64,000 nucleotides of DNA from an uncultured bacterium (lineage in GTDB: Bacteria > BMS3Abin14). The DNA lies in assembly GCA_965603295.1 (NCBI GenBank), contig CBFDCL010000001.1, forward strand, positions 506 to 64,505. The letters run 5' to 3'. This document shows, in pieces, positions 1 to 64,000 of the stretch. The first letter of the stretch is position 1. Each line of letters begins with the position of its first letter. A program made the translations under genes and the position numbers. The notes under the pieces were generated by a model. It had not been told where the DNA came from and searched no databases. It was given only the letters and a program-made list of their open reading frames with translations.

Positions 1-24
1 GCTTACGCTTGCTCAGGGCAGAGA

Positions 25-180
25 AAAAATCCAAGATCCAAGAACCAAAATCCAAGATCCGGGGAAACCACGTTGAACGTTTAATGTTTAACGTAGCCCA
101 ATCCCGCAACTCTCAAACTCTCAAACATCAAACCTCAAACTTCAAACTTTCAAACTTTCAAATTCTCAAACTTTCAAACC
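25..180. repeat. composite heptamer-repeat element, type 2: (TCCAAGA)n - AACGTTTAACG - (CTCAAAC)n
   Basis: Core 45-125 recurs at 1343-1410 with about 90% identity. Confidence 0.7.
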
Positions 181-191
181 GTTCCAGCATC

Positions 192-701
192 CTAATCATC
201 GATCAATCCTGGCAGGTCCACAAGGAGAATCGTGCCCGTGGCAAGGTCCACATCCTTAATTGTACCGCTTGCGAAGGGGACCATGAAAGGTTTCCCGTCC
301 TCTCGGTCCCCCGAAAGGACAGGGGGCCCCCCTGTTTCGAGGATCCTGTCAACTCTCCCGATCCTGATACCGTTGTGGTCCAGCAGGATCAGGCCGACAA
401 GATCGTGGAGAAAGTACTCCCCTTCCCGGAGGGGAAGCAGATCCCCCAGAGGCAGACAAACGGCTACCCCCCGAAGGGTTTCGGCTTTGTCCATATCATC
501 GATGCCGTCCAGTTTCAAAAGAGGGGCGCCCTTGTGCATCCTCACACCGAGGACGCGGACCGGGTCCCCGGAGAGCTGTCCAAGGAAGACGCGGTTAGCG
601 CCAGTGAGTGTGGACAGGTGGTCCGTACAAAGTCGCAGCACGACTTCACCTCGGCGCCCGTGGGGACGGAGGATCTCGGCAATCATATAGAGGTCATCCA
701 T
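192..701 (-). CDS. rimM: 16S rRNA processing protein RimM
   Basis: 169-aa ORF with the RimM N-terminal motif (IAEILRPHGRRGEVVL) and PRC barrel; lies immediately downstream of rpsP in the classic ffh-rpsP-rimM arrangement. Confidence 0.8.
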   Translation of the reverse strand: MDDLYMIAEILRPHGRRGEVVLRLCTDHLSTLTGANRVFLGQLSGDPVRVLGVRMHKGAPLLKLDGIDDMDKAETLRGVAVCLPLGDLLPLREGEYFLHDLVGLILLDHNGIRIGRVDRILETGGPPVLSGDREDGKPFMVPFASGTIKDVDLATGTILLVDLPGLIDD

Positions 702-737
702 GGAAGAAAAAGCCGCATCGATGGCGGCCAGGGAGAA

Positions 738-1016
738 TCAGCTGTTCGGTGTGCTGGGCTTCTCGTCGAACTTCTTCATAACGCCGATCCTGGAGAAAAG
801 GCTGCGGACCGTGTCGGAAGGGATCGCGCCCTGCCCAAGCCAGTACAGGGCCTTGTCTTCCTCAATGGCGATCTCGGCGGGGTCCTGCCTGGGGTCGTAC
901 GTCCCGATGTTCTCGATGAAGCGGCCATCCCGGGGTGAACGGATATCGGCCACAACCACCCTGTAAAAAGGTTGCTTCTTCTTTCCCATTCTTCTCAATC
1001 TGATGCGGACTGCCAA
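738..1016 (-). CDS. rpsP: 30S ribosomal protein S16
   Basis: 92 aa beginning (M)[21 protein letters not shown], the canonical S16 N-terminus; apparent TTG start with AGGAGG 7 nt upstream. Confidence 0.9.
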
Positions 1017-1132
1017 CGTTTCTCCTCCTGAAAAACAGGGCGCGGGACGCGGGGCGCCGGGCGCAGTTATATTTATTAATGGAAGCGTTATTTAGTACCG
1101 TTTCTTAAAGGGTTAGTCAAATGGTTTAATAA

Positions 1133-1469
1133 ATGCGATTTCAAATTTCATCCGCCTTCGCTAACGCCTCCCGACCAGCTACGGCGGAGGGGGATTCCAA
1201 ATTTCAAATTAAATCTCAGATCTCAGATCTCAAAATTTATCCAGGATTCAGGACCTATCCGCCTTCGTTAACGCCTCTTGACCAGCTTCCGACTTCATTT
1301 TCCAGGCAACGACGGACAAAACGGCGGACAGGAAATCCAAGATCCAGGGGAACCACGGTGAACGTTTAACGTAGCCCAACCCCACAACTTCAAACTTCAA
1401 ATCTCAAACCGCAAACAGTAATCCTGAGTTCTTAATCCTCAATCTTCAATTCTCAATTCTCAACTGTTT
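1133..1469. repeat. repeat-filled 450-bp ffh-rpsP spacer containing the type-2 composite element and an internally duplicated 35-bp block
   Basis: tccgccttcg(c/t)taacgcctc..gaccagct occurs at 1153-1187 and 1258-1292; (TCTCAGA)n, (TCAAAC)n and (TCAATTC)n tracts are present. Confidence 0.7.
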
Positions 1470-2798
1470 TTAGAACGGCATCCCCGGTATCCCCCTCGGG
1501 CCTTTCCCCTTTCCCATCATCTTCATCATCTTCCTTGCCTGCTCGAACTGCTTTAAAAGCCGGTTGACGTCGGTCACCGTAGTCCCCGACCCGGCTGAGA
1601 TGCGTTTCCTCCGGCTGCCGTTGAGAATTTTCGGGTTCTGGCGCTCAGCCGGGGTCATGCTGTCGATAATAGCGGTGATACGCACCAGCTGCCCATCGTC
1701 CACATCTCCCGGGATGGCGTTCTTCATCTTCCCGGGAAGGGGGAGCATGGAAAGGATGTCCGAAAGGGAACCCATTTCCCGGACCTTTGAGAGCTGGTCC
1801 CTGAAGTCCTCGAGATCGAAATCGCCTTTTCGATGCTTCCGGGCCAGTTCCCGGGCCTCTTTTTCCTCGAAGGTCTTCTCAGCCTTGTCGATCAGTGTCA
1901 GAACGTCGCCCATCCCGAGGATTCTCGAAGCGACACGCTCCGGGTGGAACGGCTCAAGGCCCTCAAGACCCTCCCCCACACCGGCGAACTTGACTGGAAC
2001 ACCCGTCACGCTGCGCATCGACAGGGCGGCTCCTCCCCGTGCGTCTCCATCGAGCTTCGTCAGGATAATGCCGGTAAGGGCCAGACGTCCATGGAACGAT
2101 TCCGCCACGTTCACCGCGTCCTGTCCGGTCATGGCGTCCGTGACGAGGAGGGTTTCGTGGGGCCCGACAGCGGCCGATAGGGTTGAGATTTCTCTCATCA
2201 GATCCTCGTCCACGTGAAGGCGCCCTGCCGTGTCGATGATTACGGTGTCACACCCGGCCCGGCCCGCTTCCAAGGAAGCGTTTTTATAGACCTCCAGGGA
2301 AGAGGACGCACCTTCGATGGAGAAGACGGGGACATCGATCTTCTTCCCGAGGATAACCAACTGCTCCACCGCTGCGGGACGGCTGAGATCCGCGGGAACG
2401 AGACAGACCCGGCTGCCCTGTTCCTTAAGGCTGAGGGCAAGTTTTGCGCAGGTCGTGGTTTTCCCCGAACCCTGCAGGCCCACCACGAGGATCCTGGTGG
2501 GCGGGATGGAGGCCCGCGCCAGGGATGAGCGGGTGCCCCCCAGGACACCTGTCAGCTCAGCATGGACGATCTTGATTACCTGCTGAGCCGGGGTCAGGCT
2601 TTCGAGAACCTCCGATCCGAGAGCACGTTCCCGGATGCTGGAAATGAAGTTTTTGACGACCTTGAAGTTGACATCGGCCTCCAATAACGCTAGTTTTATT
2701 TCCCGGAGGGTCGCGTCAATATCGGCTTCGGAGAGCTTCCCCCGAGCTTTGAGTTTTTTAAAAACGCTTTCCAGTTTTTCCGCAAGGTTCTGGAACAT
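1470..2798 (-). CDS. ffh: signal recognition particle protein Ffh
   Basis: N domain, SRP54 GTPase motifs (GLQGSGKTTT, DTAGR, TKLD) and Met-rich M domain; start placed at MFQNLAEKL (ATG 2796-2798) with upstream AGAGGA. Confidence 0.9.
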   Translation of the reverse strand: MFQNLAEKLESVFKKLKARGKLSEADIDATLREIKLALLEADVNFKVVKNFISSIRERALGSEVLESLTPAQQVIKIVHAELTGVLGGTRSSLARASIPPTRILVVGLQGSGKTTTCAKLALSLKEQGSRVCLVPADLSRPAAVEQLVILGKKIDVPVFSIEGASSSLEVYKNASLEAGRAGCDTVIIDTAGRLHVDEDLMREISTLSAAVGPHETLLVTDAMTGQDAVNVAESFHGRLALTGIILTKLDGDARGGAALSMRSVTGVPVKFAGVGEGLEGLEPFHPERVASRILGMGDVLTLIDKAEKTFEEKEARELARKHRKGDFDLEDFRDQLSKVREMGSLSDILSMLPLPGKMKNAIPGDVDDGQLVRITAIIDSMTPAERQNPKILNGSRRKRISAGSGTTVTDVNRLLKQFEQARKMMKMMGKGKGPRGIPGMPF

Positions 2799-3040
2799 TT
2801 TGTATCCTCTTTGCGGCACCGCCATTCAAAGGGTGCGCGATGTTTCCATTGACTGCCTGAAAAAACGGATCGGAGTCCGTCAAGAGAGGTTTCGAGGTTG
2901 TTAAAGTCGGGAAATTATGAAATGGTTAAGCGTTTGTCAAGGCTTACCGGCAGCTTGATCCCGTCCGGATGGGGCAGCCGGAAAGCCGAAGTGGTTGAAA
3001 ACCGGATTTTTTCGAAACGAGATAGGAGTGAGGTAGGCCG

Positions 3041-3619
3041 ATGAAAACCCTTTTCCTGATTATCATCAGTACGGTATTCGTCAACAACTTCGTGCTGGCC
3101 CGGTTTCTGGGGCTTTGCCCGTTCATGGGGGTTTCCAAAAAGATCGAGACTGCCACGGGTATGGGCATGGCAGTTGTTTTTGTCATGACCGTGGCCGCGG
3201 CGGTGACGTGGAACATCCAGAGGTTTATTCTCACGCCGTTTGACCTGCAGTATCTCCAGACCATAATGTTTATCCTGGTGATCGCATCCCTGGTGCAGCT
3301 GGTGGAGATATTTATCCGGAAGGCCAGCCCCGCTCTATACCAGGCCCTGGGGATTTTTCTGCCCCTGATTACGACCAACTGCGCCGTGCTTGGCATGGCG
3401 ATCCTGACAATCCAGAAGGAACTCAACTTCATCTCCGCCATTACCTTTGCCCTTGGTTCCGCCCTCGGGTTCACGCTGGCCCTCGTTCTCATGGCCGGGA
3501 TCCGGGAACGGCTGGAGATGGCTGATGTTCCCAAACCGTTTGCAGGCACGGCCGCGGCTTACGTGACGGCCGGCCTCCTTTCCCTTGCATTCATGGGGTT
3601 CTCTGGAATGGTGAAATAA
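3041..3619 (+). CDS. rnfA: Rnf/Nqr-type electron transport complex subunit A
   Basis: 192-aa polytopic membrane protein; near-identical blocks to RnfA ([57 protein letters not shown]). Confidence 0.85.
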
Positions 3620-3623
3620 CGTT

Positions 3624-4613
3624 ATGATCGCTGCTGTCGCAAGTCTCACAGGTCTCGGTATCGTCGCCGCCTACGGTCTCAGCCTGGCGTCGAGGAAATT
3701 CCACGTTGATGTCGATCCCCGGCTTGAGGTTATCGAGGGGATCCTTCCCGGAGTGAACTGCGGTGCCTGCGGATATCCCGGATGCTCGGGATTTGCCGGC
3801 GGGCTCCTTGCGGGGGATGCGGTACCCACCGCCTGCGCTCCTGCCGATGAAGCCACCGTTGGAAAACTGGCGGAGTTCCTCGGCCTGGAGGTTGGGGATA
3901 TAGTCCGTATGGTCGCCGTGCGAAGATGCGGAGGCGGCCAGGGCAAAGCCGCTCTTCAGGCTATTTACGAAGGTGTGCACGATTGCCGGGCCGCTGTGCT
4001 AATTGGGGGAGGGAGCAAAACCTGCCTGTATTCCTGCGTCGGATACGGAACCTGCAAATCTGTTTGCCCCTTCGATGCCATCCAGATGAGTGAGGACAGC
4101 CTTTCCATCATTGATCCGGAAAAGTGTACAGGGTGCAACAAGTGTGTCGTTGCCTGTCCCAGGGACATCTTGACCCTCGAGTCCGCCGAGCACCAGGTTC
4201 ACGTGCGGTGCAGCTCCAATGATTCCGGGGCCCGGGTGAAGAAGGTCTGTCAGGTAGGATGCACCGGATGCGGGATCTGTGAGAAAGCCTGTCCGGTAAA
4301 TGCGATTGTCCTCGAGGACAGCCTCGCTTCCATCGATCCGGATACCTGTGTGGAGTGCGGAATCTGCTCCTCAAACTGCCCCACCGGTTCCATCTCCGAC
4401 GGCCTGCTGCCCCGTTCGCCCGTTTTCATCTCAGAGGCGTGCAACGGGTGTACGATCTGCGCCAAGGTCTGCCCCTACGATGCGATCTCGGGAGAAACAA
4501 AAGAACGGCACGTCGTGGATGAAAGCCGGTGTGTCGGTTGCGAACTCTGCGTCGAGAGGTGTCCGGTTCAGGCCATTAAATCCTGCGGAGGGACCGAGTT
4601 GGCTGTCGCTTAA
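3624..4613 (+). CDS. rnfB: Rnf-type electron transport subunit B with extra 4Fe-4S ferredoxin domains
   Basis: N-terminal membrane anchor plus CGACGYPGC motif typical of RnfB, followed by multiple CxxCxxCxxxCP ferredoxin motifs. Confidence 0.8.
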   Translation: MIAAVASLTGLGIVAAYGLSLASRKFHVDVDPRLEVIEGILPGVNCGACGYPGCSGFAGGLLAGDAVPTACAPADEATVGKLAEFLGLEVGDIVRMVAVRRCGGGQGKAALQAIYEGVHDCRAAVLIGGGSKTCLYSCVGYGTCKSVCPFDAIQMSEDSLSIIDPEKCTGCNKCVVACPRDILTLESAEHQVHVRCSSNDSGARVKKVCQVGCTGCGICEKACPVNAIVLEDSLASIDPDTCVECGICSSNCPTGSISDGLLPRSPVFISEACNGCTICAKVCPYDAISGETKERHVVDESRCVGCELCVERCPVQAIKSCGGTELAVA

Positions 4614-4631
4614 TAGATCGAGGCCCTGATT

Positions 4632-5450
4632 ATGGAAATCGTTTTCTTTTCGGCCTCCGCATTTTTCCTTTTTCTCGCCACCCTTCACTACCTGCTTTTC
4701 CTGGTTTACAGGAACCCTGTAGTGCCCCGGGTGGCGCGTTTTTCCCTTTTCCTGGCTTTCACGGTCCAGATCGCCTTTTTCGTGGCAAGGTTTATGGGTG
4801 GGGGGATTCCCCTCGGCACTAGTCTGTACGAATCCCTCATCTTTTTCTCCTGGTGCATTATTGCTTCCTACCTCCTTGTCACTGTCCGGTATAAGATCCC
4901 CGCTGTGGGGGCATTTGTCATCCCCGTCGCCTTTATCATTACTGTGGGTGCGGCTCTTTTGCCCAATAAGGGGATCGGCGAGATTCCCCCCGCTCTGAAA
5001 AGTTACTGGCTCTTCATTCATGTTCCCCTGAGTTTTCTGGGAGATGCCATGTTTGCCCTGGCTTTTGCTTCGGGGATCATGTACCTGCTCCAGGAGAGAC
5101 AGCTCAAGGGAAAAAGGCCCGGGGCCTTTTACTACAGGCTCCCCAGCCTGGAGGCTCTGGATTCTTTGAACTACCGGTCCCTGACCATCGGGTTCCCCCT
5201 GCTGACCCTGGGTATCATCACCGGTTCCATCTGGGCGCAATACGCATGGGGGTCCTATTGGCAGTGGGATCCCAAGGAAACCTGGTCGCTGATCACGTGG
5301 CTGATTTATGCCGCTGTCCTGCACGCGCGCATGACGGTGGGATGGCGGGGTCGTAAAGCCGCATGGTTTTCCATTATCGGATTTGCTGCGGTCCTGTTTA
5401 CCTTTCTTGGAGTCAACCTCTTCCTGACCGGCCTGCACTCTTATAACTGA
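4632..5450 (+). CDS. cytochrome c assembly protein, CcsA/ResC family (HemX-like, precedes hemA)
   Basis: 272-aa polytopic membrane protein with the Trp-rich WGSYWQWDPKETWS motif of the CcsA family; position upstream of hemA matches B. subtilis hemX. Confidence 0.75.
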   Translation: MEIVFFSASAFFLFLATLHYLLFLVYRNPVVPRVARFSLFLAFTVQIAFFVARFMGGGIPLGTSLYESLIFFSWCIIASYLLVTVRYKIPAVGAFVIPVAFIITVGAALLPNKGIGEIPPALKSYWLFIHVPLSFLGDAMFALAFASGIMYLLQERQLKGKRPGAFYYRLPSLEALDSLNYRSLTIGFPLLTLGIITGSIWAQYAWGSYWQWDPKETWSLITWLIYAAVLHARMTVGWRGRKAAWFSIIGFAAVLFTFLGVNLFLTGLHSYN

Positions 5451-5458
5451 AAGGTCTC

Positions 5459-6730
5459 ATGGAGATCCTTCTCGTCGGACTCAGTCATAAAACGGCCCCT
5501 GTTGGGATCAGGGAGAAGATTTCCTTTTCCGAACGGAATTTAGATGAGGGTATCCGTGGACTCGTCGCCTGCCCGAGTGTCCATGAGGGGCTTATCGTTT
5601 CCACCTGCAACCGTGTTGAGATATATGCCGCCGCTACGAAAAAAAACGTCCAATCCGCCCGAGAGGAGATCGCGCGGTTTCTGGCTGATTTTCATGATGT
5701 GGTCCTGGATCAACTTGAACCCCACCTCTACGTTCTTACCGGCGAGGAATGCGTGAAACATATCTTCCGCGTGTCGTCGAGTCTGGATTCCATGATTGTC
5801 GGAGAACCGCAGATCCTCGGCCAAGTCAAGGAAGCGTTCGGTTGCGCGGCCAGTGCCCAGGCAACCGGGAATATCCTTAACCGTCTTCTCCATAAGGCTT
5901 TTTCGGTTGCGAAAAGGGTGCGAACGGAAACGAGAATCTCTACCTCGGCCGTGTCTATTTCCTTCGCGGCTGTGGAGTTGGCTCGGAAGATCTTCGGGGA
6001 GCTTGAGGGCCGGACGGTTCTGCTCATCGGCGCTGGAGAGATGGCGGAACTCGCTGCCCGACACCTCATGGTCGGTGGAGTGGCGCGGATAATCGTTGTA
6101 AACCGTACTTTCGAAAAGGGGGTTTCCCTTGCCTCCGAGTTCGAAGGGGAGGCGGCCCCGTTCGATGAGCTGGAACAGCAGATGGAAAGAGCGGACATTG
6201 TCCTGAGTTCCACCGGTTCACCAAGCGTTATCATCGACAGGAAGATGGTACAGAGGATCATCAAGAAAAGACGCAACAAACCGATGTTCTTTATCGATAT
6301 TGCGGTTCCGCGGGATATCGATTCCGGGGTCAACGGGATTGAAAACGTATACGCGTACGACATTGATGACCTCGAGGGTGTGGTCCAGGCCAACATCAAG
6401 GCCCGGTCCAAGGAGGCAGCCAAGGCGGAAGAACTTGTCACCGGCGAGGTCCGCCAGTTCACGGAATGGATGCGTTCGAGGGAGGCCTTTCCCACTATTG
6501 TTGCTCTGAGGGAGTGGGCCGAAGGGGTTCGGCGCAGTGAACTGGAAAAGACCTTGAAGAAGATGGAGGGTTTAAGTGAGCCCGACTCCAAGAGGATCGA
6601 AGCCATGACGGAGGCGATCCTGAACAAGATCCTTCACCGTCCCATCTCCCGGATGAAAAAAGCTGCCCATAAGGGCTACGAAGAGGATGTCGGTGATATG
6701 GTTAGGAAGATCTTTGACCTTGAGGAGTAA
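5459..6730 (+). CDS. hemA: glutamyl-tRNA reductase
   Basis: 423 aa; MEILLVGLSHKTAPV start, catalytic Cys region (STCNRVEIY) and NADPH-binding GAGEMAELAARHL. Confidence 0.9.
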   Translation: MEILLVGLSHKTAPVGIREKISFSERNLDEGIRGLVACPSVHEGLIVSTCNRVEIYAAATKKNVQSAREEIARFLADFHDVVLDQLEPHLYVLTGEECVKHIFRVSSSLDSMIVGEPQILGQVKEAFGCAASAQATGNILNRLLHKAFSVAKRVRTETRISTSAVSISFAAVELARKIFGELEGRTVLLIGAGEMAELAARHLMVGGVARIIVVNRTFEKGVSLASEFEGEAAPFDELEQQMERADIVLSSTGSPSVIIDRKMVQRIIKKRRNKPMFFIDIAVPRDIDSGVNGIENVYAYDIDDLEGVVQANIKARSKEAAKAEELVTGEVRQFTEWMRSREAFPTIVALREWAEGVRRSELEKTLKKMEGLSEPDSKRIEAMTEAILNKILHRPISRMKKAAHKGYEEDVGDMVRKIFDLEE

Positions 6731-6746
6731 TGCCGACGACATCAAT

Positions 6747-6827
6747 TTCAAAATTCAAATTTCATATTTCAAAAGGTGTACGCGAGTTTCATTTTTTATT
6801 TGAAATTTGAAATGTGAAATCTGAAAT
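6747..6827. repeat. imperfect 28-bp inverted repeat (TTTCAAA/TTTGAAA heptamer arms) in the hemA-hemC spacer
   Basis: Arm 1 is 6747-6774 and arm 2 is 6800-6827, 24/28 complementary; could form a long AU-rich hairpin between hemA stop and hemC RBS. Confidence 0.45.
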
Positions 6828-6846
6828 TATAATCAGGAGGAATTCA

Positions 6847-7782
6847 GTGAGTAAAAAACTTCGCATCGGTACACGCGGGAGCCAATTGGCCCTCTGGCAG
6901 GCCAACTGGGTCAGGGAGCAGCTGGAAAACTGCTATCCGGACCTTGAAATCGAGATCGAAACCATCAAGACAACGGGGGACAAAATCCTGGACGTTCCCT
7001 TGGCCAAAATCGGCGGCAAAGGACTTTTCGTTAAGGAGATCGAGGCCGCTCTTCTGGAGAACACCATCGATATCGCGGTTCACAGCATGAAGGACGTCCC
7101 CACTGAACTTCCCGTGGAACTGGGAATCGTGGTTGTGACGGAAAGGGAGGACCCGAGGGACGCTGTTATCGGAAACAAGGAAATCCCCATCCTGGACCTT
7201 CCGGCCGGATCGAAAATCGGGACGAGCAGCTTGCGCCGCCAGGCTCAACTCCTGGTTTCCAGACCGGATTTTGTGTTAGAGCCCCTTCGAGGGAACGTAA
7301 ATACACGGCTGCGAAAACTCCGGGAAGGGATGTTCGATGCCATTATCCTTGCCATGGCAGGCGTCAAACGCCTTGGATGGGAAAACAAGGTCACCGAGGT
7401 TCTCGATACCCACGTCATGCTCCCGGCCATAGGACAAGGGGCGCTGGGTATCGAAGCCCGGCTGGATGATGAGGCTACCATTGCCCGGATCTTGTTTCTG
7501 GATCATGAGGCTACCCGTTTCTGTGTGACTGCGGAACGATCCTTCCTCCACAGGCTCGAGGGTGGCTGCCAGGTGCCCGTCGCGGCACACGGGACGATGG
7601 AGGAAAACGGGATTGTACTGGAGGGGCTGGTCGCCAGGATCAATGGGGAGAAGGTAGTCAGGATGTCGGATCGCGCCTCGGCAGCCGACGCGGCAGTCCT
7701 GGGTACGAAACTCGCCGACAGGATCCTTGAGGCCGGCGGCAGGGAGATCCTCGAGGAGCTTTACTGCCGTGAGTTAACCTAA
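6847..7782 (+). CDS. hemC: porphobilinogen deaminase (hydroxymethylbilane synthase)
   Basis: GTG start 7 nt after AGGAGG; (V)SKKLRIGTRGSQLALWQA is the HemC N-terminus; the cofactor-binding Cys region is present. Confidence 0.9.
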   Translation: MSKKLRIGTRGSQLALWQANWVREQLENCYPDLEIEIETIKTTGDKILDVPLAKIGGKGLFVKEIEAALLENTIDIAVHSMKDVPTELPVELGIVVVTEREDPRDAVIGNKEIPILDLPAGSKIGTSSLRRQAQLLVSRPDFVLEPLRGNVNTRLRKLREGMFDAIILAMAGVKRLGWENKVTEVLDTHVMLPAIGQGALGIEARLDDEATIARILFLDHEATRFCVTAERSFLHRLEGGCQVPVAAHGTMEENGIVLEGLVARINGEKVVRMSDRASAADAAVLGTKLADRILEAGGREILEELYCRELT

Positions 7783-7791
7783 GGCCGGGAC

Positions 7792-8580
7792 ATGGGGGAC
7801 TTTTCGCATCACCCATTACACGGCATCGGTATCCTTGTAACGAGGGCAAAGGAGCAGGCGGCCGAAACCATTTCCGGACTCGAAGCTCTCGGTGCCAGTG
7901 TTTTTGCTGTTCCCGCCATAAGAGTTGAACATCTCGCCCATCCGCCGGGACTGGATGAGTCCCTCATGAATATCGGGACGTACGACCATCTCGTTTTCAC
8001 TTCGGTTAACGGTGTATACTCTTTCCTTCGGCATGCTGGATCATCGGGTCCGGAACCCGGAAAGATGCCCTCGGCCCTGTGCGTGGGTCCCAAAACAGCC
8101 GAAGCATGGCGCCAGGCCGGAGGAACTGTAAAGGCTGTTCCAGGGAAATACTCCGCCGCGGACCTGGTGGATGTCCTCGGCGATGATCTGGATACGTTTT
8201 CCCTCCTGATTCTGAGGCCGGAGCACGTTAAAACCAACCTCGCGCAACAGCTTCAGATGCGCGGTGCCAGGGTCGATGAAATCATTCTCTACAGGACCAT
8301 AGCCGGGGAGGAAGATTCTGAGTCCCTGGAAGTCCTGCTAAAGAACGAAAAGGTGGATGTGATCCTCTTTGCCAGCCCTTCGGCTATTTACGGGATCCTT
8401 TCCATGGCCGGGGGGCCGGAAAGGATCAGGGACCTTCTCGCCGTATGCATCGGGCCGACCACCGCGAAGGCGGCCGTGGACAGCGGCATGGAGAGGGTTG
8501 TTTTCCCCGAACACTACACGTCGGAAGGGATGATCCAGGTCCTTCTCGCCAGGGCGGAAGAGATAAGGGACAGGAGGTAG
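7792..8580 (+). CDS. hemD: uroporphyrinogen-III synthase
   Basis: 262-aa HemD-fold protein (GILVTRAKEQA...) in hemC-hemD-hemB order. Confidence 0.75.
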   Translation: MGDFSHHPLHGIGILVTRAKEQAAETISGLEALGASVFAVPAIRVEHLAHPPGLDESLMNIGTYDHLVFTSVNGVYSFLRHAGSSGPEPGKMPSALCVGPKTAEAWRQAGGTVKAVPGKYSAADLVDVLGDDLDTFSLLILRPEHVKTNLAQQLQMRGARVDEIILYRTIAGEEDSESLEVLLKNEKVDVILFASPSAIYGILSMAGGPERIRDLLAVCIGPTTAKAAVDSGMERVVFPEHYTSEGMIQVLLARAEEIRDRR

Positions 8581-8586
8581 ACAGTC

Positions 8587-9558
8587 ATGCAGTATCCTAT
8601 CTACAGGCCGCGCAGGACCCGCCGGAACGAAACCCTTCGCCGGATGGTTAGGGAGACCTGCCTTTCTCCAGACAACCTCATCTATCCTCTTTTCGTAGTT
8701 CATGGGGAAGGGGTTCGAAAGGAGATCAGCTCCATGCCGGAAGTCTACCATCTCTCTGTGGACGAGATCGTCAAGGAGTGCCAGGAGTGTTGGGGATTAG
8801 GGATCCCGGCTGTAATCCTTTTCGGTATCCCTCATGGAAAAGACCCAATGGGCAGTGAGGCTTGCGACCCCGAGGGGGCGGTTCAGAAAGCCGTCCGGGC
8901 AATCAAAGACGCCGTTCCCGAGATGGTGGTCATCACGGATGTCTGCCTATGTGAATACACGGATCACGGCCACTGCGGTATCGTGGAGAAAGGAGAGGTC
9001 CTCAACGATCCCACCCTGGAACTCCTCGCGCGATCCGCCCTCAGCCACGCCCGGGCCGGTGCCGACATTGTTGCACCTTCCGACATGATGGACGGCAGGG
9101 TGGCGGCGATCCGTGACCTCCTCGATGAGGAGGGTTATTCCGACACCGTGATTATGGCCTACTCGGTTAAATATGCCTCCGCTTTCTATGGACCGTTCAG
9201 GGAAGCGGCCGAATCCACTCCCCAGTTCGGGGACCGGCGATCCTACCAGATGGATCCTTCCAACCGGGTGGAAGCCCTCCGGGAGGCTGCCCTTGACATA
9301 GAGGAAGGTGCGGACGTGATCATGGTCAAACCGGCTCTCCCCTACCTGGATATCATTGCCGCCCTGAAGGACCGGTTCGATATGCCCCTCGCTGCCTATA
9401 ACGTCAGCGGAGAATATTCCATGGTCCATGCAGGCGGCCGGCTGGGATGGATCGACGCGGAAAAGGTCATGATGGAGTCGCTGATCTCCATAAGGAGAGC
9501 GGGGGCGGGGATGATCCTGACGTATTTCGCCAAAGAGGCGGCTCGGGTCCTCGAGTGA
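8587..9558 (+). CDS. hemB: porphobilinogen synthase (delta-aminolevulinic acid dehydratase)
   Basis: 323 aa; [17 protein letters not shown] start and active-site lysine regions typical of HemB. Confidence 0.9.
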
Positions 9559-9561
9559 ACC

Positions 9562-9990
9562 ATGGGACGTGTCTTGGCCATAGATTGGGGCAAGCGAAGG
9601 ATCGGGATCGCCCTTTCCGATGAAAGCCGGGCCATCGCATCCCCCCACAAGGTTGTTCAAAGGGGCGGTTCCCTGGATCGGGATCTGGAGCACATTGCAG
9701 GCCTCACAAGGGAGCACGATGTCTCCCAGGTGGTTTTCGGTTTGCCTGTCCGTCTCGACGGATCCACTGGCCCGGAGGCCTCGGGAATCCTTGAGGTTGT
9801 GGAAAAGCTGAAGCAGAAGGTTGACATACCCGTGAGGACGTGGGACGAGCGGTTCAGCACTGTGGCCGCTGAAAGAGCCCTTATCGGAGGTAACGTGTCC
9901 AGGAAAAAGCGCCGTGACCTTGTTGACCAGGTAGCCGCAGCCCTCATTCTGCAGTCCTATCTCGACAGCGTCTCCGGGGAGGGATCATGA
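9562..9990 (+). CDS. ruvX: Holliday junction resolvase-like protein RuvX/YqgF
   Basis: 142 aa; N-terminal VLAIDWGKRRIGIALSD motif of the YqgF family. Confidence 0.85.
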   Translation: MGRVLAIDWGKRRIGIALSDESRAIASPHKVVQRGGSLDRDLEHIAGLTREHDVSQVVFGLPVRLDGSTGPEASGILEVVEKLKQKVDIPVRTWDERFSTVAAERALIGGNVSRKKRRDLVDQVAAALILQSYLDSVSGEGS

Positions 9991-11012
9991 TCATTGGGTC
10001 CCGAAGGGGAAAAAAGCGATGGCCCTGGCTGCTCCTGATTTTTTTCCTTCTTCTTGGGGGGTATTTTTCCACCAGAGCCGTTCTCTTTTGCAGCACTCCG
10101 GCGGAAAAGGAGGGCAGGGAGATTGTTATACAGGTGCCGGGCGGCACCTCCCTAGTGACAGCCGCCGGTCTCCTGGAGGAATCCGGAATCATAAGGTCCG
10201 TCAGGACGTTTGTTTTTCTGGTCAAACTGCGTGGGCGGGCCAACAGGATCCAGGCCGGGGAGCTTCTTTTTCGCACCGATATGACCCCTGTCCAGGTGAT
10301 GGACGTCCTTACTCGTGGGAAGGCGGTCACCTACCAGGTGACTATCCCGGAAGGGTTCAACATGGAGCAGATCATCACGGTCCTTGTATCCAAGGACCTC
10401 GGGGATAGGGAGATCTTCCGGGACTTGTCACGGGATGCACAGTGGTGTCAATCCCTCGGGTTGCCCGGGGAGACCCTGGAGGGTTTCCTTTTCCCGGATA
10501 CGTATTCCTGGCCCAGGGGTTTTTCGGAGAAGGAAATCCTGGGACAGATGGTGGCTCACTTCAAAAGGGTCTTTTCCGAAAAAATGAGGGAAAGGGCCAG
10601 AGAGTTGGGCATGACCGAACTGGAAGTGGTTACCCTGGCATCCATCATAGAGAAGGAAACAGGGGCGCCAGAGGAGAGGACTCTCGTTTCATCGGTTTTT
10701 CACAACCGCCTCAAGAAAGGATACCGGCTCCAGACGGACCCTTCCGTAATTTACGGTCTTAAGGATTTCGACGGGAACCTCACCCGGGAGCACCTTCGCA
10801 AGGATCATCCCTACAACACCTATACCCGCTCCGGTCTGCCCCCCGGTCCTATTGCCAACCCCGGTGAGGCTTCTCTGAACGCCGCCCTTTACCCGGCCGA
10901 GACCTTCTTCCTCTATTTTGTGGCCAGGGGGGATGGAACCCACGTGTTTTCAAAGACCCTGATCGAGCACAACGAAGCCGTCCGACTTTTCCAGTTGGGT
11001 GGTGAGAGATGA
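9987..11012 (+). CDS. mltG: endolytic murein transglycosylase MltG (YceG family)
   Basis: N-terminal TM helix; YceG motifs LEGFLFPDTY, ASIIEKE, LQTDPSVIY, NTYTRSGLPPGPI. Confidence 0.8.
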   Translation: MIIGSRRGKKRWPWLLLIFFLLLGGYFSTRAVLFCSTPAEKEGREIVIQVPGGTSLVTAAGLLEESGIIRSVRTFVFLVKLRGRANRIQAGELLFRTDMTPVQVMDVLTRGKAVTYQVTIPEGFNMEQIITVLVSKDLGDREIFRDLSRDAQWCQSLGLPGETLEGFLFPDTYSWPRGFSEKEILGQMVAHFKRVFSEKMRERARELGMTELEVVTLASIIEKETGAPEERTLVSSVFHNRLKKGYRLQTDPSVIYGLKDFDGNLTREHLRKDHPYNTYTRSGLPPGPIANPGEASLNAALYPAETFFLYFVARGDGTHVFSKTLIEHNEAVRLFQLGGER

Positions 11013-12409
11013 TCCCCCTCGATCCGAACCTTATGCAAGAGGTCATCGCCGCTCTTCTTTCCTCGGGAGGGGAGTTCGCGGACCTCTTTTTCCAGGATGT
11101 TACAGCCAGCCATCTGGAGGCCGAATCGGGAAGGGTGGAACGTGTTTCCACGGTGCGTGAGGCGGGAGCCGGACTCCGCCTTATCCGGGAGGGGGTCACG
11201 CATTTCGCCACGGCTGTGGACCTGACCCCGCGTCATTTACTTGACCTGGCTATGGACCTTGCTTCCGGGGCCGGAGCCACGGGAGACCGGCCCGGGATCA
11301 CCTTTCAACAGCAGGCCGGAGGATCCCTTCCTCCCGGGGAGGATCCCTCAGGGATATCCCTGGATGAGAAGAGCCGACTGGTGATGCGGGCCATCGAATC
11401 CCTCGAGAATTTTGACAGGAGACTCGTTCAGGTCAAGTCGGTTTACAGGGACTCCTCGGCCCTGGTCAGGATAGCCAATTCGGACGGTCTCCTGGGAGAG
11501 GATGTCAGAAGATATGGGGTCTTCCTGGTCCAGGGGGTGGCTTCGGACGGTGAACGCCTCCAGGTCGGTTATGAACCCGTGGGGGGTATCGGAGGTTATG
11601 GGGTATTCAGGCAGGTGAACCCAGAGGAGGTCGGGCTTACTGCCGCAAAACGTGCCCTGACGATGCTCGAGGCACCGGAGGCGCCTTCCGGAAAAATGAC
11701 CGTAATCCTTTCGTCCGAGGCCGGCGGAACGATGGTCCACGAAGCGGTGGGGCACGGTCTGGAGGCTGATCTTTCAGGTCAGGGGCTTTCGGTCTATACA
11801 GGAAAACTGGGGGAAAAAGTTGCCTCCTCCCTTATTACGGTTGTGGATGATCCAACCCTGGCCGGGAAACGGGGCTCATACAATATGGATGATGAGGGAA
11901 CCCCGGGATCGAAAACCGTCCTGGTGGAAAAAGGGGTCCTCGTGCGCTACATGAACGATCGGCTGAGTGCACTGCGTGACGGCAGTCCCCTGACGGGAAA
12001 CGGCCGCCGCCAGTCTTTCCGTTACTGGCCGATACCGAGGATGTCTAACACGATCATCGAACCGGGTGATCAGGATCCTGGAGAGATCCTGCGCAGTGTT
12101 GACCACGGGCTTTTCGTTCGGAAAATGGGGGGAGGTCAGGTGAACCCCGTGACAGGTGATTTTGTTTTCGAGGTCAGTGAGGGCAATTTGATCCGCGGGG
12201 GTGAGGTCGCAGAGGCGGTTCGCGGTGCTACCCTTGCCGGTAACGGCCCGGAAGTGCTAAAAAGTGTAGATATGCTTGGAAACGATCTTGGTTTCGGTAT
12301 CGGCACCTGTGGTAAGGAAGGACAGGGGGTGCCCGTAGGGGACGCGCAACCCACCCTGAGGATCCCGGACATGGTGGTGGGAGGCCGGGACGCTGGAGAG
12401 AACACCTGA
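11009..12409 (+). CDS. tldD: TldD/PmbA-family metalloprotease (TldD-like, HExxxH present)
   Basis: 466 aa with the TldD/PmbA fold and the HEAVGH motif. Confidence 0.7.
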   Translation: MIPLDPNLMQEVIAALLSSGGEFADLFFQDVTASHLEAESGRVERVSTVREAGAGLRLIREGVTHFATAVDLTPRHLLDLAMDLASGAGATGDRPGITFQQQAGGSLPPGEDPSGISLDEKSRLVMRAIESLENFDRRLVQVKSVYRDSSALVRIANSDGLLGEDVRRYGVFLVQGVASDGERLQVGYEPVGGIGGYGVFRQVNPEEVGLTAAKRALTMLEAPEAPSGKMTVILSSEAGGTMVHEAVGHGLEADLSGQGLSVYTGKLGEKVASSLITVVDDPTLAGKRGSYNMDDEGTPGSKTVLVEKGVLVRYMNDRLSALRDGSPLTGNGRRQSFRYWPIPRMSNTIIEPGDQDPGEILRSVDHGLFVRKMGGGQVNPVTGDFVFEVSEGNLIRGGEVAEAVRGATLAGNGPEVLKSVDMLGNDLGFGIGTCGKEGQGVPVGDAQPTLRIPDMVVGGRDAGENT

Positions 12410-14136
12410 TGAGGATCCCCGGATTCGGGAAAAAACACCATGATACCAAGGCATCGGGGCATCCCGGTGAGGGTTCGATTGGGGGGGTGCGGATCCTTTA
12501 CCAGTTCCTCCTGGTGACCCTGGCGGTTTCGGTTATCCCTCTCCTAATGGCCGCGTATAAGCTTGTCGGGATCAACCAGGTTTTCCTTGAGGACGAACTT
12601 CTCGCCCTTCACACCCAGGTTGCAAATTCCACTGCCGAGGAGATATCCACCGCCATGTCCACGATCCTCGGCAACCTGGAAATGGTTGCCAAGGCCCAGG
12701 GCGGGAACAGCCCCCTTCGAAACGAGGAAAGGGAACGGACTCTCGTCTTTTACCTTGACCAGTATCCCGAGATCATCCGCCTGACCCAGTATTCCACTGC
12801 GGGAAGGGAGATCGCACGGGTGCTGCGCATTGGGCTGTCCAAAGTCCCCCTTCTCGATGAATCGATCCTAACGGCCGCTGTTTCCGAGGCCTCGGGTGGA
12901 AGAACCTATGTGAGCCTTCCTACCGTCCTGGGAGAGCAAAGGGCGCCGGTGGTGGCGATAGCCATGCCCGTCTACGGGGTCTCGGGAGGCATCCAGAGCG
13001 TTCTGGTGGGAGAAGTCAGCCTCGAGAAGGTGCAGCAGACCGTTGAGCGCATCAACATCCGGAGGCAGGGCAACGCCTACGTGGTGGATCGGAACGGCAC
13101 CCTGATCGCCCATCAGGATCTCGAGAGGGTGATGAGATCCGAAGATATGAGTTCGGTGGAGATTGTGGGAAAGTATCTCCTGGCGGGCCTCAGCGCCGGG
13201 ACGATCCCTTTCAAGGATAAAATGGGCAAGGATATGGTGGGTTCCTACTCCAACGTTAAGGCCCTTGGGTGGGGGGTGGTGGTCCAGGAGCCCCGTGATG
13301 ACGCGTACAGGATCATCCGGGATATGACCTTTCAGACGCTGATCTGGGCCATTGTGGCGATATTGGCTGCCGGCGTCGCCAGCATCCTGCTGGCGATTCG
13401 GCTGGCCCGCCCCATCGGCATCCTTGCCGGCAAGGCGATGTCCCTGGCCAGGGGGAACTTTCAGGAAAGGGTGGACATCCGGTCACGGAACGAACTCGGG
13501 CAACTTGCCCGGACCTTCAATCACATGGCAGCGCAGCTCGAGAGGCATGACCAGAACCTTCGGGAGATGTTCATCGATACGACCAAAGCCCTGGCCGCCG
13601 CCATCGATGCCAAGGATCCGTATACCCGGGGGCACTCCCAGCGTGTGGCCCAGATCAGCCTGGAGATCGCCAAGGAGATGGGCCTTTCCCCGTCCGAGCA
13701 GCAGAAGGTTAACATCGCCGCGCTCCTCCACGATGTGGGCAAGATCGGTATCGAGGACCGTATCCTGAACAAACCCTCCCAGTTGACCGACGAAGAGTAC
13801 AATGTCATCAAGCAGCATCCCCGTTGGGGATCCATGATCATGGGGCATATCAGCCAGCTCAAGGAGATCGTGCCAGGGATTCAGTACCATCACGAGCGCC
13901 TTGACGGAACGGGTTACCCTGAGGGAAGGGCGGGCAACCAGATCCCCATGCTGGCGCGGATCATCGCCGTGGCTGACACGTTCGACGCCATGACAACGGA
14001 CCGCCTTTACCAGAAAGCCATGGACCCCCGGTTCGTAGTGAGCAAGCTCGTCGAATGGAAGGAAAACCGTTATGATCCATTGGTTGTGGATGCCATGACA
14101 CGGATTTACACCAGGATCGTAAACAAGGTCGCCTGA
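12409..14136 (+). CDS. membrane sensor with periplasmic Cache-like domain, HAMP and HD-GYP phosphodiesterase domain
   Basis: TM helix, HAMP, then HD-GYP (HDVGKIGI, HHERLDGTGYPEG); the true start may be an internal GTG near 12487. Confidence 0.7.
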   Translation: MRIPGFGKKHHDTKASGHPGEGSIGGVRILYQFLLVTLAVSVIPLLMAAYKLVGINQVFLEDELLALHTQVANSTAEEISTAMSTILGNLEMVAKAQGGNSPLRNEERERTLVFYLDQYPEIIRLTQYSTAGREIARVLRIGLSKVPLLDESILTAAVSEASGGRTYVSLPTVLGEQRAPVVAIAMPVYGVSGGIQSVLVGEVSLEKVQQTVERINIRRQGNAYVVDRNGTLIAHQDLERVMRSEDMSSVEIVGKYLLAGLSAGTIPFKDKMGKDMVGSYSNVKALGWGVVVQEPRDDAYRIIRDMTFQTLIWAIVAILAAGVASILLAIRLARPIGILAGKAMSLARGNFQERVDIRSRNELGQLARTFNHMAAQLERHDQNLREMFIDTTKALAAAIDAKDPYTRGHSQRVAQISLEIAKEMGLSPSEQQKVNIAALLHDVGKIGIEDRILNKPSQLTDEEYNVIKQHPRWGSMIMGHISQLKEIVPGIQYHHERLDGTGYPEGRAGNQIPMLARIIAVADTFDAMTTDRLYQKAMDPRFVVSKLVEWKENRYDPLVVDAMTRIYTRIVNKVA

Positions 14137-14140
14137 AACC

Positions 14141-15586
14141 ATGGAACGCGGATCTCGAAAAGGTGGCCGGTCCTCCGGGCGCCTGAAATGGCGCACCATT
14201 ATCATCCCCTTTTCAACCCTCCAGTTCTGGGTCAATTTTTTCATCGTTCTGGCTGTCCTGGGTACGGTCATGGTGGGCGTCTACTACCAGTTCCTGAGCC
14301 CCAAGGCCCAGGCCAGGCGGCTGATCGCGACTGCGGAGGAGCAATTTGACCAGGCTATCGTCCTGGGAGTCAAAGAACTTGCTTTTGAGGACTATCGGAC
14401 AGTCCAGGAGACCCTATTCCAGGCCAGGAAAAACTTCGATGGGCGGAAATACGCCGAGTCCCTCATCCTGGGTGAGCAGACGATGGCCAGCCTGAAAAAA
14501 GCCCTCGAGCGCCTCAGGTCGGATGAATATTTCCGGCGGGAGAGGTCCGCCTCCTTTTCCCACCTGAAGGGGGACATCCAGGTTCAGAAAGCTGGATCCC
14601 TGAACTGGGAGAGTGCCAGGAAGGGGATGAAACTCAGCAAGGGGGACCGTGTCCGGACGAGATCCAGCTCCACTTGTGTTGTTCAGTTCGATGATGGAAG
14701 CCGGCTGACGGTCAAGTCGGATTCACTGGTCCATATTGACGAACTCAGTGAGGATGTCAGAACAAGGACTAAAAATTCGGCCATCAAACTTCTCGTTTCC
14801 GACGTGGAGGCCAGTATCCTCCGGCCCACCGCCAAGGGGTCCCGATTCCTTATCGAGACACCCGGTTCGGTTGCCCAGGTTCGGAAAGCGCGGATGAATA
14901 TCCGCGTTGACGAAAAAAATGGGACGGAATACAGCCTGATCTCCGGAGATGTGTCTGTCAACGCGGGAGGCAGAAACGTCAGCCTGACGGGCGGGGAGGT
15001 AGTGCGCCTTGCCGGAGAGGGAAAAGTGGTGTCCCGGAGGAAGCTTCTTGGAGTACCGGTCCTTCGGAGTCCGCCTAACCTGCACTGGCGCGTCAGCGGT
15101 CGTGAGAAAATGCCGGTGGATTTCCGATGGATAAAGGTTCCCGGCGCCGATGTCTATCATCTCGTGGTAGCCACTGACCGTTATTTTACGAACGTGGTCC
15201 ATGACAACGGCCGCATCGGGAAAACCGCTGCGGCCTTGAATCTGCCCGCGGGGATGTACTACTGGAAAGTTTCTTCCGTCGACCGCCGGGGACGGGAAAG
15301 CCTCTTTTCCCATTTTTCCGTCTTCCGCCTCGTTCAGGACCGGACCGCCCCGTTTTTTGCCATGAACGACCCGATTATCCTCGATGCGGGCGGGGGAACC
15401 CGGGTCTTCCTCACGGGTGCGGTTGAACCGGGCAGCCGTCTCAGCATAAACGGGACGCCTGCCCCCCTTGGCCCGGACGGTTCTTTCCGGATCTTTACTC
15501 GCATGGCCCCCAGGACATCCAGGTTGAATATCGTTGCGGTGGATGCGGCCGGGAACGTTCTTTCCCAGGGAAGGAACCTGAGGTGA
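14141..15586 (+). CDS. membrane-anchored FecR-domain protein with C-terminal beta-sandwich domains
   Basis: N-terminal TM helix; FecR-like block (GDRVRTRSSSTCVVQFDDGSRLTVKSDSLVHIDEL); tightly linked to neighbours (5-bp gap, 4-bp overlap). Confidence 0.55.
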   Translation: MERGSRKGGRSSGRLKWRTIIIPFSTLQFWVNFFIVLAVLGTVMVGVYYQFLSPKAQARRLIATAEEQFDQAIVLGVKELAFEDYRTVQETLFQARKNFDGRKYAESLILGEQTMASLKKALERLRSDEYFRRERSASFSHLKGDIQVQKAGSLNWESARKGMKLSKGDRVRTRSSSTCVVQFDDGSRLTVKSDSLVHIDELSEDVRTRTKNSAIKLLVSDVEASILRPTAKGSRFLIETPGSVAQVRKARMNIRVDEKNGTEYSLISGDVSVNAGGRNVSLTGGEVVRLAGEGKVVSRRKLLGVPVLRSPPNLHWRVSGREKMPVDFRWIKVPGADVYHLVVATDRYFTNVVHDNGRIGKTAAALNLPAGMYYWKVSSVDRRGRESLFSHFSVFRLVQDRTAPFFAMNDPIILDAGGGTRVFLTGAVEPGSRLSINGTPAPLGPDGSFRIFTRMAPRTSRLNIVAVDAAGNVLSQGRNLR

Positions 15587-16539
15587 GAGGCCGCTGGATC
15601 CCCATAGCCCTTCTTTCCGTGCTCATCCTGGTGTCAGGGTGCAAGAGCAAGGCGACGAAGTTTGTCCTGGCACAGAGGATCAACGGGGTTGGTATCGCGC
15701 TCTACACCCAGGGAAACGTGGATAACGCCCTGGAGAGGTTTCAGAAGGCTATCGAATACGCACCCGATTTCGGGTTTGTTAGAAACAATGCCGGGGTGGC
15801 CTACTACCATCTCGGCCAGCTGGACCTCGCTGTCGCCCAGTTTCGCCGCGCGGTGGAGATCGAACCGGAAATGGCGGAGATCCATGGCAACCTCGGGGCT
15901 ACCCTTCTGGTCATGGAGCGTTTCGAGGAAGCCGAGGAGGAGTTGGTGGAAGCACTTCGCCTCGATCCGGACTACCTCCTTGCCTACAGTAACCTCGGTG
16001 TCCTACGTTACCGGACCGGACGGGTTGATCAGGCTATCAGTGTCTATCGTCGGGGTCTTAAGATCGACCCGAGTTTCAACCGGCTCCACCATAACCTCGG
16101 AGAGGCCCTCATGTCCCAGGGCAAGTACGCCGAGGCCGTGAAACATTACAACCATGCCCTGGAACTGAACCCGGACAACTCACGCACCTATAACAATCTG
16201 GCCTGGGCCTATGCCCAGCAGGGAGAGAACATCGAGGACGCGCTGGCCCTTGCCAACGCTGCCCTTGAACAGGATCAGGGAAACGGTTTTTTCTACGACA
16301 CCCTCGGATGGATCCACTTCAAGCAGGGGCAGTTTGATGAGGCCTACCAGGTCATGGCTAAAGCGATTCAGTACCAGCCGGCCATCCCCGAGATCCGTTA
16401 TCACATGGGGGAGATCCTGCGCTGGCAGGGAAAGTATCCGCAGGCTATGGAGGAGTATGGGAGGGTGATTGGGCTTGAGCCTTACGGGAAATGGGCAGAT
16501 AAAGCACAGAAGGCCATCTGGTCAATTAAAGGATTGTAA
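15583..16539 (+). CDS. TPR-repeat lipoprotein
   Basis: Lipobox (LILVSGC) followed by at least eight TPR repeats. Confidence 0.7.
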   Translation: MRGRWIPIALLSVLILVSGCKSKATKFVLAQRINGVGIALYTQGNVDNALERFQKAIEYAPDFGFVRNNAGVAYYHLGQLDLAVAQFRRAVEIEPEMAEIHGNLGATLLVMERFEEAEEELVEALRLDPDYLLAYSNLGVLRYRTGRVDQAISVYRRGLKIDPSFNRLHHNLGEALMSQGKYAEAVKHYNHALELNPDNSRTYNNLAWAYAQQGENIEDALALANAALEQDQGNGFFYDTLGWIHFKQGQFDEAYQVMAKAIQYQPAIPEIRYHMGEILRWQGKYPQAMEEYGRVIGLEPYGKWADKAQKAIWSIKGL

Positions 16540-16560
16540 GAGGGGCGGCGCGCGATAACG

Positions 16561-16815
16561 GGCAATCTGCTGTGTTCTCGGTCGCGCGTGATCCTCGAAG
16601 TACCCGGCAATGTACGTCTCCGGTCCCACGCTCCCTCGGGCCTTGCATCTTACCCATTCTCCCGCGCCGATAAGGGTGTTCCTTTGAAATGTGGCCTTAT
16701 TAGCGCAGCCCTTTACAAATCCTCGACGTATGTCGCCAAAATCCTGAGAGAAAAGTCCTCGGAGATAAGGGTAGTTCGATCAAACTTATCACTTATACAT
16801 AGGACTTGGGACCCA
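16561..16815. repeat. mosaic intergenic element, copy A (modules W 16561-16608, X 16653-16710, Y 16753-16815)
   Basis: Y has nested inverted repeats (AAGTCCT..GATAAG..CTTATC..AGGACTT); X has GCGCCGATAAG..CTTATTAGCGC; W recurs at 33396-33443. Confidence 0.65.
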
Positions 16816-16892
16816 TTAGGAATCCCCGGTGTCAGAGCAGAAGGTCGGTGATTGGTCATTGGTGACTGGCGATTGGAAAGGGAGGGGGTAAG

Positions 16893-17570
16893 GTGGAAAA
16901 GAGGAATAACCTCCCTGTTTTCAAGGGCCTCCCACTCGTCCTGGTGTTCCTCCTGGCTGTTGTCTCCTTCGGGTGTTCGAAAGAGGACGCGAGGCTCCGT
17001 CACGGGTTCGAATCAGGGCGGTACCGTACCATTGTTGCCTTCGGGGATTCCATCGTCGAGGGGTACGGTCAGCCCGAGGGGTGGCCGGAGATCCTCGGCC
17101 GCGAACTTTCCGCCCGGTTCGAAGGTGTCCGCATATTCAACGCGGGCCGTTCGGGGAATACTGCGGCTGACGGGGTGGCAAGGATCGGGAAGGATGTCCT
17201 TGACCGGAAACCGGACCTGGTTCTAATATCCTTCGGCCTCAACGACATGAAGAACGGCGTCTCGGTGCACTCTTTTGCCGAAAACCTGGTGAGTATCATG
17301 GAAAAGGTTTCCGGTTCCGGGGGAACGCCCGTACTGATGACCACGACCCGGCTCCAGAAAGGTGCCGGCAGCCTGGCCAGGGTGAACCCGTCACCCTTTA
17401 ACGATGTTATCCTGAGACTCGCTGACGAAAAAAAGGTGCCCCTCATTGATGTCTGGGGTCAATTCAAGGGATACAACACGGGAACATATCTGATGGACGT
17501 CGCCCATCCCAACGCCGAAGGCTACCGGGTGCTGGCTGAAATAATAAGGGAAGGGCTGGTTGGGGAATAG
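16893..17570 (+). CDS. SGNH/GDSL-family hydrolase lipoprotein
   Basis: Lipobox (SFGCS); GDS motif (AFGDSIVEG), GLNDM block and DxxHP C-terminal motif. Confidence 0.75.
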   Translation: MEKRNNLPVFKGLPLVLVFLLAVVSFGCSKEDARLRHGFESGRYRTIVAFGDSIVEGYGQPEGWPEILGRELSARFEGVRIFNAGRSGNTAADGVARIGKDVLDRKPDLVLISFGLNDMKNGVSVHSFAENLVSIMEKVSGSGGTPVLMTTTRLQKGAGSLARVNPSPFNDVILRLADEKKVPLIDVWGQFKGYNTGTYLMDVAHPNAEGYRVLAEIIREGLVGE

Positions 17571-17576
17571 AAATAG

Positions 17577-17607
17577 TGCACAGGTGCACCAGTGCACTAG
17601 TGCACTG
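17577..17607. repeat. cluster of four GTGCAC palindromes (AGTGCAC heptamer tract)
   Basis: agtgcacaggtgcaccagtgcactagtgcactg; similar clusters at 25474-25508, 29020-29050, 61770-61795 and 61880-61910. Confidence 0.6.
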
Positions 17608-17655
17608 AATTCATAATTTTAAAATTTGAAATCTGAAATTTGGAATGGAGATTCC

Positions 17656-18336
17656 ATGATCCTCAAAGGCACAATCGTCAACGTTATCGCCATTGTCGCC
17701 GGTACCCTCATTGGTCGCTATCTGGGGCACTTTATCCCCGAACGCGTGCGCCGCACGATCATGATGGGGCTTGGGCTGGCTGTCCTCCTTATCGGCATTC
17801 AGCTGGCCATCCAGTCAAGGAACCCGCTCATCGTCATCGGGGCCATGCTCATCGGGGGAGTTATCGGGGAAACCCTGTCCATCGAACAGCGCCTGGACAA
17901 CATGGGACACAGGCTTCAACAGCGGTTCCGGGAGGCCGGGAGCGTTGCTGAAGCGTTCGTCACCGCAAGCCTCCTGTACTGTATCGGGGCAATGGCCATC
18001 ATGGGATCCATCCAGGACGGGCTGGGGCAGGAACCCGCCATCCTGTACGCTAAGTCCGCCCTCGACGGCATCGCTTCTGTGGCTCTGACTTCAACCCTCG
18101 GCATTGGCGTGATCTTCTCCGTGATCCCCTTGGTTCTTTACCAGGGGAGTATTACCCTGGCGGCGGGCTGGGTTCAGGGGGTTCTCACCGACTCCGTTGT
18201 GGCTGAGATGAACGCCACGGGAGGGCTGCTTATTCTGGGCATCGGCCTTGACATCCTTCAGATCAGGAAAGTACCGGTCGGGAACCTTTTGCCCGCAATT
18301 TTCGTTGCTGCAGGGATTGCGATTCTGGTGGGGTGA
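17656..18336 (+). CDS. DUF554-family membrane protein (YqgA-like)
   Basis: Polytopic membrane protein; start placed at MILKGTIVNVIAIVAG, typical of DUF554. Confidence 0.65.
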   Translation: MILKGTIVNVIAIVAGTLIGRYLGHFIPERVRRTIMMGLGLAVLLIGIQLAIQSRNPLIVIGAMLIGGVIGETLSIEQRLDNMGHRLQQRFREAGSVAEAFVTASLLYCIGAMAIMGSIQDGLGQEPAILYAKSALDGIASVALTSTLGIGVIFSVIPLVLYQGSITLAAGWVQGVLTDSVVAEMNATGGLLILGIGLDILQIRKVPVGNLLPAIFVAAGIAILVG

Positions 18337-18462
18337 GGCAACGAAACCTGCGGGCAGAGTACCGTGTGCAAGATGCAGAAATAGGGGGAAAAATTTGCCG
18401 GAGAATTTATTTTTTCTTCCCACATTTTCGCTTGAGAACCATGCCCGGAACGGGAGGATTTT

Positions 18463-18768
18463 ATGAGTAAGATCCACATGATGGCCCTTTACCGGGTCAA
18501 GAGGGAAAAAGTGGAAGCGATCAGAGAGGCGGTTGCCGAGTTTGTAGCGGAGGTAAAGGAGAACGAACCGGGAGCTCTTTTCTATGAAGCCTATCAGGGC
18601 AGGGATGATGTGTCCTTCTTTCACGTCATGACCTTTGAGGACAGTGAATCCGAGGAGAACCACCGCCGGACACCCCACATGGAGACGTTTGTCGGGAAGC
18701 TCTATCCCAACTGCGAGGAGGAACCCGGGTTCGTGGAACTGAATCTGGTGGGGTCGAATGTGAGATGA
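18463..18768 (+). CDS. antibiotic-biosynthesis-monooxygenase (ABM) domain protein
   Basis: 101-aa ferredoxin-like ABM-fold protein. Confidence 0.55.
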   Translation: MSKIHMMALYRVKREKVEAIREAVAEFVAEVKENEPGALFYEAYQGRDDVSFFHVMTFEDSESEENHRRTPHMETFVGKLYPNCEEEPGFVELNLVGSNVR

Positions 18769-18925
18769 GGAACGACTGGGAGACCGGACGACTGGGCGAC
18801 TTAGCGATAAAGCTTAGTACAAAGCATTTAAATGGAGGCTTGCGTATATATCGACACTATAGGAATTCAACCAAACTCCTTTTCGCCAAGTTGAATATGA
18901 CGAATCTCAAATGGAGGATTTCCCC

Positions 18926-19147
18926 ATGTCCTGCTATTTCAGGCACATGAAAGATGTCATGGAGGCGGCGGGGGTCGAGATCACCCCCGGAAACAAGAAA
19001 GAGATTGACCGAATCCTTCACGGGATCGCCGGCGTCGAGTACAAGGACTGCTCCTCCGCCTGGAAGAAGATCAAGGAGATGGTCAAGGGGGACCCGGCTG
19101 AGCGGGAACTGTTTGTCAAGAAACTCAGGGCCGCTGTAAAAAGATAA
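18926..19147 (+). CDS. small hypothetical protein (73 aa)
   Basis: ATG preceded by GGAGGA; lysine-rich; no recognisable family. Confidence 0.35.
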   Translation: MSCYFRHMKDVMEAAGVEITPGNKKEIDRILHGIAGVEYKDCSSAWKKIKEMVKGDPAERELFVKKLRAAVKR

Positions 19148-19219
19148 AGCAGAATGCCGAATTCTGATCCGTGTGGCCAACCCTTTCTTTACATTCCACA
19201 TTCTTAGGAGGTTCCGCTC

Positions 19220-19921
19220 GTGTCCTCTTTCAGCGGTTTTCCGGACGGGGCGGTGAGGTTCCTTTCAGACCTGGCGATGAACAACAAAAAAGCCTGGTTC
19301 GAGGCCCACCGGAACGATTACGACAGGTTCATTGTTGATCCAGCCAAAGCTTTTACCGAAGCCATGGGGGAAAGGCTCACGGCCTATGCCCCCGGCATTG
19401 TCGCCGAACCGAGGGTCAACGGTTCGATCTTCCGCATTTACCGGGACGTGCGCTTCTCAAAGGACAAGCGGCCCTACAAGACCCACCTGGGTATTTTTAT
19501 GTGGGAAGGTGGGGGTCGGAAGATGGAGTGCCCGGGTTTTTACTTCCACCTCGAACCTCCCAACCTCCTGCTCGGTGGCGGGATCCACATTTTCTCGAAA
19601 ACCCTGCTCCATGAATACAGGAGATCCGTGGTCCATCCGAAACACGGCTCGGATTTGTCTGAGGCGGTCGTGTCCGTGTCGAAATGTCTCAACATAGGCG
19701 GCCGACACTACAAGAGAACACCCCGAGGGTACGATTCGGACCATCCTTTGTCGGACTTCCTGCTGTTTAACGGGCTTACGGTCTGGACCGAGGCGCCGAT
19801 ACCAGCCGCGCTGCACGGAGCGGAGATCATTGATCACTGTTTCGATGTGTTCAGGAAAATGCTGCCGATACACACATGGCTCCGCGGAATGGCAGGAAGA
19901 GCTCGCGGAGCCAGAATCTAG
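19220..19921 (+). CDS. DUF2461 (TIGR02453) family protein
   Basis: N-terminal FxxxxxxFLxxLxxNNxKxWF..R..Y signature of DUF2461. Confidence 0.6.
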   Translation: MSSFSGFPDGAVRFLSDLAMNNKKAWFEAHRNDYDRFIVDPAKAFTEAMGERLTAYAPGIVAEPRVNGSIFRIYRDVRFSKDKRPYKTHLGIFMWEGGGRKMECPGFYFHLEPPNLLLGGGIHIFSKTLLHEYRRSVVHPKHGSDLSEAVVSVSKCLNIGGRHYKRTPRGYDSDHPLSDFLLFNGLTVWTEAPIPAALHGAEIIDHCFDVFRKMLPIHTWLRGMAGRARGARI

Positions 19922-20151
19922 AATCTAGACTCCAGATACTAGACTCTGCTGATCTTCCCCCGACACCCCTGTACATCTGGTGCTTAACGCCCGATACGCC
20001 CACACATTGACATGCTGATACGTTTCAAAGGGAATGTACTCTCCCTGTTTTGGTTTACTTCTGTGTTTGGCATTCTGTATTCTGTATTCGTCATAGGAAC
20101 CAGGATTATTTTGAACCTTGGATTTGGATTCTTGAATAAGAGGATATACCC

Positions 20152-20946
20152 ATGGACTTCATGACCCACACTACCCTTGGCCGAACCGGCCTTTCGGTCA
20201 GTCGCCTGGGCATTGGTGCTTCCTATGGAGCGCCCGCATTCGCCCTAGAAAAGGCTTTTCACGAGCACGGGATCAACGCTTTTTACTGGGGTGCTTTGAG
20301 AAAGCCGAGCATGGGGGAAGCGTTGAAGAACCTGTGCCGCACGGAACGGGAAAAGGTCGTCGTCATGTTCCAGACCTACGACAGGTCCGGGTTTCTTATG
20401 AAACGGCGGCACGAGAAAGGGCTGCGGACACTGGGGATCGATCACGCGGACATCCTGATCATGGGTTGGGCCAACCGGGAGCCCGTGGGACGGTGGCTGG
20501 AAACAGCTGTCCGTCTCAAAGAGGAGGGAAAAGTGAAGCACCTCTGTGTCTCGGGGCATAAGCGGATGCTCCTGGGGGAGATGGCCGCCAGGCCTGACCT
20601 TCCCTTCGACGTCTATATGGTCCGCTACAACGCGGCTCACACGGGTGCCGAGCGGGATGTTTTTTCCTCTCTGCCCAAGGAAAACCCTCCGGGGGTGATG
20701 ACGTTTACGGCCACCCGATGGGGACAGCTCCTGCAGCCGAACCGGATGCCCCCTGGTGAAGAACCTTTGACCGCGGCGGACTGTTACCGCTTCTCCCTTT
20801 CAAATCCCCATGTTGACCTGTGCATGATGGGCCCGAGGAGCGCCGAAGAGCTGGAAAGCGGGTTGAGAGCCCTCCAACTCGGGCCTCTTTCGGATGAGGA
20901 AATGGGAAGGGTGAGGTGGATCGGGGCTCATGTGTACGGCCAGTAA
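20152..20946 (+). CDS. aldo/keto reductase family oxidoreductase
   Basis: AAGAGGA RBS; LGRTGLSVSRLGIGA N-terminal AKR motif. Confidence 0.7.
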   Translation: MDFMTHTTLGRTGLSVSRLGIGASYGAPAFALEKAFHEHGINAFYWGALRKPSMGEALKNLCRTEREKVVVMFQTYDRSGFLMKRRHEKGLRTLGIDHADILIMGWANREPVGRWLETAVRLKEEGKVKHLCVSGHKRMLLGEMAARPDLPFDVYMVRYNAAHTGAERDVFSSLPKENPPGVMTFTATRWGQLLQPNRMPPGEEPLTAADCYRFSLSNPHVDLCMMGPRSAEELESGLRALQLGPLSDEEMGRVRWIGAHVYGQ

Positions 20947-21100
20947 GCCAAACGGTGCGTTTATCGTTTATTGTTTAACGTTTAACGTGGTTTTCCTGGA
21001 CCTTGTGGTTCTTGAATTGATTTCAATCTTGAATTTTAAATTTTTATCTTTTCCAACCACTGTTCACTAATCACTGATCACCAATCACTTGGCTCCATTT

Positions 21101-23299
21101 CTACATCCTCCTGTTCTTCATGTATCCGCTTTTCATGGTTTTTTCCACGTACAGGCAGGCTTGACGGGAAAGGGCGATGAGCTTTTCAGGCCTGGGTTTT
21201 TCACCCTGACCGGATACCGCGGCTCCCAGAGCCAGATCATACCGTCCCCCGTGCTGTTCCCGGAAGTGCTCGATGAGGCGGTCGGCGTAGCCGTCCACCA
21301 GGGATGCATAGGTCAGGATGACAAACTCTCCCTGGGGCCGGCTCTGGATAAGATTGTCCTCCATTCTTCCATCATCCATGATGTGGAGGATGGTCTCCTC
21401 CATATCCCCCAGCGATTCGAATGAGTATGTGTCCTCAGAGGATGTCATGCCCGAGGCCGGGTTCACGTGCACGGTGAGGACTCCCACCGTTTTGCCCTCG
21501 GACAGGCGATTGGCCAACTCACCGGTGAACTCCTCGTCTCCGGGATGCCAGGCTGTGATTCCCCTCTGGGGACTGATGAGACCCTGGGTGGGCAGCGAGA
21601 ACCGGAAAGAGGTTTTCTCCCCGGGAGTGCTTGTGGCGGAAATGGTGCCTCCGTGCTGTTCCACCAACTCCTTCGTCAGGGAAAGGCCAAGCCCGGTTCC
21701 CTTGGATTCCGAATGTTCCTCGGCCGGTTCGTTGAGGATGCCCCTGTAGAAACGGTTGAAAACAAGGGATAGCTCCTCCTCTGAGATGCCTGGCCCGGTG
21801 TCGCTGACCTCGAAAACCGTATGCCCGTCCGAGGTGTGAAGGGCGATGTCGATGTGGACACCCGTTCCGCCGTACTTGATAGCGTTCCCGATGAGGTTAA
21901 CCAGGGCCTGTTCCACCCTGTCCCTGTCAGCGATGAGATTTGGGAGATCTTTTTCGGCGTGGAGCCTCACCACGGCTTTGCTGGCTTCGGCCTGAGGGTT
22001 GAGGAGCTTGACGGCGTTCTCCGCGATCTCGAGGGGGTTGAACGGTTCCTTGGTCAAGGCTAACTGTCCCGACTCGAGGCGGGCGAGGTCGAGGAAGTCG
22101 TTGATAAGCCGGTTGAGCCTCTTGCTCTCGTTGTGGATGATGAAGAGGTAGCGTTCGAGGGGTTCGGGTATGTCGTCTCTCCTGATCAGAAACTCCGAAA
22201 ACCCCTGAATCGAAGTGAGGGGCGTGCGAAGCTCATGGGATACGGTGGAAATGAGCTCCGTCTTGAGGTGATCGAGCTTGCGGATCTGAAGCCGGTCGAA
22301 AATCCCCTCCAGGAGTAGCCCGGAAAACTGCGTCAGGATGGCCTGGGAAACCTTCATCAGTTCCATGAACTCGGGGGAACCCTCCGGAACCGCCGAAAGG
22401 GCAATGCCGAAAAGGTTGTGCCGCGGGGGCAAAAGGCTCCTGAGGAGGCGAAGTCCGGAGCTGTTGAGGAGATCCCAGGCGAACCCCAGTTCCCGGAGGC
22501 GTTCGTTGTCCGGGTAAGGGGGGTGAAGTGATGCGGCAGCCAGGAACTGGTACACGGAGAAGCCGGAGGCGAAATCCATGACCGACATGTTGGTCCCCGT
22601 TTCCGGGTTAATGGTTCCTGCCCATGCCCGGTTGCTGCTCATCTCGCCTACGAGGATCATATGAGAGGATGATCCCAGAACGCTGTTCATCCCTCTGACC
22701 GTAGCCGGGATCAGGCCGGTCTCGATGTCCATGGATTTTCCATGGATTTCCTGGAGGGTGGAAAAGAGGGAGTTCGAGGAGATGCTTATGCGGTCGACCT
22801 CCTCCCACAGGTACAGGTTTTCCATCCCCATCCCAACCTGGAGGGCGAGGGATTTAAGGGTCCGGAGGTTTTCCTCGGTGAACCCCTCGTTCATCGTAGT
22901 ATCGGTGACGTTCATGACCCCGATCAGGCGCCCGCGGCTTTTCAGGGGAACGCTGATAAACGACCTGGTCCGGTATCGGTCCTGAAACTGAGCTGAAAAC
23001 CGGATATCCTGGTCCATATCGGGGACCAGGACGGCGTCACCGGTAGCGGCTACCCAGCCCGATACACCTTCTCCCACGGGGACTTTCACCCCTCCCATGT
23101 TTTCCGGGTAGCGACCGGCCCAGGCGGTCAGGGAAAGGTTCTGTCCCTGGGGGTCCAGGGAGAGGATGGAAACCCGCTCCGCGTCGAACAGCGCGAGGAC
23201 CCTGTTGCAGAAGGTGCGGAGGATCGTGACCTCATCAAGGTTGGAGTTAAGCAGTTCCTCCAGCTCCAGGAAAAGATCCTCCGTGATCTGTCGCGTCAT
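21101..23299 (-). CDS. sensor histidine kinase (GAF/PAS - HisKA - HATPase) with uncharacterised ~170-aa C-terminal domain
   Basis: GAF domain at the N-terminus, H-box (VSHELRTPLTSIQGF), N/G1/G2 boxes (NAIKYG, DTGPGI, GLGLSL), then an extra C-terminal region with no recognisable motif. Confidence 0.8.
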   Translation of the reverse strand: MTRQITEDLFLELEELLNSNLDEVTILRTFCNRVLALFDAERVSILSLDPQGQNLSLTAWAGRYPENMGGVKVPVGEGVSGWVAATGDAVLVPDMDQDIRFSAQFQDRYRTRSFISVPLKSRGRLIGVMNVTDTTMNEGFTEENLRTLKSLALQVGMGMENLYLWEEVDRISISSNSLFSTLQEIHGKSMDIETGLIPATVRGMNSVLGSSSHMILVGEMSSNRAWAGTINPETGTNMSVMDFASGFSVYQFLAAASLHPPYPDNERLRELGFAWDLLNSSGLRLLRSLLPPRHNLFGIALSAVPEGSPEFMELMKVSQAILTQFSGLLLEGIFDRLQIRKLDHLKTELISTVSHELRTPLTSIQGFSEFLIRRDDIPEPLERYLFIIHNESKRLNRLINDFLDLARLESGQLALTKEPFNPLEIAENAVKLLNPQAEASKAVVRLHAEKDLPNLIADRDRVEQALVNLIGNAIKYGGTGVHIDIALHTSDGHTVFEVSDTGPGISEEELSLVFNRFYRGILNEPAEEHSESKGTGLGLSLTKELVEQHGGTISATSTPGEKTSFRFSLPTQGLISPQRGITAWHPGDEEFTGELANRLSEGKTVGVLTVHVNPASGMTSSEDTYSFESLGDMEETILHIMDDGRMEDNLIQSRPQGEFVILTYASLVDGYADRLIEHFREQHGGRYDLALGAAVSGQGEKPRPEKLIALSRQACLYVEKTMKSGYMKNRRM

Positions 23300-23400
23300 G
23301 TTTCAACCTCCTGAGTGATCCTCGGTGGCGCTGACTCCCGATACTGCGACGGGATCGTTTCTCCGGCAATTTATCACAAAACGAAAGGGGAGGTAGGGAT

Positions 23401-23489
23401 AGAGAATTGAGGATTGAGAATTGAGAACTTAAACCAGTGATTGGTGATTCGTGATTGGAGGAAGGTTTGAGGTTTGATTTTTGAAGTTG
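23401..23489. repeat. composite heptamer element E-H-F: (GAGAATT)4-(GTGATTG)3-(GGTTTGA)3
   Basis: Same module order at 24335-24447, 37322-37402 and 61802-61863, at 54124-54200 as the reverse complement, and partially at 27521-27590 and 52074-52148. Confidence 0.75.
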
Positions 23490-23749
23490 CAGAAAATTCA
23501 CGTTGGATGTTTGACGTTGGACCTCTATTCTTCCCGCGCCCCACGCCCTGAGCTTGTCAAAGGGCGTCCCCTTCGCTAATCTCCCGACTGGGCTCTATGA
23601 CCTCAAACTTCAAACACCAAACCGTTCACTAATTATCAATGACCAATCACCAGTTTTTCTCGTTAAACATTGAACGTTAAACATTAAGCGTGTTTAATAT
23701 AAAATTCTTGCGCAAACATTTCCGCTACATCGGGGCAGGGGAGGATGGG

Positions 23750-24283
23750 ATGAAACAGATACCGGACAATTACAGGATCGTTCTGACGGCTGATCAGATC
23801 CAGGCCAGGATCAGGGAGATGGGGGCCGAGATCAGCCGGGACCTCGGGGGTGAGGCCCCGGTGGTGGTGGCCGTGCTTAAAGGGGCCTACGTTTTCCTTG
23901 CGGATCTGGTGCGGGCCATGTCTGTCCCCGTGGAGATCGATTTCGCACAGATATCCAGTTACGGGGACGAGACCGCATCCACCGGACGGATCAAGGTCAT
24001 GAAGGACATCTCCACACCCGTCGCCGGCCGGCACGTACTGGTGGTGGAGGATATCGTGGACACGGGACGGACGCTGCACTATTATCTGAACGAACTGCAG
24101 CAGCGCAACCCGGCTTCTCTGCGTCTGGCGGCCCTCATCAACAAACCTGAAAGGCAGGAGTTCACGCCGGAGGTTGACTACCTCGGATTCACGATCCCCA
24201 GCGGCTTTCTTGTGGGCTATGGGCTCGATCATGCGGGAAGATGGCGGGATCTGCCGGGGATTTACGAAGTGATCGATGCATGA
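23750..24283 (+). CDS. hpt: hypoxanthine phosphoribosyltransferase
   Basis: PRTase motif (VLVVEDIVDTGRTL) and Hpt-type flanking blocks; start at MKQIP. Confidence 0.85.
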   Translation: MKQIPDNYRIVLTADQIQARIREMGAEISRDLGGEAPVVVAVLKGAYVFLADLVRAMSVPVEIDFAQISSYGDETASTGRIKVMKDISTPVAGRHVLVVEDIVDTGRTLHYYLNELQQRNPASLRLAALINKPERQEFTPEVDYLGFTIPSGFLVGYGLDHAGRWRDLPGIYEVIDA

Positions 24284-24334
24284 TCATCGATCACTTCGAG
24301 TCCAAAGTCCAACGCCCAAAGCCCAAAGGGATAG

Positions 24335-24515
24335 AACAATTGAGGATTGAGGATTGAGAATTGAGAATTGAGAAAAAACAGTGATTAGTGATTCGTGATT
24401 GGTGATTGGAAAACGGTTTGAGGTTTGAAGTCTGAGGTTTGAAGTTTTACGTCAGAAGCCAGGATCCATAGGCCAGGAAGAAATTCACATTAAACATTAA
24501 ACAGTAAACGTTAAA
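24335..24515. repeat. composite heptamer element E-H-F followed by an (AAACGTT)n-like tract; direct repeat of 23401-23523 on the other side of hpt
   Basis: E 24335-24371, H 24378-24408, F 24413-24447, N' 24484-24515; preceded by (CCAAAG)n at 24299-24329. Confidence 0.75.
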
Positions 24516-24540
24516 CCTATATGCACCAGGGACTTTCTTT

Positions 24541-25425
24541 TTGAACATACTTTTTTATTTCGGCGTCGTCCTTATCTGGGGGACCACCTGGTTCGCCATT
24601 CTGTTCCAGCTCGGCAAGGTGGATCCCCTTGTCTCGATCATCTACCGCTTTTCCCTGGCTGCGTTGATGCTGATGTTCTACTGCATCCTCACCGGGAGGC
24701 GGATGCGGTTTTCCCTGCGGGACCATCTGTTCATGGCTCTGATGGGAACGTTTCTTTTTTCCCTGAATTACTGGTTGTTCTACGTGGCGGAACTCTATCT
24801 CGCCAGCGGCCTGGTGGCGGTGGTTTTTTCCACGATGGTCATCCTCAACATCCTTTTCGGGGTGGTCTTTATCGGTGCGCCCATACGGCCAAAAGTGGTC
24901 CTGGGAGCCCTTATGGGTCTGGCCGGGATCGCCCTGGTCTTCAGGCCGGAGCTGGCGGCCTTTACCCTGTCGGATAAGGGGTTGTTTGGTCTGCTGCTCA
25001 GCCTTGGAGCCACGATATCGGCGTCACTGGGGAATATCATCTCGGCTCGCAACCAGATGGTGCGGATTCCGGTGATCCAGGCCAACGCCTGGGGGATGAG
25101 CTACGGCGTTCTTTTAATGCTGATCACCGCTCTTCTCACCGGGAAGAAGTTCACCTTCGAGGTCACCGTCAGTTACGTCACATCCCTGTTGTACCTGGCT
25201 TTGTTCGGTACCGTCTTCGCTTTCGGAATGTACCTGACGCTCATCGGGCGAATCGGCGCCGACCGGGCCGCCTATGCGACCCTGCTTTTTCCCATCGTGG
25301 CCCTGGCGCTGTCCATGATGTTCGAGGGGTACCGGGGAAATCCGGGGGCTTTTGGAGGATTTGTCCTGATCCTCGCGGGGAACTTCCTGGCCCTTAGCAG
25401 GATGAAAAAACCCGTTGAGAGTTGA
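24541..25425 (+). CDS. DMT-superfamily (EamA) transporter
   Basis: 10-TM EamA-like profile; probable TTG start. Confidence 0.65.
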   Translation: MNILFYFGVVLIWGTTWFAILFQLGKVDPLVSIIYRFSLAALMLMFYCILTGRRMRFSLRDHLFMALMGTFLFSLNYWLFYVAELYLASGLVAVVFSTMVILNILFGVVFIGAPIRPKVVLGALMGLAGIALVFRPELAAFTLSDKGLFGLLLSLGATISASLGNIISARNQMVRIPVIQANAWGMSYGVLLMLITALLTGKKFTFEVTVSYVTSLLYLALFGTVFAFGMYLTLIGRIGADRAAYATLLFPIVALALSMMFEGYRGNPGAFGGFVLILAGNFLALSRMKKPVES

Positions 25426-25509
25426 GCGTTAAAGGTTGAGGGTTTGTGGTTTGCGGTGATGGGAAAAGTTTTCAGTGCCTCGATGCACCAGTGAACTTGT
25501 GCACTGACC

Positions 25510-25572
25510 CCTCAACTCTCAACCCTCAACTCTCAACCCTCAACTCTCAACCCTCAACTCTCAACCCTTAAC
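25510..25572. repeat. (CTCAACY)7 tandem heptamer array downstream of hcp
   Basis: cctcaactctcaaccctcaactctcaaccctcaactctcaacccttaac. Confidence 0.7.
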
Positions 25573-25581
25573 TTGGAACTA

Positions 25582-27225
25582 TTATTTCCCCAGTGCCTCA
25601 GCCAGGTCCTTGTCCACCTCCCCGATGGGGGCGATGCCGAAGTTGTCCACGAGCACCTGGAGAACGCCGGGCGTGATAAAAGCGGGCAGGGTCGGGCCCA
25701 GTTTGATGTTCCGGATCCCCAGGTGCAGCAGCGTCAGCAGGATGCAAACGGCCTTCTGCTCGTACCAGGACAGGATCATGGACAAGGGAAGGCTGTGAAG
25801 GTCCGTCTCGAAAGCGTCAGCCAGGGCCGATGCGATGCGGATGGCCGAGTAAGCGTCGTTGCATTGTCCAATATCCAGAAGTCGTGGGATGCCGCCGATG
25901 TCACCGAATTCCATCTTGTTAAACCGGTACTTTCCGCACGCCAGGGTAAGGATTACCGTGTCTTCGGGTGCCTTCTCGGCGAACTCGCTGTAGTAGTTGC
26001 GCCCGGGCTTGGCCCCGTCGCATCCTCCTATGAGGAAGAAGTGCCGGATGGCGCCCGATTTTACGGCGTCCACCACCGCCCCTGCAACGCCTAGAACCGC
26101 GTTGTGGCCGAACCCCACAGTGATGTTTTTTGCTTCCATGTCCTCAGCAAAGCCTTCCGATTCAAGGGCAGCCTCGATGACCGGGGAAAAATCGTCATTG
26201 CCAACGTGCCTGACCCCTGGCCAGGCCACGAGGCCCGTGGTAAAGATGCGGGCTTCGTAGCTTTTGCGGGGTTTCTGGATGCAGTTGGTGGTCATGAGGA
26301 TGGCTCCAGGGAACGCATCGAACTCCTTGTGCTGGTCCTGCCAGGCTCCGCCATAATTACCTACCAGGTGACTGTATTTCTTGAGTTCCGGGTAGCCGTG
26401 GCAGGGGAGCATCTCCCCGTGGGTATAGACGTTGATCCCCTTTCCCTTCGTCTGTTTCAGAAGGATTTCCAGATCTTTCAGGTCATGGCCGGAAACGAGG
26501 ATCGCCTTGCCCTTGACCGGCGTGATACGTACCTGGGTTGGTTCCGGGTGTCCGTAAACCCCGGTATTGGCCTCGTCGAGCAGCTCCATGACCCTCAGGT
26601 TGACTTCGCCCACTCTCATGGCCATGGCCACCAGGTCATCCGCCGAATGGTCCGTCGTGAGGTAATCGAGGGCTTCATGGAAAAAGGCGTTTATCCTCTG
26701 GTCAGTTTTCCCGAGAATGAGGGCGTGGTCGGCATAGGCTGCCATACCCTTGAGGCCGTATAAAATGAGTTTTTCGAGACCTGCTGCATCGTCCCCGACA
26801 GCCCGCTGCCGTATGGTGATCCCCACCGCACCGGCCTGGGCGAGGAGTCCGGCTCGGTCCTGGCCGGGGGAGAAGGCGGCTGCTTCGGAAATCTCCTCGG
26901 GTTTTTTCCCTGCCTGTCCGCAGGCGTCCTCGTAAAGTATTCTGGCGCGGTCACGGATTTGGATGCCCTGCCGGATCATGGCCTCGATCCGGTCAGGGTC
27001 GAAGTTCACGTTGGTGACGGTGGTAAACAGCGCTTCGATGACGAAGCGATCGATCGATTGATCCGCGGCCCCCAGTTGCCGTGCCCGATGGGCGTACTGG
27101 CTGATCCCCTGGACTGTGTGGATCAGGAGGTCCTGGAAGTCTGAAGTTTCGTCATCCTTGCCGCACACCCCGAACCTGTCGCATCCGGTCCCATGGGCGG
27201 TCTGCTCGCACTGGTAACAGAACAT
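25582..27225 (-). CDS. hcp: hybrid cluster protein (hydroxylamine reductase)
   Basis: Start [15 protein letters not shown] (N-terminal Cys cluster) with GGAGATAACC RBS; 547 aa; hybrid-cluster ligand regions. The ORF-track N-terminal extension was rejected. Confidence 0.9.
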
Positions 27226-27285
27226 GATGGTTATCTCCTTTTCTAAGATCAAAATAGTATCAGCATATCTTTTGCTGTCATGGAA

Positions 27286-27327
27286 AGTATATCGCGCCTT
27301 GTGCGGAGAAACCTTGACGGGGGTCAA
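27286..27327 (-). promoter_or_regulatory. hcp promoter: CRP/FNR-type palindrome TTGAC-N4-GTCAA centred 29.5 bp upstream of a TATACT -10
   Basis: Palindrome ttgacgggggtcaa at 27314-27327 (top strand), centre 27320.5. The TATACT -10 hexamer is agtata on the top strand at 27286-27291 (minus-strand sense), giving class-II spacing with the site at about -41.5. An AGGAGA RBS sits before the hcp ATG. Confidence 0.5.
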
Positions 27328-27628
27328 TAAACGGTGTTTGACGACCTGGCGAGGGGGCGACTGGGCGACGGGGAGGGAAGAGAGGGATCTAACCTCCAAT
27401 GCTTGCCAAGCCGTAGCTTTAGCGAAAGCTGGTCCAACGCCTGCCCACCGTAGCCTTGCGCGAAGGTGGGTCCAACGGGAGAGGCAGTTCAGAGTGCAAA
27501 GTTCAGAGTGCAGAGGGAACATTGTTGAGAATTGAGAATTGAGGGTTGGAAATCCAAGAATGCCGTTTGCTGTTTGTAGTTTGAAGTCGCGAATTTGAAA
27601 TTGTATGTCTGGAACCAGGAACTAGGTA

Positions 27629-28300
27629 CTAGGCACCAGATACTGCCTTGATGTTCTCCGGCCCGTTGTTTCCCGGCGCGTTGACCTTCTTCGACACGTC
27701 CCAGGCGTCCATCTGCCCGGCGGGGTAAAGGACGAGGAGGGGAGACAATATCTCCGGGTCCTGAACGGCGTTGTCAAGCCACAGGTCGCGCTTGTCCCTG
27801 CGGATGATGGCAGGCATGCGGTCGTGGATGGGAGCGAGAAGTTCATTGGGCTGGGTGGTCACGATGCTGCAGGTGCGGATACTTTCCCCTTCCGGCGAAG
27901 TCCAGTCGGAGTAGAGCCCCGCGAACCCGAAGGGCCGTCCGTCCTTCATGGTGATGAAGACCGGTACCTTCCCCCCTTCGGTCTTGCGCCACTCGTAGAA
28001 CCCGTCGGCGGCGATGAGGCACCGGTGTTTTTTAAAGGGTCCTTTAAAGCTCGGTTTTTCCGCCAGAGTCTCGGCTCGGGCGTTGATCATGCGGCTGCCG
28101 ATGGACAGGTCTTTCGACCATGGGGGGATGAGGCCCCAACGGGCCAGCATGAGTTGGTTCCCGTCCTCGTTCACCACCACCGGAACGTCCTGCGTGGGGG
28201 CTATGTTCCAGGAGGGGCGGAGGGGGATCTCCGGACTCTGGAGGTTGAATTCCTGTTTTAGGAGGGGGAAAAGTTTAAATTGTACGTATCTGCCACACAT
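27629..28300 (-). CDS. SOS-response-associated peptidase (SRAP/YedK family)
   Basis: Starts MCGRY (catalytic Cys2) with conserved SRAP blocks. Confidence 0.8.
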   Translation of the reverse strand: MCGRYVQFKLFPLLKQEFNLQSPEIPLRPSWNIAPTQDVPVVVNEDGNQLMLARWGLIPPWSKDLSIGSRMINARAETLAEKPSFKGPFKKHRCLIAADGFYEWRKTEGGKVPVFITMKDGRPFGFAGLYSDWTSPEGESIRTCSIVTTQPNELLAPIHDRMPAIIRRDKRDLWLDNAVQDPEILSPLLVLYPAGQMDAWDVSKKVNAPGNNGPENIKAVSGA

Positions 28301-28327
28301 ATCATTTGTCGCCATAGTCCAAAGAGA

Positions 28328-28461
28328 TAAGTCCTCAGAGATAAGGGTACTATGCTCAAACTTATCACGTATACTTAGGACTTAGGACCCATTTATCCCA
28401 TTCTCCTGCGCTGATAAACGTATTTTCATGCAAAGCGGCTTATTGGAACCGCTCCTCGGGA
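28328..28461. repeat. mosaic intergenic element, copy B (modules Y 28328-28390, X 28396-28455; order swapped relative to copy A)
   Basis: About 85-90% identity to copy A modules; stems are conserved while loops differ. Confidence 0.65.
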
Positions 28462-28502
28462 ATCCTCACGTACGTCACAGTCCAGACTCCAGATACCAGT
28501 AA

Positions 28503-28955
28503 CTAGACACTCGGAGGAGCGAGCAGGGCTCGCTCCTCCGCATTCGGCAATATCCCGAACAACTGGCCCTCGATAACCGTTTCGTCCCTCTGGTTGACGA
28601 ATATTGCCGAACACTTGACGCGCCCGCGCTCATCCATCTCGTCGATGGTGAGGGTACAGGTTACCGTGTCGCTGAAGTAGACGGGAAGGCGGAAGCGAAA
28701 GTTCATTCCTGAGGCCAGCATGGCAAGCTGGCCCCCGATCTCGGACATGAGACTGCCCACGTGAAGCCCGTGGCAGATCAGACCATCCAAACCTTTTCCC
28801 TTCGCATATTCCCTGTTGGAGTGCACCGGGTTGTGGTCGTTGGAAACATCGGTAAACAGATGGACGTCCTCTCCGGTGAAGGTTCGTGTGACGGAGAAGG
28901 AGTCCCCGACGGTGATTTCCCCCTCAATGAGTCTGCGGCGGATGGTGGCGGTCAT
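28503..28955 (-). CDS. MaoC-like (R)-hydratase, hot-dog fold
   Basis: Hot-dog motifs (NDHNPVHSN, ICHGLH); start trimmed to MTATIRR because the upstream codons are encoded by a heptamer repeat. Confidence 0.6.
   Translation of the reverse strand: MTATIRRRLIEGEITVGDSFSVTRTFTGEDVHLFTDVSNDHNPVHSNREYAKGKGLDGLICHGLHVGSLMSEIGGQLAMLASGMNFRFRLPVYFSDTVTCTLTIDEMDERGRVKCSAIFVNQRDETVIEGQLFGILPNAEERALLAPPSV
28511..28539 (-). terminator. perfect 13-bp GC-rich stem-loop (cggaggagcgagc-agg-gctcgctcctccg) at the 3' end of the MaoC-like gene
   Basis: Exact inverted repeat; lies within the last ~12 codons of the MaoC ORF as read; no strong U-tract follows. Confidence 0.35.
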
Positions 28956-29071
28956 TAATCTCTCCGGCAAGAAAATTCCAAATTTCAAAATTGATCTCAG
29001 ATCAAAAAGTTCCTTGTGCGCATTTGTACCCGTGCATTAGTGCATTGAATCACGGATCTCAACCCCAAACC

Positions 29072-29914
29072 TCAAACTTCAAACTCATTGTTTTGCCCGA
29101 GCTTCTCCCTCAACTCTTTCCTGAACCTCTTCACGTCCTCGGTCACTCCGGATAAAATCTCGCCCTTTTTATAAAAATCCATGAACTGGATGTTCGCGAG
29201 TTCGGGGTGAACCAGGATGTCCGGCCCCGAGGAGGACATTTTGCCCCTGACGATGGAGGCCTGCATGATCTGGAAGGTTGAGAAAATGTTCTCCAGCATG
29301 GAGGGTACAGGGTGCTCGTCGTCCGGGACTTTTTGCCCCGATACATCGATGGCCGCAAGGATGTCGCATTCGGACCGGATCAAATCGTAAGGGAGGGGGT
29401 TAACCGTGCTGCCGTCAGTAAGGACCCTGCCGCCGAGTTGATAGGGTTCCAGGAGGACGGGAACCGAGATGCTGGCACGGAGGGCCTGGATGAGCGGCCC
29501 AGACCGGAAAACAACCTCCTCGCGCTTCCAGAAGTCGGTGGCGACGATGCGAAGGTCGAGGGAAAGTTCCTCGAAGGAGAGAACCGGAAGGTGTCCCCTC
29601 AGGAAATCCTCCACTTTTTTCCCCTTGAGAACCCCGAGAGTGCTGAAAACGGAAAAGTCCAGCATGCCGGTCATCCGGCGAATCCCCATCCCGTCGAAGA
29701 TTTCCTCGATTTGCCTGCCGGTGAGCCCCCCCGCGTAAAAAGCCCCGATCACCGCCCCGATGGATGTACCGGAAATGATGGAGGGGCGGATGTCCATCTG
29801 GTCGAGAGTTTTCAAAAAGGCAATGTGGCACAGCCCCTTGGCCCCTCCGCCCCCCAGGGCCAGGCCGACACGACGGGTGCTCTTGTTTGCGGATTTCAAT
29901 ATAAGATCCAACAT
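29072..29914 (-). CDS. patatin-like phospholipase
   Basis: GGGAKG oxyanion motif, GTSIGA nucleophile elbow and DGG motif; N-terminus trimmed out of the repeat tract. Confidence 0.75.
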   Translation of the reverse strand: MLDLILKSANKSTRRVGLALGGGGAKGLCHIAFLKTLDQMDIRPSIISGTSIGAVIGAFYAGGLTGRQIEEIFDGMGIRRMTGMLDFSVFSTLGVLKGKKVEDFLRGHLPVLSFEELSLDLRIVATDFWKREEVVFRSGPLIQALRASISVPVLLEPYQLGGRVLTDGSTVNPLPYDLIRSECDILAAIDVSGQKVPDDEHPVPSMLENIFSTFQIMQASIVRGKMSSSGPDILVHPELANIQFMDFYKKGEILSGVTEDVKRFRKELREKLGQNNEFEV

Positions 29915-29954
29915 CCAAGGTCCAAGGTTGAACTTCAAACTTCAAACTTGGAGT

Positions 29955-31517
29955 TTAGAACGTTCCCGCCCCCCAACGCTCCTGGAAACGGTACACCCCG
30001 GTTTTGATGAACCGTTTGAGCCCGTTTTCCTGCCAGTCCTCGTAGGGAAGAGTGTGGCTCAGGCCGTCGGAGTTATCCCAGAGGGTGTCGAAATAACGGT
30101 TAAAAGCCGCGGTGATGTGAGGCGCGTTGTCCAGAAGGAGATCGGCCTCAAGGTTGAAGTTGCCGATGTTGCGCCTGGTCCAGTTGGCGGAACCGGTAAT
30201 AAAGACGCTGTTTCCGGAATGCCTGTATATTATGGATGCTGATTTGGTGTGGAACTGTTCGCCGTGGGTGTCGGCCCAGCGAACGGAGATATCGTGTTCA
30301 TCGGAAAGTTTCATCAGTTCGGCTGCCACGGGCCGATTGGGAATCCCTATCTTCCTCATTCCAAAAGCGTCGCGGTTCGCGTCCAGGATAAGACGGATGG
30401 TGACGCCCCGTTCGACGGCTTTTTTTATCGCTTCCACGATCTCCCTCTGGGAGAGATAAAACAGGGCGATACGGACCTCGTCCCCCATGCTGGTGCCTTC
30501 AAACAGGCTCACCAGGGAACGGCCCACGGCTCCCTCCGTGAGCACTTTGACTTCCGGCCATCCCGGGGCTGCTGCTGTGCCTCCTGTCAGGCCAACTGCC
30601 TGCCTTCTGACGGACTCGGCCTTAAAAAGCAGGGCATCCGTTGTCCCGGTAATGAGGTTGTTTTGACCTTCCAGGCTCCATCGCAGAACCTCGAGCTCCG
30701 AGTGAAGAATCTCCAGAACCGATCGTCCCCTGACGTGGAGGGCCATGTTGGAATGAGCGGAGCTGCCGTCAGCGGGGTTGAGGCTTCCGATGAGCATCTC
30801 CAGGCCGGTTTTTGAAGAACCGGCGACCACCACCTTCCGATGGTTGGCGTTGAACCTGAGCATCCTGCCGAACTGGAGAATCGATATTTCCGGCCCGCCT
30901 GTCTCGAAAGGGTTGGAAAGCCTCGGAGCCCCGGCCCATTTTTTAAACATGGGGGAGTTTAGGACCTTTTCAAGGATGGACCAGTAAGGAGCATAGATCC
31001 TGTTCGAATCCGAGAGGAAAGTAAGGTCGGTGGATACAACCGGTATCCCTGATTGGAAGAGGTCCTTGAAAAATCCCGGTTGGCTGGATCCGTAGATGCG
31101 GTTGATCGGGTCGGAAAGAACGATAATGTCAAGGTCGGGTATTTCCTGCTTTCTTTGGATAAGGGCCTCGGCCAGTTCCGCAGACAGCTTGCGGTGTTCC
31201 CCGGGGACGCTTCCTTTCCAGGGGTTCCAGAGGAACATGTCGAGGAAGAGGAACCGGTCCGCCCTCCCGATCATGGCCAGGATCTCGTCGAAAATCTCCT
31301 GGTTAAAGACCCGTTTACCGGCTGTGGGGTCCCAGGCCGTATCGTCGATGAGGAGCCTGATGTCCCCGGGGGGGGTGGGAACGTGTGCGGCTTCGATGTC
31401 GAACCCCGGGGGCGCGGGTTTCAGGGTGTAAAGCAGTAGAGGGGAAAGGACAAGGGCAACGGCTGCAAGAGACCATATGGCGGTTGCCTTCCAGTGGCGG
31501 GAAAAGAGGTTTTTCAT
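29955..31517 (-). CDS. phospholipase D / cardiolipin-synthase-like protein with two HKD motifs
   Basis: N-terminal TM helix; HRKVVV and HTKSASI HxK motifs. Confidence 0.7.
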   Translation of the reverse strand: MKNLFSRHWKATAIWSLAAVALVLSPLLLYTLKPAPPGFDIEAAHVPTPPGDIRLLIDDTAWDPTAGKRVFNQEIFDEILAMIGRADRFLFLDMFLWNPWKGSVPGEHRKLSAELAEALIQRKQEIPDLDIIVLSDPINRIYGSSQPGFFKDLFQSGIPVVSTDLTFLSDSNRIYAPYWSILEKVLNSPMFKKWAGAPRLSNPFETGGPEISILQFGRMLRFNANHRKVVVAGSSKTGLEMLIGSLNPADGSSAHSNMALHVRGRSVLEILHSELEVLRWSLEGQNNLITGTTDALLFKAESVRRQAVGLTGGTAAAPGWPEVKVLTEGAVGRSLVSLFEGTSMGDEVRIALFYLSQREIVEAIKKAVERGVTIRLILDANRDAFGMRKIGIPNRPVAAELMKLSDEHDISVRWADTHGEQFHTKSASIIYRHSGNSVFITGSANWTRRNIGNFNLEADLLLDNAPHITAAFNRYFDTLWDNSDGLSHTLPYEDWQENGLKRFIKTGVYRFQERWGAGTF

Positions 31518-31921
31518 GATCTCAGTGTGACCGCTTAGCCGGGATCGTGTCAACAGTAGATCCAAGAGGAATCAAAGCCCAATGCCCAAAGACCAAAGAA
31601 AACACAGGTGATTAGTAACTGGTGACCCCTCGACAGGCTTCCTCCTTCGCCTGAAGCTTAGGTGGACAGGCAGGGGATCCGGGGGGTCCAGGGAACAGAG
31701 TCCAGAGTCCAGAGAAAAGAAGGATCCAAGGTCCAACATCCAGGAAAACCACGTTAAACGTTAAACAATAAATGAAAAACGTTATTTCCCTCTGAGCACT
31801 GAACCCTGAACAGCTCTTCTGCCTCATTGAATCCTTGAAGACCGGGTCGATTAAGGATAACCTTTCCTGAACGGATTGGGCCGGTAGGGGGAAACCTGGT
31901 GTATTGACAGGGAGGCAAGAA

Positions 31922-32212
31922 ATGTCCGAGAAAAAGAGCGTATGGAAAAATTTTACTACGGGGCAAACCTGGCTGCGGGGCTTGTTCATGCTCCTGTTCG
32001 CCCTGATTTACAGCTTCGCGGAGGTCATCGTTGGCATCGTGGTTCTGCTCCAGTTCCTGTTCGTCCTGTTCTCCGGCGAAGAGAATCGCCGGTTAAAGGA
32101 GTTTGGTGCGGGGCTGTCCGTCTATATCTACCGGATCATCGCGTACTGGACCTATAACTCGGAGGAGAAGCCGTTCCCCTTTGCCCCGTGGCCAGAGAGT
32201 GATGAGACATAG
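31922..32212 (+). CDS. small hypothetical membrane protein (96 aa)
   Basis: Two predicted TM helices; no recognisable family. Confidence 0.4.
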   Translation: MSEKKSVWKNFTTGQTWLRGLFMLLFALIYSFAEVIVGIVVLLQFLFVLFSGEENRRLKEFGAGLSVYIYRIIAYWTYNSEEKPFPFAPWPESDET

Positions 32213-32391
32213 TTTCATCACCTCGGTGCGAAAGGCGCAAAGCGCTGGGATGCCCAAAAGGGAAAATCCAGGGATGGGTTGGAAATCTTTGAGGAGACAG
32301 GAGCTTCGATCCCCCCCTCTCCGTGTCTCCGCGTCTCCGTGTCAAACGGTCTAGACAAGAATTAACCTGTCTGTCACATAGAGAACCCCAT

Positions 32392-33294
32392 ATGACCACC
32401 GATCCCCGATCCCATGTACCTCTTTCCGGAGGGGCACTCCTCATCTTAGTGTGCCTCATCTGGGGCGGGAACATGGTTTCCATCAAGTTCAGCAACCAGG
32501 GGGTTCCTCCCATGATTGCTGCCACCCTGAGATCCGTTTTGGCGGCGGTATGTCTGTGGGGTTTTGCGGCACTCAGGGGAAAACGGGTGCTCCTCCGGGG
32601 GGCGGACCTCAAACACGGGATCGTCATAGGGATCCTCTTCGGTCTGGATTTTTTCTTCCTTTATTGGGGAACCGCTTTCACGGTGGCATCCCGGGCCATC
32701 ATTTTCCTTTATACCCACTCCATCTGGGCCGCCATCGGAGCCCATTTCTTTCTCAAGGGAGACCGTCTCACTCCGATGAAAACCGGGGGCCTTCTCCTTG
32801 CATTCCTCGGTGTCGCATCGGTGTTCGGAGTCCGGTCAGAAGGACTCCCCCCGTCCTTCTGGATCGGGGATCTCATGGAGGTTGCCGCCGCCCTGTTCTG
32901 GGCCGCGACCACTCTATATATCAAGAGGGTTGCCAGCACGAGGCCCATTGACCATTACCAGACCCTTTTCGCCCAGCTGCTTTACTCTATTCCCGTTCTG
33001 GCCCTGGGTTGGCTGTTCCTGGACCTGGGCAAGCCGGTGACTCTTGACAGACTTGTCCTCGGGGCCCTGGCCTACCAGATTCTGCTTACGGCATTTTTCA
33101 GCTACGTTCTCTGGTTCTGGATGATTCACACCTACCCGGTGAGCCGTCTTGCCGCCTTTATCTTCCTCGCCCCCCTGTTCGGAGTTCTCCTGGGAGCGGT
33201 TGCTCAGGGGGATCCTATAACGATGCAGTTGATGATGGGGTTGGGGTGTGTCGGTGGAGGCATATATCTCGTAAATAAACCCCAGAAAAGTTAA
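32392..33294 (+). CDS. DMT-superfamily (EamA) transporter
   Basis: 10-TM EamA profile; start at MTTDPRS. Confidence 0.7.
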   Translation: MTTDPRSHVPLSGGALLILVCLIWGGNMVSIKFSNQGVPPMIAATLRSVLAAVCLWGFAALRGKRVLLRGADLKHGIVIGILFGLDFFFLYWGTAFTVASRAIIFLYTHSIWAAIGAHFFLKGDRLTPMKTGGLLLAFLGVASVFGVRSEGLPPSFWIGDLMEVAAALFWAATTLYIKRVASTRPIDHYQTLFAQLLYSIPVLALGWLFLDLGKPVTLDRLVLGALAYQILLTAFFSYVLWFWMIHTYPVSRLAAFIFLAPLFGVLLGAVAQGDPITMQLMMGLGCVGGGIYLVNKPQKS

Positions 33295-33395
33295 CGAGAT
33301 ATATGCCTCCAGTTCCTAGTGTGTGTCTGGACCTGGAAACCAGGAACCAGGTGCAAGATACTGCCCTTCTGCACTCTTGACGGCCGAAAAACAAT

Positions 33396-33443
33396 TAGCA
33401 TCTGCTGCGTTCTCAGTCGCGCGTGATCCTCGAAACACCCGGC
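33396..33443. repeat. module W copy (gcatctgctgcgttctcagtcgcgcgtgatcctcgaaacacccggc)
   Basis: About 43/48 identical to 16561-16608. Confidence 0.6.
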
Positions 33444-33449
33444 TGGGCC

Positions 33450-33944
33450 CTAACGGTTTTTCTCCGTGTCTCCGTGTCCCTGTGTCTTCGCGTCTGACGA
33501 TTTACCCCTTAGAGTCTCGATCTCCACGCGGATGACCACGACATTCTCGAGGTCTATCCCGGGAAAATCATATTTTCGGTCCGAATACTGGCCCATGAGG
33601 ATGGCAAGACCCTTTTTCTTGTCCTCGGGTCCGGTGAGGATGCGGGCTTTGCCTGTGCCGATGATGCTGCGGAATTCGGCCGTCCAGGAACAGGCTTTTT
33701 CGCCCCGGGCCAGCCTGTAATGGGAAACAACGGTGAAACAGATCTCGGGGTTTTTCCCCAGGACATCGATCTTCCGGCCTTCAGGAGCGGAGTGGAAGAA
33801 AAGGGCGTCGTCCCAGTAACCAAAGTTTAACGGAACGACGTAGGGCTTCCCGTCGTCCACCATGGAGAGATAACAGATCTCGCCCCGGCGGAGGATGTCG
33901 ATGAGTTCCTCTTGGGACTCAATTATTTTGTCTTTCCGGCGCAT
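33450..33944 (-). CDS. pyridoxamine 5'-phosphate oxidase-like FMN-binding protein
   Basis: PNPOx split-barrel blocks; the last ~12 codons are encoded by a CTCCGTG repeat tract. Confidence 0.6.
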   Translation of the reverse strand: MRRKDKIIESQEELIDILRRGEICYLSMVDDGKPYVVPLNFGYWDDALFFHSAPEGRKIDVLGKNPEICFTVVSHYRLARGEKACSWTAEFRSIIGTGKARILTGPEDKKKGLAILMGQYSDRKYDFPGIDLENVVVIRVEIETLRGKSSDAKTQGHGDTEKNR

Positions 33945-34139
33945 AGGTTTTTTATATCAGAATTCAGAAGGCAGGAGAAAAGGAGAGTTGAGCATAAAGG
34001 ATCATTAAGGGTTTCTCGTTTCTGGAATATACAACTTCAAAAACTTCCGTTTCGACTCCGACCGGAACCAGGACTAGGATTACCTCTCCCCCTTGTGGTA
34101 TCTTTTTCGCAAAGTTCCTGATTAAAGGAGACCATACGC

Positions 34140-34856
34140 ATGAAGCGCAGCTTTCTTTTCATCCTGATCCTAATTTTCCTCCTCGGCCCTGCCCACAATT
34201 CCTCCGCGGGTTTCCTTGACGATCTTCTCAAGCAGGTGACGGGATCGAAGGAGAGCGAGGAAGACACCCTTGTCTCCGGCCTGAAGGAGGCACTGGACAT
34301 CGGGACGAAGAACGCGGTGAAAACCGTTTCGCAGGAAAACGGGTATTTCGGGAACCTTGACATAAAGATCCCGGTTCCCCGGAAGATTGAGAAGGCGGAA
34401 TCGGTCCTGAGGAAAATCGGACTGGGCAAGCAGGTGGACGAGTTCATCCTCAGCATGAACAGGGCGGCTGAAGGAGCGGCCCCTCAGGCAGTGGACATCT
34501 TCGTGGGGGCCATCCGTGACATGACCGTGGTGGATGCCTACGGGATCGTGAAGGGTGAGGAGACCGCCGGCACCGAGTATTTCCGGGGGAAAACCTCCGA
34601 CGACCTGACTGGCCTCTTCCGTCCGGTAATTACCGAATCCATGGCCCGTGTCGGCGTGGTGAAAAGCTACAAAAAAATGATCGACAAGTACAATTCCCTT
34701 CCCCTTGTGAATAAAGTGGATGTGGATCTGGAAGGATATGTCACCGAAGAAGCCCTGAACGGTCTTTTCTTCATGGTTGGAGAAGAGGAGAAGAAGATCC
34801 GGACGGACCCGGCAGCAAGGGTGACGGAGTTGTTACGGAAAGTTTTTGGCAATTAA
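34140..34856 (+). CDS. secreted protein, DUF4197-like
   Basis: Signal peptide; family call from memory only. Confidence 0.45.
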   Translation: MKRSFLFILILIFLLGPAHNSSAGFLDDLLKQVTGSKESEEDTLVSGLKEALDIGTKNAVKTVSQENGYFGNLDIKIPVPRKIEKAESVLRKIGLGKQVDEFILSMNRAAEGAAPQAVDIFVGAIRDMTVVDAYGIVKGEETAGTEYFRGKTSDDLTGLFRPVITESMARVGVVKSYKKMIDKYNSLPLVNKVDVDLEGYVTEEALNGLFFMVGEEEKKIRTDPAARVTELLRKVFGN

Positions 34857-34970
34857 TGGCAGAATGCAGAATGGGGAAGTCAGAACAAGACAAGGCAAAT
34901 AGAATCTCATCAAACAGGTTTGCTTCTGGCTCCTGGCTCCTGGATTCCAAACTTACCGAGGAAAATCCTG

Positions 34971-35444
34971 ATGTTTAAAAAACAGATCAGTTCAACAATC
35001 GATATTGAAGCCTCCCCGGAAGAGATCTGGAAGCACCTGACCGATTTTGCGGCCTATTCCCAGTGGAACCCTTTCATTGCCGGAATTGAGGGGGAAACCG
35101 TTGTCGGTGCCCGCATCCAGGTTACCCTTCACCTGGAGAACGGTAAGACGATGGTTTTTAAGCCCACTGTCAGAGAGGCTACCCCCGGGAAAAACCTGAT
35201 GTGGTTGGGGCGCACTGCCCTGCCGGGGCTGCTGGACGGGAAACACTCGTTTACCATCGAGAGGCAAGGCGAAAGGTCATCCCGTTTCATCCAGGCGGAG
35301 GTCTTCTCCGGGATCCTGGTTCCCCTGTTACCCGGTGCTCTTCTTGAGCAGAGTGTGAAAGGTTTTGAAATGTTTAACGCCGTGCTGAAAGAGAGGGCGG
35401 AAGGGAAGGAGGAGCCAGGAGATTTAAGTCAGGATCCGGAATAA
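34971..35444 (+). CDS. SRPBCC-superfamily (polyketide cyclase/dehydrase-like) protein
   Basis: About 157 aa with a START/Bet v1-like pattern. Confidence 0.55.
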   Translation: MFKKQISSTIDIEASPEEIWKHLTDFAAYSQWNPFIAGIEGETVVGARIQVTLHLENGKTMVFKPTVREATPGKNLMWLGRTALPGLLDGKHSFTIERQGERSSRFIQAEVFSGILVPLLPGALLEQSVKGFEMFNAVLKERAEGKEEPGDLSQDPE

Positions 35445-35555
35445 ACAGGAATATTCATAGGTTGATACATGTTGAGAGTTGAGTGTTGAGTGTTGAGGGT
35501 TTATGTTCGCAACGCCCAACGGTCAACCCGTAACCTTTCCGTCAGGGGGTGAACC

Positions 35556-35789
35556 ATGAAACACAATATGGGAACAGTCGATCGAATCATCAGGGGGCTT
35601 GTGGCGGTTGTTCTTGCCTACCTGATCTTCTCGAAGGCGGTCAGCGGTGCTCTGGCCATTGTCCTGGGTGTTGTGGCTCTGGCCATGATTGTTACGGCCA
35701 TCTTTGCTTACTGTCCGCCTTATGACCTGCTGGGAATAAAGACGTGCCGATGCGACGATCACGGGGAAGACAAGTCGGCCGAGGTGTAA
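35556..35789 (+). CDS. DUF2892 (YgaP-like) small membrane protein
   Basis: GTVDRIIRG...CPPYDLLGIKTC signature. Confidence 0.6.
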   Translation: MKHNMGTVDRIIRGLVAVVLAYLIFSKAVSGALAIVLGVVALAMIVTAIFAYCPPYDLLGIKTCRCDDHGEDKSAEV

Positions 35790-35870
35790 GGACAGCTGCT
35801 GCAGCTTTTTTTGAGGGGTTCTCTTTGGGAGAGGAGGCCCCTTTTCTCATGGTCCGTTCGGGAGCATTCT

Positions 35871-37343
35871 ATGGCCATGAACCGGGGTTTTACCGAAGAG
35901 CCTTCCGGAGATCTTCCGGACCACCTGGCACGAGTGAAAAGCTACGTACTCTCGGTTGGGGAATCCGCAGTTGACATTGCGGTCTCCATCCTGGCCCTCG
36001 TTATTGTGGGGCGTTTCTACGGGCCCGAGGGGATGGGCGTCTACACTTTCCTCATGTCCGTCTTTGTGATTGTTGTTTTCCTGTCGGAAGTCGGTATCGA
36101 CAAATGGATCGAAAAGGAACTGGCATCCGAGGGGCAGATTGATACTTCCCGAATGCTTGCCGAGGCAAAGGGCGCGGTTCTCCTCTCTGGACTGGCGGGC
36201 TGTCTGGCGATGTTGATTTTCGGAGCCTGGGCTTCGAAAAGCCCAACAGTGGCCGGGGGTACCTGGCCGGGGTTTGTTCTCCTTGCCCTTGCCGTGCCTC
36301 TGAACCTCAGGTCAGGGCTTCAGGTGTCGGTGCTCCACGGACAGGGAAAGCCCGGTGAGGCGGCTCGAGCGGGGTTCGTCAAACGCTCTGTTTTTCTGGC
36401 AAGCGTATTTACCCTTGCCTATCTTCGCTTCCGGCCCGAGCTGCTCATGGCTGGTTTTGTTCTGTCCGAGGCGGCATCCCTGGCTTCGGCCAGGAGGCGT
36501 GTCAGGATGCCTTCCATAGGCGCGGTTCTCAAGAGGATCCGTGGGGTCGGGGAAACGTTCCGGATGGGCTCACAGTATTATTTTACTCACGAGGCGCTCA
36601 AGGTCCTCTTCTTCGTGGATTTTTTTATCCTTGGGTTGTTCGTGTCTGCCACTCAAGAGGGGTCTTATGCCCAGGCCTCGGTTCTGGCCCGTTTCTTCCT
36701 GCTCATCCCTCTGGGGGCGGCTCCCCTTTATCGGGTCAAAGTGTACAGGGCTTCGGGTTCCGGGCAAGGAGAGATCTTTTCCGATTCCGCCCGGACCGCA
36801 GCCAGGCTTTTCACTCTTCACTCGATGGCGGGGTTGTTGTTCCTGCTCTACTTTCCCCATGTTCTCAGGGTCGTATTCAGGGTCCAAGGAGATACACCTG
36901 TTTTTTTCCAGGTTTTTTCCCTCCTTCTCCCGGGTTTGCTTTTATTTGCTTCCACTCTTGTTCTTGAACCGTTCTTCGGTGCCAGTGGGCGGGAAGAAGA
37001 CCTTAACCGTATCGCCCTGAAGGTTTTCATCCTCAACGCGTTCCTGAACTCCTACCTGATCCCTTACGCGGGGGTCCTCGGCGCCGCAACCGCTACGACC
37101 ATCTCACTCTCCGTGTATTTTGTCCTGTTTTCCAGGGAACTCGGGGAAATCGGTACCATTCCCCTTGGCTCTTACCTCCTGAGCGGGATCCTGGTGTATG
37201 TCAGCTACCATGTTTTATTTCCGGTTCAACCTTATCTTTTCATTGTCTTGCCCCTGGTTTTCGTCGTCCTGCCGGTCTTGTTCTGGGTGTTGGGTTTATT
37301 CGGTCAGGGGCAGGGAAAAAGACAATTGAGAATTGAGAGTTAA
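35871..37343 (+). CDS. polysaccharide biosynthesis protein / Wzx-like flippase (MOP superfamily)
   Basis: About 14 TM helices; the C-terminal 7 codons and stop are supplied by a GAGAATT repeat. Confidence 0.6.
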   Translation: MAMNRGFTEEPSGDLPDHLARVKSYVLSVGESAVDIAVSILALVIVGRFYGPEGMGVYTFLMSVFVIVVFLSEVGIDKWIEKELASEGQIDTSRMLAEAKGAVLLSGLAGCLAMLIFGAWASKSPTVAGGTWPGFVLLALAVPLNLRSGLQVSVLHGQGKPGEAARAGFVKRSVFLASVFTLAYLRFRPELLMAGFVLSEAASLASARRRVRMPSIGAVLKRIRGVGETFRMGSQYYFTHEALKVLFFVDFFILGLFVSATQEGSYAQASVLARFFLLIPLGAAPLYRVKVYRASGSGQGEIFSDSARTAARLFTLHSMAGLLFLLYFPHVLRVVFRVQGDTPVFFQVFSLLLPGLLLFASTLVLEPFFGASGREEDLNRIALKVFILNAFLNSYLIPYAGVLGAATATTISLSVYFVLFSRELGEIGTIPLGSYLLSGILVYVSYHVLFPVQPYLFIVLPLVFVVLPVLFWVLGLFGQGQGKRQLRIES

Positions 37344-37768
37344 GAATTTCAGCCGGTGACTGGTGATTGGTGACTGGGGAACGGTTTGATGTTTGAAGTT
37401 GGATAACCGCGCTGTCATCGCGAGCTGGCATCTGCGCGAAGCGATCCCATAGTGAAGGTTGAAAATCGAGCCTTGGACAGGCTCAGGCCGGGGGAGTTGA
37501 AAATTGAGGATGAACGACAGTGGATCTTTGGGGTCAGAGACCAGCTTTTCGGAAGCCCCAATCCGGATGTCTAAAGGCCAGGGAAAACGGTGATTAGTGA
37601 TTGGTGAATGGAAGATGATGATCAGTTTTACGTTTGAAGTTCAATCTTGGATTCTGAATCTATTCCTTCTTCAACTTTCCACCTTTTTTCTTCCTGTTCT
37701 GTTCACCATTCCCAGTGTTTAACTTCAAACCCGAACATCAACTTCCAAACTCTCAAACTCTCAAACTC

Positions 37769-38806
37769 TCAAACTTTTTTTACGCTTTTCCCCCTGGCAA
37801 GAGCGAAACGGTTGGTCCATTTCTTGGCCGAACCGACGGCCTTATTTTTCGGTTTCAAACCCGTGATGAGCTCCAGGATGTGGCCGGCCTTCGATCCGTT
37901 TTTCAGGAACAGGTTCTTGCATCCCATGCACGAGGTGATGATGGTGGTGCCACTGGAAATCGTTACCGCCTTTTCGGTAAACAGCCGGGCAAGGTCCGGA
38001 TCCTGAGCGGCGAGACTTCCACCGTATCCGCAGCAGGCGGGGGACCCCTGTTCTTCCATCTCACCGTTTACGGCAAGGCCTACGATCCGGCCTGTTTTCC
38101 CGGCCATCGCCTCCACGTGGTAGAAGGGGCACGGATGGTGAAGGTAGAGGTTCTCACCGTCGGGTCGTTCATCCAGGATGTCCTCCGGAAGGAGTTCGAT
38201 CACGTAGCTGGTCTTTACACCGGGCATGAACCCATCGAAAACCTTCTTGCAGTTCGCGCACCCGACGATGAGTCGCTCGACGCCAGCGTGAGAGAGCCTC
38301 TCCCGAATCCGTCCGCATGCGTCTAGCACCGGCCCCGTGTCCCCCATCTGCCACAGGGGATCGAAGCAGCAGTCCATCGCGAGGCCGACATCCTCACCAA
38401 GGACCGTTTCCAGCAACCGGCGTGTGGCCTCGGTGGCTTCAGGGCTCGTTCCGGCCAGGGAACAGCCCGGCCAGAAGGCTGTCGGCAAGGGATCGTAACG
38501 GATAAATGGCGCATTGTGTCCCCTTTCCGCGAAGCTTTTTGCCCCTTTGATTGCCCTGGCGGCGGTATCCGGGAGCTTCCCCGCTTCAATACGGCTTTGC
38601 TTTGTCAGGAACATTGCCGAGGACGGGGAAAGGTCGAGAGGGCACCGATGGTCGCACCCTTTGCAGTTAGTACAGAGGAAGGCAAGGTCAGGCCTGTTGG
38701 AGATAATGTCCTCGGGAGAGCCGTGGGTCTCGAGAAAGGGACAGGCGGGGACGCACCGGGCGCAGGAGGTACAATCGTTCAGGAAATCGGGCACGGAATC
38801 AGACAT
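37769..38806 (-). CDS. (Fe-S)-binding oxidoreductase with two CCG domains (GlcF/HdrD/LutA-like)
   Basis: CxxCxxCxxxCP ferredoxin motifs plus CCG motifs (CCGYGG). Confidence 0.7.
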   Translation of the reverse strand: MSDSVPDFLNDCTSCARCVPACPFLETHGSPEDIISNRPDLAFLCTNCKGCDHRCPLDLSPSSAMFLTKQSRIEAGKLPDTAARAIKGAKSFAERGHNAPFIRYDPLPTAFWPGCSLAGTSPEATEATRRLLETVLGEDVGLAMDCCFDPLWQMGDTGPVLDACGRIRERLSHAGVERLIVGCANCKKVFDGFMPGVKTSYVIELLPEDILDERPDGENLYLHHPCPFYHVEAMAGKTGRIVGLAVNGEMEEQGSPACCGYGGSLAAQDPDLARLFTEKAVTISSGTTIITSCMGCKNLFLKNGSKAGHILELITGLKPKNKAVGSAKKWTNRFALARGKSVKKV

Positions 38807-38960
38807 GGGTTACGGACTATAACAATAAGGAAATGTTTCGGGAAGAGGGGATTGCCTGGACAGATAATGGGATCAGAAAATGATTGAAAGAATATCTTGA
38901 TACCAATAGTTTAAAAGGGAACGCTTCTTGAAATTTGAAATATGAAAAATAGTTTCCCTC

Positions 38961-39290
38961 ATGGATTTTGAAAAACTCAAAAAAGAATGCGAAATCAACA
39001 CTTTCCGGGCTCCCGGGCCCGGGGGACAGCACAAGAATGTCACCGATTCCGCGGTGCGTTTGAAGCATCGACCCACGGGGATCGTTGTTATCGGACGCAG
39101 GCACCGGTCCCAGCATCGCAATATGGCCGATGCGTTGAGTCGCCTGGCTGAAAAGATCGAGGAGAGCCGCAGGGTCCGGAGGAAGAGGAAGCCTACCCGG
39201 AAGCCGAGAGCCGTTCGGGAAAGGGAGCTGGAAATGAAGAAAAAGACAGGAGTTCGAAAGTCCCTGCGTCGCAGGATCCCTCCTCCCTAA
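38961..39290 (+). CDS. arfB: peptidyl-tRNA hydrolase ArfB-like (class I release-factor GGQ domain, basic tail)
   Basis: GPGGQHKN GGQ motif and Arg/Lys-rich C-terminal tail. Confidence 0.65.
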   Translation: MDFEKLKKECEINTFRAPGPGGQHKNVTDSAVRLKHRPTGIVVIGRRHRSQHRNMADALSRLAEKIEESRRVRRKRKPTRKPRAVRERELEMKKKTGVRKSLRRRIPPP

Positions 39291-39525
39291 CCGGGGGACC
39301 CGCGAGTCAAGAATGCGGCTTTAAGAGCGGATCCAGGATCCAGGAACCAAGATCCAAGAAAAAATCCAGAGATCAGAAACTAATTGGAAATATGAAGACT
39401 CTAGATTCAAACCACGAATCTCAACTTGAAACCTCAAACTGCAAACTTCAAACACTAACCCTCAACTCTCAATTCTCAACTGCCTTTCCCGTTGGACATT
39501 GGACGTTGGACGTTGGACTCTGCCT

Positions 39526-40947
39526 TTAACCTACTTCGTGAAGTGGCCTCACCCGGAACCTGGCCCCCATGTCCTTCGCGATTTTCCGGCAGGCTTCCAC
39601 GTCCACGTCAGGGTGGCGCACCACTGTCAGGATGACGTCCAGATTCGCCTCGACGCACTTTCTGGAAAAATCCAGGAGAGAGCGGTAGGGGTCCGGTCCA
39701 AGGCTCGGCCGGCAGACTCCTTCAAAAGTCGCGGCATCCTGGGCGTTGAGGCTGATGGACACGGTATCGACAGCTCCCGCCAGTTCCTCCACTATATTTC
39801 TCCGGTGGAAAAGGTTGCCCAGGCCGTTGGTGTTAAGACGGATCCTGACGGCGGGTGAACTTTCCCGGACCCTTGCCGCCGTTTCGAGGATCTCGGGAAG
39901 CCGCATGGTGGGCTCTCCGTAACCGCAGAACACGACCTCTTCACTCGTCCGCCAACCCTCGAGTTCAAGGGCCTGGAGCATCTCCTCCGGGGTGGGATCC
40001 CGTTCAAGCCTCAGGTCGTGGCCCTTGACCACCGGGTTGATGGTTCTCTGGCAGAATGTGCACGCGTTCGTGCACTGACTGGTAACGTTCAGGTACACCG
40101 AGTCCCGTATCGTATAGGCAACTTTCGAGGGAGGCAGATCCACCGGGAGGCGGAAGAAGCGAACGGCGTTTCGTGTCGTGATGCGGGCAACATCGTCAAC
40201 GGACAATCCTTTAACCTTGGCGATGCGCTCGGCCACGAGGTGAACATGGGCTGGTTCGTTCCTCTGACCTCGGAAGGGGTGAGGCGCCAGGTAAGGGCTG
40301 TCCGTTTCCACCATCATGCGCTCGAGGGGGACAAAGGAAAGGACCTTCTCGGACCACTCCCGGTTCTTTTTTCCCTCGTAAGTCACCGTGCCTGTAAAGG
40401 AGAGGTTCAGACCCATTTCGAGGAAAGCCGCCGCGTCATCCACAGTCCCGGAGAAACAGTGCACTACCGCTCCCATCTGCCCGACACCCTCTTCCCCCAG
40501 GACACGGAGAGCATCCGCGTAAGCATCCCTGACGTGAATGACCAGGGGTTTCCCGGCCTCCCGGGCCAGGGCCAGGTGGAGCCGGAACGATTTCTCCTGT
40601 AAGGGCCTGGGAGAATGGTCCTTGAAAAAGTCCAGCCCGGTCTCCCCGATCCCTACCACAGGTTTTCTCGCGGCCAGTTTGGACAGTTCGGTCATGACCC
40701 CGTCATCGACATCCGAGGCGTCGTGAGGATGCACCCCGACCACGGCAGACACCTCACGGTACTTTTGGGCGATCTTAAGGGCCCGCCTGCTCTCGGCAAG
40801 GGTCGACCCCACGGTGACGAGGTGAATGATCCCCGAAGCGTGAGCGCGTTCGAGAACCTGCTCCAGGTCGGCTTTGAACTGGCGCATCTCCAGATGCGCG
40901 TGGGAGTCAATGAGAAAGGAGGGCATTGTTTGGAGTTCGGAGTTCAT
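39526..40947 (-). CDS. tatD: TatD-family hydrolase fused to a TatD-associated radical SAM domain
   Basis: N-terminal TatD (SHAHL, GIGETGLD, HCFSG, ETDSPYL); C-terminal CTNACTFC Cx3Cx2C radical-SAM motif; directly downstream of metG. Confidence 0.8.
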   Translation of the reverse strand: MNSELQTMPSFLIDSHAHLEMRQFKADLEQVLERAHASGIIHLVTVGSTLAESRRALKIAQKYREVSAVVGVHPHDASDVDDGVMTELSKLAARKPVVGIGETGLDFFKDHSPRPLQEKSFRLHLALAREAGKPLVIHVRDAYADALRVLGEEGVGQMGAVVHCFSGTVDDAAAFLEMGLNLSFTGTVTYEGKKNREWSEKVLSFVPLERMMVETDSPYLAPHPFRGQRNEPAHVHLVAERIAKVKGLSVDDVARITTRNAVRFFRLPVDLPPSKVAYTIRDSVYLNVTSQCTNACTFCQRTINPVVKGHDLRLERDPTPEEMLQALELEGWRTSEEVVFCGYGEPTMRLPEILETAARVRESSPAVRIRLNTNGLGNLFHRRNIVEELAGAVDTVSISLNAQDAATFEGVCRPSLGPDPYRSLLDFSRKCVEANLDVILTVVRHPDVDVEACRKIAKDMGARFRVRPLHEVG

Positions 40948-40996
40948 AGGTCAGGGTTCAGAGTCTAGAATCTAGAATCAAGAATCTTACTGCTGC

Positions 40997-42937
40997 CTAC
41001 CTGATCCTCATCCCCGGCTTGACTTCTTTGTCGAAGGTCACCAGAGAGAGGTTCTCCCCATCGTGGGCGGCCAGGAGCATCCCGTTGGACTCGACCCCCA
41101 TGAGCTTTGCGGGGGCAAGGTTCCCAACGACGGCAATGGAAAGGCCAACGAGTTCCTCGGGTTTGTAAAATTCGGCGATCCCTGCCACGATCTGGCGCTC
41201 AACCCCGGTGTCCACGATTATTCGGATCAGCTTTTGAGACTGGGGGACGTTCTCGGCCTGGAGGACTTTCCCGGTGACGAGCTCCACTTTGGCGAACTCA
41301 TCGATAGTGATGACGTTTTCCATGGTTTCTTTCTTCTCCCTTCCTTCTTCTTCCTTCTCGGTTTCCTTTTCCCCCACCGGGATCTCCGGCAGTTCCTCAA
41401 TGCGCGGGAACAGGGAAGGCCCCCTGAAAACTTTCGTCCCCCCTGGCATGCCTCCCCACACGTCGAGGGAAGTCACGGCGTGGAGCTCTTTTTCCTGGGC
41501 GATACCGAGCTGGCGGTACATCTTCTGGCCGGTCTCCGGCATGAAAGGGGTGATCATCACGGCCACCTGCCGAATGGCTTCGAAAAGGGAATACATCACC
41601 GAGTCCAGCTGCGCGTCCTTCCCTTCCTTGAAAAGGGCCCAGGGAGCAGCCGAATCAACATATTTGTTGGCCGCTCTGATGAATTCCCAGACAGATTTAA
41701 GAGCACGGTCGAAAGCGAGGTTCCCCATCTGTTTTGCAAGTTCGTCCCTCGCGGTTCCGGCAGCCGCCTGGAGGCTCCGGGAGAGGTCGTCCCCCTCCCC
41801 ATCGGATGGGGAGGGAGGTATAACTCCATCCCTGTACTTTTCCAGCATGCCGAGGGAGCGCTGGAGAAGGTTTCCCAGATCGTTGGCCAGGTCAGAGTTT
41901 ATCCGGCCAACAAGGGCGGAGTGGGAAAAATCCCCGTCCAGTCCGAAGGGAACTTCCCTGAGAAGAAAATACCGAACCGGATCAGCCCCGTATTCATCCG
42001 TGAGCATGTTCGGCTCAACCACGTTCCGGAGGGATTTGGACATTTTGCGCCCCTCTACCGTCCACCAGCCGTGGGCAAAGACACGGGCCGGAGGGGCAAG
42101 CCCTTCCCCCTGGAGCATCGTGGGCCAGTAAACGGTGTGGGTGGTCAGGATATCCTTCCCGATGAGGTGGGTGCAGTTTTTCCACAGGGCTTGGAACCGG
42201 TCGTCATCGGTTGTGTAGCCAGAGGCCGTGACGTAGTTGATAAGGGCGTCAAACCAGACGTAGGTTACGTATTCCCTGTCAAAGGGGATTTCCACACCCC
42301 AGTGGAGACGGCTCTTGGGGCGGCTGATGCAGAGATCTTCCAGGGGCTGCTTGAGAAAACCAATGATCTCGTTCCGCCGTGAATCCGGCCTAATGAAGTC
42401 GGGGTTCTCCTCGATATGGCGGGTGAGCCATTCCTGGTATTTGCTCATTCGGAAAAAGTAGTTGCTCTCCTCGATCTGAACGACTTCTCTCCCGCAGTCC
42501 GGACATTTGCCGTCAGTCAGGTCCTTCTCGGTCCAGAACCTTTCGTCGGGTACGCAGTACCAGCCGGAGTACGAGGACTTGTAGATATCCCCGCTGTTGA
42601 AAAGTTTCTGGAGAAAATGCTGGACCACCAGGATATGGCGATCCTCCGTGGTGCGGATGAAGTCGTCGTTGGAGATGTTGAAACGTCTCCAGAGATCCTG
42701 AAATCGGACCACCATCTGATCACAGTGTGTCTGGGCATCCAGGCCCCGCTCTTTCGCGGCCTGTTCCACCTTTTGCCCGTGCTCATCGGTTCCCGTCAGG
42801 AACATGACGGTCCGGCCGGTGGATCTCATGTAGCGGGCGATAACGTCAGCTGCCACTGTTGTGTAAACGTGCCCGATATGGGGGACGTCGTTGACATAGT
42901 AGATCGGTGTGGTCACGTAAAAGGTGTCGCCGTTCAT
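40997..42937 (-). CDS. metG: methionine--tRNA ligase with C-terminal tRNA-binding (EMAP/Trbp111-like) domain
   Basis: HIGH (HIGH-V) and KMSKS motifs, zinc knuckle, C-terminal OB-fold. Confidence 0.9.
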   Translation of the reverse strand: MNGDTFYVTTPIYYVNDVPHIGHVYTTVAADVIARYMRSTGRTVMFLTGTDEHGQKVEQAAKERGLDAQTHCDQMVVRFQDLWRRFNISNDDFIRTTEDRHILVVQHFLQKLFNSGDIYKSSYSGWYCVPDERFWTEKDLTDGKCPDCGREVVQIEESNYFFRMSKYQEWLTRHIEENPDFIRPDSRRNEIIGFLKQPLEDLCISRPKSRLHWGVEIPFDREYVTYVWFDALINYVTASGYTTDDDRFQALWKNCTHLIGKDILTTHTVYWPTMLQGEGLAPPARVFAHGWWTVEGRKMSKSLRNVVEPNMLTDEYGADPVRYFLLREVPFGLDGDFSHSALVGRINSDLANDLGNLLQRSLGMLEKYRDGVIPPSPSDGEGDDLSRSLQAAAGTARDELAKQMGNLAFDRALKSVWEFIRAANKYVDSAAPWALFKEGKDAQLDSVMYSLFEAIRQVAVMITPFMPETGQKMYRQLGIAQEKELHAVTSLDVWGGMPGGTKVFRGPSLFPRIEELPEIPVGEKETEKEEEGREKKETMENVITIDEFAKVELVTGKVLQAENVPQSQKLIRIIVDTGVERQIVAGIAEFYKPEELVGLSIAVVGNLAPAKLMGVESNGMLLAAHDGENLSLVTFDKEVKPGMRIR

Positions 42938-43803
42938 TGGAGTTTCTCCCTCAACTCGTCGATATCCATAACAATGGGTTTGCCGTCGGTCATGTCAATG
43001 GTCACGGTTCTGGAGAAGATATCAATGAACCTGATCTTCCCGGTTCCCTCGGGCACGGTCACCTTTTTCCCGACCTTGGGGAGGCCCTCGAAAACCTCCT
43101 TGTACTGGCCGTATTCGTAACTGAGGCAGCAAAGAAGCCGCCCGCAGCCGCCGGAGATCTTGGTCGGGTTCAGGATCACGTTCTGTTCCTTGGCCATTTT
43201 CACCGAGATCGCGTCGAACTCCTTCAGGAAAGTGCTGCAGCAAAAGGCCATTCCGCACGGGCCCAGGCCCCCGAGCAGCCTGGCTTCGTCGCGGATTCCG
43301 ATCTGCCGCATCTCGATCCGGGTTCCAAACTCCTTTGCCAGCATCCTCACGAGTTCCCGGAAGTCCACCCTTTTTTCCGCGGTGAAATAAAAGATGGCTT
43401 TGGAACGATCAAGGAGGAATTCCACCCTGACCAGACGCATGGAAATGTCCCACTCCTGAATGGTGTTGGCGCAAAATTCGAAGGCTTTGCGCTCGAGCTC
43501 CCTGTTCTCGTCGTCCTTTTCCGTTTCTTCCGGGGTCGCCTTCCTCAGCACAATGAGGTCCTTGCACCCGCGGCACTCGAGGGTCACGGGAGGCTCCATC
43601 ACAACCCCGACGGCCTTGCCCTTCTCCGTCTGGACCACCACTTCGTCTCCCTGCCTGAGGGTATGCTCCCCGGCGTTGAAATGGGAGGAGCGGTTCTGGC
43701 CTCGAACGGCCACCAGGACCGTTCTCAGGCCGGCGATACCGGAGTCGTTATCCGTTTGTTCTGTGGGTTCGTTAAGAGTGTTGTCGCCGTTTTCGGGTTC
43801 CAT
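42934..43803 (-). CDS. PSP1 C-terminal domain protein (YaaT-like)
   Basis: PSP1 domain; position holB-yaaT-(...)-metG as in Firmicutes. Confidence 0.75.
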   Translation of the reverse strand: MEPENGDNTLNEPTEQTDNDSGIAGLRTVLVAVRGQNRSSHFNAGEHTLRQGDEVVVQTEKGKAVGVVMEPPVTLECRGCKDLIVLRKATPEETEKDDENRELERKAFEFCANTIQEWDISMRLVRVEFLLDRSKAIFYFTAEKRVDFRELVRMLAKEFGTRIEMRQIGIRDEARLLGGLGPCGMAFCCSTFLKEFDAISVKMAKEQNVILNPTKISGGCGRLLCCLSYEYGQYKEVFEGLPKVGKKVTVPEGTGKIRFIDIFSRTVTIDMTDGKPIVMDIDELREKLQ

Positions 43804-43807
43804 TTTC

Positions 43808-44812
43808 TTAAACTCTTTTCTCCCCGGACGCTGTTTGCTCGCGGATGGTAAGCAGCAGGCTGTCCAGGGTCAACTGGATATTGGTGTTGGCGTTTAAAGC
43901 TTCGCGAGCGTCCTCAATGGATTCGAGAACGGCATCGAAGGGGTATCCCGCGTTTTTTGCCACGGCTTCCCTGAGTGCCGGGATGTGGGCGGCGCTGATG
44001 ACCTGGCTTTCCTTTCCTCCTTCGGACAGGATCAAAAGGTCCCTGTACCACTGGATCATAAGTTCAAGGGTTCTGACGGTCTCCTGACGGTTTTTGCTCC
44101 AGGTTTGAGAAAGATCAAGGGTTTTTCCTGGCCCCAGGTCGCCGAGGGTCAGAAGCCGGTCAAACTCCCCGGTGCTGCTCAGGAGGACCCCGTCCCGGTG
44201 GAGGGACAGGGCCCGTTCCATACTTCCTTCCGCCATGGAGGATAACCGTTCCGCATCCGCGGCGGAGATGCCCTTTTCCTTCAGCAGATCGCTGAGCACC
44301 TTTTTCCCCAGGGGCCTGAAAGGCAGAACCTGGCATCTCGAGGTGATGGTAGGAAGGACGGATTCCCTGTGGGGGGCAATCAAGATGAAGTGCGACGTTT
44401 CCGGGGGCTCTTCAAGGGTTTTCAGAAAGGCGCTCGCAGCGTTGGTGTTCATGAGCTGTGCGTCCTCCACGATAAAAGTCGAACTACTTCCTATCATGGG
44501 TTTGAGGTAGGCTTTTTCCAGGATCTCCTCGCGAACCTGCTGGATAAGGATCTGCCTTTTGCCCTTGGCCGGCCCAATGAGGTGGAGGTCGGGATGATTT
44601 CCCGCCGCGTAGAGACGGCAGGAGGAACAGGTTCCGCAGGCAAAGGGCCCTGACTCGCAATTCAGGCCGGCTGCCACGGCGACCGCCGCCGGCATCCTCC
44701 CACATCCGTCAGGTCCGGTGAACAGGTAGGAGGTAGGTATCCTTTTGTTTTTAAGGGCTTTTGTCAGGATTGCGAGGGGACCATCCTGACCCTTTATCCG
44801 GTCAAAATACAT
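43808..44812 (-). CDS. holB: DNA polymerase III subunit delta'
   Basis: AAA+ clamp-loader motifs (YLFTGPDGCGR), Cys4 zinc module, SRC motif. Confidence 0.8.
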   Translation of the reverse strand: MYFDRIKGQDGPLAILTKALKNKRIPTSYLFTGPDGCGRMPAAVAVAAGLNCESGPFACGTCSSCRLYAAGNHPDLHLIGPAKGKRQILIQQVREEILEKAYLKPMIGSSSTFIVEDAQLMNTNAASAFLKTLEEPPETSHFILIAPHRESVLPTITSRCQVLPFRPLGKKVLSDLLKEKGISAADAERLSSMAEGSMERALSLHRDGVLLSSTGEFDRLLTLGDLGPGKTLDLSQTWSKNRQETVRTLELMIQWYRDLLILSEGGKESQVISAAHIPALREAVAKNAGYPFDAVLESIEDAREALNANTNIQLTLDSLLLTIREQTASGEKRV

Positions 44813-45449
44813 GGGGAAACCTCGCTGCTAACTCCCTGATCACCGCCTCGGAGAGCTCCGGTGGCTGCGACTCCCCGTCGAGGAGCAGGAACCTTTCCGG
44901 GTCCTCCTTCATTATCCTGAGGTAACCTTCCCGGACCCGGTGGTGAAAAGCCAGTTCTTCCTCGTCGATCCGCGATTCCGACTGATCCGCTGCCAGGTTG
45001 TTACGCCTCCTGGCCCTCTCGAGGCCCAACTCGGCGGGAAGGTCCAGCAGAACGGTCATGTCGGGCCGGATCCCACCTCGTGCGGCCCCGTCAACCGCAT
45101 TCACGGTTTCGGGTGGGACTCCCCGTCCGTGACCCTGGTATGCGAGGGTCGCATCGGAGAACCGGTCACACAGGATCATGCCGCCGGCTTCAAGGGTCGG
45201 ACGGACCACTTCAGCCACATGCTGGGCCCGGTCGGCTCCGAACAGCATGAGTTCTGTCACGGCTTCCATCCCCGCTGCCCCGGGATCGAGGAGGACATTC
45301 CGTAATGCGATCCCGAGATCGGTGCCGCCCGGTTCCCTGGAGAGGAGGGGATCAAACCCCTTCTCCCGAAGGGCATGGGCAACCAGGTCCATAAGGGTTG
45401 TTTTTCCCGACCCCTCGATTCCCTCGAATGTAATGAATATCCCGCGCAT
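44802..45449 (-). CDS. tmk: thymidylate kinase
   Basis: Start MRGIFITFEGIEGSGKTT (P-loop); the upstream ORF-track extension was rejected. Confidence 0.85.
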   Translation of the reverse strand: MRGIFITFEGIEGSGKTTLMDLVAHALREKGFDPLLSREPGGTDLGIALRNVLLDPGAAGMEAVTELMLFGADRAQHVAEVVRPTLEAGGMILCDRFSDATLAYQGHGRGVPPETVNAVDGAARGGIRPDMTVLLDLPAELGLERARRRNNLAADQSESRIDEEELAFHHRVREGYLRIMKEDPERFLLLDGESQPPELSEAVIRELAARFPHVF

Positions 45450-45469
45450 CAGACGGTTTTCCCGCGTTG

Positions 45470-45584
45470 AGAAGCCAGGAGCCAGGAGCCAGTGGCCAGT
45501 GGCCAGTGGGTTCTGAAATGGTGTAATCATAGCCGGAATTTTTGAACTTCTCCTGACTCTTGAATTCTGACTCCTGGCTCCTGC
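45470..45584. repeat. inverted arrays of (GCCAGGA)/(CCAGTGG) versus (CTCCTGG/CTCCTGA) heptamers in the tmk-mogA spacer
   Basis: gccaggagccaggagccagtggccagtggccagtgg at 45470-45510; ctcctgactcttgaattctgactcctggctcctg at 45550-45584; the word recurs at 34921-34940. Confidence 0.6.
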
Positions 45585-45585
45585 A

Positions 45586-46089
45586 TTATTCGGAGCCACA
45601 CTCCGATGGATCGCCCTTGATCTTGAGAAGCAGGTGCTCGAGGAAGCCGAAGAGCACCTCCATGTTCTCACGCACCGCTTTCGGACTCCCGGGAAGGTTG
45701 ACGATCAGCGTTGTTCCGCGGATTCCGGCGACCCCCCGGGTAAGTGCTGAGGTGGGGATCCGATCCCGGGCAACGGCCCTCATGGCCTCGGGGATGCCGG
45801 GTATCTCCACATCCAAAGCTCCCCGGGTTGCCTCCGGTGTTCTGTCCCTGGGGGAGGGGCCTGTCCCTCCGGTTGTCAGGATTAGATCGAGTTGGTCCTC
45901 ATCGGCCCAGATTCTGAGTTTCTTCGTAATCAGGAGTTCCTCGTCGGGGAGGACTTCCCGGTGAGCCCACAGGACATCGAATTCCGGATGGGCGGTGAAG
46001 CTTTCCATGATTGCGGGGCCGCTGAGATCTTCGTACTCCCCCCTGCTGGATCGATCGCTGAGGGTCAGAACACCGGCATTAATCCTCAA
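45586..46089 (-). CDS. mogA: molybdenum cofactor biosynthesis protein MogA/MoaB family
   Basis: (L)RINAGVLTLSDRSSRGEYEDLSGP N-terminal motif; probable TTG start overlapping the MOSC gene by 11 nt. Confidence 0.65.
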   Translation of the reverse strand: MRINAGVLTLSDRSSRGEYEDLSGPAIMESFTAHPEFDVLWAHREVLPDEELLITKKLRIWADEDQLDLILTTGGTGPSPRDRTPEATRGALDVEIPGIPEAMRAVARDRIPTSALTRGVAGIRGTTLIVNLPGSPKAVRENMEVLFGFLEHLLLKIKGDPSECGSE

Positions 46090-46531
46090 CGATGCCCCCC
46101 CTGCTCTCCAGATCGATGGGATCTCCCGTTCGGATGACGCCCCCGGCGAGAACTCTGCAAAAAACCCCCTCCCGGGGCATGACGCAGTCCCCGGCCTTTT
46201 CATAGATGGCACACCGATCGTGGCACTCCTTGCCCTTCTGGGTGATCTCGATCAGTGTTTCCTTTCCGAGGAGCAGTTTCTGGCCGACGGGCAGGGAGGG
46301 AAGGTCCACCCCCTCGGTGGTGATGTTTTCAGCGAAATCCCCCGGGCCGACCTCGAGCCCTTTGGCAAGCATCTTTTCAATGCTTTCCTTTGCGAGCAGG
46401 CTCACCTGCCGGTGCCAGTCCCCTGCGTGGGCATCGGTTACGATGCCAAAATCTTTCCGGAGAAGGGCGTGGGTGACGTTTCTCTTGGGGATGCCCTTCC
46501 GCTCACTGACGGAGATGGCATGGATTCGCAT
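46079..46531 (-). CDS. MOSC-domain protein (YiiM-like)
   Basis: MOSC beta-barrel with a conserved Cys near the C-terminus. Confidence 0.7.
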   Translation of the reverse strand: MRIHAISVSERKGIPKRNVTHALLRKDFGIVTDAHAGDWHRQVSLLAKESIEKMLAKGLEVGPGDFAENITTEGVDLPSLPVGQKLLLGKETLIEITQKGKECHDRCAIYEKAGDCVMPREGVFCRVLAGGVIRTGDPIDLESRGGIVED

Positions 46532-46558
46532 TTTCGTTTATATCCTCCGATGTTACGG

Positions 46559-46579
46559 TTTTTATTGAACCAATAAAAA
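46559..46579. promoter_or_regulatory. perfect 21-bp palindrome TTTTTATTG-aac-CAATAAAAA immediately upstream of the MOSC gene RBS
   Basis: 9-bp arms exactly complementary; sits 28 bp 5' of the MOSC ATG on the minus strand; candidate operator or weak hairpin. Confidence 0.35.
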
Positions 46580-46589
46580 TACACTATCC

Positions 46590-46690
46590 ACCATAAGAGG
46601 GCAAGGAGAGAGGAAAAGGTAGAAAGTAGAAGGTAGAAAGTAGAAGGTGGAAAGGGGAAGGTGGAAAGGGGGAGGCCGTGAGCTTGTCGA
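46590..46690. repeat. (GAAGGTRGAAAGKA)n purine-rich tandem array
   Basis: aaggtagaaagtagaaggtagaaagtagaaggtggaaaggggaaggtggaaaggggg. Confidence 0.55.
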
Positions 46691-46766
46691 AGGGTGGAAC
46701 GTGGAAAGAGGATTGGCCCTGTTTGATTTCCCTTTCCCCTTTCCACTTGAACCTTATTGCTGTTTT

Positions 46767-47609
46767 TCACATCCCCATCGTGAACCCGACAACGACCCGG
46801 TCGGTCTTTTTTGTGTCCTTGTTGTAAAGGACAGCGGCATCAAGGCTTCCGTTGACATCGGAATAGGTGACGCCAGCGGCAAAGTAGATTTTTCCATTGG
46901 CGAGGTCCTGGTAGCCGAACCTTCCGGTGAGCCACGTAAACGGGCTGAACTCGAGGCCGGATCTTTTGTCCTCTTCGCCGCCTGTAAAAGGGATCTCCTC
47001 GTAGTCCACGGTGACAAGAAGGGTCCACGGCAGATGAAAGGCAGCTCCGAACCCGGTCGTTCTTTCGAGAAGATCGCTGTCGCTGCGGTAGAGGTTCCGG
47101 GCCATGTACCCGAGGGAAACGTGCTCACCCAGGCTCAGCAGCAACCCCAGGTCGGCGGCGGACAAGTCCCGGTTACTGCCTGTCTCCGGGGTGTATTCCC
47201 CCATGTGAAAACTTTCTCCCAGGGTCAGGAAGGGGGTAAGTGTCTGGGCAAAGGCGACGCCCCAGAGGTTTTTTTCGAAGCCGGTAAACTGAGGGTCGGA
47301 GTAATAGTTCAGAGCTCCTCTCACGGAAGAGCTTGTGTCCACTACCGAGACCACCCAGGTTCCTTTATCTGCTTCTCTATCCCTGAGGTACTCTGCTCCG
47401 AGGGCGAAAAAACCGTCAGGGGTCAACGTCGCGGGGTTGCCCAGAGCGCTGCTTTTTCCCGGCGGGGAGGCGATGACCGTCCCCCCTCTGCCCAGGGATT
47501 GGGCGTCGGTGCCGGATGTGGGGAAGGCCGGGTCCGCCACCAGCCACCCCGGCAGGATGAACGTCAGGGAAAGGGCGAAAAGAATGGAGTAGAAATATCT
47601 TTTATCCAT
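46767..47609 (-). CDS. outer-membrane beta-barrel protein (hypothetical)
   Basis: Signal peptide and alternating amphipathic beta-strand pattern. Confidence 0.5.
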   Translation of the reverse strand: MDKRYFYSILFALSLTFILPGWLVADPAFPTSGTDAQSLGRGGTVIASPPGKSSALGNPATLTPDGFFALGAEYLRDREADKGTWVVSVVDTSSSVRGALNYYSDPQFTGFEKNLWGVAFAQTLTPFLTLGESFHMGEYTPETGSNRDLSAADLGLLLSLGEHVSLGYMARNLYRSDSDLLERTTGFGAAFHLPWTLLVTVDYEEIPFTGGEEDKRSGLEFSPFTWLTGRFGYQDLANGKIYFAAGVTYSDVNGSLDAAVLYNKDTKKTDRVVVGFTMGM

Positions 47610-47855
47610 GGTAGTGTAGATATCCGGTCGTGGCGGCCCATGTCAAGGGGCAGGAAAGTGGGCCGATTCGCGAATGCCGATTTTCCGACCGGAGGTTACG
47701 CTGCCCAGGATGGAGAGGCTGTTGCGATTCGAGGGTTGCGTTGTGAGCCAGGGTCGAAATCGGTTCCATCAGGGGTCGTCTTTTTTCAGGAATTTCCCCT
47801 TGCCACCTTGACCGAAATACAGTATCAGGGAAAGTTATCTTTATTACGGGATTGG

Positions 47856-48221
47856 ATGATGACGGAAAAAGAGCTGCAAGCACTCATAGAGAAACTCAAG
47901 TTCTGGAGGGATGAACTCATCGTTGAGGCCACCAGGACTGTGGACGGCATGACCGAGGAAAAGGCCCAGTTCGCCGATCCCTCGGACAGGGCATCCATGG
48001 AGACCGACCGTAACTTCCTGCTCCGGATCCGGGATCGTGAAAGGAAACTCATCACCAAGATCGATCGTACCCTGGAAAAGATCGAGGAAGGGAATTTCGG
48101 CCTCTGCGAGGAGTGCGGCGAGGAGATCGAATTCAAACGGCTCGAAGCCCGTCCTGTGGCAACCCTTTGTATCGAGTGTAAAATCCTTCAGGAAGAGGAA
48201 GAGAAACTCCAGAAGAGCTGA
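47856..48221 (+). CDS. dksA: RNA polymerase-binding transcription factor DksA
   Basis: About 120 aa; coiled-coil with acidic tip; C4 zinc finger (CEECGEEI...CIEC). Confidence 0.8.
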   Translation: MMTEKELQALIEKLKFWRDELIVEATRTVDGMTEEKAQFADPSDRASMETDRNFLLRIRDRERKLITKIDRTLEKIEEGNFGLCEECGEEIEFKRLEARPVATLCIECKILQEEEEKLQKS

Positions 48222-48335
48222 ATTGACCTGTAACAGGGCTGGTTTCCCCTGTAGCCCCCCACACCTTTTCCTCTTCCATCTGCGCCTGACGAAACGGTCA
48301 GGTCGATCCGTCTTCCTGACGACCGTGGATGAATC

Positions 48336-50678
48336 ATGTTTTTTCGAACGCGGTACCGGAACCTGTCCCTGGAGGTTTTAAAGGCCTTTCAGGTCTCCGC
48401 GGAACCCAGGGTCCAGCTGTTAAGGACCGCCCGCACCCTTGCGGCGACTCTCGGGGCGGATCTGTGCCAGATTCTCGTCAGGGGTTCTGCGTCCGACGGT
48501 TTTCAGCTAAGGGCATGGGCCGGGCCGGGAGTTCAGGGACCGGTTGAACCCGATTTGCCCCTTGAACAACACCTCCATCGTCTTGCTGTTTCCGGGGTGG
48601 TCCATCGCTGGTCCTCTGGAAAGGGCGGACCCCCTCCATTTCCCAGGGTTCAGGCGGAGGATCTCACGAGCGCCGTTGCGGTGCCCATCCTGTGGCGGCA
48701 CCGGCCGGTGGCCATTGTCGTTGCCGGTTTCGCTGATCGGAGCCGTGTCCCTCCCCGGATGGTTCGGGAGATCCAGGATCTTTCCGCATCCCTTGCTCCC
48801 CTTATCAGGGGCAGCCTTTCCAGACTTTACCAGATGCGCAAAAACGAGGCGGCGGGAGAACTCCTGAGGGTTTCAGAAGACCTCAGCCTTGCGGGGAACG
48901 TTCCCAGTTGTTTCGCCCGGATTGCCAGAGCCGCGGCTACTCTGACGGGATCGTCCGGATCCATGCTTCGGATGGAGGAAAGCTCGATCCTGAAAGTCAA
49001 GGCGTTTTTTGCCAGCGGGATGCCGGGGATAAAGGCTATCGGGGTCCCGAACGACTTTCCTTTCGCTGAGCGGGCCCTTAGAAGCGGTCGTTCCGTTGTT
49101 ATCGATCACCTTCACCGGGAAACCGGGGAAAATGGCGCTCCTGTCAGGCGAAACCTGTTGTGCGTTCCGTTCACCGACGGCAGCAGCCGAGGGGTTTTGA
49201 CCCTTTTCGATCGGGATGACGGCCATGGGGCCTCACCCTATTCCCGCCTCGAAAGGGAAACGGCAAGAGCGCTTCTCCGCGTGGGAATAATGTCCCTTCG
49301 TCACATCGGCAACGAGACCGAAGTGCTCAAGATATCCCGATCCCTCGAATGGCGGGTCAGGGAGCTGACCCTTCTGCACCAGATCAGCCGTGTGGCCCTC
49401 GATCACAGTGACCCAGAGGAGGTCCTGCGGTCCATCCTTGAAGCGGTTACCAACGTCGTGGGGTTCGGTTTCCATCGCGCTTTTCTATTCATGCATAATA
49501 TCGGGAAAAGTGTCCTCAAGGGCGCCATGGGTGTGGAAGCTCTTCCGGTTTCCGGGATCAACGCCCAGACCTCGAGCCCGGCGGATTCCTTTGGCATCAT
49601 TCACCAGAACATCGATGAGGTGGTTTCCGGTCTTGAAATCGCCGTAAAGCCGGGGGGCGGGGTTCTGTCGAGGGCGGTCCTCGAGCGCAAGTCTTTCAGG
49701 ATGAGGATACCGGGGGACCACAATCTGCTGGGTTCCGATGTGATAACGCAGCTGGGCAACGTCCAGGGTTTCGCGGTGGCCCCCCTTCTTTCCGACGAGG
49801 CTGTGCTCGGTGTGATCTGGGTGGATAATTACAGGACTATGCGCCCCATCCGGTTGGACGATTTCCGTCTGCTCGTGACCGCGGCGGCTCAGGCAGCGCT
49901 GGCCATGGAAAGGTCGTCCCGTGCCCAGGCCGTGGATCTTTTGAGCAGTAAACTCCTCGATCTTCAGAACCAGCTTATCCAGTGGGAAAAGATGGCTGCC
50001 CTGGGAGAGATGGCCGCCTCCGTTGCTCACGACATCAGGAACCCCCTGGTTTCCATCGGGGGGTTTGCCCGCAGGCTGAAGAGGCAGCTTTCCGGGGATC
50101 ACAAAGGGAGCAGATACGCCGAAGTTATCATCCAGGAAGTGGATCGGCTCGAGCGGACACTGGAAAACGTCATGTCCTACACGCGCACTTACGGGATGAC
50201 AGAAAGAAAGCCCTCCAGGCTTTACGCCCTGCTGTCGGAGTGCGCTGAACTCTTCAGTGAGAATTTCAGGAAGAAACAGGTTGTGCTAAAGCGGCAGTTC
50301 GAGAGGGATATCCCGGAGATCCTGCTTGATGAACGCCAGATCAAGCAGGCGGTGATCAATATCCTGTTTAATGCCGGGGAGGCCGTACCGGAGGGGAGCG
50401 AAGTGAGGCTGTCAGCACGCGTGGGGAAGACCGAGCAGGGTGATTTTATTGTCATTGATATCTCCGACGAAGGTCAGGGCATCACCGACGGAGATCTCAA
50501 AAAGGTTTTTCAGCCGTTTTTCACCACGAAGGCCAGCGGTACCGGTCTGGGGCTCGCCATTGCCCAACGAGCCGTATCCGGGCACGGCGGCGAAATTCGG
50601 GTGGACAATCGATGTGGTGAAGGGGTAACTTTCAGCATATATCTGCCTTTAGCCCCTTGGACTCCAGCGGAAGAGTAA
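48336..50678 (+). CDS. sensor histidine kinase with tandem GAF domains
   Basis: H-box (VAHDIRNPLVSIGGF); N, G1, G2 boxes. Confidence 0.8.
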   Translation: MFFRTRYRNLSLEVLKAFQVSAEPRVQLLRTARTLAATLGADLCQILVRGSASDGFQLRAWAGPGVQGPVEPDLPLEQHLHRLAVSGVVHRWSSGKGGPPPFPRVQAEDLTSAVAVPILWRHRPVAIVVAGFADRSRVPPRMVREIQDLSASLAPLIRGSLSRLYQMRKNEAAGELLRVSEDLSLAGNVPSCFARIARAAATLTGSSGSMLRMEESSILKVKAFFASGMPGIKAIGVPNDFPFAERALRSGRSVVIDHLHRETGENGAPVRRNLLCVPFTDGSSRGVLTLFDRDDGHGASPYSRLERETARALLRVGIMSLRHIGNETEVLKISRSLEWRVRELTLLHQISRVALDHSDPEEVLRSILEAVTNVVGFGFHRAFLFMHNIGKSVLKGAMGVEALPVSGINAQTSSPADSFGIIHQNIDEVVSGLEIAVKPGGGVLSRAVLERKSFRMRIPGDHNLLGSDVITQLGNVQGFAVAPLLSDEAVLGVIWVDNYRTMRPIRLDDFRLLVTAAAQAALAMERSSRAQAVDLLSSKLLDLQNQLIQWEKMAALGEMAASVAHDIRNPLVSIGGFARRLKRQLSGDHKGSRYAEVIIQEVDRLERTLENVMSYTRTYGMTERKPSRLYALLSECAELFSENFRKKQVVLKRQFERDIPEILLDERQIKQAVINILFNAGEAVPEGSEVRLSARVGKTEQGDFIVIDISDEGQGITDGDLKKVFQPFFTTKASGTGLGLAIAQRAVSGHGGEIRVDNRCGEGVTFSIYLPLAPWTPAEE

Positions 50679-50684
50679 ACGATC

Positions 50685-51062
50685 ATGACCAGCGAGGAGC
50701 ACAGAAAAACGGTCCTCGTCGTGGACGACGAGGAAAGTGTCCGCTTCCTGTACAAGGAAGAACTCGAGGAGGACGGTTACCGTGTCATCACGGCGGCCGA
50801 TGGTGATGAGGCTCTCCACAAGGTTAAGGTGGACCGGCCGGATCTGATCACCCTCGACATACGGATGCCGGGAATGGACGGTATTGAGGTCCTCCACCTG
50901 ATCAGGGAAATGGACAAGGAAATCCCGGTGATCATGTCCACGGCCTACGGGGAGTACAGGAACGATTTCAACATCTGGGCTTCGGACGCTTATGTTGTCA
51001 AGACAGCCAACCTCGATGAGTTGAAAAAGAACATCCGGCGGCTCCTTGGTGATGATGATTGA
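50685..51062 (+). CDS. single-domain response regulator (CheY-like)
   Basis: REC domain with DD...D...T...K residues (VLVVDDE, LITLDIRMP). Confidence 0.8.
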   Translation: MTSEEHRKTVLVVDDEESVRFLYKEELEEDGYRVITAADGDEALHKVKVDRPDLITLDIRMPGMDGIEVLHLIREMDKEIPVIMSTAYGEYRNDFNIWASDAYVVKTANLDELKKNIRRLLGDDD

Positions 51063-52086
51063 CAGGTTCCCGGATTCCCTTCCGGGGTGTTCCCGTTTCC
51101 CCCGAATATTCTGCCTTCTGATCACGGTTATCTTTCTGGTTTCCGGGTGTTCCGGTTCGCGAAAGCCCGTTCGTGAGACCCGCTTCCTGATGGGGACCCT
51201 CGTCGATGTGATCGCCTACGGGGACCAGGAAACGGCCGCCGAGGCGGTGGGCCGGGCCTTCGAAAGGATGGCGGAGGTGGAAGAGGCATCTCATAGTAAG
51301 GGCTTGGGTTCCCTTCTTGGGGCCATCAGGGACGGAAAGGGTGCCCTTCTTACCGGTGATGCCGCTCTCGTCATGGAAACGGCCCTGTCCGTCGCTGTGG
51401 CCAGTTCGGGGGCTTTTGATCCCACTCTGGGGGAACTGGTGGAACTGTGGGGGATCGCCACCGGTCATCCGGAAGTGCCCGATGACGAGAAGATCAAAGA
51501 GGCCCTTTCCCGTTCCGGGTACCAAAGGATCCCGGAGACAGGGTGCTGTCCCGATGGGATGAAGGTGTGGCTGGACCTGGGCGGTGTGGCCAAAGGGTAC
51601 GCGGTGGATGAAGCGGTCAAAGTGCTGAAGGAGGCGGGGGTCCCCTCGGGGATCGTTAACGCGGGCGGGGATCTGAGGTCCTTCGGTCAAAAGCCGGGGA
51701 AAATTCCCTGGAAGATCGGGATCCAGAATCCCGATGACCCTCAGGATCTGGCGGGGGTCCTGGATGTTAACGAGGTCTCCGTCGCGACCTCGGGGGATTA
51801 TCAGCGATACTTTGAGGTGAGCGGTGTCCGGTATCACCATATCCTCGATTCGACCACCGGACATCCCGCACGGTCAGGGGTCCGCAGTGTGACAGTCCTC
51901 ACGGATGACTGCGCTCTTGCCGATGCCCTGGCCACAGCCGCTTTCGTGATGGGTCCCGAAAGGGGCCTGGGTCTGCTGGAGGCCTGGGAAGATGTGGAGG
52001 GGATCATCATTTCCCAGGACGGTACCTATCACCTGACGTTGGGCATAGGAACGAAGATCCCGTTTGAGAAGCGAATTGAGGATTGA
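51052..52086 (+). CDS. apbE: FAD:protein FMN transferase ApbE (lipoprotein)
   Basis: Lipobox (LVSGCSG); ApbE motifs (DLGGVAKGYAVD, GGD); the stop codon lies inside a GAGGATTGAG repeat. Confidence 0.8.
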   Translation: MMIDRFPDSLPGCSRFPRIFCLLITVIFLVSGCSGSRKPVRETRFLMGTLVDVIAYGDQETAAEAVGRAFERMAEVEEASHSKGLGSLLGAIRDGKGALLTGDAALVMETALSVAVASSGAFDPTLGELVELWGIATGHPEVPDDEKIKEALSRSGYQRIPETGCCPDGMKVWLDLGGVAKGYAVDEAVKVLKEAGVPSGIVNAGGDLRSFGQKPGKIPWKIGIQNPDDPQDLAGVLDVNEVSVATSGDYQRYFEVSGVRYHHILDSTTGHPARSGVRSVTVLTDDCALADALATAAFVMGPERGLGLLEAWEDVEGIIISQDGTYHLTLGIGTKIPFEKRIED

Positions 52087-52324
52087 GAATTGAGAGTTGA
52101 GGATTGAGAAAAAAGTTTGAAAGTTTGAGAGTTTGAGGTTTGAAGTTGTGAATTCAGGAGACAGGAGCCAGAATCCAGAAGGCAGCATTTCTTTGGCCTT
52201 TGGGCATTGGGCTTTGGGCTGTTCTTCCAATCACCAATCACTGGTCACAAATCACCGAAATTTTCTTGGATCTTGGATCTGTTTTGAAATTTGGAATTTG
52301 AAATTGCCTTTTGAGATTTGAGAT

Positions 52325-52717
52325 ATGAGGTCTGAAATAGGAACTCGATCCATTCGCCTGACCCGTCCCCGATGGGCGGACGGGGTCCTGCTGGTCCTCC
52401 TGATCGCCCTGACGTTCCTTCCCCCACGGTTGATCCCGGCCGGTCCCAAAGGCGACACCCTCGTGGTCAGGACGTCGGGGTCCGTTTTTGAGGTGGATCT
52501 TACCGATGAAGGGCCCCATCCCATCGATGGCCCGCTGGGAGAGGCTGTCCTCATGGTCCGGGACGGGAAGGCCTGGCTTCAGAACGCTCCCTGTCCGCTC
52601 AAGATCTGCGAGGGGATGGGCCCCATTGACGAGTCCGGCGAGATCATCCTGTGCCTGCCGAACCGGATTCATATTCAGGTAGCAGGGAGCGGTGGTGTTG
52701 ATGCGATCTCCCGGTAG
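52325..52717 (+). CDS. NusG domain II-containing membrane protein
   Basis: N-terminal TM helix plus small beta domain; family call from memory only. Confidence 0.45.
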   Translation: MRSEIGTRSIRLTRPRWADGVLLVLLIALTFLPPRLIPAGPKGDTLVVRTSGSVFEVDLTDEGPHPIDGPLGEAVLMVRDGKAWLQNAPCPLKICEGMGPIDESGEIILCLPNRIHIQVAGSGGVDAISR

Positions 52718-53222
52718 GATCGCCGCCCTGGCGCTGATGGTGGCGGGTGCTTTCGCTCTGGCTTCCCTCGAGAGGGCTCTGCCAAACCCCTTTCCCATGG
52801 TGCGTCTGGGCCTGGGAAACATCATGACCCTCGTGGCTTTCACCACGATGGGGGTCTCGGCCGGGGTGTGGGTGGCCGTCGGCAGAGTAAGTTTGGTGGC
52901 TCTGCTCTGGGGGGGGCTCATCGGGCCGACGGCGGTCCTGTCGGCCTCTGGGGCGGCCGCAAGCCTCCTTGTCATGATCCCACTTCTGCTCGCTGGGCGC
53001 TTCAGCCTCTACGGTGTCAGCCTGGGAGGCGCCTACGCTCATGTCCTCGGGCAGCTGCTTGTCGCTTCCCTGCTCTACGTCAGGTCCCCCGCGCTCCTGG
53101 TCCTCCTCCCGGTCATGGGGGCCGCGGCCATCGTGACAGGAGTCGTCAATGCCTGGGCGGCGGGGAAACTGATTGCCTATCTTCCCGGCAATTTCAGTTC
53201 AGAAAGGCCGTCCAAGGTCTAA
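52692..53222 (+). CDS. Gx transporter family protein (heptaprenyl-diphosphate-synthase component I-like)
   Basis: Small 5-6 TM protein; typical partner of NusG_II proteins. Confidence 0.5.
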   Translation: MVLMRSPGRIAALALMVAGAFALASLERALPNPFPMVRLGLGNIMTLVAFTTMGVSAGVWVAVGRVSLVALLWGGLIGPTAVLSASGAAASLLVMIPLLLAGRFSLYGVSLGGAYAHVLGQLLVASLLYVRSPALLVLLPVMGAAAIVTGVVNAWAAGKLIAYLPGNFSSERPSKV

Positions 53223-53328
53223 CGTTTAACGTCCAACGGAAAAGCGGTGATCGGTAATTAGTGATTGGTGATTGGATGGTAACCCAAGGGAAAATACGTT
53301 AAACGTTTAACGTTGAACGTGGAAAGCT

Positions 53329-53910
53329 GTGTTGCGGATCATGATCAAGCGCTGCCAGTGGGTCGAAAACGCCAGCCCCGAGATGGTTGCCTACCACGAT
53401 GAGGAGTGGGGCGTCCCCGTCCGCGATGACCGGAAACTGTTCGAAATGCTCTCTCTCGGAGGTGCCCAGGCGGGACTATCCTGGGAGATCGTTTTCAGGA
53501 AACGCGCCGGGTACCGGAAACTGTTTCACGATTTCGACATGAAAAAGTGTGCCCGGATGACCGATGCTTACATCGAAAATATCCTCAAAGACCCCGCCAT
53601 TATCCGTAACCGTCTGAAGGTCAACTCGGTTCGAAAAAACGCCAGAGCAGTTCTTGAGGTGATCGAAGAGTTCGGTTCCTTCTCTGACCTGCTATGGAGC
53701 TTTGTCGGCGGCAAGCCCATCGTGAACCGGATCCGGGAGATTTCGGATATCCCGATCACATCCCCTGAGAGCGACGCCATGAGTAAAGAGCTGAAAAAAC
53801 GGGGTTTTTCCTTCGTGGGCAGCACTATCTGCTACGCTTTCATGCAGGGAGTGGGAATGGTGAACGACCACGAGGTGGGGTGTCGATGTTTTGAGGAGTT
53901 GACTGCCTGA
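53329..53910 (+). CDS. tag: DNA-3-methyladenine glycosylase I
   Basis: RCQW...YHDEEWGVP...DDRKLFEMLSLGGAQAGLSWEIVFRKRAGYR signature and zinc site. Confidence 0.85.
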   Translation: MLRIMIKRCQWVENASPEMVAYHDEEWGVPVRDDRKLFEMLSLGGAQAGLSWEIVFRKRAGYRKLFHDFDMKKCARMTDAYIENILKDPAIIRNRLKVNSVRKNARAVLEVIEEFGSFSDLLWSFVGGKPIVNRIREISDIPITSPESDAMSKELKKRGFSFVGSTICYAFMQGVGMVNDHEVGCRCFEELTA

Positions 53911-54123
53911 CGTTCGGAGATTGAGGGCTGCAAGCCACAGGATCAGCTACATCATGGGGCAACCTTGGGGGCAGAGCTTTCCCCCTTGCTCTTTAGAGCT
54001 CCGGAGGACAAGCAAATTCTCAGGTTTTCATTAATTAAAAAATAAAAAAGATTCCCTGTAGTTCCTTTCAGTCACGCTTGAGATCGCTTCGGTCGGGTTA
54101 ACCTCGCGATGACTGCGCTGGGC

Positions 54124-54200
54124 AACTTCAAACCTAAAACATCCAACCAATCACCAATCACGGTTTTTATTCTCAATTCTCAATCCTCAATTCTCAATTT
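54124..54200. repeat. composite heptamer element in reverse-complement orientation (F'-H'-E')
   Basis: caacttcaaacctaaaac / ccaatcaccaatcacgg / ttctcaattctcaatcctcaattctcaa; overlaps the pgeF stop. Confidence 0.7.
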
Positions 54201-54921
54201 TTCTCCCCCTGGCCTTGATGAACGACACCATCCTCTCCCCGTCCCTCCTTGCCCGCCAGGACCAGAACCGGTCTTCGTCACAGGATGTGCATCCAGGGAT
54301 CCTTTCAATGGAACCAGGTGGAATCCCCACGGCAAGTAGCTGGTTTTTCGCCCCTGACGCCAGGTCAAGGTACAGCCCGTTCCCCCGCCGTTGGCAGGGA
54401 CCCTCTGCCCCTGAACCGGGGCAAAGCGTTTTTTGGACATCCTTCCCCACCTCGTAGCAGCACGGGCCGATGGAGGGCCCGAGGGCGGCCACGAGCCCCC
54501 CCGGCTTCGAACCCGTCAGTTTTAGCAGGGCCCTCGTCCCTTTGGCGGCGAGACCAAGGGCCAGGCTGCGCCACCCGCAGTGGATGGCGGCCACTGCGCC
54601 TGTGGACGGATCCCCCACCAGGATGGGAAGACAGTCCGCCGTTCGGATGCCGAGGGGGACTTCCGGAATGTCCGTTACAAGGGCATCCCCTTCGTCGAAA
54701 CGAAACGGCTCCTCCGGGAGGTCTCGCACCACGAGATCAGGGTTTTCTCCGTGCTCAGCGCCCGGCGCCCTGCGCCCTGCGGTCAACACCACAATCCTCT
54801 CCCCGTGGACCTGTTTCAGAATATGAACATTTCCAGGGAGATCGACGGGTGTCGACAGCCTCATTCCGAAACCGTGGTCAAAACCGGCCCGGGTCAGCGT
54901 TGGCGACCGCAGGACCGTCAT
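54187..54921 (-). CDS. pgeF: purine nucleoside phosphorylase / laccase-domain protein PgeF (YfiH)
   Basis: His/Cys triad motifs (HGxxI, TADCLPIL, HCGWRS); the last 5 codons are encoded by a GAGAATT repeat. Confidence 0.75.
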   Translation of the reverse strand: MTVLRSPTLTRAGFDHGFGMRLSTPVDLPGNVHILKQVHGERIVVLTAGRRAPGAEHGENPDLVVRDLPEEPFRFDEGDALVTDIPEVPLGIRTADCLPILVGDPSTGAVAAIHCGWRSLALGLAAKGTRALLKLTGSKPGGLVAALGPSIGPCCYEVGKDVQKTLCPGSGAEGPCQRRGNGLYLDLASGAKNQLLAVGIPPGSIERIPGCTSCDEDRFWSWRARRDGERMVSFIKARGRKIEN

Positions 54922-55871
54922 GATGTCTCACCCCTGATCCACTGGAACAGGCTGGCCAGATCCTCGGGGGGAGGGGACTCAAAGGCCATCCGTTCCCCGG
55001 AGGACGGATGGTCGAAATGGAGTTCCAGGGCGTGAAGGGCGGGCCGGGTCAGAGCCCGCGCCAGGGAGCCTCCCCGGCCAGCACCCCGGTGCAGCGATCG
55101 CGTGGATCCTCCGTAGGTTGTGTCTCCCAGAATGGGGTGCCCGATGGAAGACAGATGGACCCTGAGCTGATGGGTCCTGCCCGTTCCCGGCGAAAGCTTC
55201 ACCAGACTGATCCCTGAGCGCCTCGCGATGACCCTGTATTCTGTTAGGGCCCTCCGACCGTCCTCCCGGACCCCGATCCGCTTGCGGTCCTTCGTGTGGC
55301 GTGCCAGCGGTTTTTCGATAAGCCCGGTGTCACTTCCCAACTCACCCTTGACGGCCGCGAGGTAAACCCGGCTGATTGTGTGATCCTTGAACTGTCTGGC
55401 AAGAGCATGGTGAGACAGGTCATTTTTTGCCGCCACCATGACGCCGGATGTCCCCTTGTCGAGCCTGTGGACGATCCCGGGCCTGGTAACCCCTCCGATG
55501 CCGGAAAGGTCCCGGCAGTGATGCAGAAGGGCGTTGACCAGCGTCCCCGAGGAGTGCCCATGGGCCGGGTGGACGACCATGTGCGGCGGCTTGTCGATGA
55601 CGATGAGATGGGCGTCCTCGTAAAGGATGGTCAGAGGGATCTGTTCCGGGATGGTTCCGGACGGTTCAGGAGCGGGAACGTCGATGATGATCGTGTTTCC
55701 GGGCCGGAGGAGAACGCCGGCCTTGGGCGGCAGGTCATCAAGAAGCACATGTCCGCCATCGATGAGTTTTCTGATGCGGGAACGGGACAGTTCGGAAAGA
55801 TGCCGGGCGAGGAAAACGTCCAGACGCTCACCCGATTCCTCAGAGGTCACGGTAAAACGGGATCTCCCCAT
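54918..55871 (-). CDS. rluD: 23S rRNA pseudouridine synthase, RluD subfamily
   Basis: S4 domain plus RluA catalytic motif (HRLDKGTSGVMV). Confidence 0.8.
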   Translation of the reverse strand: MGRSRFTVTSEESGERLDVFLARHLSELSRSRIRKLIDGGHVLLDDLPPKAGVLLRPGNTIIIDVPAPEPSGTIPEQIPLTILYEDAHLIVIDKPPHMVVHPAHGHSSGTLVNALLHHCRDLSGIGGVTRPGIVHRLDKGTSGVMVAAKNDLSHHALARQFKDHTISRVYLAAVKGELGSDTGLIEKPLARHTKDRKRIGVREDGRRALTEYRVIARRSGISLVKLSPGTGRTHQLRVHLSSIGHPILGDTTYGGSTRSLHRGAGRGGSLARALTRPALHALELHFDHPSSGERMAFESPPPEDLASLFQWIRGETS

Positions 55872-55879
55872 GGGGAGGG

Positions 55880-56150
55880 TTACCAGATGTCGGAATCGAT
55901 GTCCCCGAAGCGTTTGACCAGGACGTCCACGATGGCCCTGTTATAGGGAACCCATCTCCCGGGCATTTCGGGGTCGACCCGTGACTCGTAAAGCTTCCGC
56001 CCTTCCTCCAACTGGTCGGCTATATCCGTGAACAGGGAATCGTTTTTTATGCTCTTCCGTATTTTTTCCTGGTTGTAAAGGGCGATGTCGGACATGATGG
56101 TTCGCGCAAGCCTATCGGCGTCCTTGACGTTGTTGATGAGCGTCATCCGG
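55880..56150 (-). CDS. small hypothetical protein (~89 aa)
   Basis: Start at MTLINNV; the remainder of the ORF-track frame is Arg/Gly-rich and looks non-coding. Confidence 0.35.
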
Positions 56151-56565
56151 TTGTCCTCCCGCTCTCGAGAACTCTGGAAATAAACGGTGCCGGAGCCATT
56201 CTCTTCCTGTCCAGGACGAAAAGCCAGGTAAAGGCCAGTGCCAGTCCAACCACACATCCGATGATAGCCCCGGTATCCGTTCCGGAACGGGACCAGCCGA
56301 TGGCGGCCCCGGCAACGGCGGCTACCGCTGGCATAAGATAGGCCGAGGCTGAGGCTTTCAGAAGCTCCTCGGGGGGGAGGGAAATGATCACTTTGTCTCC
56401 GGCCTGAGCTCCTGCAGTGTTGAGAACCTCCATCTCCATGATTTTGCTGGAGGTGGGATGGCAAATATGCTGGGCGCTGCAAGCCCCACAGGCTTCGGAT
56501 CGAGTCAGTGTCACCCTCGCCCGGTTCCCTTCTGTAGCTATGACGGAAGCGGTTTCCTCAAGCAT
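56143..56565 (-). CDS. rseC: RseC/MucC-family protein (sigma-E positive regulator / SoxR-reducing system component)
   Basis: N-terminal Cys pair (CGACSAQHIC) and two C-terminal TM helices. Confidence 0.6.
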   Translation of the reverse strand: MLEETASVIATEGNRARVTLTRSEACGACSAQHICHPTSSKIMEMEVLNTAGAQAGDKVIISLPPEELLKASASAYLMPAVAAVAGAAIGWSRSGTDTGAIIGCVVGLALAFTWLFVLDRKRMAPAPFISRVLESGRTTG

Positions 56566-56732
56566 CTTCCCACCCTAAGTGACCCGTACGGGAAAATCAA
56601 GGGGGCTTGTCATTTTCACCGTGGCTTGAAGTGGCGGGAATCCCGCCACTTCAAGCCCTCAAACTTCAAACAGAGTTCTCCACGTTTAACGTTGAACGTT
56701 GAACGTGATTCCAACTTCAAACTCTCAAACTC

Positions 56733-57650
56733 TCAAACTTGGAATTTCTCCCCCGTGAGCAGTTCGAACGCCTCCACGTATTTCCCCCTCGTTTTACCCA
56801 CAATATCGTCCGGGAGAGTGGGGGCTGGCGGCGTTTTGTTCCAGTTCAGATCCTCCAGGTAGTCCCGGACAAACTGTTTGTCGAAGCTTTCGGGGCTTGT
56901 TCCCACCTTGTACGTGGAAGCCGGCCAGAACCGGGAGGAGTCGGGTGTCAGCACTTCGTCGATCAGGAGCAATCCCCCGTCGATGGCCCCGAATTCGAAC
57001 TTGGTGTCGGAGATGATGATGCCTCGCTGCCTGGCGAAAGCAGCGGCTTTTTCATAGACGGCGATAGTGATCTCCTTAAGCTTTATGAGGGTTTGGGCCC
57101 CAACTGTTTCCGCGGCTTGGGCGAAGGAGATGTTCTCATCATGTCCCGTGTGGGCTTTTCTGGCAGGGGTGAAGATGGTTTCTTCCAGTTTCTGTGCCTG
57201 TTGCAGGCCGTCGGGGAGGGGGATGCCGCACACTTCCCCCGATTCCCGGTAATCGTTCCATCCGGTTCCCGCCAGGTACCCCCTTGCCACACATTCCACC
57301 GGGAAGGGATCCGTCTTCCGGACCAGCATGCTTCTACCCTCCAGCAGCGGGGCGTGTTTCTGAAGGGAAGGAGGGTAATCCTCCACCTTGGCGGAAACAA
57401 GATGGTTTTTCACGATGTCCTCGGTGAAACGGAACCAGAAAAGTGACATCTGTGTCAGGATCTTCCCTTTGTCAGGAATCCCGTTGGGCATAATCACGTC
57501 GAAGGCGGAGATCCGGTCCGTGGCTACGATCAGGAGGTGCTCGCCCAGGTCGTAAACATCGCGAACCTTGCCCCGTCGAAAAAGGAGAACCCCCGGAAGA
57601 TCGGTTTTCACTACCGTTTTTCTGTTCTCAGTACTGTTTTCCCGTTTCAT
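56733..57650 (-). CDS. purC: phosphoribosylaminoimidazole-succinocarboxamide synthase
   Basis: Long-form PurC (RGKVRDVYD, ATDRISAFD); start MKRENST at 57650 with AGGAGAG RBS. Confidence 0.85.
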   Translation of the reverse strand: MKRENSTENRKTVVKTDLPGVLLFRRGKVRDVYDLGEHLLIVATDRISAFDVIMPNGIPDKGKILTQMSLFWFRFTEDIVKNHLVSAKVEDYPPSLQKHAPLLEGRSMLVRKTDPFPVECVARGYLAGTGWNDYRESGEVCGIPLPDGLQQAQKLEETIFTPARKAHTGHDENISFAQAAETVGAQTLIKLKEITIAVYEKAAAFARQRGIIISDTKFEFGAIDGGLLLIDEVLTPDSSRFWPASTYKVGTSPESFDKQFVRDYLEDLNWNKTPPAPTLPDDIVGKTRGKYVEAFELLTGEKFQV

Positions 57651-58026
57651 TGCCCTCTCCTGGTTTTGCGAACGGGTCACCCCGGCATCTGGCGGAGAAA
57701 ATGAAAAAATACAGCAAGTGCAGAAGGTTTGCAACGAGGCGACAGTCGGAGGGGCTTGTAAGCAGTGCACGGTGTCTGGTATCTAGAAGAGAAGTTGGTT
57801 GGAGTTTGAGAGTTTGAGAGTTTGAAAGTTGCAGGTCAGTGCAGAGTGTAAAGTGCATCCCCCTTCGCCAAGGCTACGGGGGACAGGGGGTGCAGAGGGG
57901 AAAGTCCGACGCGGAGACACGATGACGCGGGGACGCGGAGGAAGACCGAGATTTGAAGTTTGATGTTTGAAGTTGGAAACACGTTCAACGTTCAACGTGT
58001 TCTTCTTGAATCTTGAATCTTGAATC

Positions 58027-59442
58027 TTGAATCTTGAACCCGATCGAAAGGGGCTCGGATTGAGCCAGGACGCGAAAAAGATCGAGAAATACAGGGGCAT
58101 CATCAAGTTCCTTGAGCACGCTGTCAGAAACATCGCTATTTACCCCTCTGAACACCCATCGGTTAAGGGGGTGTCAAAGCGCGCTTTTGATCTCCTCGGC
58201 CAGATTTTGGAGGAAGCTCCCGAGGTCCGGGTCCGGGTTGTCAACGGGACCCTTTTTCTGGACGAATATTCCTTCTCCGAGCCGACACCCTATTCCCGGA
58301 ACTTTATGAAGGTCCTTGATAGCTTCGGGATCGACGACCTGTTTTTCCGGAAAGGTGTTTCCGAGGATGAGTTCCTCATGCTTTCCGAGGTTCTGAATGC
58401 CAGGGAACGAAGCAGGGAAATGTTCCAGGAGATGTGCGAAAGGGAAGGGATACGGAATATCGGTCTGGGGAGGGAAGGACCCCGGCAGGATCATGGGGAC
58501 GGGGCCGAAGGGGATGTCCAGACCCTCGAGGATGCGGTGGGGAGAGTTGAGCAGTTTTTCAATGAAGTGGGCGGAGGCGGGTTCCCCTCCCTGCATGATG
58601 TGGAAAGTCTCGTTGAAGGCTTGATGAAAATTTCGGGAACCCGTGAGGCCTTTTCCCCTCATCTTTTTGGTGAAAAAGGGTACGACTCTTATACATTTGG
58701 CCACTGTGTCAACGTGGGAATCCTTTCCCTTCTCCTCGCTCGCCAGAAAGGGCTTAGCGAACAGGATGTCAGGAAGGCCGCCCTCGCCGGGTTAATGCAC
58801 GACATCGGAAAGGCGAGGGTGCCCCCTGGGATCGTTCAAAAGCCGGGCTTTCTGACCCCCCGGGAAAATGAGGAGATGAAATCCCACGCTGACTATTCGG
58901 GAGAAGTTGTGCGGCGGATGGGCGGTGCCGAGGATGTGGCAGGGGCTGTGGAGAACCATCACAGGTTTCACGACGGGGGCGGCTACCCGGCTCGGGAAGA
59001 TGGGGAAAATGTCCCGGCCCTTGCCGGTCTGGTATCGGTTGCGGATTTTTTCGACGCTGCCACGGCGGCTCGTCCCTATCGGGTGGCCTTGAACCCCGTC
59101 GAGGTTATGGATTATCTGAGGAAAGAACGAGGCCGCAGGTTCGACCCTGTTCACGTGGATGCCCTTTTCGCCCTGCTTGGACCGTTTCCTCCGGGATCCG
59201 TCATCCGGCTCTCGAGCAACGAGATTGGCGTTGTTGTCACGGGCGGGGAGCATTCGGGAGCCCTTTCCGTGAGGATGATCATCGACCGGGATGGTGATCC
59301 TTTCGGCAGTAGGCGCATCCTGGACCTGAATGGACCTGATGCGGCGGGGAGGGTTGTGGCTGGAGTTGTCGATCCGGCCCTTTACGGTCTGGAAATATCG
59401 GTTGCCCTTTCCTTCGGTTCTTACGCGAACCTGTCGCGATAA
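58027..59442 (+). CDS. cytoplasmic HD-GYP domain phosphodiesterase
   Basis: HDIGK and HHRFHDGGGYP motifs; the real start is probably an internal TTG/GTG. Confidence 0.7.
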   Translation: MNLEPDRKGLGLSQDAKKIEKYRGIIKFLEHAVRNIAIYPSEHPSVKGVSKRAFDLLGQILEEAPEVRVRVVNGTLFLDEYSFSEPTPYSRNFMKVLDSFGIDDLFFRKGVSEDEFLMLSEVLNARERSREMFQEMCEREGIRNIGLGREGPRQDHGDGAEGDVQTLEDAVGRVEQFFNEVGGGGFPSLHDVESLVEGLMKISGTREAFSPHLFGEKGYDSYTFGHCVNVGILSLLLARQKGLSEQDVRKAALAGLMHDIGKARVPPGIVQKPGFLTPRENEEMKSHADYSGEVVRRMGGAEDVAGAVENHHRFHDGGGYPAREDGENVPALAGLVSVADFFDAATAARPYRVALNPVEVMDYLRKERGRRFDPVHVDALFALLGPFPPGSVIRLSSNEIGVVVTGGEHSGALSVRMIIDRDGDPFGSRRILDLNGPDAAGRVVAGVVDPALYGLEISVALSFGSYANLSR

Positions 59443-59498
59443 TTTCCAGGACTTGACCTTGGGGTTCCGAACGGTTCCTGAATCCGGAAACCGGAAAT

Positions 59499-60080
59499 TT
59501 ATTCGGGACCGGGCAGGAGGTTCCCCAGGGCTTCCACGATTTTGGTTTTAAGAAAGGGGTCGTTTGTTTCCTTAAGGATCTTCAGAAGGTGAGGTTCCGC
59601 CGAGGGGTCACCGTTGCGGCCCAGGCTTTTGGCTGCGACACACGCGGTTTCAGTATCCTCACCCTGAAGGAATGGAAGGATGAACTCTGTAATCCGGGGA
59701 TCCCTGAAAAGGGAAAGGGTTTCCATAACTACCTGGATCACCGATGGGTTCGGGTCTTCCAGGGCTCCCAGGAGCGGTATGAAGGAGCGCTCGGGCAGAT
59801 GAAGACCGATGGCCTTCACGGCCGCAACGCGGATGTCCGGTTCGGGGTCTAGCAGGAAAGTTAGCATCTTTTCCACCGATTCCGGGGTGTTCAGAAAGCC
59901 GAGGAAGTATATGGCCCGCAGCCGGTCGGGTTTGTCCCCCTCTGCGGCGGTCCGGGCGATGTAACCGAGGCGTTCCAACCCTTCAACGCGGTCAAGGGCG
60001 CGGGAAGCGGCCGTGCGAACAGCGTCTTCCGGGTCCTGAAGAGCTTTAACAAGAACCTCTTTTCTTTCGGACAGGGACAT
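59499..60080 (-). CDS. HEAT/PBS-lyase repeat protein
   Basis: Tandem HEAT-like repeats (VRxxAxxALGxIG). Confidence 0.55.
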   Translation of the reverse strand: MSLSERKEVLVKALQDPEDAVRTAASRALDRVEGLERLGYIARTAAEGDKPDRLRAIYFLGFLNTPESVEKMLTFLLDPEPDIRVAAVKAIGLHLPERSFIPLLGALEDPNPSVIQVVMETLSLFRDPRITEFILPFLQGEDTETACVAAKSLGRNGDPSAEPHLLKILKETNDPFLKTKIVEALGNLLPGPE

Positions 60081-60146
60081 GGTTTTTCCTTTGTTCGGGG
60101 CCGGGTTGATATATTGTTAAAACATTATGATGATAAGGAGGAACCT

Positions 60147-61757
60147 GTGTCAAGGATTCACGCATTCCCTCTGATTGTTCTCCTGATTCTCACGGCCGTT
60201 TTTTTGCTTCCCGCCCTGCTTCCGGCGGCGGTTGAGGGAGCTCCCGAAGACGGTGACTGGCTGGTCCGCCATATCAGGGCGGAACCGGCCACCCTCAACC
60301 CCCTGACCGCTACAGACGTCTACGAGAGCACGATCAACGCCTATGTTTACGAAAGCCTCCTGGAAAGGGACAACAGGACCCTCGGCCTTGTGCCTTTACT
60401 GGCGCAGAGTTACGAAGTGTCACCTGATCGTTTGAGCTACCTGTTCACCCTCCGTGACGACGTCCGTTGGCAGGATGGGACTCCCCTTACGGCCGAGGAT
60501 GTCAAATTCACTTTTGATCGCATTGTTGACCCGAAAGTGGATTGTCCTCACCTGAAAAGCTATTTCAAGGATCTTGTGGGTGTCAACGCTCTCGATGAGA
60601 GGTCGGTGCGGTTTACCTTCGCGGGGCCCTATTTCAAATCCCTGGAGATGATCGGGGGCCAGTCTATTCTTCCTAAGCACATTTTTGAAAAAGGGGAATT
60701 TAACACCCATGCTGCGGGCCGGGAGCCCATGGGAAGCGGGCCTTACCGTTTTGTACGATGGGAAACCGGCAAGGAGATCGTTCTGGAGAGGAACCCCGAA
60801 TACCGTGGGGAGAAACCGCACCTGGACAGGATCGTGTTCAGGATCATCACCGACGATAACGCTGCCCTGCAGGTGTTAAAGAGCGGGGAAATGGACCTCA
60901 TGGGTCTCACCCCTGTCCAGTGGGTTAAACAGACCGAGAACAGCAGGTTCAAGAGGAGGTTCAACAAGCACAAGTACTACCTTCCCGGCTACAGTTATAT
61001 CGGGTGGAACTCAAAACGCACGTTTTTCGAAGACCCCATGGTGAGAAGGGCAATGACCATGCTCGTGGATCGCCCGGCAATCCTGGAAAGGCTGCGTTTC
61101 GGATTCGGAAGGATCGTGACGGGTAGTTTTTTCTATGAGAGCCCGGAGTACGATAAAAGCATCGAGGCGTGGCCCTTTGACCCTAAAAAGGCTGCCCGCC
61201 TGCTCGCGGAGGCCGGCTGGAAGGATTCGGACGGCGACGGTATCCTGGACCGGAACGGTGTGCCTTTCCGGTTCGAGTTCTCCATCGTTTCCGGAGTCCT
61301 GTTCCATGAACAGCTGTCGACGATCCTCAAGGAAGAGTTGTCCAAAGTCGGGATCGAGATGACCATCCGCCCCCTGGAATGGGCCCTGTTTACCAAGGTG
61401 CTGGATGAGCGCACCTACGATGCTGTGACCCTGGGATGGAGCCTGCCCGTGGAAGCGGATCCCTACCAGGTCTGGCATTCCAGCCAGACCGAAAAAGGTT
61501 CGAACCATGTGGGTTTTCGAGACAAAGAGGCGGACCGGATTATTGAGGAGGCCAGGATCACCTTTGACAAAGAAAAAAGGATCCAGCTTTATCGGGATTT
61601 CCATCGTATTCTCCACGAACAGCAGCCATATACGTTCCTGTTTGTCAGTGAAAGCCTGGTGGCGGTGGACAGGCGTTTTAACAACGTCAATGTCTACCCC
61701 TTGGGGATTGATACGACCGAATGGTGGGTGCGGGGCAAGGATCAGCGGTACCGCTGA
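60147..61757 (+). CDS. ABC transporter substrate-binding protein, family 5 (peptide/nickel)
   Basis: GTG start 5 nt after AGGAGG; signal peptide; SBP_bac_5 profile. Confidence 0.75.
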   Translation: MSRIHAFPLIVLLILTAVFLLPALLPAAVEGAPEDGDWLVRHIRAEPATLNPLTATDVYESTINAYVYESLLERDNRTLGLVPLLAQSYEVSPDRLSYLFTLRDDVRWQDGTPLTAEDVKFTFDRIVDPKVDCPHLKSYFKDLVGVNALDERSVRFTFAGPYFKSLEMIGGQSILPKHIFEKGEFNTHAAGREPMGSGPYRFVRWETGKEIVLERNPEYRGEKPHLDRIVFRIITDDNAALQVLKSGEMDLMGLTPVQWVKQTENSRFKRRFNKHKYYLPGYSYIGWNSKRTFFEDPMVRRAMTMLVDRPAILERLRFGFGRIVTGSFFYESPEYDKSIEAWPFDPKKAARLLAEAGWKDSDGDGILDRNGVPFRFEFSIVSGVLFHEQLSTILKEELSKVGIEMTIRPLEWALFTKVLDERTYDAVTLGWSLPVEADPYQVWHSSQTEKGSNHVGFRDKEADRIIEEARITFDKEKRIQLYRDFHRILHEQQPYTFLFVSESLVAVDRRFNNVNVYPLGIDTTEWWVRGKDQRYR

Positions 61758-61958
61758 TCTCCGGAGTGCAGGATATAGAGTGCAGTGTGCAGAGGGTAAG
61801 AACAATTGAGAATTGAGGATTGAGAATCACGGTTTGAAGTTTGAGGTTTTGAGTTTGAAGTTGCCGATTTGCTTTGTCTCTGCACTTTACACCCTGCACT
61901 CTGCACTCAATTCTCTGGACTCTGAACCCTGAACTCTGAACTCTGAACCGGCCTTTTT

Positions 61959-62969
61959 ATGAATCTTCGCGAATACCTGATAAGGCGTCTATGGCTGATC
62001 ATCCCCACGTTCCTGGGGATCACCCTTATTACCTTCCTGGTGATCCAGCTGGCGCCCGGGAGCCCGGCCGCCATGAAGCTCCGCCTGGGTGAGCAGGGTC
62101 ATATGGGAGACGAGGTAACAAGGGAGATCGTCCAGCAGACCAAAGCCCTTTACGGCCTCGACAAGCCCTTGTGGGTCCGTTACGGGATCTGGCTGCGGAG
62201 GGTGGTAACCTTCGATTTCGGGAATTCCTACAAGGATCACCGGCTGGTCCTGACGAAAATCATGGAGCGTCTTCCCGTAACCCTTGAACTTAACCTGATC
62301 TCGATCTTCCTCGTTTACCTCATCTCCATCCCCGTGGGGGTGTTCTCCGCGGTCAAACAGGGGAGTGTAGCCGACCGGGCCACGACGGTGGTCCTGTTCC
62401 TCCTTTATTCACTGCCCAACTTCTGGGTGGCAACCCTTCTGATCATGTTTCTGGGAGGGGGGGATTTCCTCGACTGGTTCCCGGTTTACGGCATCTCCTC
62501 CCCCGGGATGGAGGGCGCGTCCTTTTTCCCCCGCCTCGGGGATCACCTCTGGCACCTGGTCCTGCCGATTTTCTGCCTCACCTATGGAGGGCTGGCCGCC
62601 CTGTCCCGGTATCAGCGGGCGGGGATGCTCGAGGTTATCCGCCAGGATTACATTCGAACCGCGCGCGCCAAAGGGCTTCCGGAAAAGCTGGTGATCTTCA
62701 AGCATGCCTTTCGAAACTCCATCATTCCCATTGTCACCCTGTTGGGATATCTGCTGCCCGGGATGTTCGGAGGCAGCGTGATTATCGAAAGTATCTTTTC
62801 CATCCCCGGGATGGGGCAGCTCGGTTTTGAATCGGTCCTTTCCAGGGATTACCCGGTAGTCCTCGCGATCGCAACCATCTCGGCGATCCTGACCCTGCTG
62901 GGGCTCCTTGTTTCGGACCTGCTCTATGTCTGGGTGGACCCCCGGATCACATACGAAGGGGAACCATGA
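61959..62969 (+). CDS. ABC transporter permease (OppB/DppB-like)
   Basis: EAA-loop permease. Confidence 0.8.
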   Translation: MNLREYLIRRLWLIIPTFLGITLITFLVIQLAPGSPAAMKLRLGEQGHMGDEVTREIVQQTKALYGLDKPLWVRYGIWLRRVVTFDFGNSYKDHRLVLTKIMERLPVTLELNLISIFLVYLISIPVGVFSAVKQGSVADRATTVVLFLLYSLPNFWVATLLIMFLGGGDFLDWFPVYGISSPGMEGASFFPRLGDHLWHLVLPIFCLTYGGLAALSRYQRAGMLEVIRQDYIRTARAKGLPEKLVIFKHAFRNSIIPIVTLLGYLLPGMFGGSVIIESIFSIPGMGQLGFESVLSRDYPVVLAIATISAILTLLGLLVSDLLYVWVDPRITYEGEP

Positions 62970-63949
62970 TCCCACGGAACCGTAAACAGAGTTACACCAG
63001 GCTTATCTGGAAACAGTTCCGGCGGGATCCGGCTGCCCTTGCGGGCATGTTTTTTGTCCTTGTCCTGTTTGCTCTGGCCATCCTGGCCCCATTCCTTGCG
63101 GGCAGCCGGCCTATCGCTGCCGTCGTGGACAGTGATCTGGTTTTTCCCGCCCTGTCGAAGAAGGCACGACTGGTCTGGGATCAATCCGCCGAAAGTGATC
63201 GGGGATGGTCCCTCCGGCCCCTTGTCCCGCACGGGCCCACCGATATCGACCTGTCGGCAAACCTGATGCCGCCGGACCGAGATCATCTTCTTGGCACGGA
63301 CGATCGTGGACGGGACATCCTGGCCAGGATGATCCACGGGTCCCGGGTTTCCCTTTCGGTGGGGTTCGTGGCTGTGTCCATTTACACGGTCATCGGGATC
63401 TTTCTCGGGGCCCTGGCGGGATTCTATGGGGGGCGGGTGGACATGGTCATCAGCCGGATCATCGAAGAGATGATGTGTTTCCCTACATTTTTCCTTATCC
63501 TGGCCCTCCTGGCCTTTCTGCCGAGGAATATCTTCATGGTCATGGCTGTTATCGGTTTTACGGGTTGGACGGGTGTGGCCCGCCTGGTGCGTGGGGAGTT
63601 CCTCAAGCAGCGCAAGCTGGATTACGTCACGGCGGGGAAAGCTATCGGGGCTTCCAACCTGAGGATCATCTTTTTTCACATCCTGCCAAATTCGCTGGCC
63701 CCGGTCCTCGTTTCAGCCTCCTTCGGGGTGGCCGGGGCTATCCTGACGGAATCGTCCCTGAGTTTTCTTGGATTCGGCGTTCCCCCGCCGACGCCCTCCT
63801 GGGGAGATATCCTCTCCCAGTCCAAACAGTATATCGACTTTGCCTGGTGGTTGACCGTCTTCCCCGGGGCGGCCATCTTCCTGACGGTCACGGCGTATAA
63901 CCTTGTGGGCGAAGGGTTGAGGGACGCCGTGGATCCAAGACTGAAGTGA
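62966..63949 (+). CDS. ABC transporter permease (OppC/DppC-like)
   Basis: EAA-loop permease; 4-bp overlap with the upstream permease. Confidence 0.8.
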   Translation: MIPRNRKQSYTRLIWKQFRRDPAALAGMFFVLVLFALAILAPFLAGSRPIAAVVDSDLVFPALSKKARLVWDQSAESDRGWSLRPLVPHGPTDIDLSANLMPPDRDHLLGTDDRGRDILARMIHGSRVSLSVGFVAVSIYTVIGIFLGALAGFYGGRVDMVISRIIEEMMCFPTFFLILALLAFLPRNIFMVMAVIGFTGWTGVARLVRGEFLKQRKLDYVTAGKAIGASNLRIIFFHILPNSLAPVLVSASFGVAGAILTESSLSFLGFGVPPPTPSWGDILSQSKQYIDFAWWLTVFPGAAIFLTVTAYNLVGEGLRDAVDPRLK

Positions 63950-64000
63950 GAATAGCCCAAAGGCCAAAGACCTAAAGATACAGTCCGGGATTTATGCTGA

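Follow-up and report, generated by a model that had tools for sequence, protein, structure and literature searches.

Tandem heptanucleotide tracts at gene ends of an uncultured bacterium have probably overrun native stop codons, leaving short derived C-terminal tails

Short tandem tracts with 7-nt and some 8-nt units make up much of the intergenic spacers of this organism. We propose that these tracts, many of them blocks of dispersed elements, have probably overrun native stop codons, with stop-bearing 7-nt units capping the protein tails that arose in this way. Comparison of orthologous sequences indicates that the C-terminal tails are derived and not ancestral. Our analysis covered the 64-kb stretch of DNA presented here (the window) and about 35 kb from relatives; the gene map was self-trained and curated by hand.

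Period-7 tracts number 64 in the window against 0.4 in shuffled sequences (an excess of about 160-fold), at a density of about one per kb. Period 8 contributes ten tracts, and the counts for periods 3-6 and 9-12 stay close to background in the same comparison with shuffles; TRF reports 110 rows for the window, mainly of period 7, 8 or 14. Exact two-copy heptamer tandems are likewise abundant (63 versus 3.2 in shuffles) and comprise at least 40 distinct units in the 64 kb, among which GAGAATT forms an exact tandem at nine loci. Tracts occupy 21.5% of non-coding but 0.68% of coding DNA, and tract-rich flanks are poor in C (7-17%).

The 3' end of apbE, which encodes an FAD:protein FMN transferase (ORF 51046-52086, plus strand; Pfam ApbE, E=1.8e-76), illustrates how such tracts meet a gene. 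The database protein (P0001) begins at 51052 and has 344 aa, compared with 346 aa in the ORF-track version; its last codons read GAG AAG CGA ATT GAG GAT TGA, and the protein ends ...FEKRIED*. As a reading made from the sequence alone (hereafter the sequence-only reading) had stated, the TGA lies inside a repeat: it occupies 52084-52086, within the second unit of an (ATTGAGR)5 tract at 52075-52110 (plus strand; TRF 52073-52110, period 7, 5.4 copies). This A block, with the units ATTGAGG ATTGAGA ATTGAGA GTTGAGG ATTGAGA, closes all three frames and encodes the last three ApbE codons, ATT GAG GAT (I-E-D), together with the stop. It belongs to a composite element copy that lacks the GTGATTG block (52072-52147, plus strand; A block, linker and (GTTTGAR)n ending in GTTTGAAGTTG; nhmmer profile positions 8-93 of 97, E=9e-5; repeat families D5, D7 and D12). 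The C block, a AAGTTTGA/GTTTGAG tract of periods 8 and 7, extends over 52112-52152 (plus strand; TRF rows 52113-52152 and 52123-52147), and the rest of the spacer up to the NusG_II gene is a chain of CAGGAGA, CTTTGGG, CCAATCA, TCTTGGA, TTTGAAA and TTTGAGA tracts (52155-52329, plus strand, TRF). The last of these includes the NusG_II ATG (52325), a start that matches the population gene calls and two syntenic relatives, L081 and L082. Tracts make up 70% of this 238-nt spacer.

Among 82 ApbE orthologues, 62 terminate at a conserved ...F-x-x-R/K, that is, 76% are tail-less, and the window protein has the additional IED. L095, the closest relative (87% identity across a fragment of 190 aa), ends ...FEKR TAG and has no A block; across the relatives, nine of which were covered as DNA, the block is present, absent or displaced at this gene end.

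Other genes show comparable ends. In pgeF (Cu-oxidase_4 family; 54187-54921, minus strand), the final codons AGA AAA ATT GAG AAT TGA do lie inside a tract (54169-54199), as had been claimed. The Pfam domain stops at residue 235 of 244, and the tail beyond about ...FIKAR is the element-derived GRKIEN*. A full element copy spans this stop (54120-54207, minus strand; leader GGGGGAGAAAA, A block 54169-54199, GTGATTG block 54146-54161, GTTTGAAGTTG; nhmmer E=2e-19), and I8 in this copy is 90% complementary over 42 nt to 24327-24368. In L081 and L082, PgeF ends in ...FITAREPSSIGV and ...WIRAVKGKE, respectively, each within a tract of its own. For PgeF, PurC and a protein of the Hpre_diP_synt_I family (heptaprenyl diphosphate synthase component I), homology to these two syntenic relatives ceases precisely at the start of the tract that each genome carries.

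A second full copy covers the stop of a polysaccharide flippase gene (ORF 35811-37343, plus strand; weak Pfam Polysacc_synt match; database protein from 35871, 490 aa). This copy, at 37309-37404 (plus strand; nhmmer E=4e-24), comprises an A block (37324-37348), a GGTGAYT block (37355-37377) and GTTTGAAGTTG (37391-37401). The gene ends AGA CAA TTG AGA ATT GAG AGT TAA, with the TAA in a degenerate third unit, AGTTAAG; the last codons do read as repeat, as proposed, but the TAA falls just outside the strict tract call. The tail ...QGKRQLRIES* is encoded by element leader plus A block. Flippase orthologues concur up to ...LFWVLGLYGQ, after which they carry lineage-specific tails readable as translated heptamers; in our translation, one such tail, QNVECRMQNAE, is (GCAGAAT)n read in frame.

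The PNPOx-family gene (33450-33944, minus strand) carries a 13-residue tail (DAKTQGHGDTEKNR after GKSS), and its Pfam Pyridox_ox_2 match extends to residue 148 of 164. The sequence-only reading attributed this tail to CTCCGTG repeats. It is mostly repeat-derived, but the unit is an octamer (GACACGGA in sense, TCTCCGTG on the plus strand) in a tract at 33461-33495 (minus strand; TRF period 8, 4.4 copies, 77% matches), and the last three codons and stop (KNR*) lie outside, with the stop 9 nt past the tract. Seventy-two of 120 PNPOx orthologues are 150-151 aa long with a GKSS end, so that 60% are tail-less.

Stops of five further genes beyond those listed by that reading are contained in strict tracts. 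The purC stop (56733-56735) falls inside a GAGTTTGA octamer tract (56713-56739, minus strand; TRF period 8); PurC ends ...KFQV* in the window, ...SQVEG* within GGTTGAG in L081 and ...QFEGG* in L082. A hairpin follows purC. The same octamer, with 100% matches, forms a strict TRF tract (37746-37775, minus strand) that holds the stop (37769-37771) of the CCG/Fer4 gene (37769-38806). The remaining three are the TAG of a DUF2461 gene (19919-19921) in an AGAATCT tract (19913-19929, plus strand), the TAG of a SRAP gene (27629-27631) in a tract at 27611-27633 (minus strand), and the stop (29072-29074) of a patatin ORF (29072-29938, minus strand) in an (AGTTTGA)-type tract (29061-29085). Looser tracts, called by TRF only, contain the TGA of an EamA gene (25423-25425; GTTGAGG-type tract, 25414-25444, plus strand) and the TAA of the Hpre_diP_synt_I-family gene (53220-53222; CGTCCAA/CGTTTAA tract, 53209-53238, plus strand), the orthologues of which have different tails.

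Orthologues of ApbE, PgeF, PurC, the Hpre_diP_synt_I-family protein, the flippase and the PNPOx protein thus end or diverge at the tracts, bearing out the suggestion that C-termini have been remodelled. The converse possibility, that the tails are ancestral coding sequence that is repetitive by chance or that the tracts are artefacts of assembly or annotation, is highly improbable. In its favor is the motif SD.xTRRxGD.E, found in about 19 of the 52 PNPOx C-termini listed, but this motif is the in-frame translation of the octamer. In the orthologue L218 (59% identity), DTETRRYGDTE is encoded by (GACACGGA)n as read in its DNA; the identical octamer starts from the identical codon, gives the tail DTETRRYGDTEN* and continues past the stop. 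Since this tail is common to a subset of orthologues, it is old or recurrent and not recent. The tail-less majorities among ApbE and PNPOx orthologues and the excess of tracts over shuffles also contradict the ancestral or artefactual reading, and the orthologue ends of ApbE, PgeF, PurC, the flippase and PNPOx refute it. Moreover, ten independent assemblies share an identical structure at the apbE end, which is therefore not an assembly artefact.

Many tracts are parts of larger units. The best-defined element, of about 90-110 nt, consists of a leader, GGGRAAAGAACA, followed by (ATTGAGR)n, (GTGATTG)n and (GTTTGAR)n ending in GTTTGAAGTTG; this block order, A, B, C, recurs and is often followed by ACGTTMA. 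Four full copies show clear homology when aligned, and nhmmer recovers from the window these four (E 1e-19 to 1e-24), four to five near-full copies and several half copies. The terminal motif GTTTGAAGTTG occurs 24 times against 1.1 expected. Families of repeats that combine several blocks with linkers and the non-repetitive leader are found again at unlinked loci, at 90-97% identity. Short non-autonomous elements dispersed in spacers, such as MITEs (Correia, RPE) and REP/BIME sequences, can also overlap gene ends, change protein termini and mislead annotation, and BIMEs are mosaics of ordered sub-motifs. The window elements resemble them in being short, dispersed in spacers and overlapping gene ends. 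They differ in that their body is made of direct heptamer arrays. Palindromic units and terminal inverted repeats are absent: the leader GGGRAAAGAACA shows no complementarity to the terminal GTTTGAAGTTG. No target-site duplication is visible at the element junctions listed, and no transposase was identified for the composite element. A search of a plasmid collection with 50000-54000 gave no match.

An alternative is that each tract was born locally, by replication slippage of gene-end sequence including the native stop, with no dispersal of elements. We consider this rather unlikely, and as the sole explanation it is already contradicted. In their unit excess, avoidance of coding DNA and whole-unit change in copy number, the tracts behave as heptanucleotide microsatellites, and both the variety of units among the 63 exact tandems and the whole-unit indels in the population (described below) agree with local birth. 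In repeat-rich prokaryotes, heptanucleotides are the commonest long simple-sequence repeats and have been ascribed to polymerase slippage, according to the summary of Mrazek 2007 in PMC4679880. One relative provides a direct example: the apbE tract of L002, CGGTGAT CGGTAAT CGGTAAT, opens on the conserved final codon (the R of FEER), followed by the native TGA. Being made of the gene's own last codon and stop, it points to birth in place and not to insertion. Similarly, the purC tracts of the window and L081 both begin within the common codons CAA GTT. However, the tracts are not each an independent product of local slippage, as multi-block sequences, including linkers and leader, recur at unlinked loci and GAGAATT is found as an exact tandem at nine loci. 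In addition, the apbE ends native to relatives (AAACGGTAG, AAAAGGTAA and AAGAGATGA) bear no resemblance to ATTGAG, which indicates that the A block of the window was not seeded locally.

Under the reading that we favor, in which tracts overran native stops, insertion, expansion or a small deletion would carry a stop-bearing tract across the native stop. Gain and loss of whole units were observed in the population, and gain, loss or displacement of blocks at one gene end was observed among relatives. As 7 is not a multiple of 3, a unit with TGA, TAA or TAG in sense gives a stop in every frame within three units (21 nt); translation would then end at most six codons on, and the gene would survive at the price of a few new terminal residues (IED in ApbE). 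Where the unit has no stop, as in GCAGAAT or the octamer GACACGGA, the tails are longer (10-35 aa), as seen in flippase and PNPOx orthologues. Purifying selection against deeper encroachment would leave the tracts flush with functional coding sequence, and the TTG, GTG or ATG that these units carry just past their stops yields false upstream starts in mechanical ORF tracks. In a simulation of slippage by one or two units, gained or lost, ApbE remained 346 aa long with the tail IE[D/N/S], only its last residue being altered; apbE is left on and does not behave as a phase-variable contingency locus. If this account is right, the tracts would offer a clean natural example of a non-triplet period making a repeat a slippage-proof three-frame stop, and non-coding repeats could overwrite native stops cheaply, with fast turnover of protein termini.

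The sequence-only reading had further expected insertion at or over stop codons. Strict tracts wholly contain seven of 40 spacer-facing stops and none of 24 operon-internal ones, compared with about 0.4 of 64 expected from the coding tract density of 0.68%. Tracts nevertheless cover these stops (17.5%) no more than spacer DNA overall (21.5%), which argues against general stop targeting, and the L002 tract was born in place. We therefore rejected targeting as a general property and retained it for the A block, which is both dispersed and tied to 3' ends: nine of 11 A-like blocks lie in sense orientation within -40 to +60 nt of a stop (null mean 2.0, maximum 7; nine or more in 0 of 5000 simulations). 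The other two have no sense-strand stop nearby, one being located in a divergent spacer and the other just upstream of a gene start. Near gene 3' ends, 24 tracts have their stop-rich strand in sense orientation and five in antisense (p=5e-4; genes on both strands), and this bias follows gene strand and not replication strand. It is still present 26-80 nt past the stop (14 versus 1), out of reach of selection on protein tails, so that another factor must orient the tracts too: function, insertion polarity or transcription-linked mutation.

The first of these could mean that the composite elements serve as functional modules at gene ends, with stop overlap as a by-product: they might form a multivalent, weakly structured platform in mRNA 3' UTRs or intergenic RNA for an RNA-binding protein, or act as a non-hairpin termination or processing signal. 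Precedents are ring-shaped regulators that recognize triplets recurring at intervals of a few bases and CsrA-type proteins that recognize GGA. We regard this reading as unlikely. The 3'-end association of A blocks, the reach of the orientation bias, the recurrent block order and the low C content of tract-rich flanks are all in its favor. So is the sharing of unit families with relatives at 68-78% protein identity, some blocks being found at orthologous positions: an ACGTTCA block after purC is kept in the window and L081, and an AGTGCAG/AGTCCAG block after the SBP_bac_5 gene in the window, L081 and L082. Together with the PNPOx octamer, such conserved blocks fit constraint as well as inheritance. 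The RNA of the apbE spacer folds more weakly than 199 of 200 shuffles (z=+2.0), and binding of S1, Csp or CsrA has been proposed for another heptamer, the TAACTGA repeat (MacGregor 2015, PMC4679880). On the other hand, the two A blocks far from any sense-strand stop, the polymorphic copy numbers and the wide differences between relatives in the units at the same gene end fit poorly with such a role, and the binding protein, transcript ends and effects on expression that it invokes are hypothetical. Weak structure did not hold as a general property and was dropped, since the folding of 34 gene 3' flanks was, taken together, no weaker than that of shuffles (mean z -0.84; Spearman correlation with tract content -0.27, p=0.12). 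Scanning the whole window with Rfam 15 at the gathering threshold gave 0 matches, and no intrinsic terminator (G+C-rich hairpin plus T run) was found in 52087-52324 or in the tract blocks. A terminator and promoter consensus scan of 50000-62000 left the tract blocks empty and showed no enrichment, with 11 terminator-like sites against 15 expected. A more far-reaching proposal is doubtful: that, throughout the clade, a deep uncultured bacterial lineage, the ordered heptamer blocks constitute an orientation-specific gene-end system. They would provide, in 3' UTRs or between genes, a platform of repeats that marks or regulates transcript ends and is read by a 7-nt-periodic protein or made by a dedicated process, with stop replacement as a tolerated side effect. 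Should the elements prove functional, they would represent a repeat-based gene-end signal of a kind undescribed in bacteria.

Repeat-number variation, which had been predicted for the stop-overlapping tracts, was seen in three spacer tracts but in none that overlaps a gene. Our population sample consisted of ten near-identical contigs from independent assemblies (99.5-99.96% identity), fetched by exact protein sequence and therefore biased against tail variants. Three of their indels (7, 7 and 14 nt) lie in spacer tracts, and the sole other one, of 4 nt, is in a kinase gene. An AGCCAGG/GCCAGTG tract (45473-45509) is 7 nt shorter in one contig (L085), a GTAGAAR tract (46619-46645) is 7 nt shorter in three (L085, L090 and L091), and the A block that follows the SBP_bac_5 gene at a distance of 47 nt (61804-61827, plus strand) has two extra units (14 nt) in L085. 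Within the sampled population, no stop codon was directly observed to be affected by an insertion, deletion or expansion, and cluster members of PgeF, the Hpre_diP_synt_I-family protein, the flippase and PNPOx each have a single length, fragments aside.

Overlap of stop codons by heptamer repeats has already been described in Beggiatoaceae; what distinguishes the window are the ordered dispersed elements and their preference for positions just after genes. The TAACTGA repeats of marine Beggiatoaceae, some Cyanobacteria and Bacteroidetes are intergenic tandem heptamers of two to six copies (MacGregor 2015, PMC4679880). Like the window units, they close every reading frame when in forward orientation and extend over upstream stop codons; reverse repeats are translated at protein termini (PMC4679880). 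One unit dominates in Beggiatoaceae, where related heptamers are rare, in contrast to the at least 40 units in 64 kb of the window; the window blocks are also chained in a recurring order into dispersed elements of 90-110 nt with a non-repetitive leader, and the A block is tied to gene 3' ends and not to start codons. TAACTGA itself forms no tandem in the window and occurs there as three single copies. Three heptamer units of cyanobacterial STRRs, CCCCAGT, TTGGTCA and CAACAGT, likewise form no tandems in the window. With the long simple sequence repeats of 5-11 nt in prokaryotes, as summarized in PMC4679880 (Mrazek et al. 2007), the tracts have in common the heptamer period, the intergenic bias of non-triplet units, whole-unit changes in copy number ascribed to slippage and a patchy phylogenetic distribution. 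Such surveys treat tracts as independent microsatellites, whereas in the window they form ordered blocks within dispersed elements and show a bias in orientation with respect to the upstream gene. Borg extrachromosomal elements similarly display pervasive, fast-evolving tandem repeats that originate independently in related genomes and add new protein residues (PMC9879509); Borgs, however, are archaeal elements, and the window units are 7-8 nt long and remodel extreme termini only. A metagenome-wide scan for (ATTGAGR)3 returned at least 120 heterogeneous contigs with a GC content from 33 to 68%. A frame of at least 100 codons enters the array in 45% of them, versus 32% from the opposite side; with 55% at random positions, the control is uninformative and the scan lends no support.

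Tracts also affect the calling of gene starts and stops, as the sequence-only reading had anticipated: the TTG "starts" of the MaoC and patatin ORFs lie in tracts upstream of the homologue starts. For patatin, the extension is indeed tract sequence, but the first eight ORF-track codons are AAGTTTG x3 plus ACCTTGG x3 and not the proposed CTCAAAC/TTTCAAA. The Pfam Patatin domain begins at residue 26, residue 2 of many homologues aligns with query residues 22-23, and the true start is likely the ATG at 29914-29912 (or the TTG at 29899). The MaoC ORF (28503-28988, minus strand) opens with a TTG in TTTGAAATTTGGAATTTTC. Its supposed repeat extension is repeat-like, but amounts to a weak 2.5-unit TTTGRAA stretch that TRF does not report. 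Residues 6-15 of PDB homologues align from query residues 21-25; the first 11 ORF-track codons are probably non-coding, and the likely start is the ATG at 28955-28953, which is preceded by GGAGAG. In practice, automated annotation in this lineage will misplace starts, alter the length of C-termini and call small false ORFs on arrays. Public-database proteins of the lineage already bear repeat-encoded, lineage-specific tails of 3-35 residues, and gene callers report ORFs of 39-40 aa on tract arrays in related contigs.

Tandem arrays of 7-nt units, here called tracts, far exceed chance in the window: a simple period scan found 64 tracts of period 7, against 0.4 in shuffles, and 10 of period 8, with periods 3-6 and 9-12 at background. 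Shuffles contain 3.2 exact two-copy heptamer tandems; the window has 63, comprising 40 distinct units. Gene positions come from a self-trained, manually curated map of 64 genes, on which the tract share is 21.5% for non-coding and 0.68% for coding DNA. Among the 40 stops followed by a spacer of 30 nt or more, seven lie wholly within a tract called by the strict period scan (apbE, pgeF, patatin, purC, CCG/Fer4, DUF2461 and SRAP), and a tract occurs no farther than 25 nt from 21 of them; the 24 operon-internal stops include no such case. With TRF, whose calls are looser, three more genes stop inside tracts: those for the flippase, EamA and a heptaprenyl diphosphate synthase component I (Hpre_diP_synt_I) family protein. 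The proposal of the sequence-only reading that genes end inside repeat tracts is thus confirmed, with minor corrections.

The gene apbE (51046..52086, + strand), encoding an ApbE-family FAD:protein FMN transferase (Pfam E=1.8e-76), ends in ...TTT GAG AAG CGA ATT GAG GAT TGA. Right after CGA begins an (ATTGAGR)n array, or A block, which reads ATTGAGG ATTGAGA ATTGAGA GTTGAGG ATTGAGA (TRF 52073-52110, period 7, 5.4 copies); the stop TGA, at 52084-52086, falls in its second unit, exactly as claimed. The 238-nt spacer between apbE and NusG_II is 70% tract, with different short arrays following one another: AAGTTTGA/GTTTGAG, CAGGAGA, CTTTGGG, CCAATCA, TCTTGGA, TTTGAAA and TTTGAGA. Start codons are adjoined by tracts as well: the NusG_II ATG (52325) lies inside the last array, (TTTGAGA)n at 52310-52329, and in the syntenic relative contig L082 it stands directly 3' of (TCTGGAA)n at ~11450-11493. 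No canonical ribosome-binding site separates tract and NusG_II ATG in the window or L082.

Comparison with orthologues indicates that such ends are derived. In the alignment of orthologue ends, which had been preset as the refutation test, 62 of 82 ApbE orthologues (51-87% identity) stop at the conserved motif ...F-x-x-R/K, in most cases FEKR or FEER; the window protein continues beyond it with IED, which is therefore not ancestral. The closest ApbE relative, L095 (87% over a 190-aa fragment), ends in ...TTC GAA AAA CGG TAG, without an ATTGAGR block. In the contigs L081 (78% ApbE identity) and L082 (68%), which have their gene order in common with window positions 41000-63900, genes abutting other genes keep their ends, and the homology of spacer-facing genes stops exactly where each genome's own tract starts. 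PgeF accordingly ends in ...FIKARGRKIEN in the window, ...FITAREPSSIGV in L081 and ...WIRAVKGKE in L082, and PurC in ...KFQV, ...SQVEG and ...QFEGG, respectively; the Hpre_diP_synt_I-family protein behaves likewise. Flippase orthologues agree up to ...LFWVLGLYGQ; the 6-35 residues beyond it can be read as repeat translations, and one such tail, QNVECRMQNAE, is in-frame (GCAGAAT)n by our own translation. More distant relatives follow this pattern with other units: apbE ends in ...FERAGKGIRDQG within a GGGATAA tract (L001) or in ...FEER, with its TGA within CGGTGAT CGGTAAT CGGTAAT (L002).

The PNPOx tail had been attributed to a heptamer; it is indeed repeat-encoded, but by an octamer (GACACGGA in sense), and the stop lies 9 nt past the octamer end. 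Among PNPOx orthologues, 72 of 120 are 150-151 aa long and end in GKSS. The window protein and a subset of orthologues (~19 of 52 C-termini inspected) continue with SD.xTRRxGD.E, the octamer translated in frame, and in the DNA of the orthologue contig L218 the octamer begins at the same codon as in the window and runs on past the stop. The tail is repeat-derived, yet old or recurrent. The suggested remodelling of C-termini is thus borne out for ApbE, PgeF, PurC, the Hpre_diP_synt_I-family protein, the flippase and PNPOx.

Several arrays are chained into a dispersed composite element. Four loci, 24330-24436(+), 54207-54120(-), 23393-23485(+) and 37309-37404(+), can be aligned over ~90-110 nt in the order leader GGGRAAAGAACA, (ATTGAGR)n, AAAAMC, (RGTGATTG)n, GRAAC, (GGTTTGAR)n and end GTTTGAAGTTG, the three arrays being the A, B and C blocks. 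A profile of these copies re-finds all four (E from 1e-19 to 1e-24), together with half copies, 4-5 near-full copies, one of them at the apbE end (52072-52147), and A-block matches in L082, L081 and a further relative, L097. The end GTTTGAAGTTG was counted 24 times, where 1.1 would be expected, and a repeat search returned multi-block families at 90-97% identity (e.g. I8, I10, I3). The pgeF and flippase ends are repeat-encoded as claimed, and here the leader is translated as well (GRK-IEN and QGKRQ-LRIES).

At 37402-37425(+) and ~54095-54118(-), GTTTGAAGTTG is followed by GCGC[AT]GTCATCGCGAG, which may mark a longer variant of the element; a similar sequence, GTCATCGCGA, occurs in the apbE spacer of L095. 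The divergent spacer 23300-23689 forms a long imperfect inverted repeat of heptamer blocks, with A-B-C blocks in the left arm, reversed C and B plus a GTTAAAC-type block in the right arm, and a unique core. Two same-strand pairs of non-tract spacer repeats, 16731-16817/28307-28393 (D13; 87 nt, 85% identity) and 16565-16608/33400-33443 (D17; 44 nt, 91%), suggest that the genome has additional families of intergenic elements. Arrays of (ATTGAGR)3 or longer were found in at least 120 metagenome contigs with a GC content of 33-68%, so the unit is not restricted to the window's lineage; some contigs, e.g. L115, L117, L118 and L164, carry several dispersed copies.

A 7-nt unit with one sense-strand stop triplet closes every frame within three units, and ATTGAGR does so after 0, 3 or 5 codons across the three frames. 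Simulated gain or loss of 1-2 units at the apbE end always gave 346 aa ending in IED, IEN or IES, which makes the A-block tract a slippage-proof stop; units without a stop give the long tails of the flippase and PNPOx relatives. The window's population is represented by ten independent assemblies (99.5-99.96% identity), which contain indels of 7 nt at 45488, 7 nt at 46633 (three contigs) and 14 nt at 61805, all of whole units and all within tracts. The anticipated repeat-number variation is therefore present in three spacer tracts but not in gene-overlapping ones, which are invariant among the ten contigs, with cluster members of the affected proteins constant in length; these contigs were picked for an identical ApbE sequence, a choice biased against variants of the tail. 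The sole other indel, 4 nt at 48962 in L089, splits a GAF-HisKA kinase gene into 217 + 568 aa and reflects either a frameshift in that strain or an error of assembly.

Rfam searches gave no match, and no terminator-like sites were found within tract blocks in the scanned stretch 50000-62000. Of 200 shuffles, 199 fold better than the RNA of the apbE spacer, but the 3' flanks taken together show no folding deficit. Strong hairpins, e.g. after purC, are located past the tract blocks. The purC 3' flank (folding z=-6.2) contains a near-perfect hairpin, GGCTTGAAGTGGCGGGA-TT-CCCGCCACTTCAAGCC (~56610-56650, minus strand), which is probably the real terminator.

The placement of tracts bears on the proposal that elements insert at or over stop codons. 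Of 11 A-like blocks, nine lie in sense orientation at -40 to +60 nt from a stop; random placement in spacers gave a mean of 2.0 and a maximum of 7, with nine or more in 0 of 5000 simulations. Where the gene boundary closest to a tract is a 3' end, the strand richer in stops is sense in 24 cases and antisense in 5 (p=5e-4), and since this holds for genes of both strands, the bias follows transcription rather than replication. It continues 26-80 nt beyond the stop (14 versus 1), where selection on protein tails cannot explain it. The position of the A block at the end of apbE varies: the window and L097 have it fused to the coding sequence, L097 with a different junction (...FEKKNKVEN); in L082 it follows a GGACGAC array, 100 nt further downstream; L081 and L095 lack it. 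Blocks have thus been gained, lost or displaced at a single gene end, and the relatives' native apbE ends, unlike ATTGAG, argue against local seeding of the window's block. Insertion over stops is therefore plausible for the A-block element, although no event was observed, but does not stand as a general rule: stops are tract-covered about as often as spacer DNA (17.5% versus 21.5%), and the L002 tract was born locally from the gene's own end.

The core of this phenomenon is already known. In Beggiatoaceae, forward TAACTGA heptamer repeats close all three frames and overlap upstream stop codons, protein termini include translated reverse repeats, and many of the repeats adjoin start codons (MacGregor 2015, PMC4679880), the last paralleled by the tracts adjoining start codons here. 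Among the long simple-sequence repeats of repeat-rich prokaryotes, heptanucleotides are the most common, according to the summary of Mrazek's work in PMC4679880. In contrast to the TAACTGA repeats, those of the window, from an uncultured bacterial lineage, have a larger unit repertoire, are chained in a set order to form dispersed elements that start with a non-repetitive leader, and are tied to 3' ends with an orientation bias. Given our limited literature search, this lineage's repeats may have been described earlier.

Besides remodelling termini, the window's repeats confound automated gene calling, as had been suspected: the patatin and MaoC ORFs have false TTG starts, and homologues begin further inside. 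The patatin extension is repeat-encoded, though by AAGTTTG x3 plus ACCTTGG x3 instead of the unit proposed; a TTTGRAA stretch is present in that of MaoC but is weak. In the patatin ORF the domain begins at residue 26, and many homologues have their residue 2 aligned to ORF residues 22-23. For MaoC, alignments with PDB homologues start at ORF residue 21-25 and at residues 6-15 of the homologues, and an ATG at 28955 is preceded by GGAGAG. By these alignments, both extensions are artefacts of choosing the first TTG past a stop. ORFs of 39-40 aa without Pfam match have also been called directly on tract arrays in L082 (11026-11148) and in L085, a contig of the window's own population (20776-20895); such entries in public protein sets are probably spurious.
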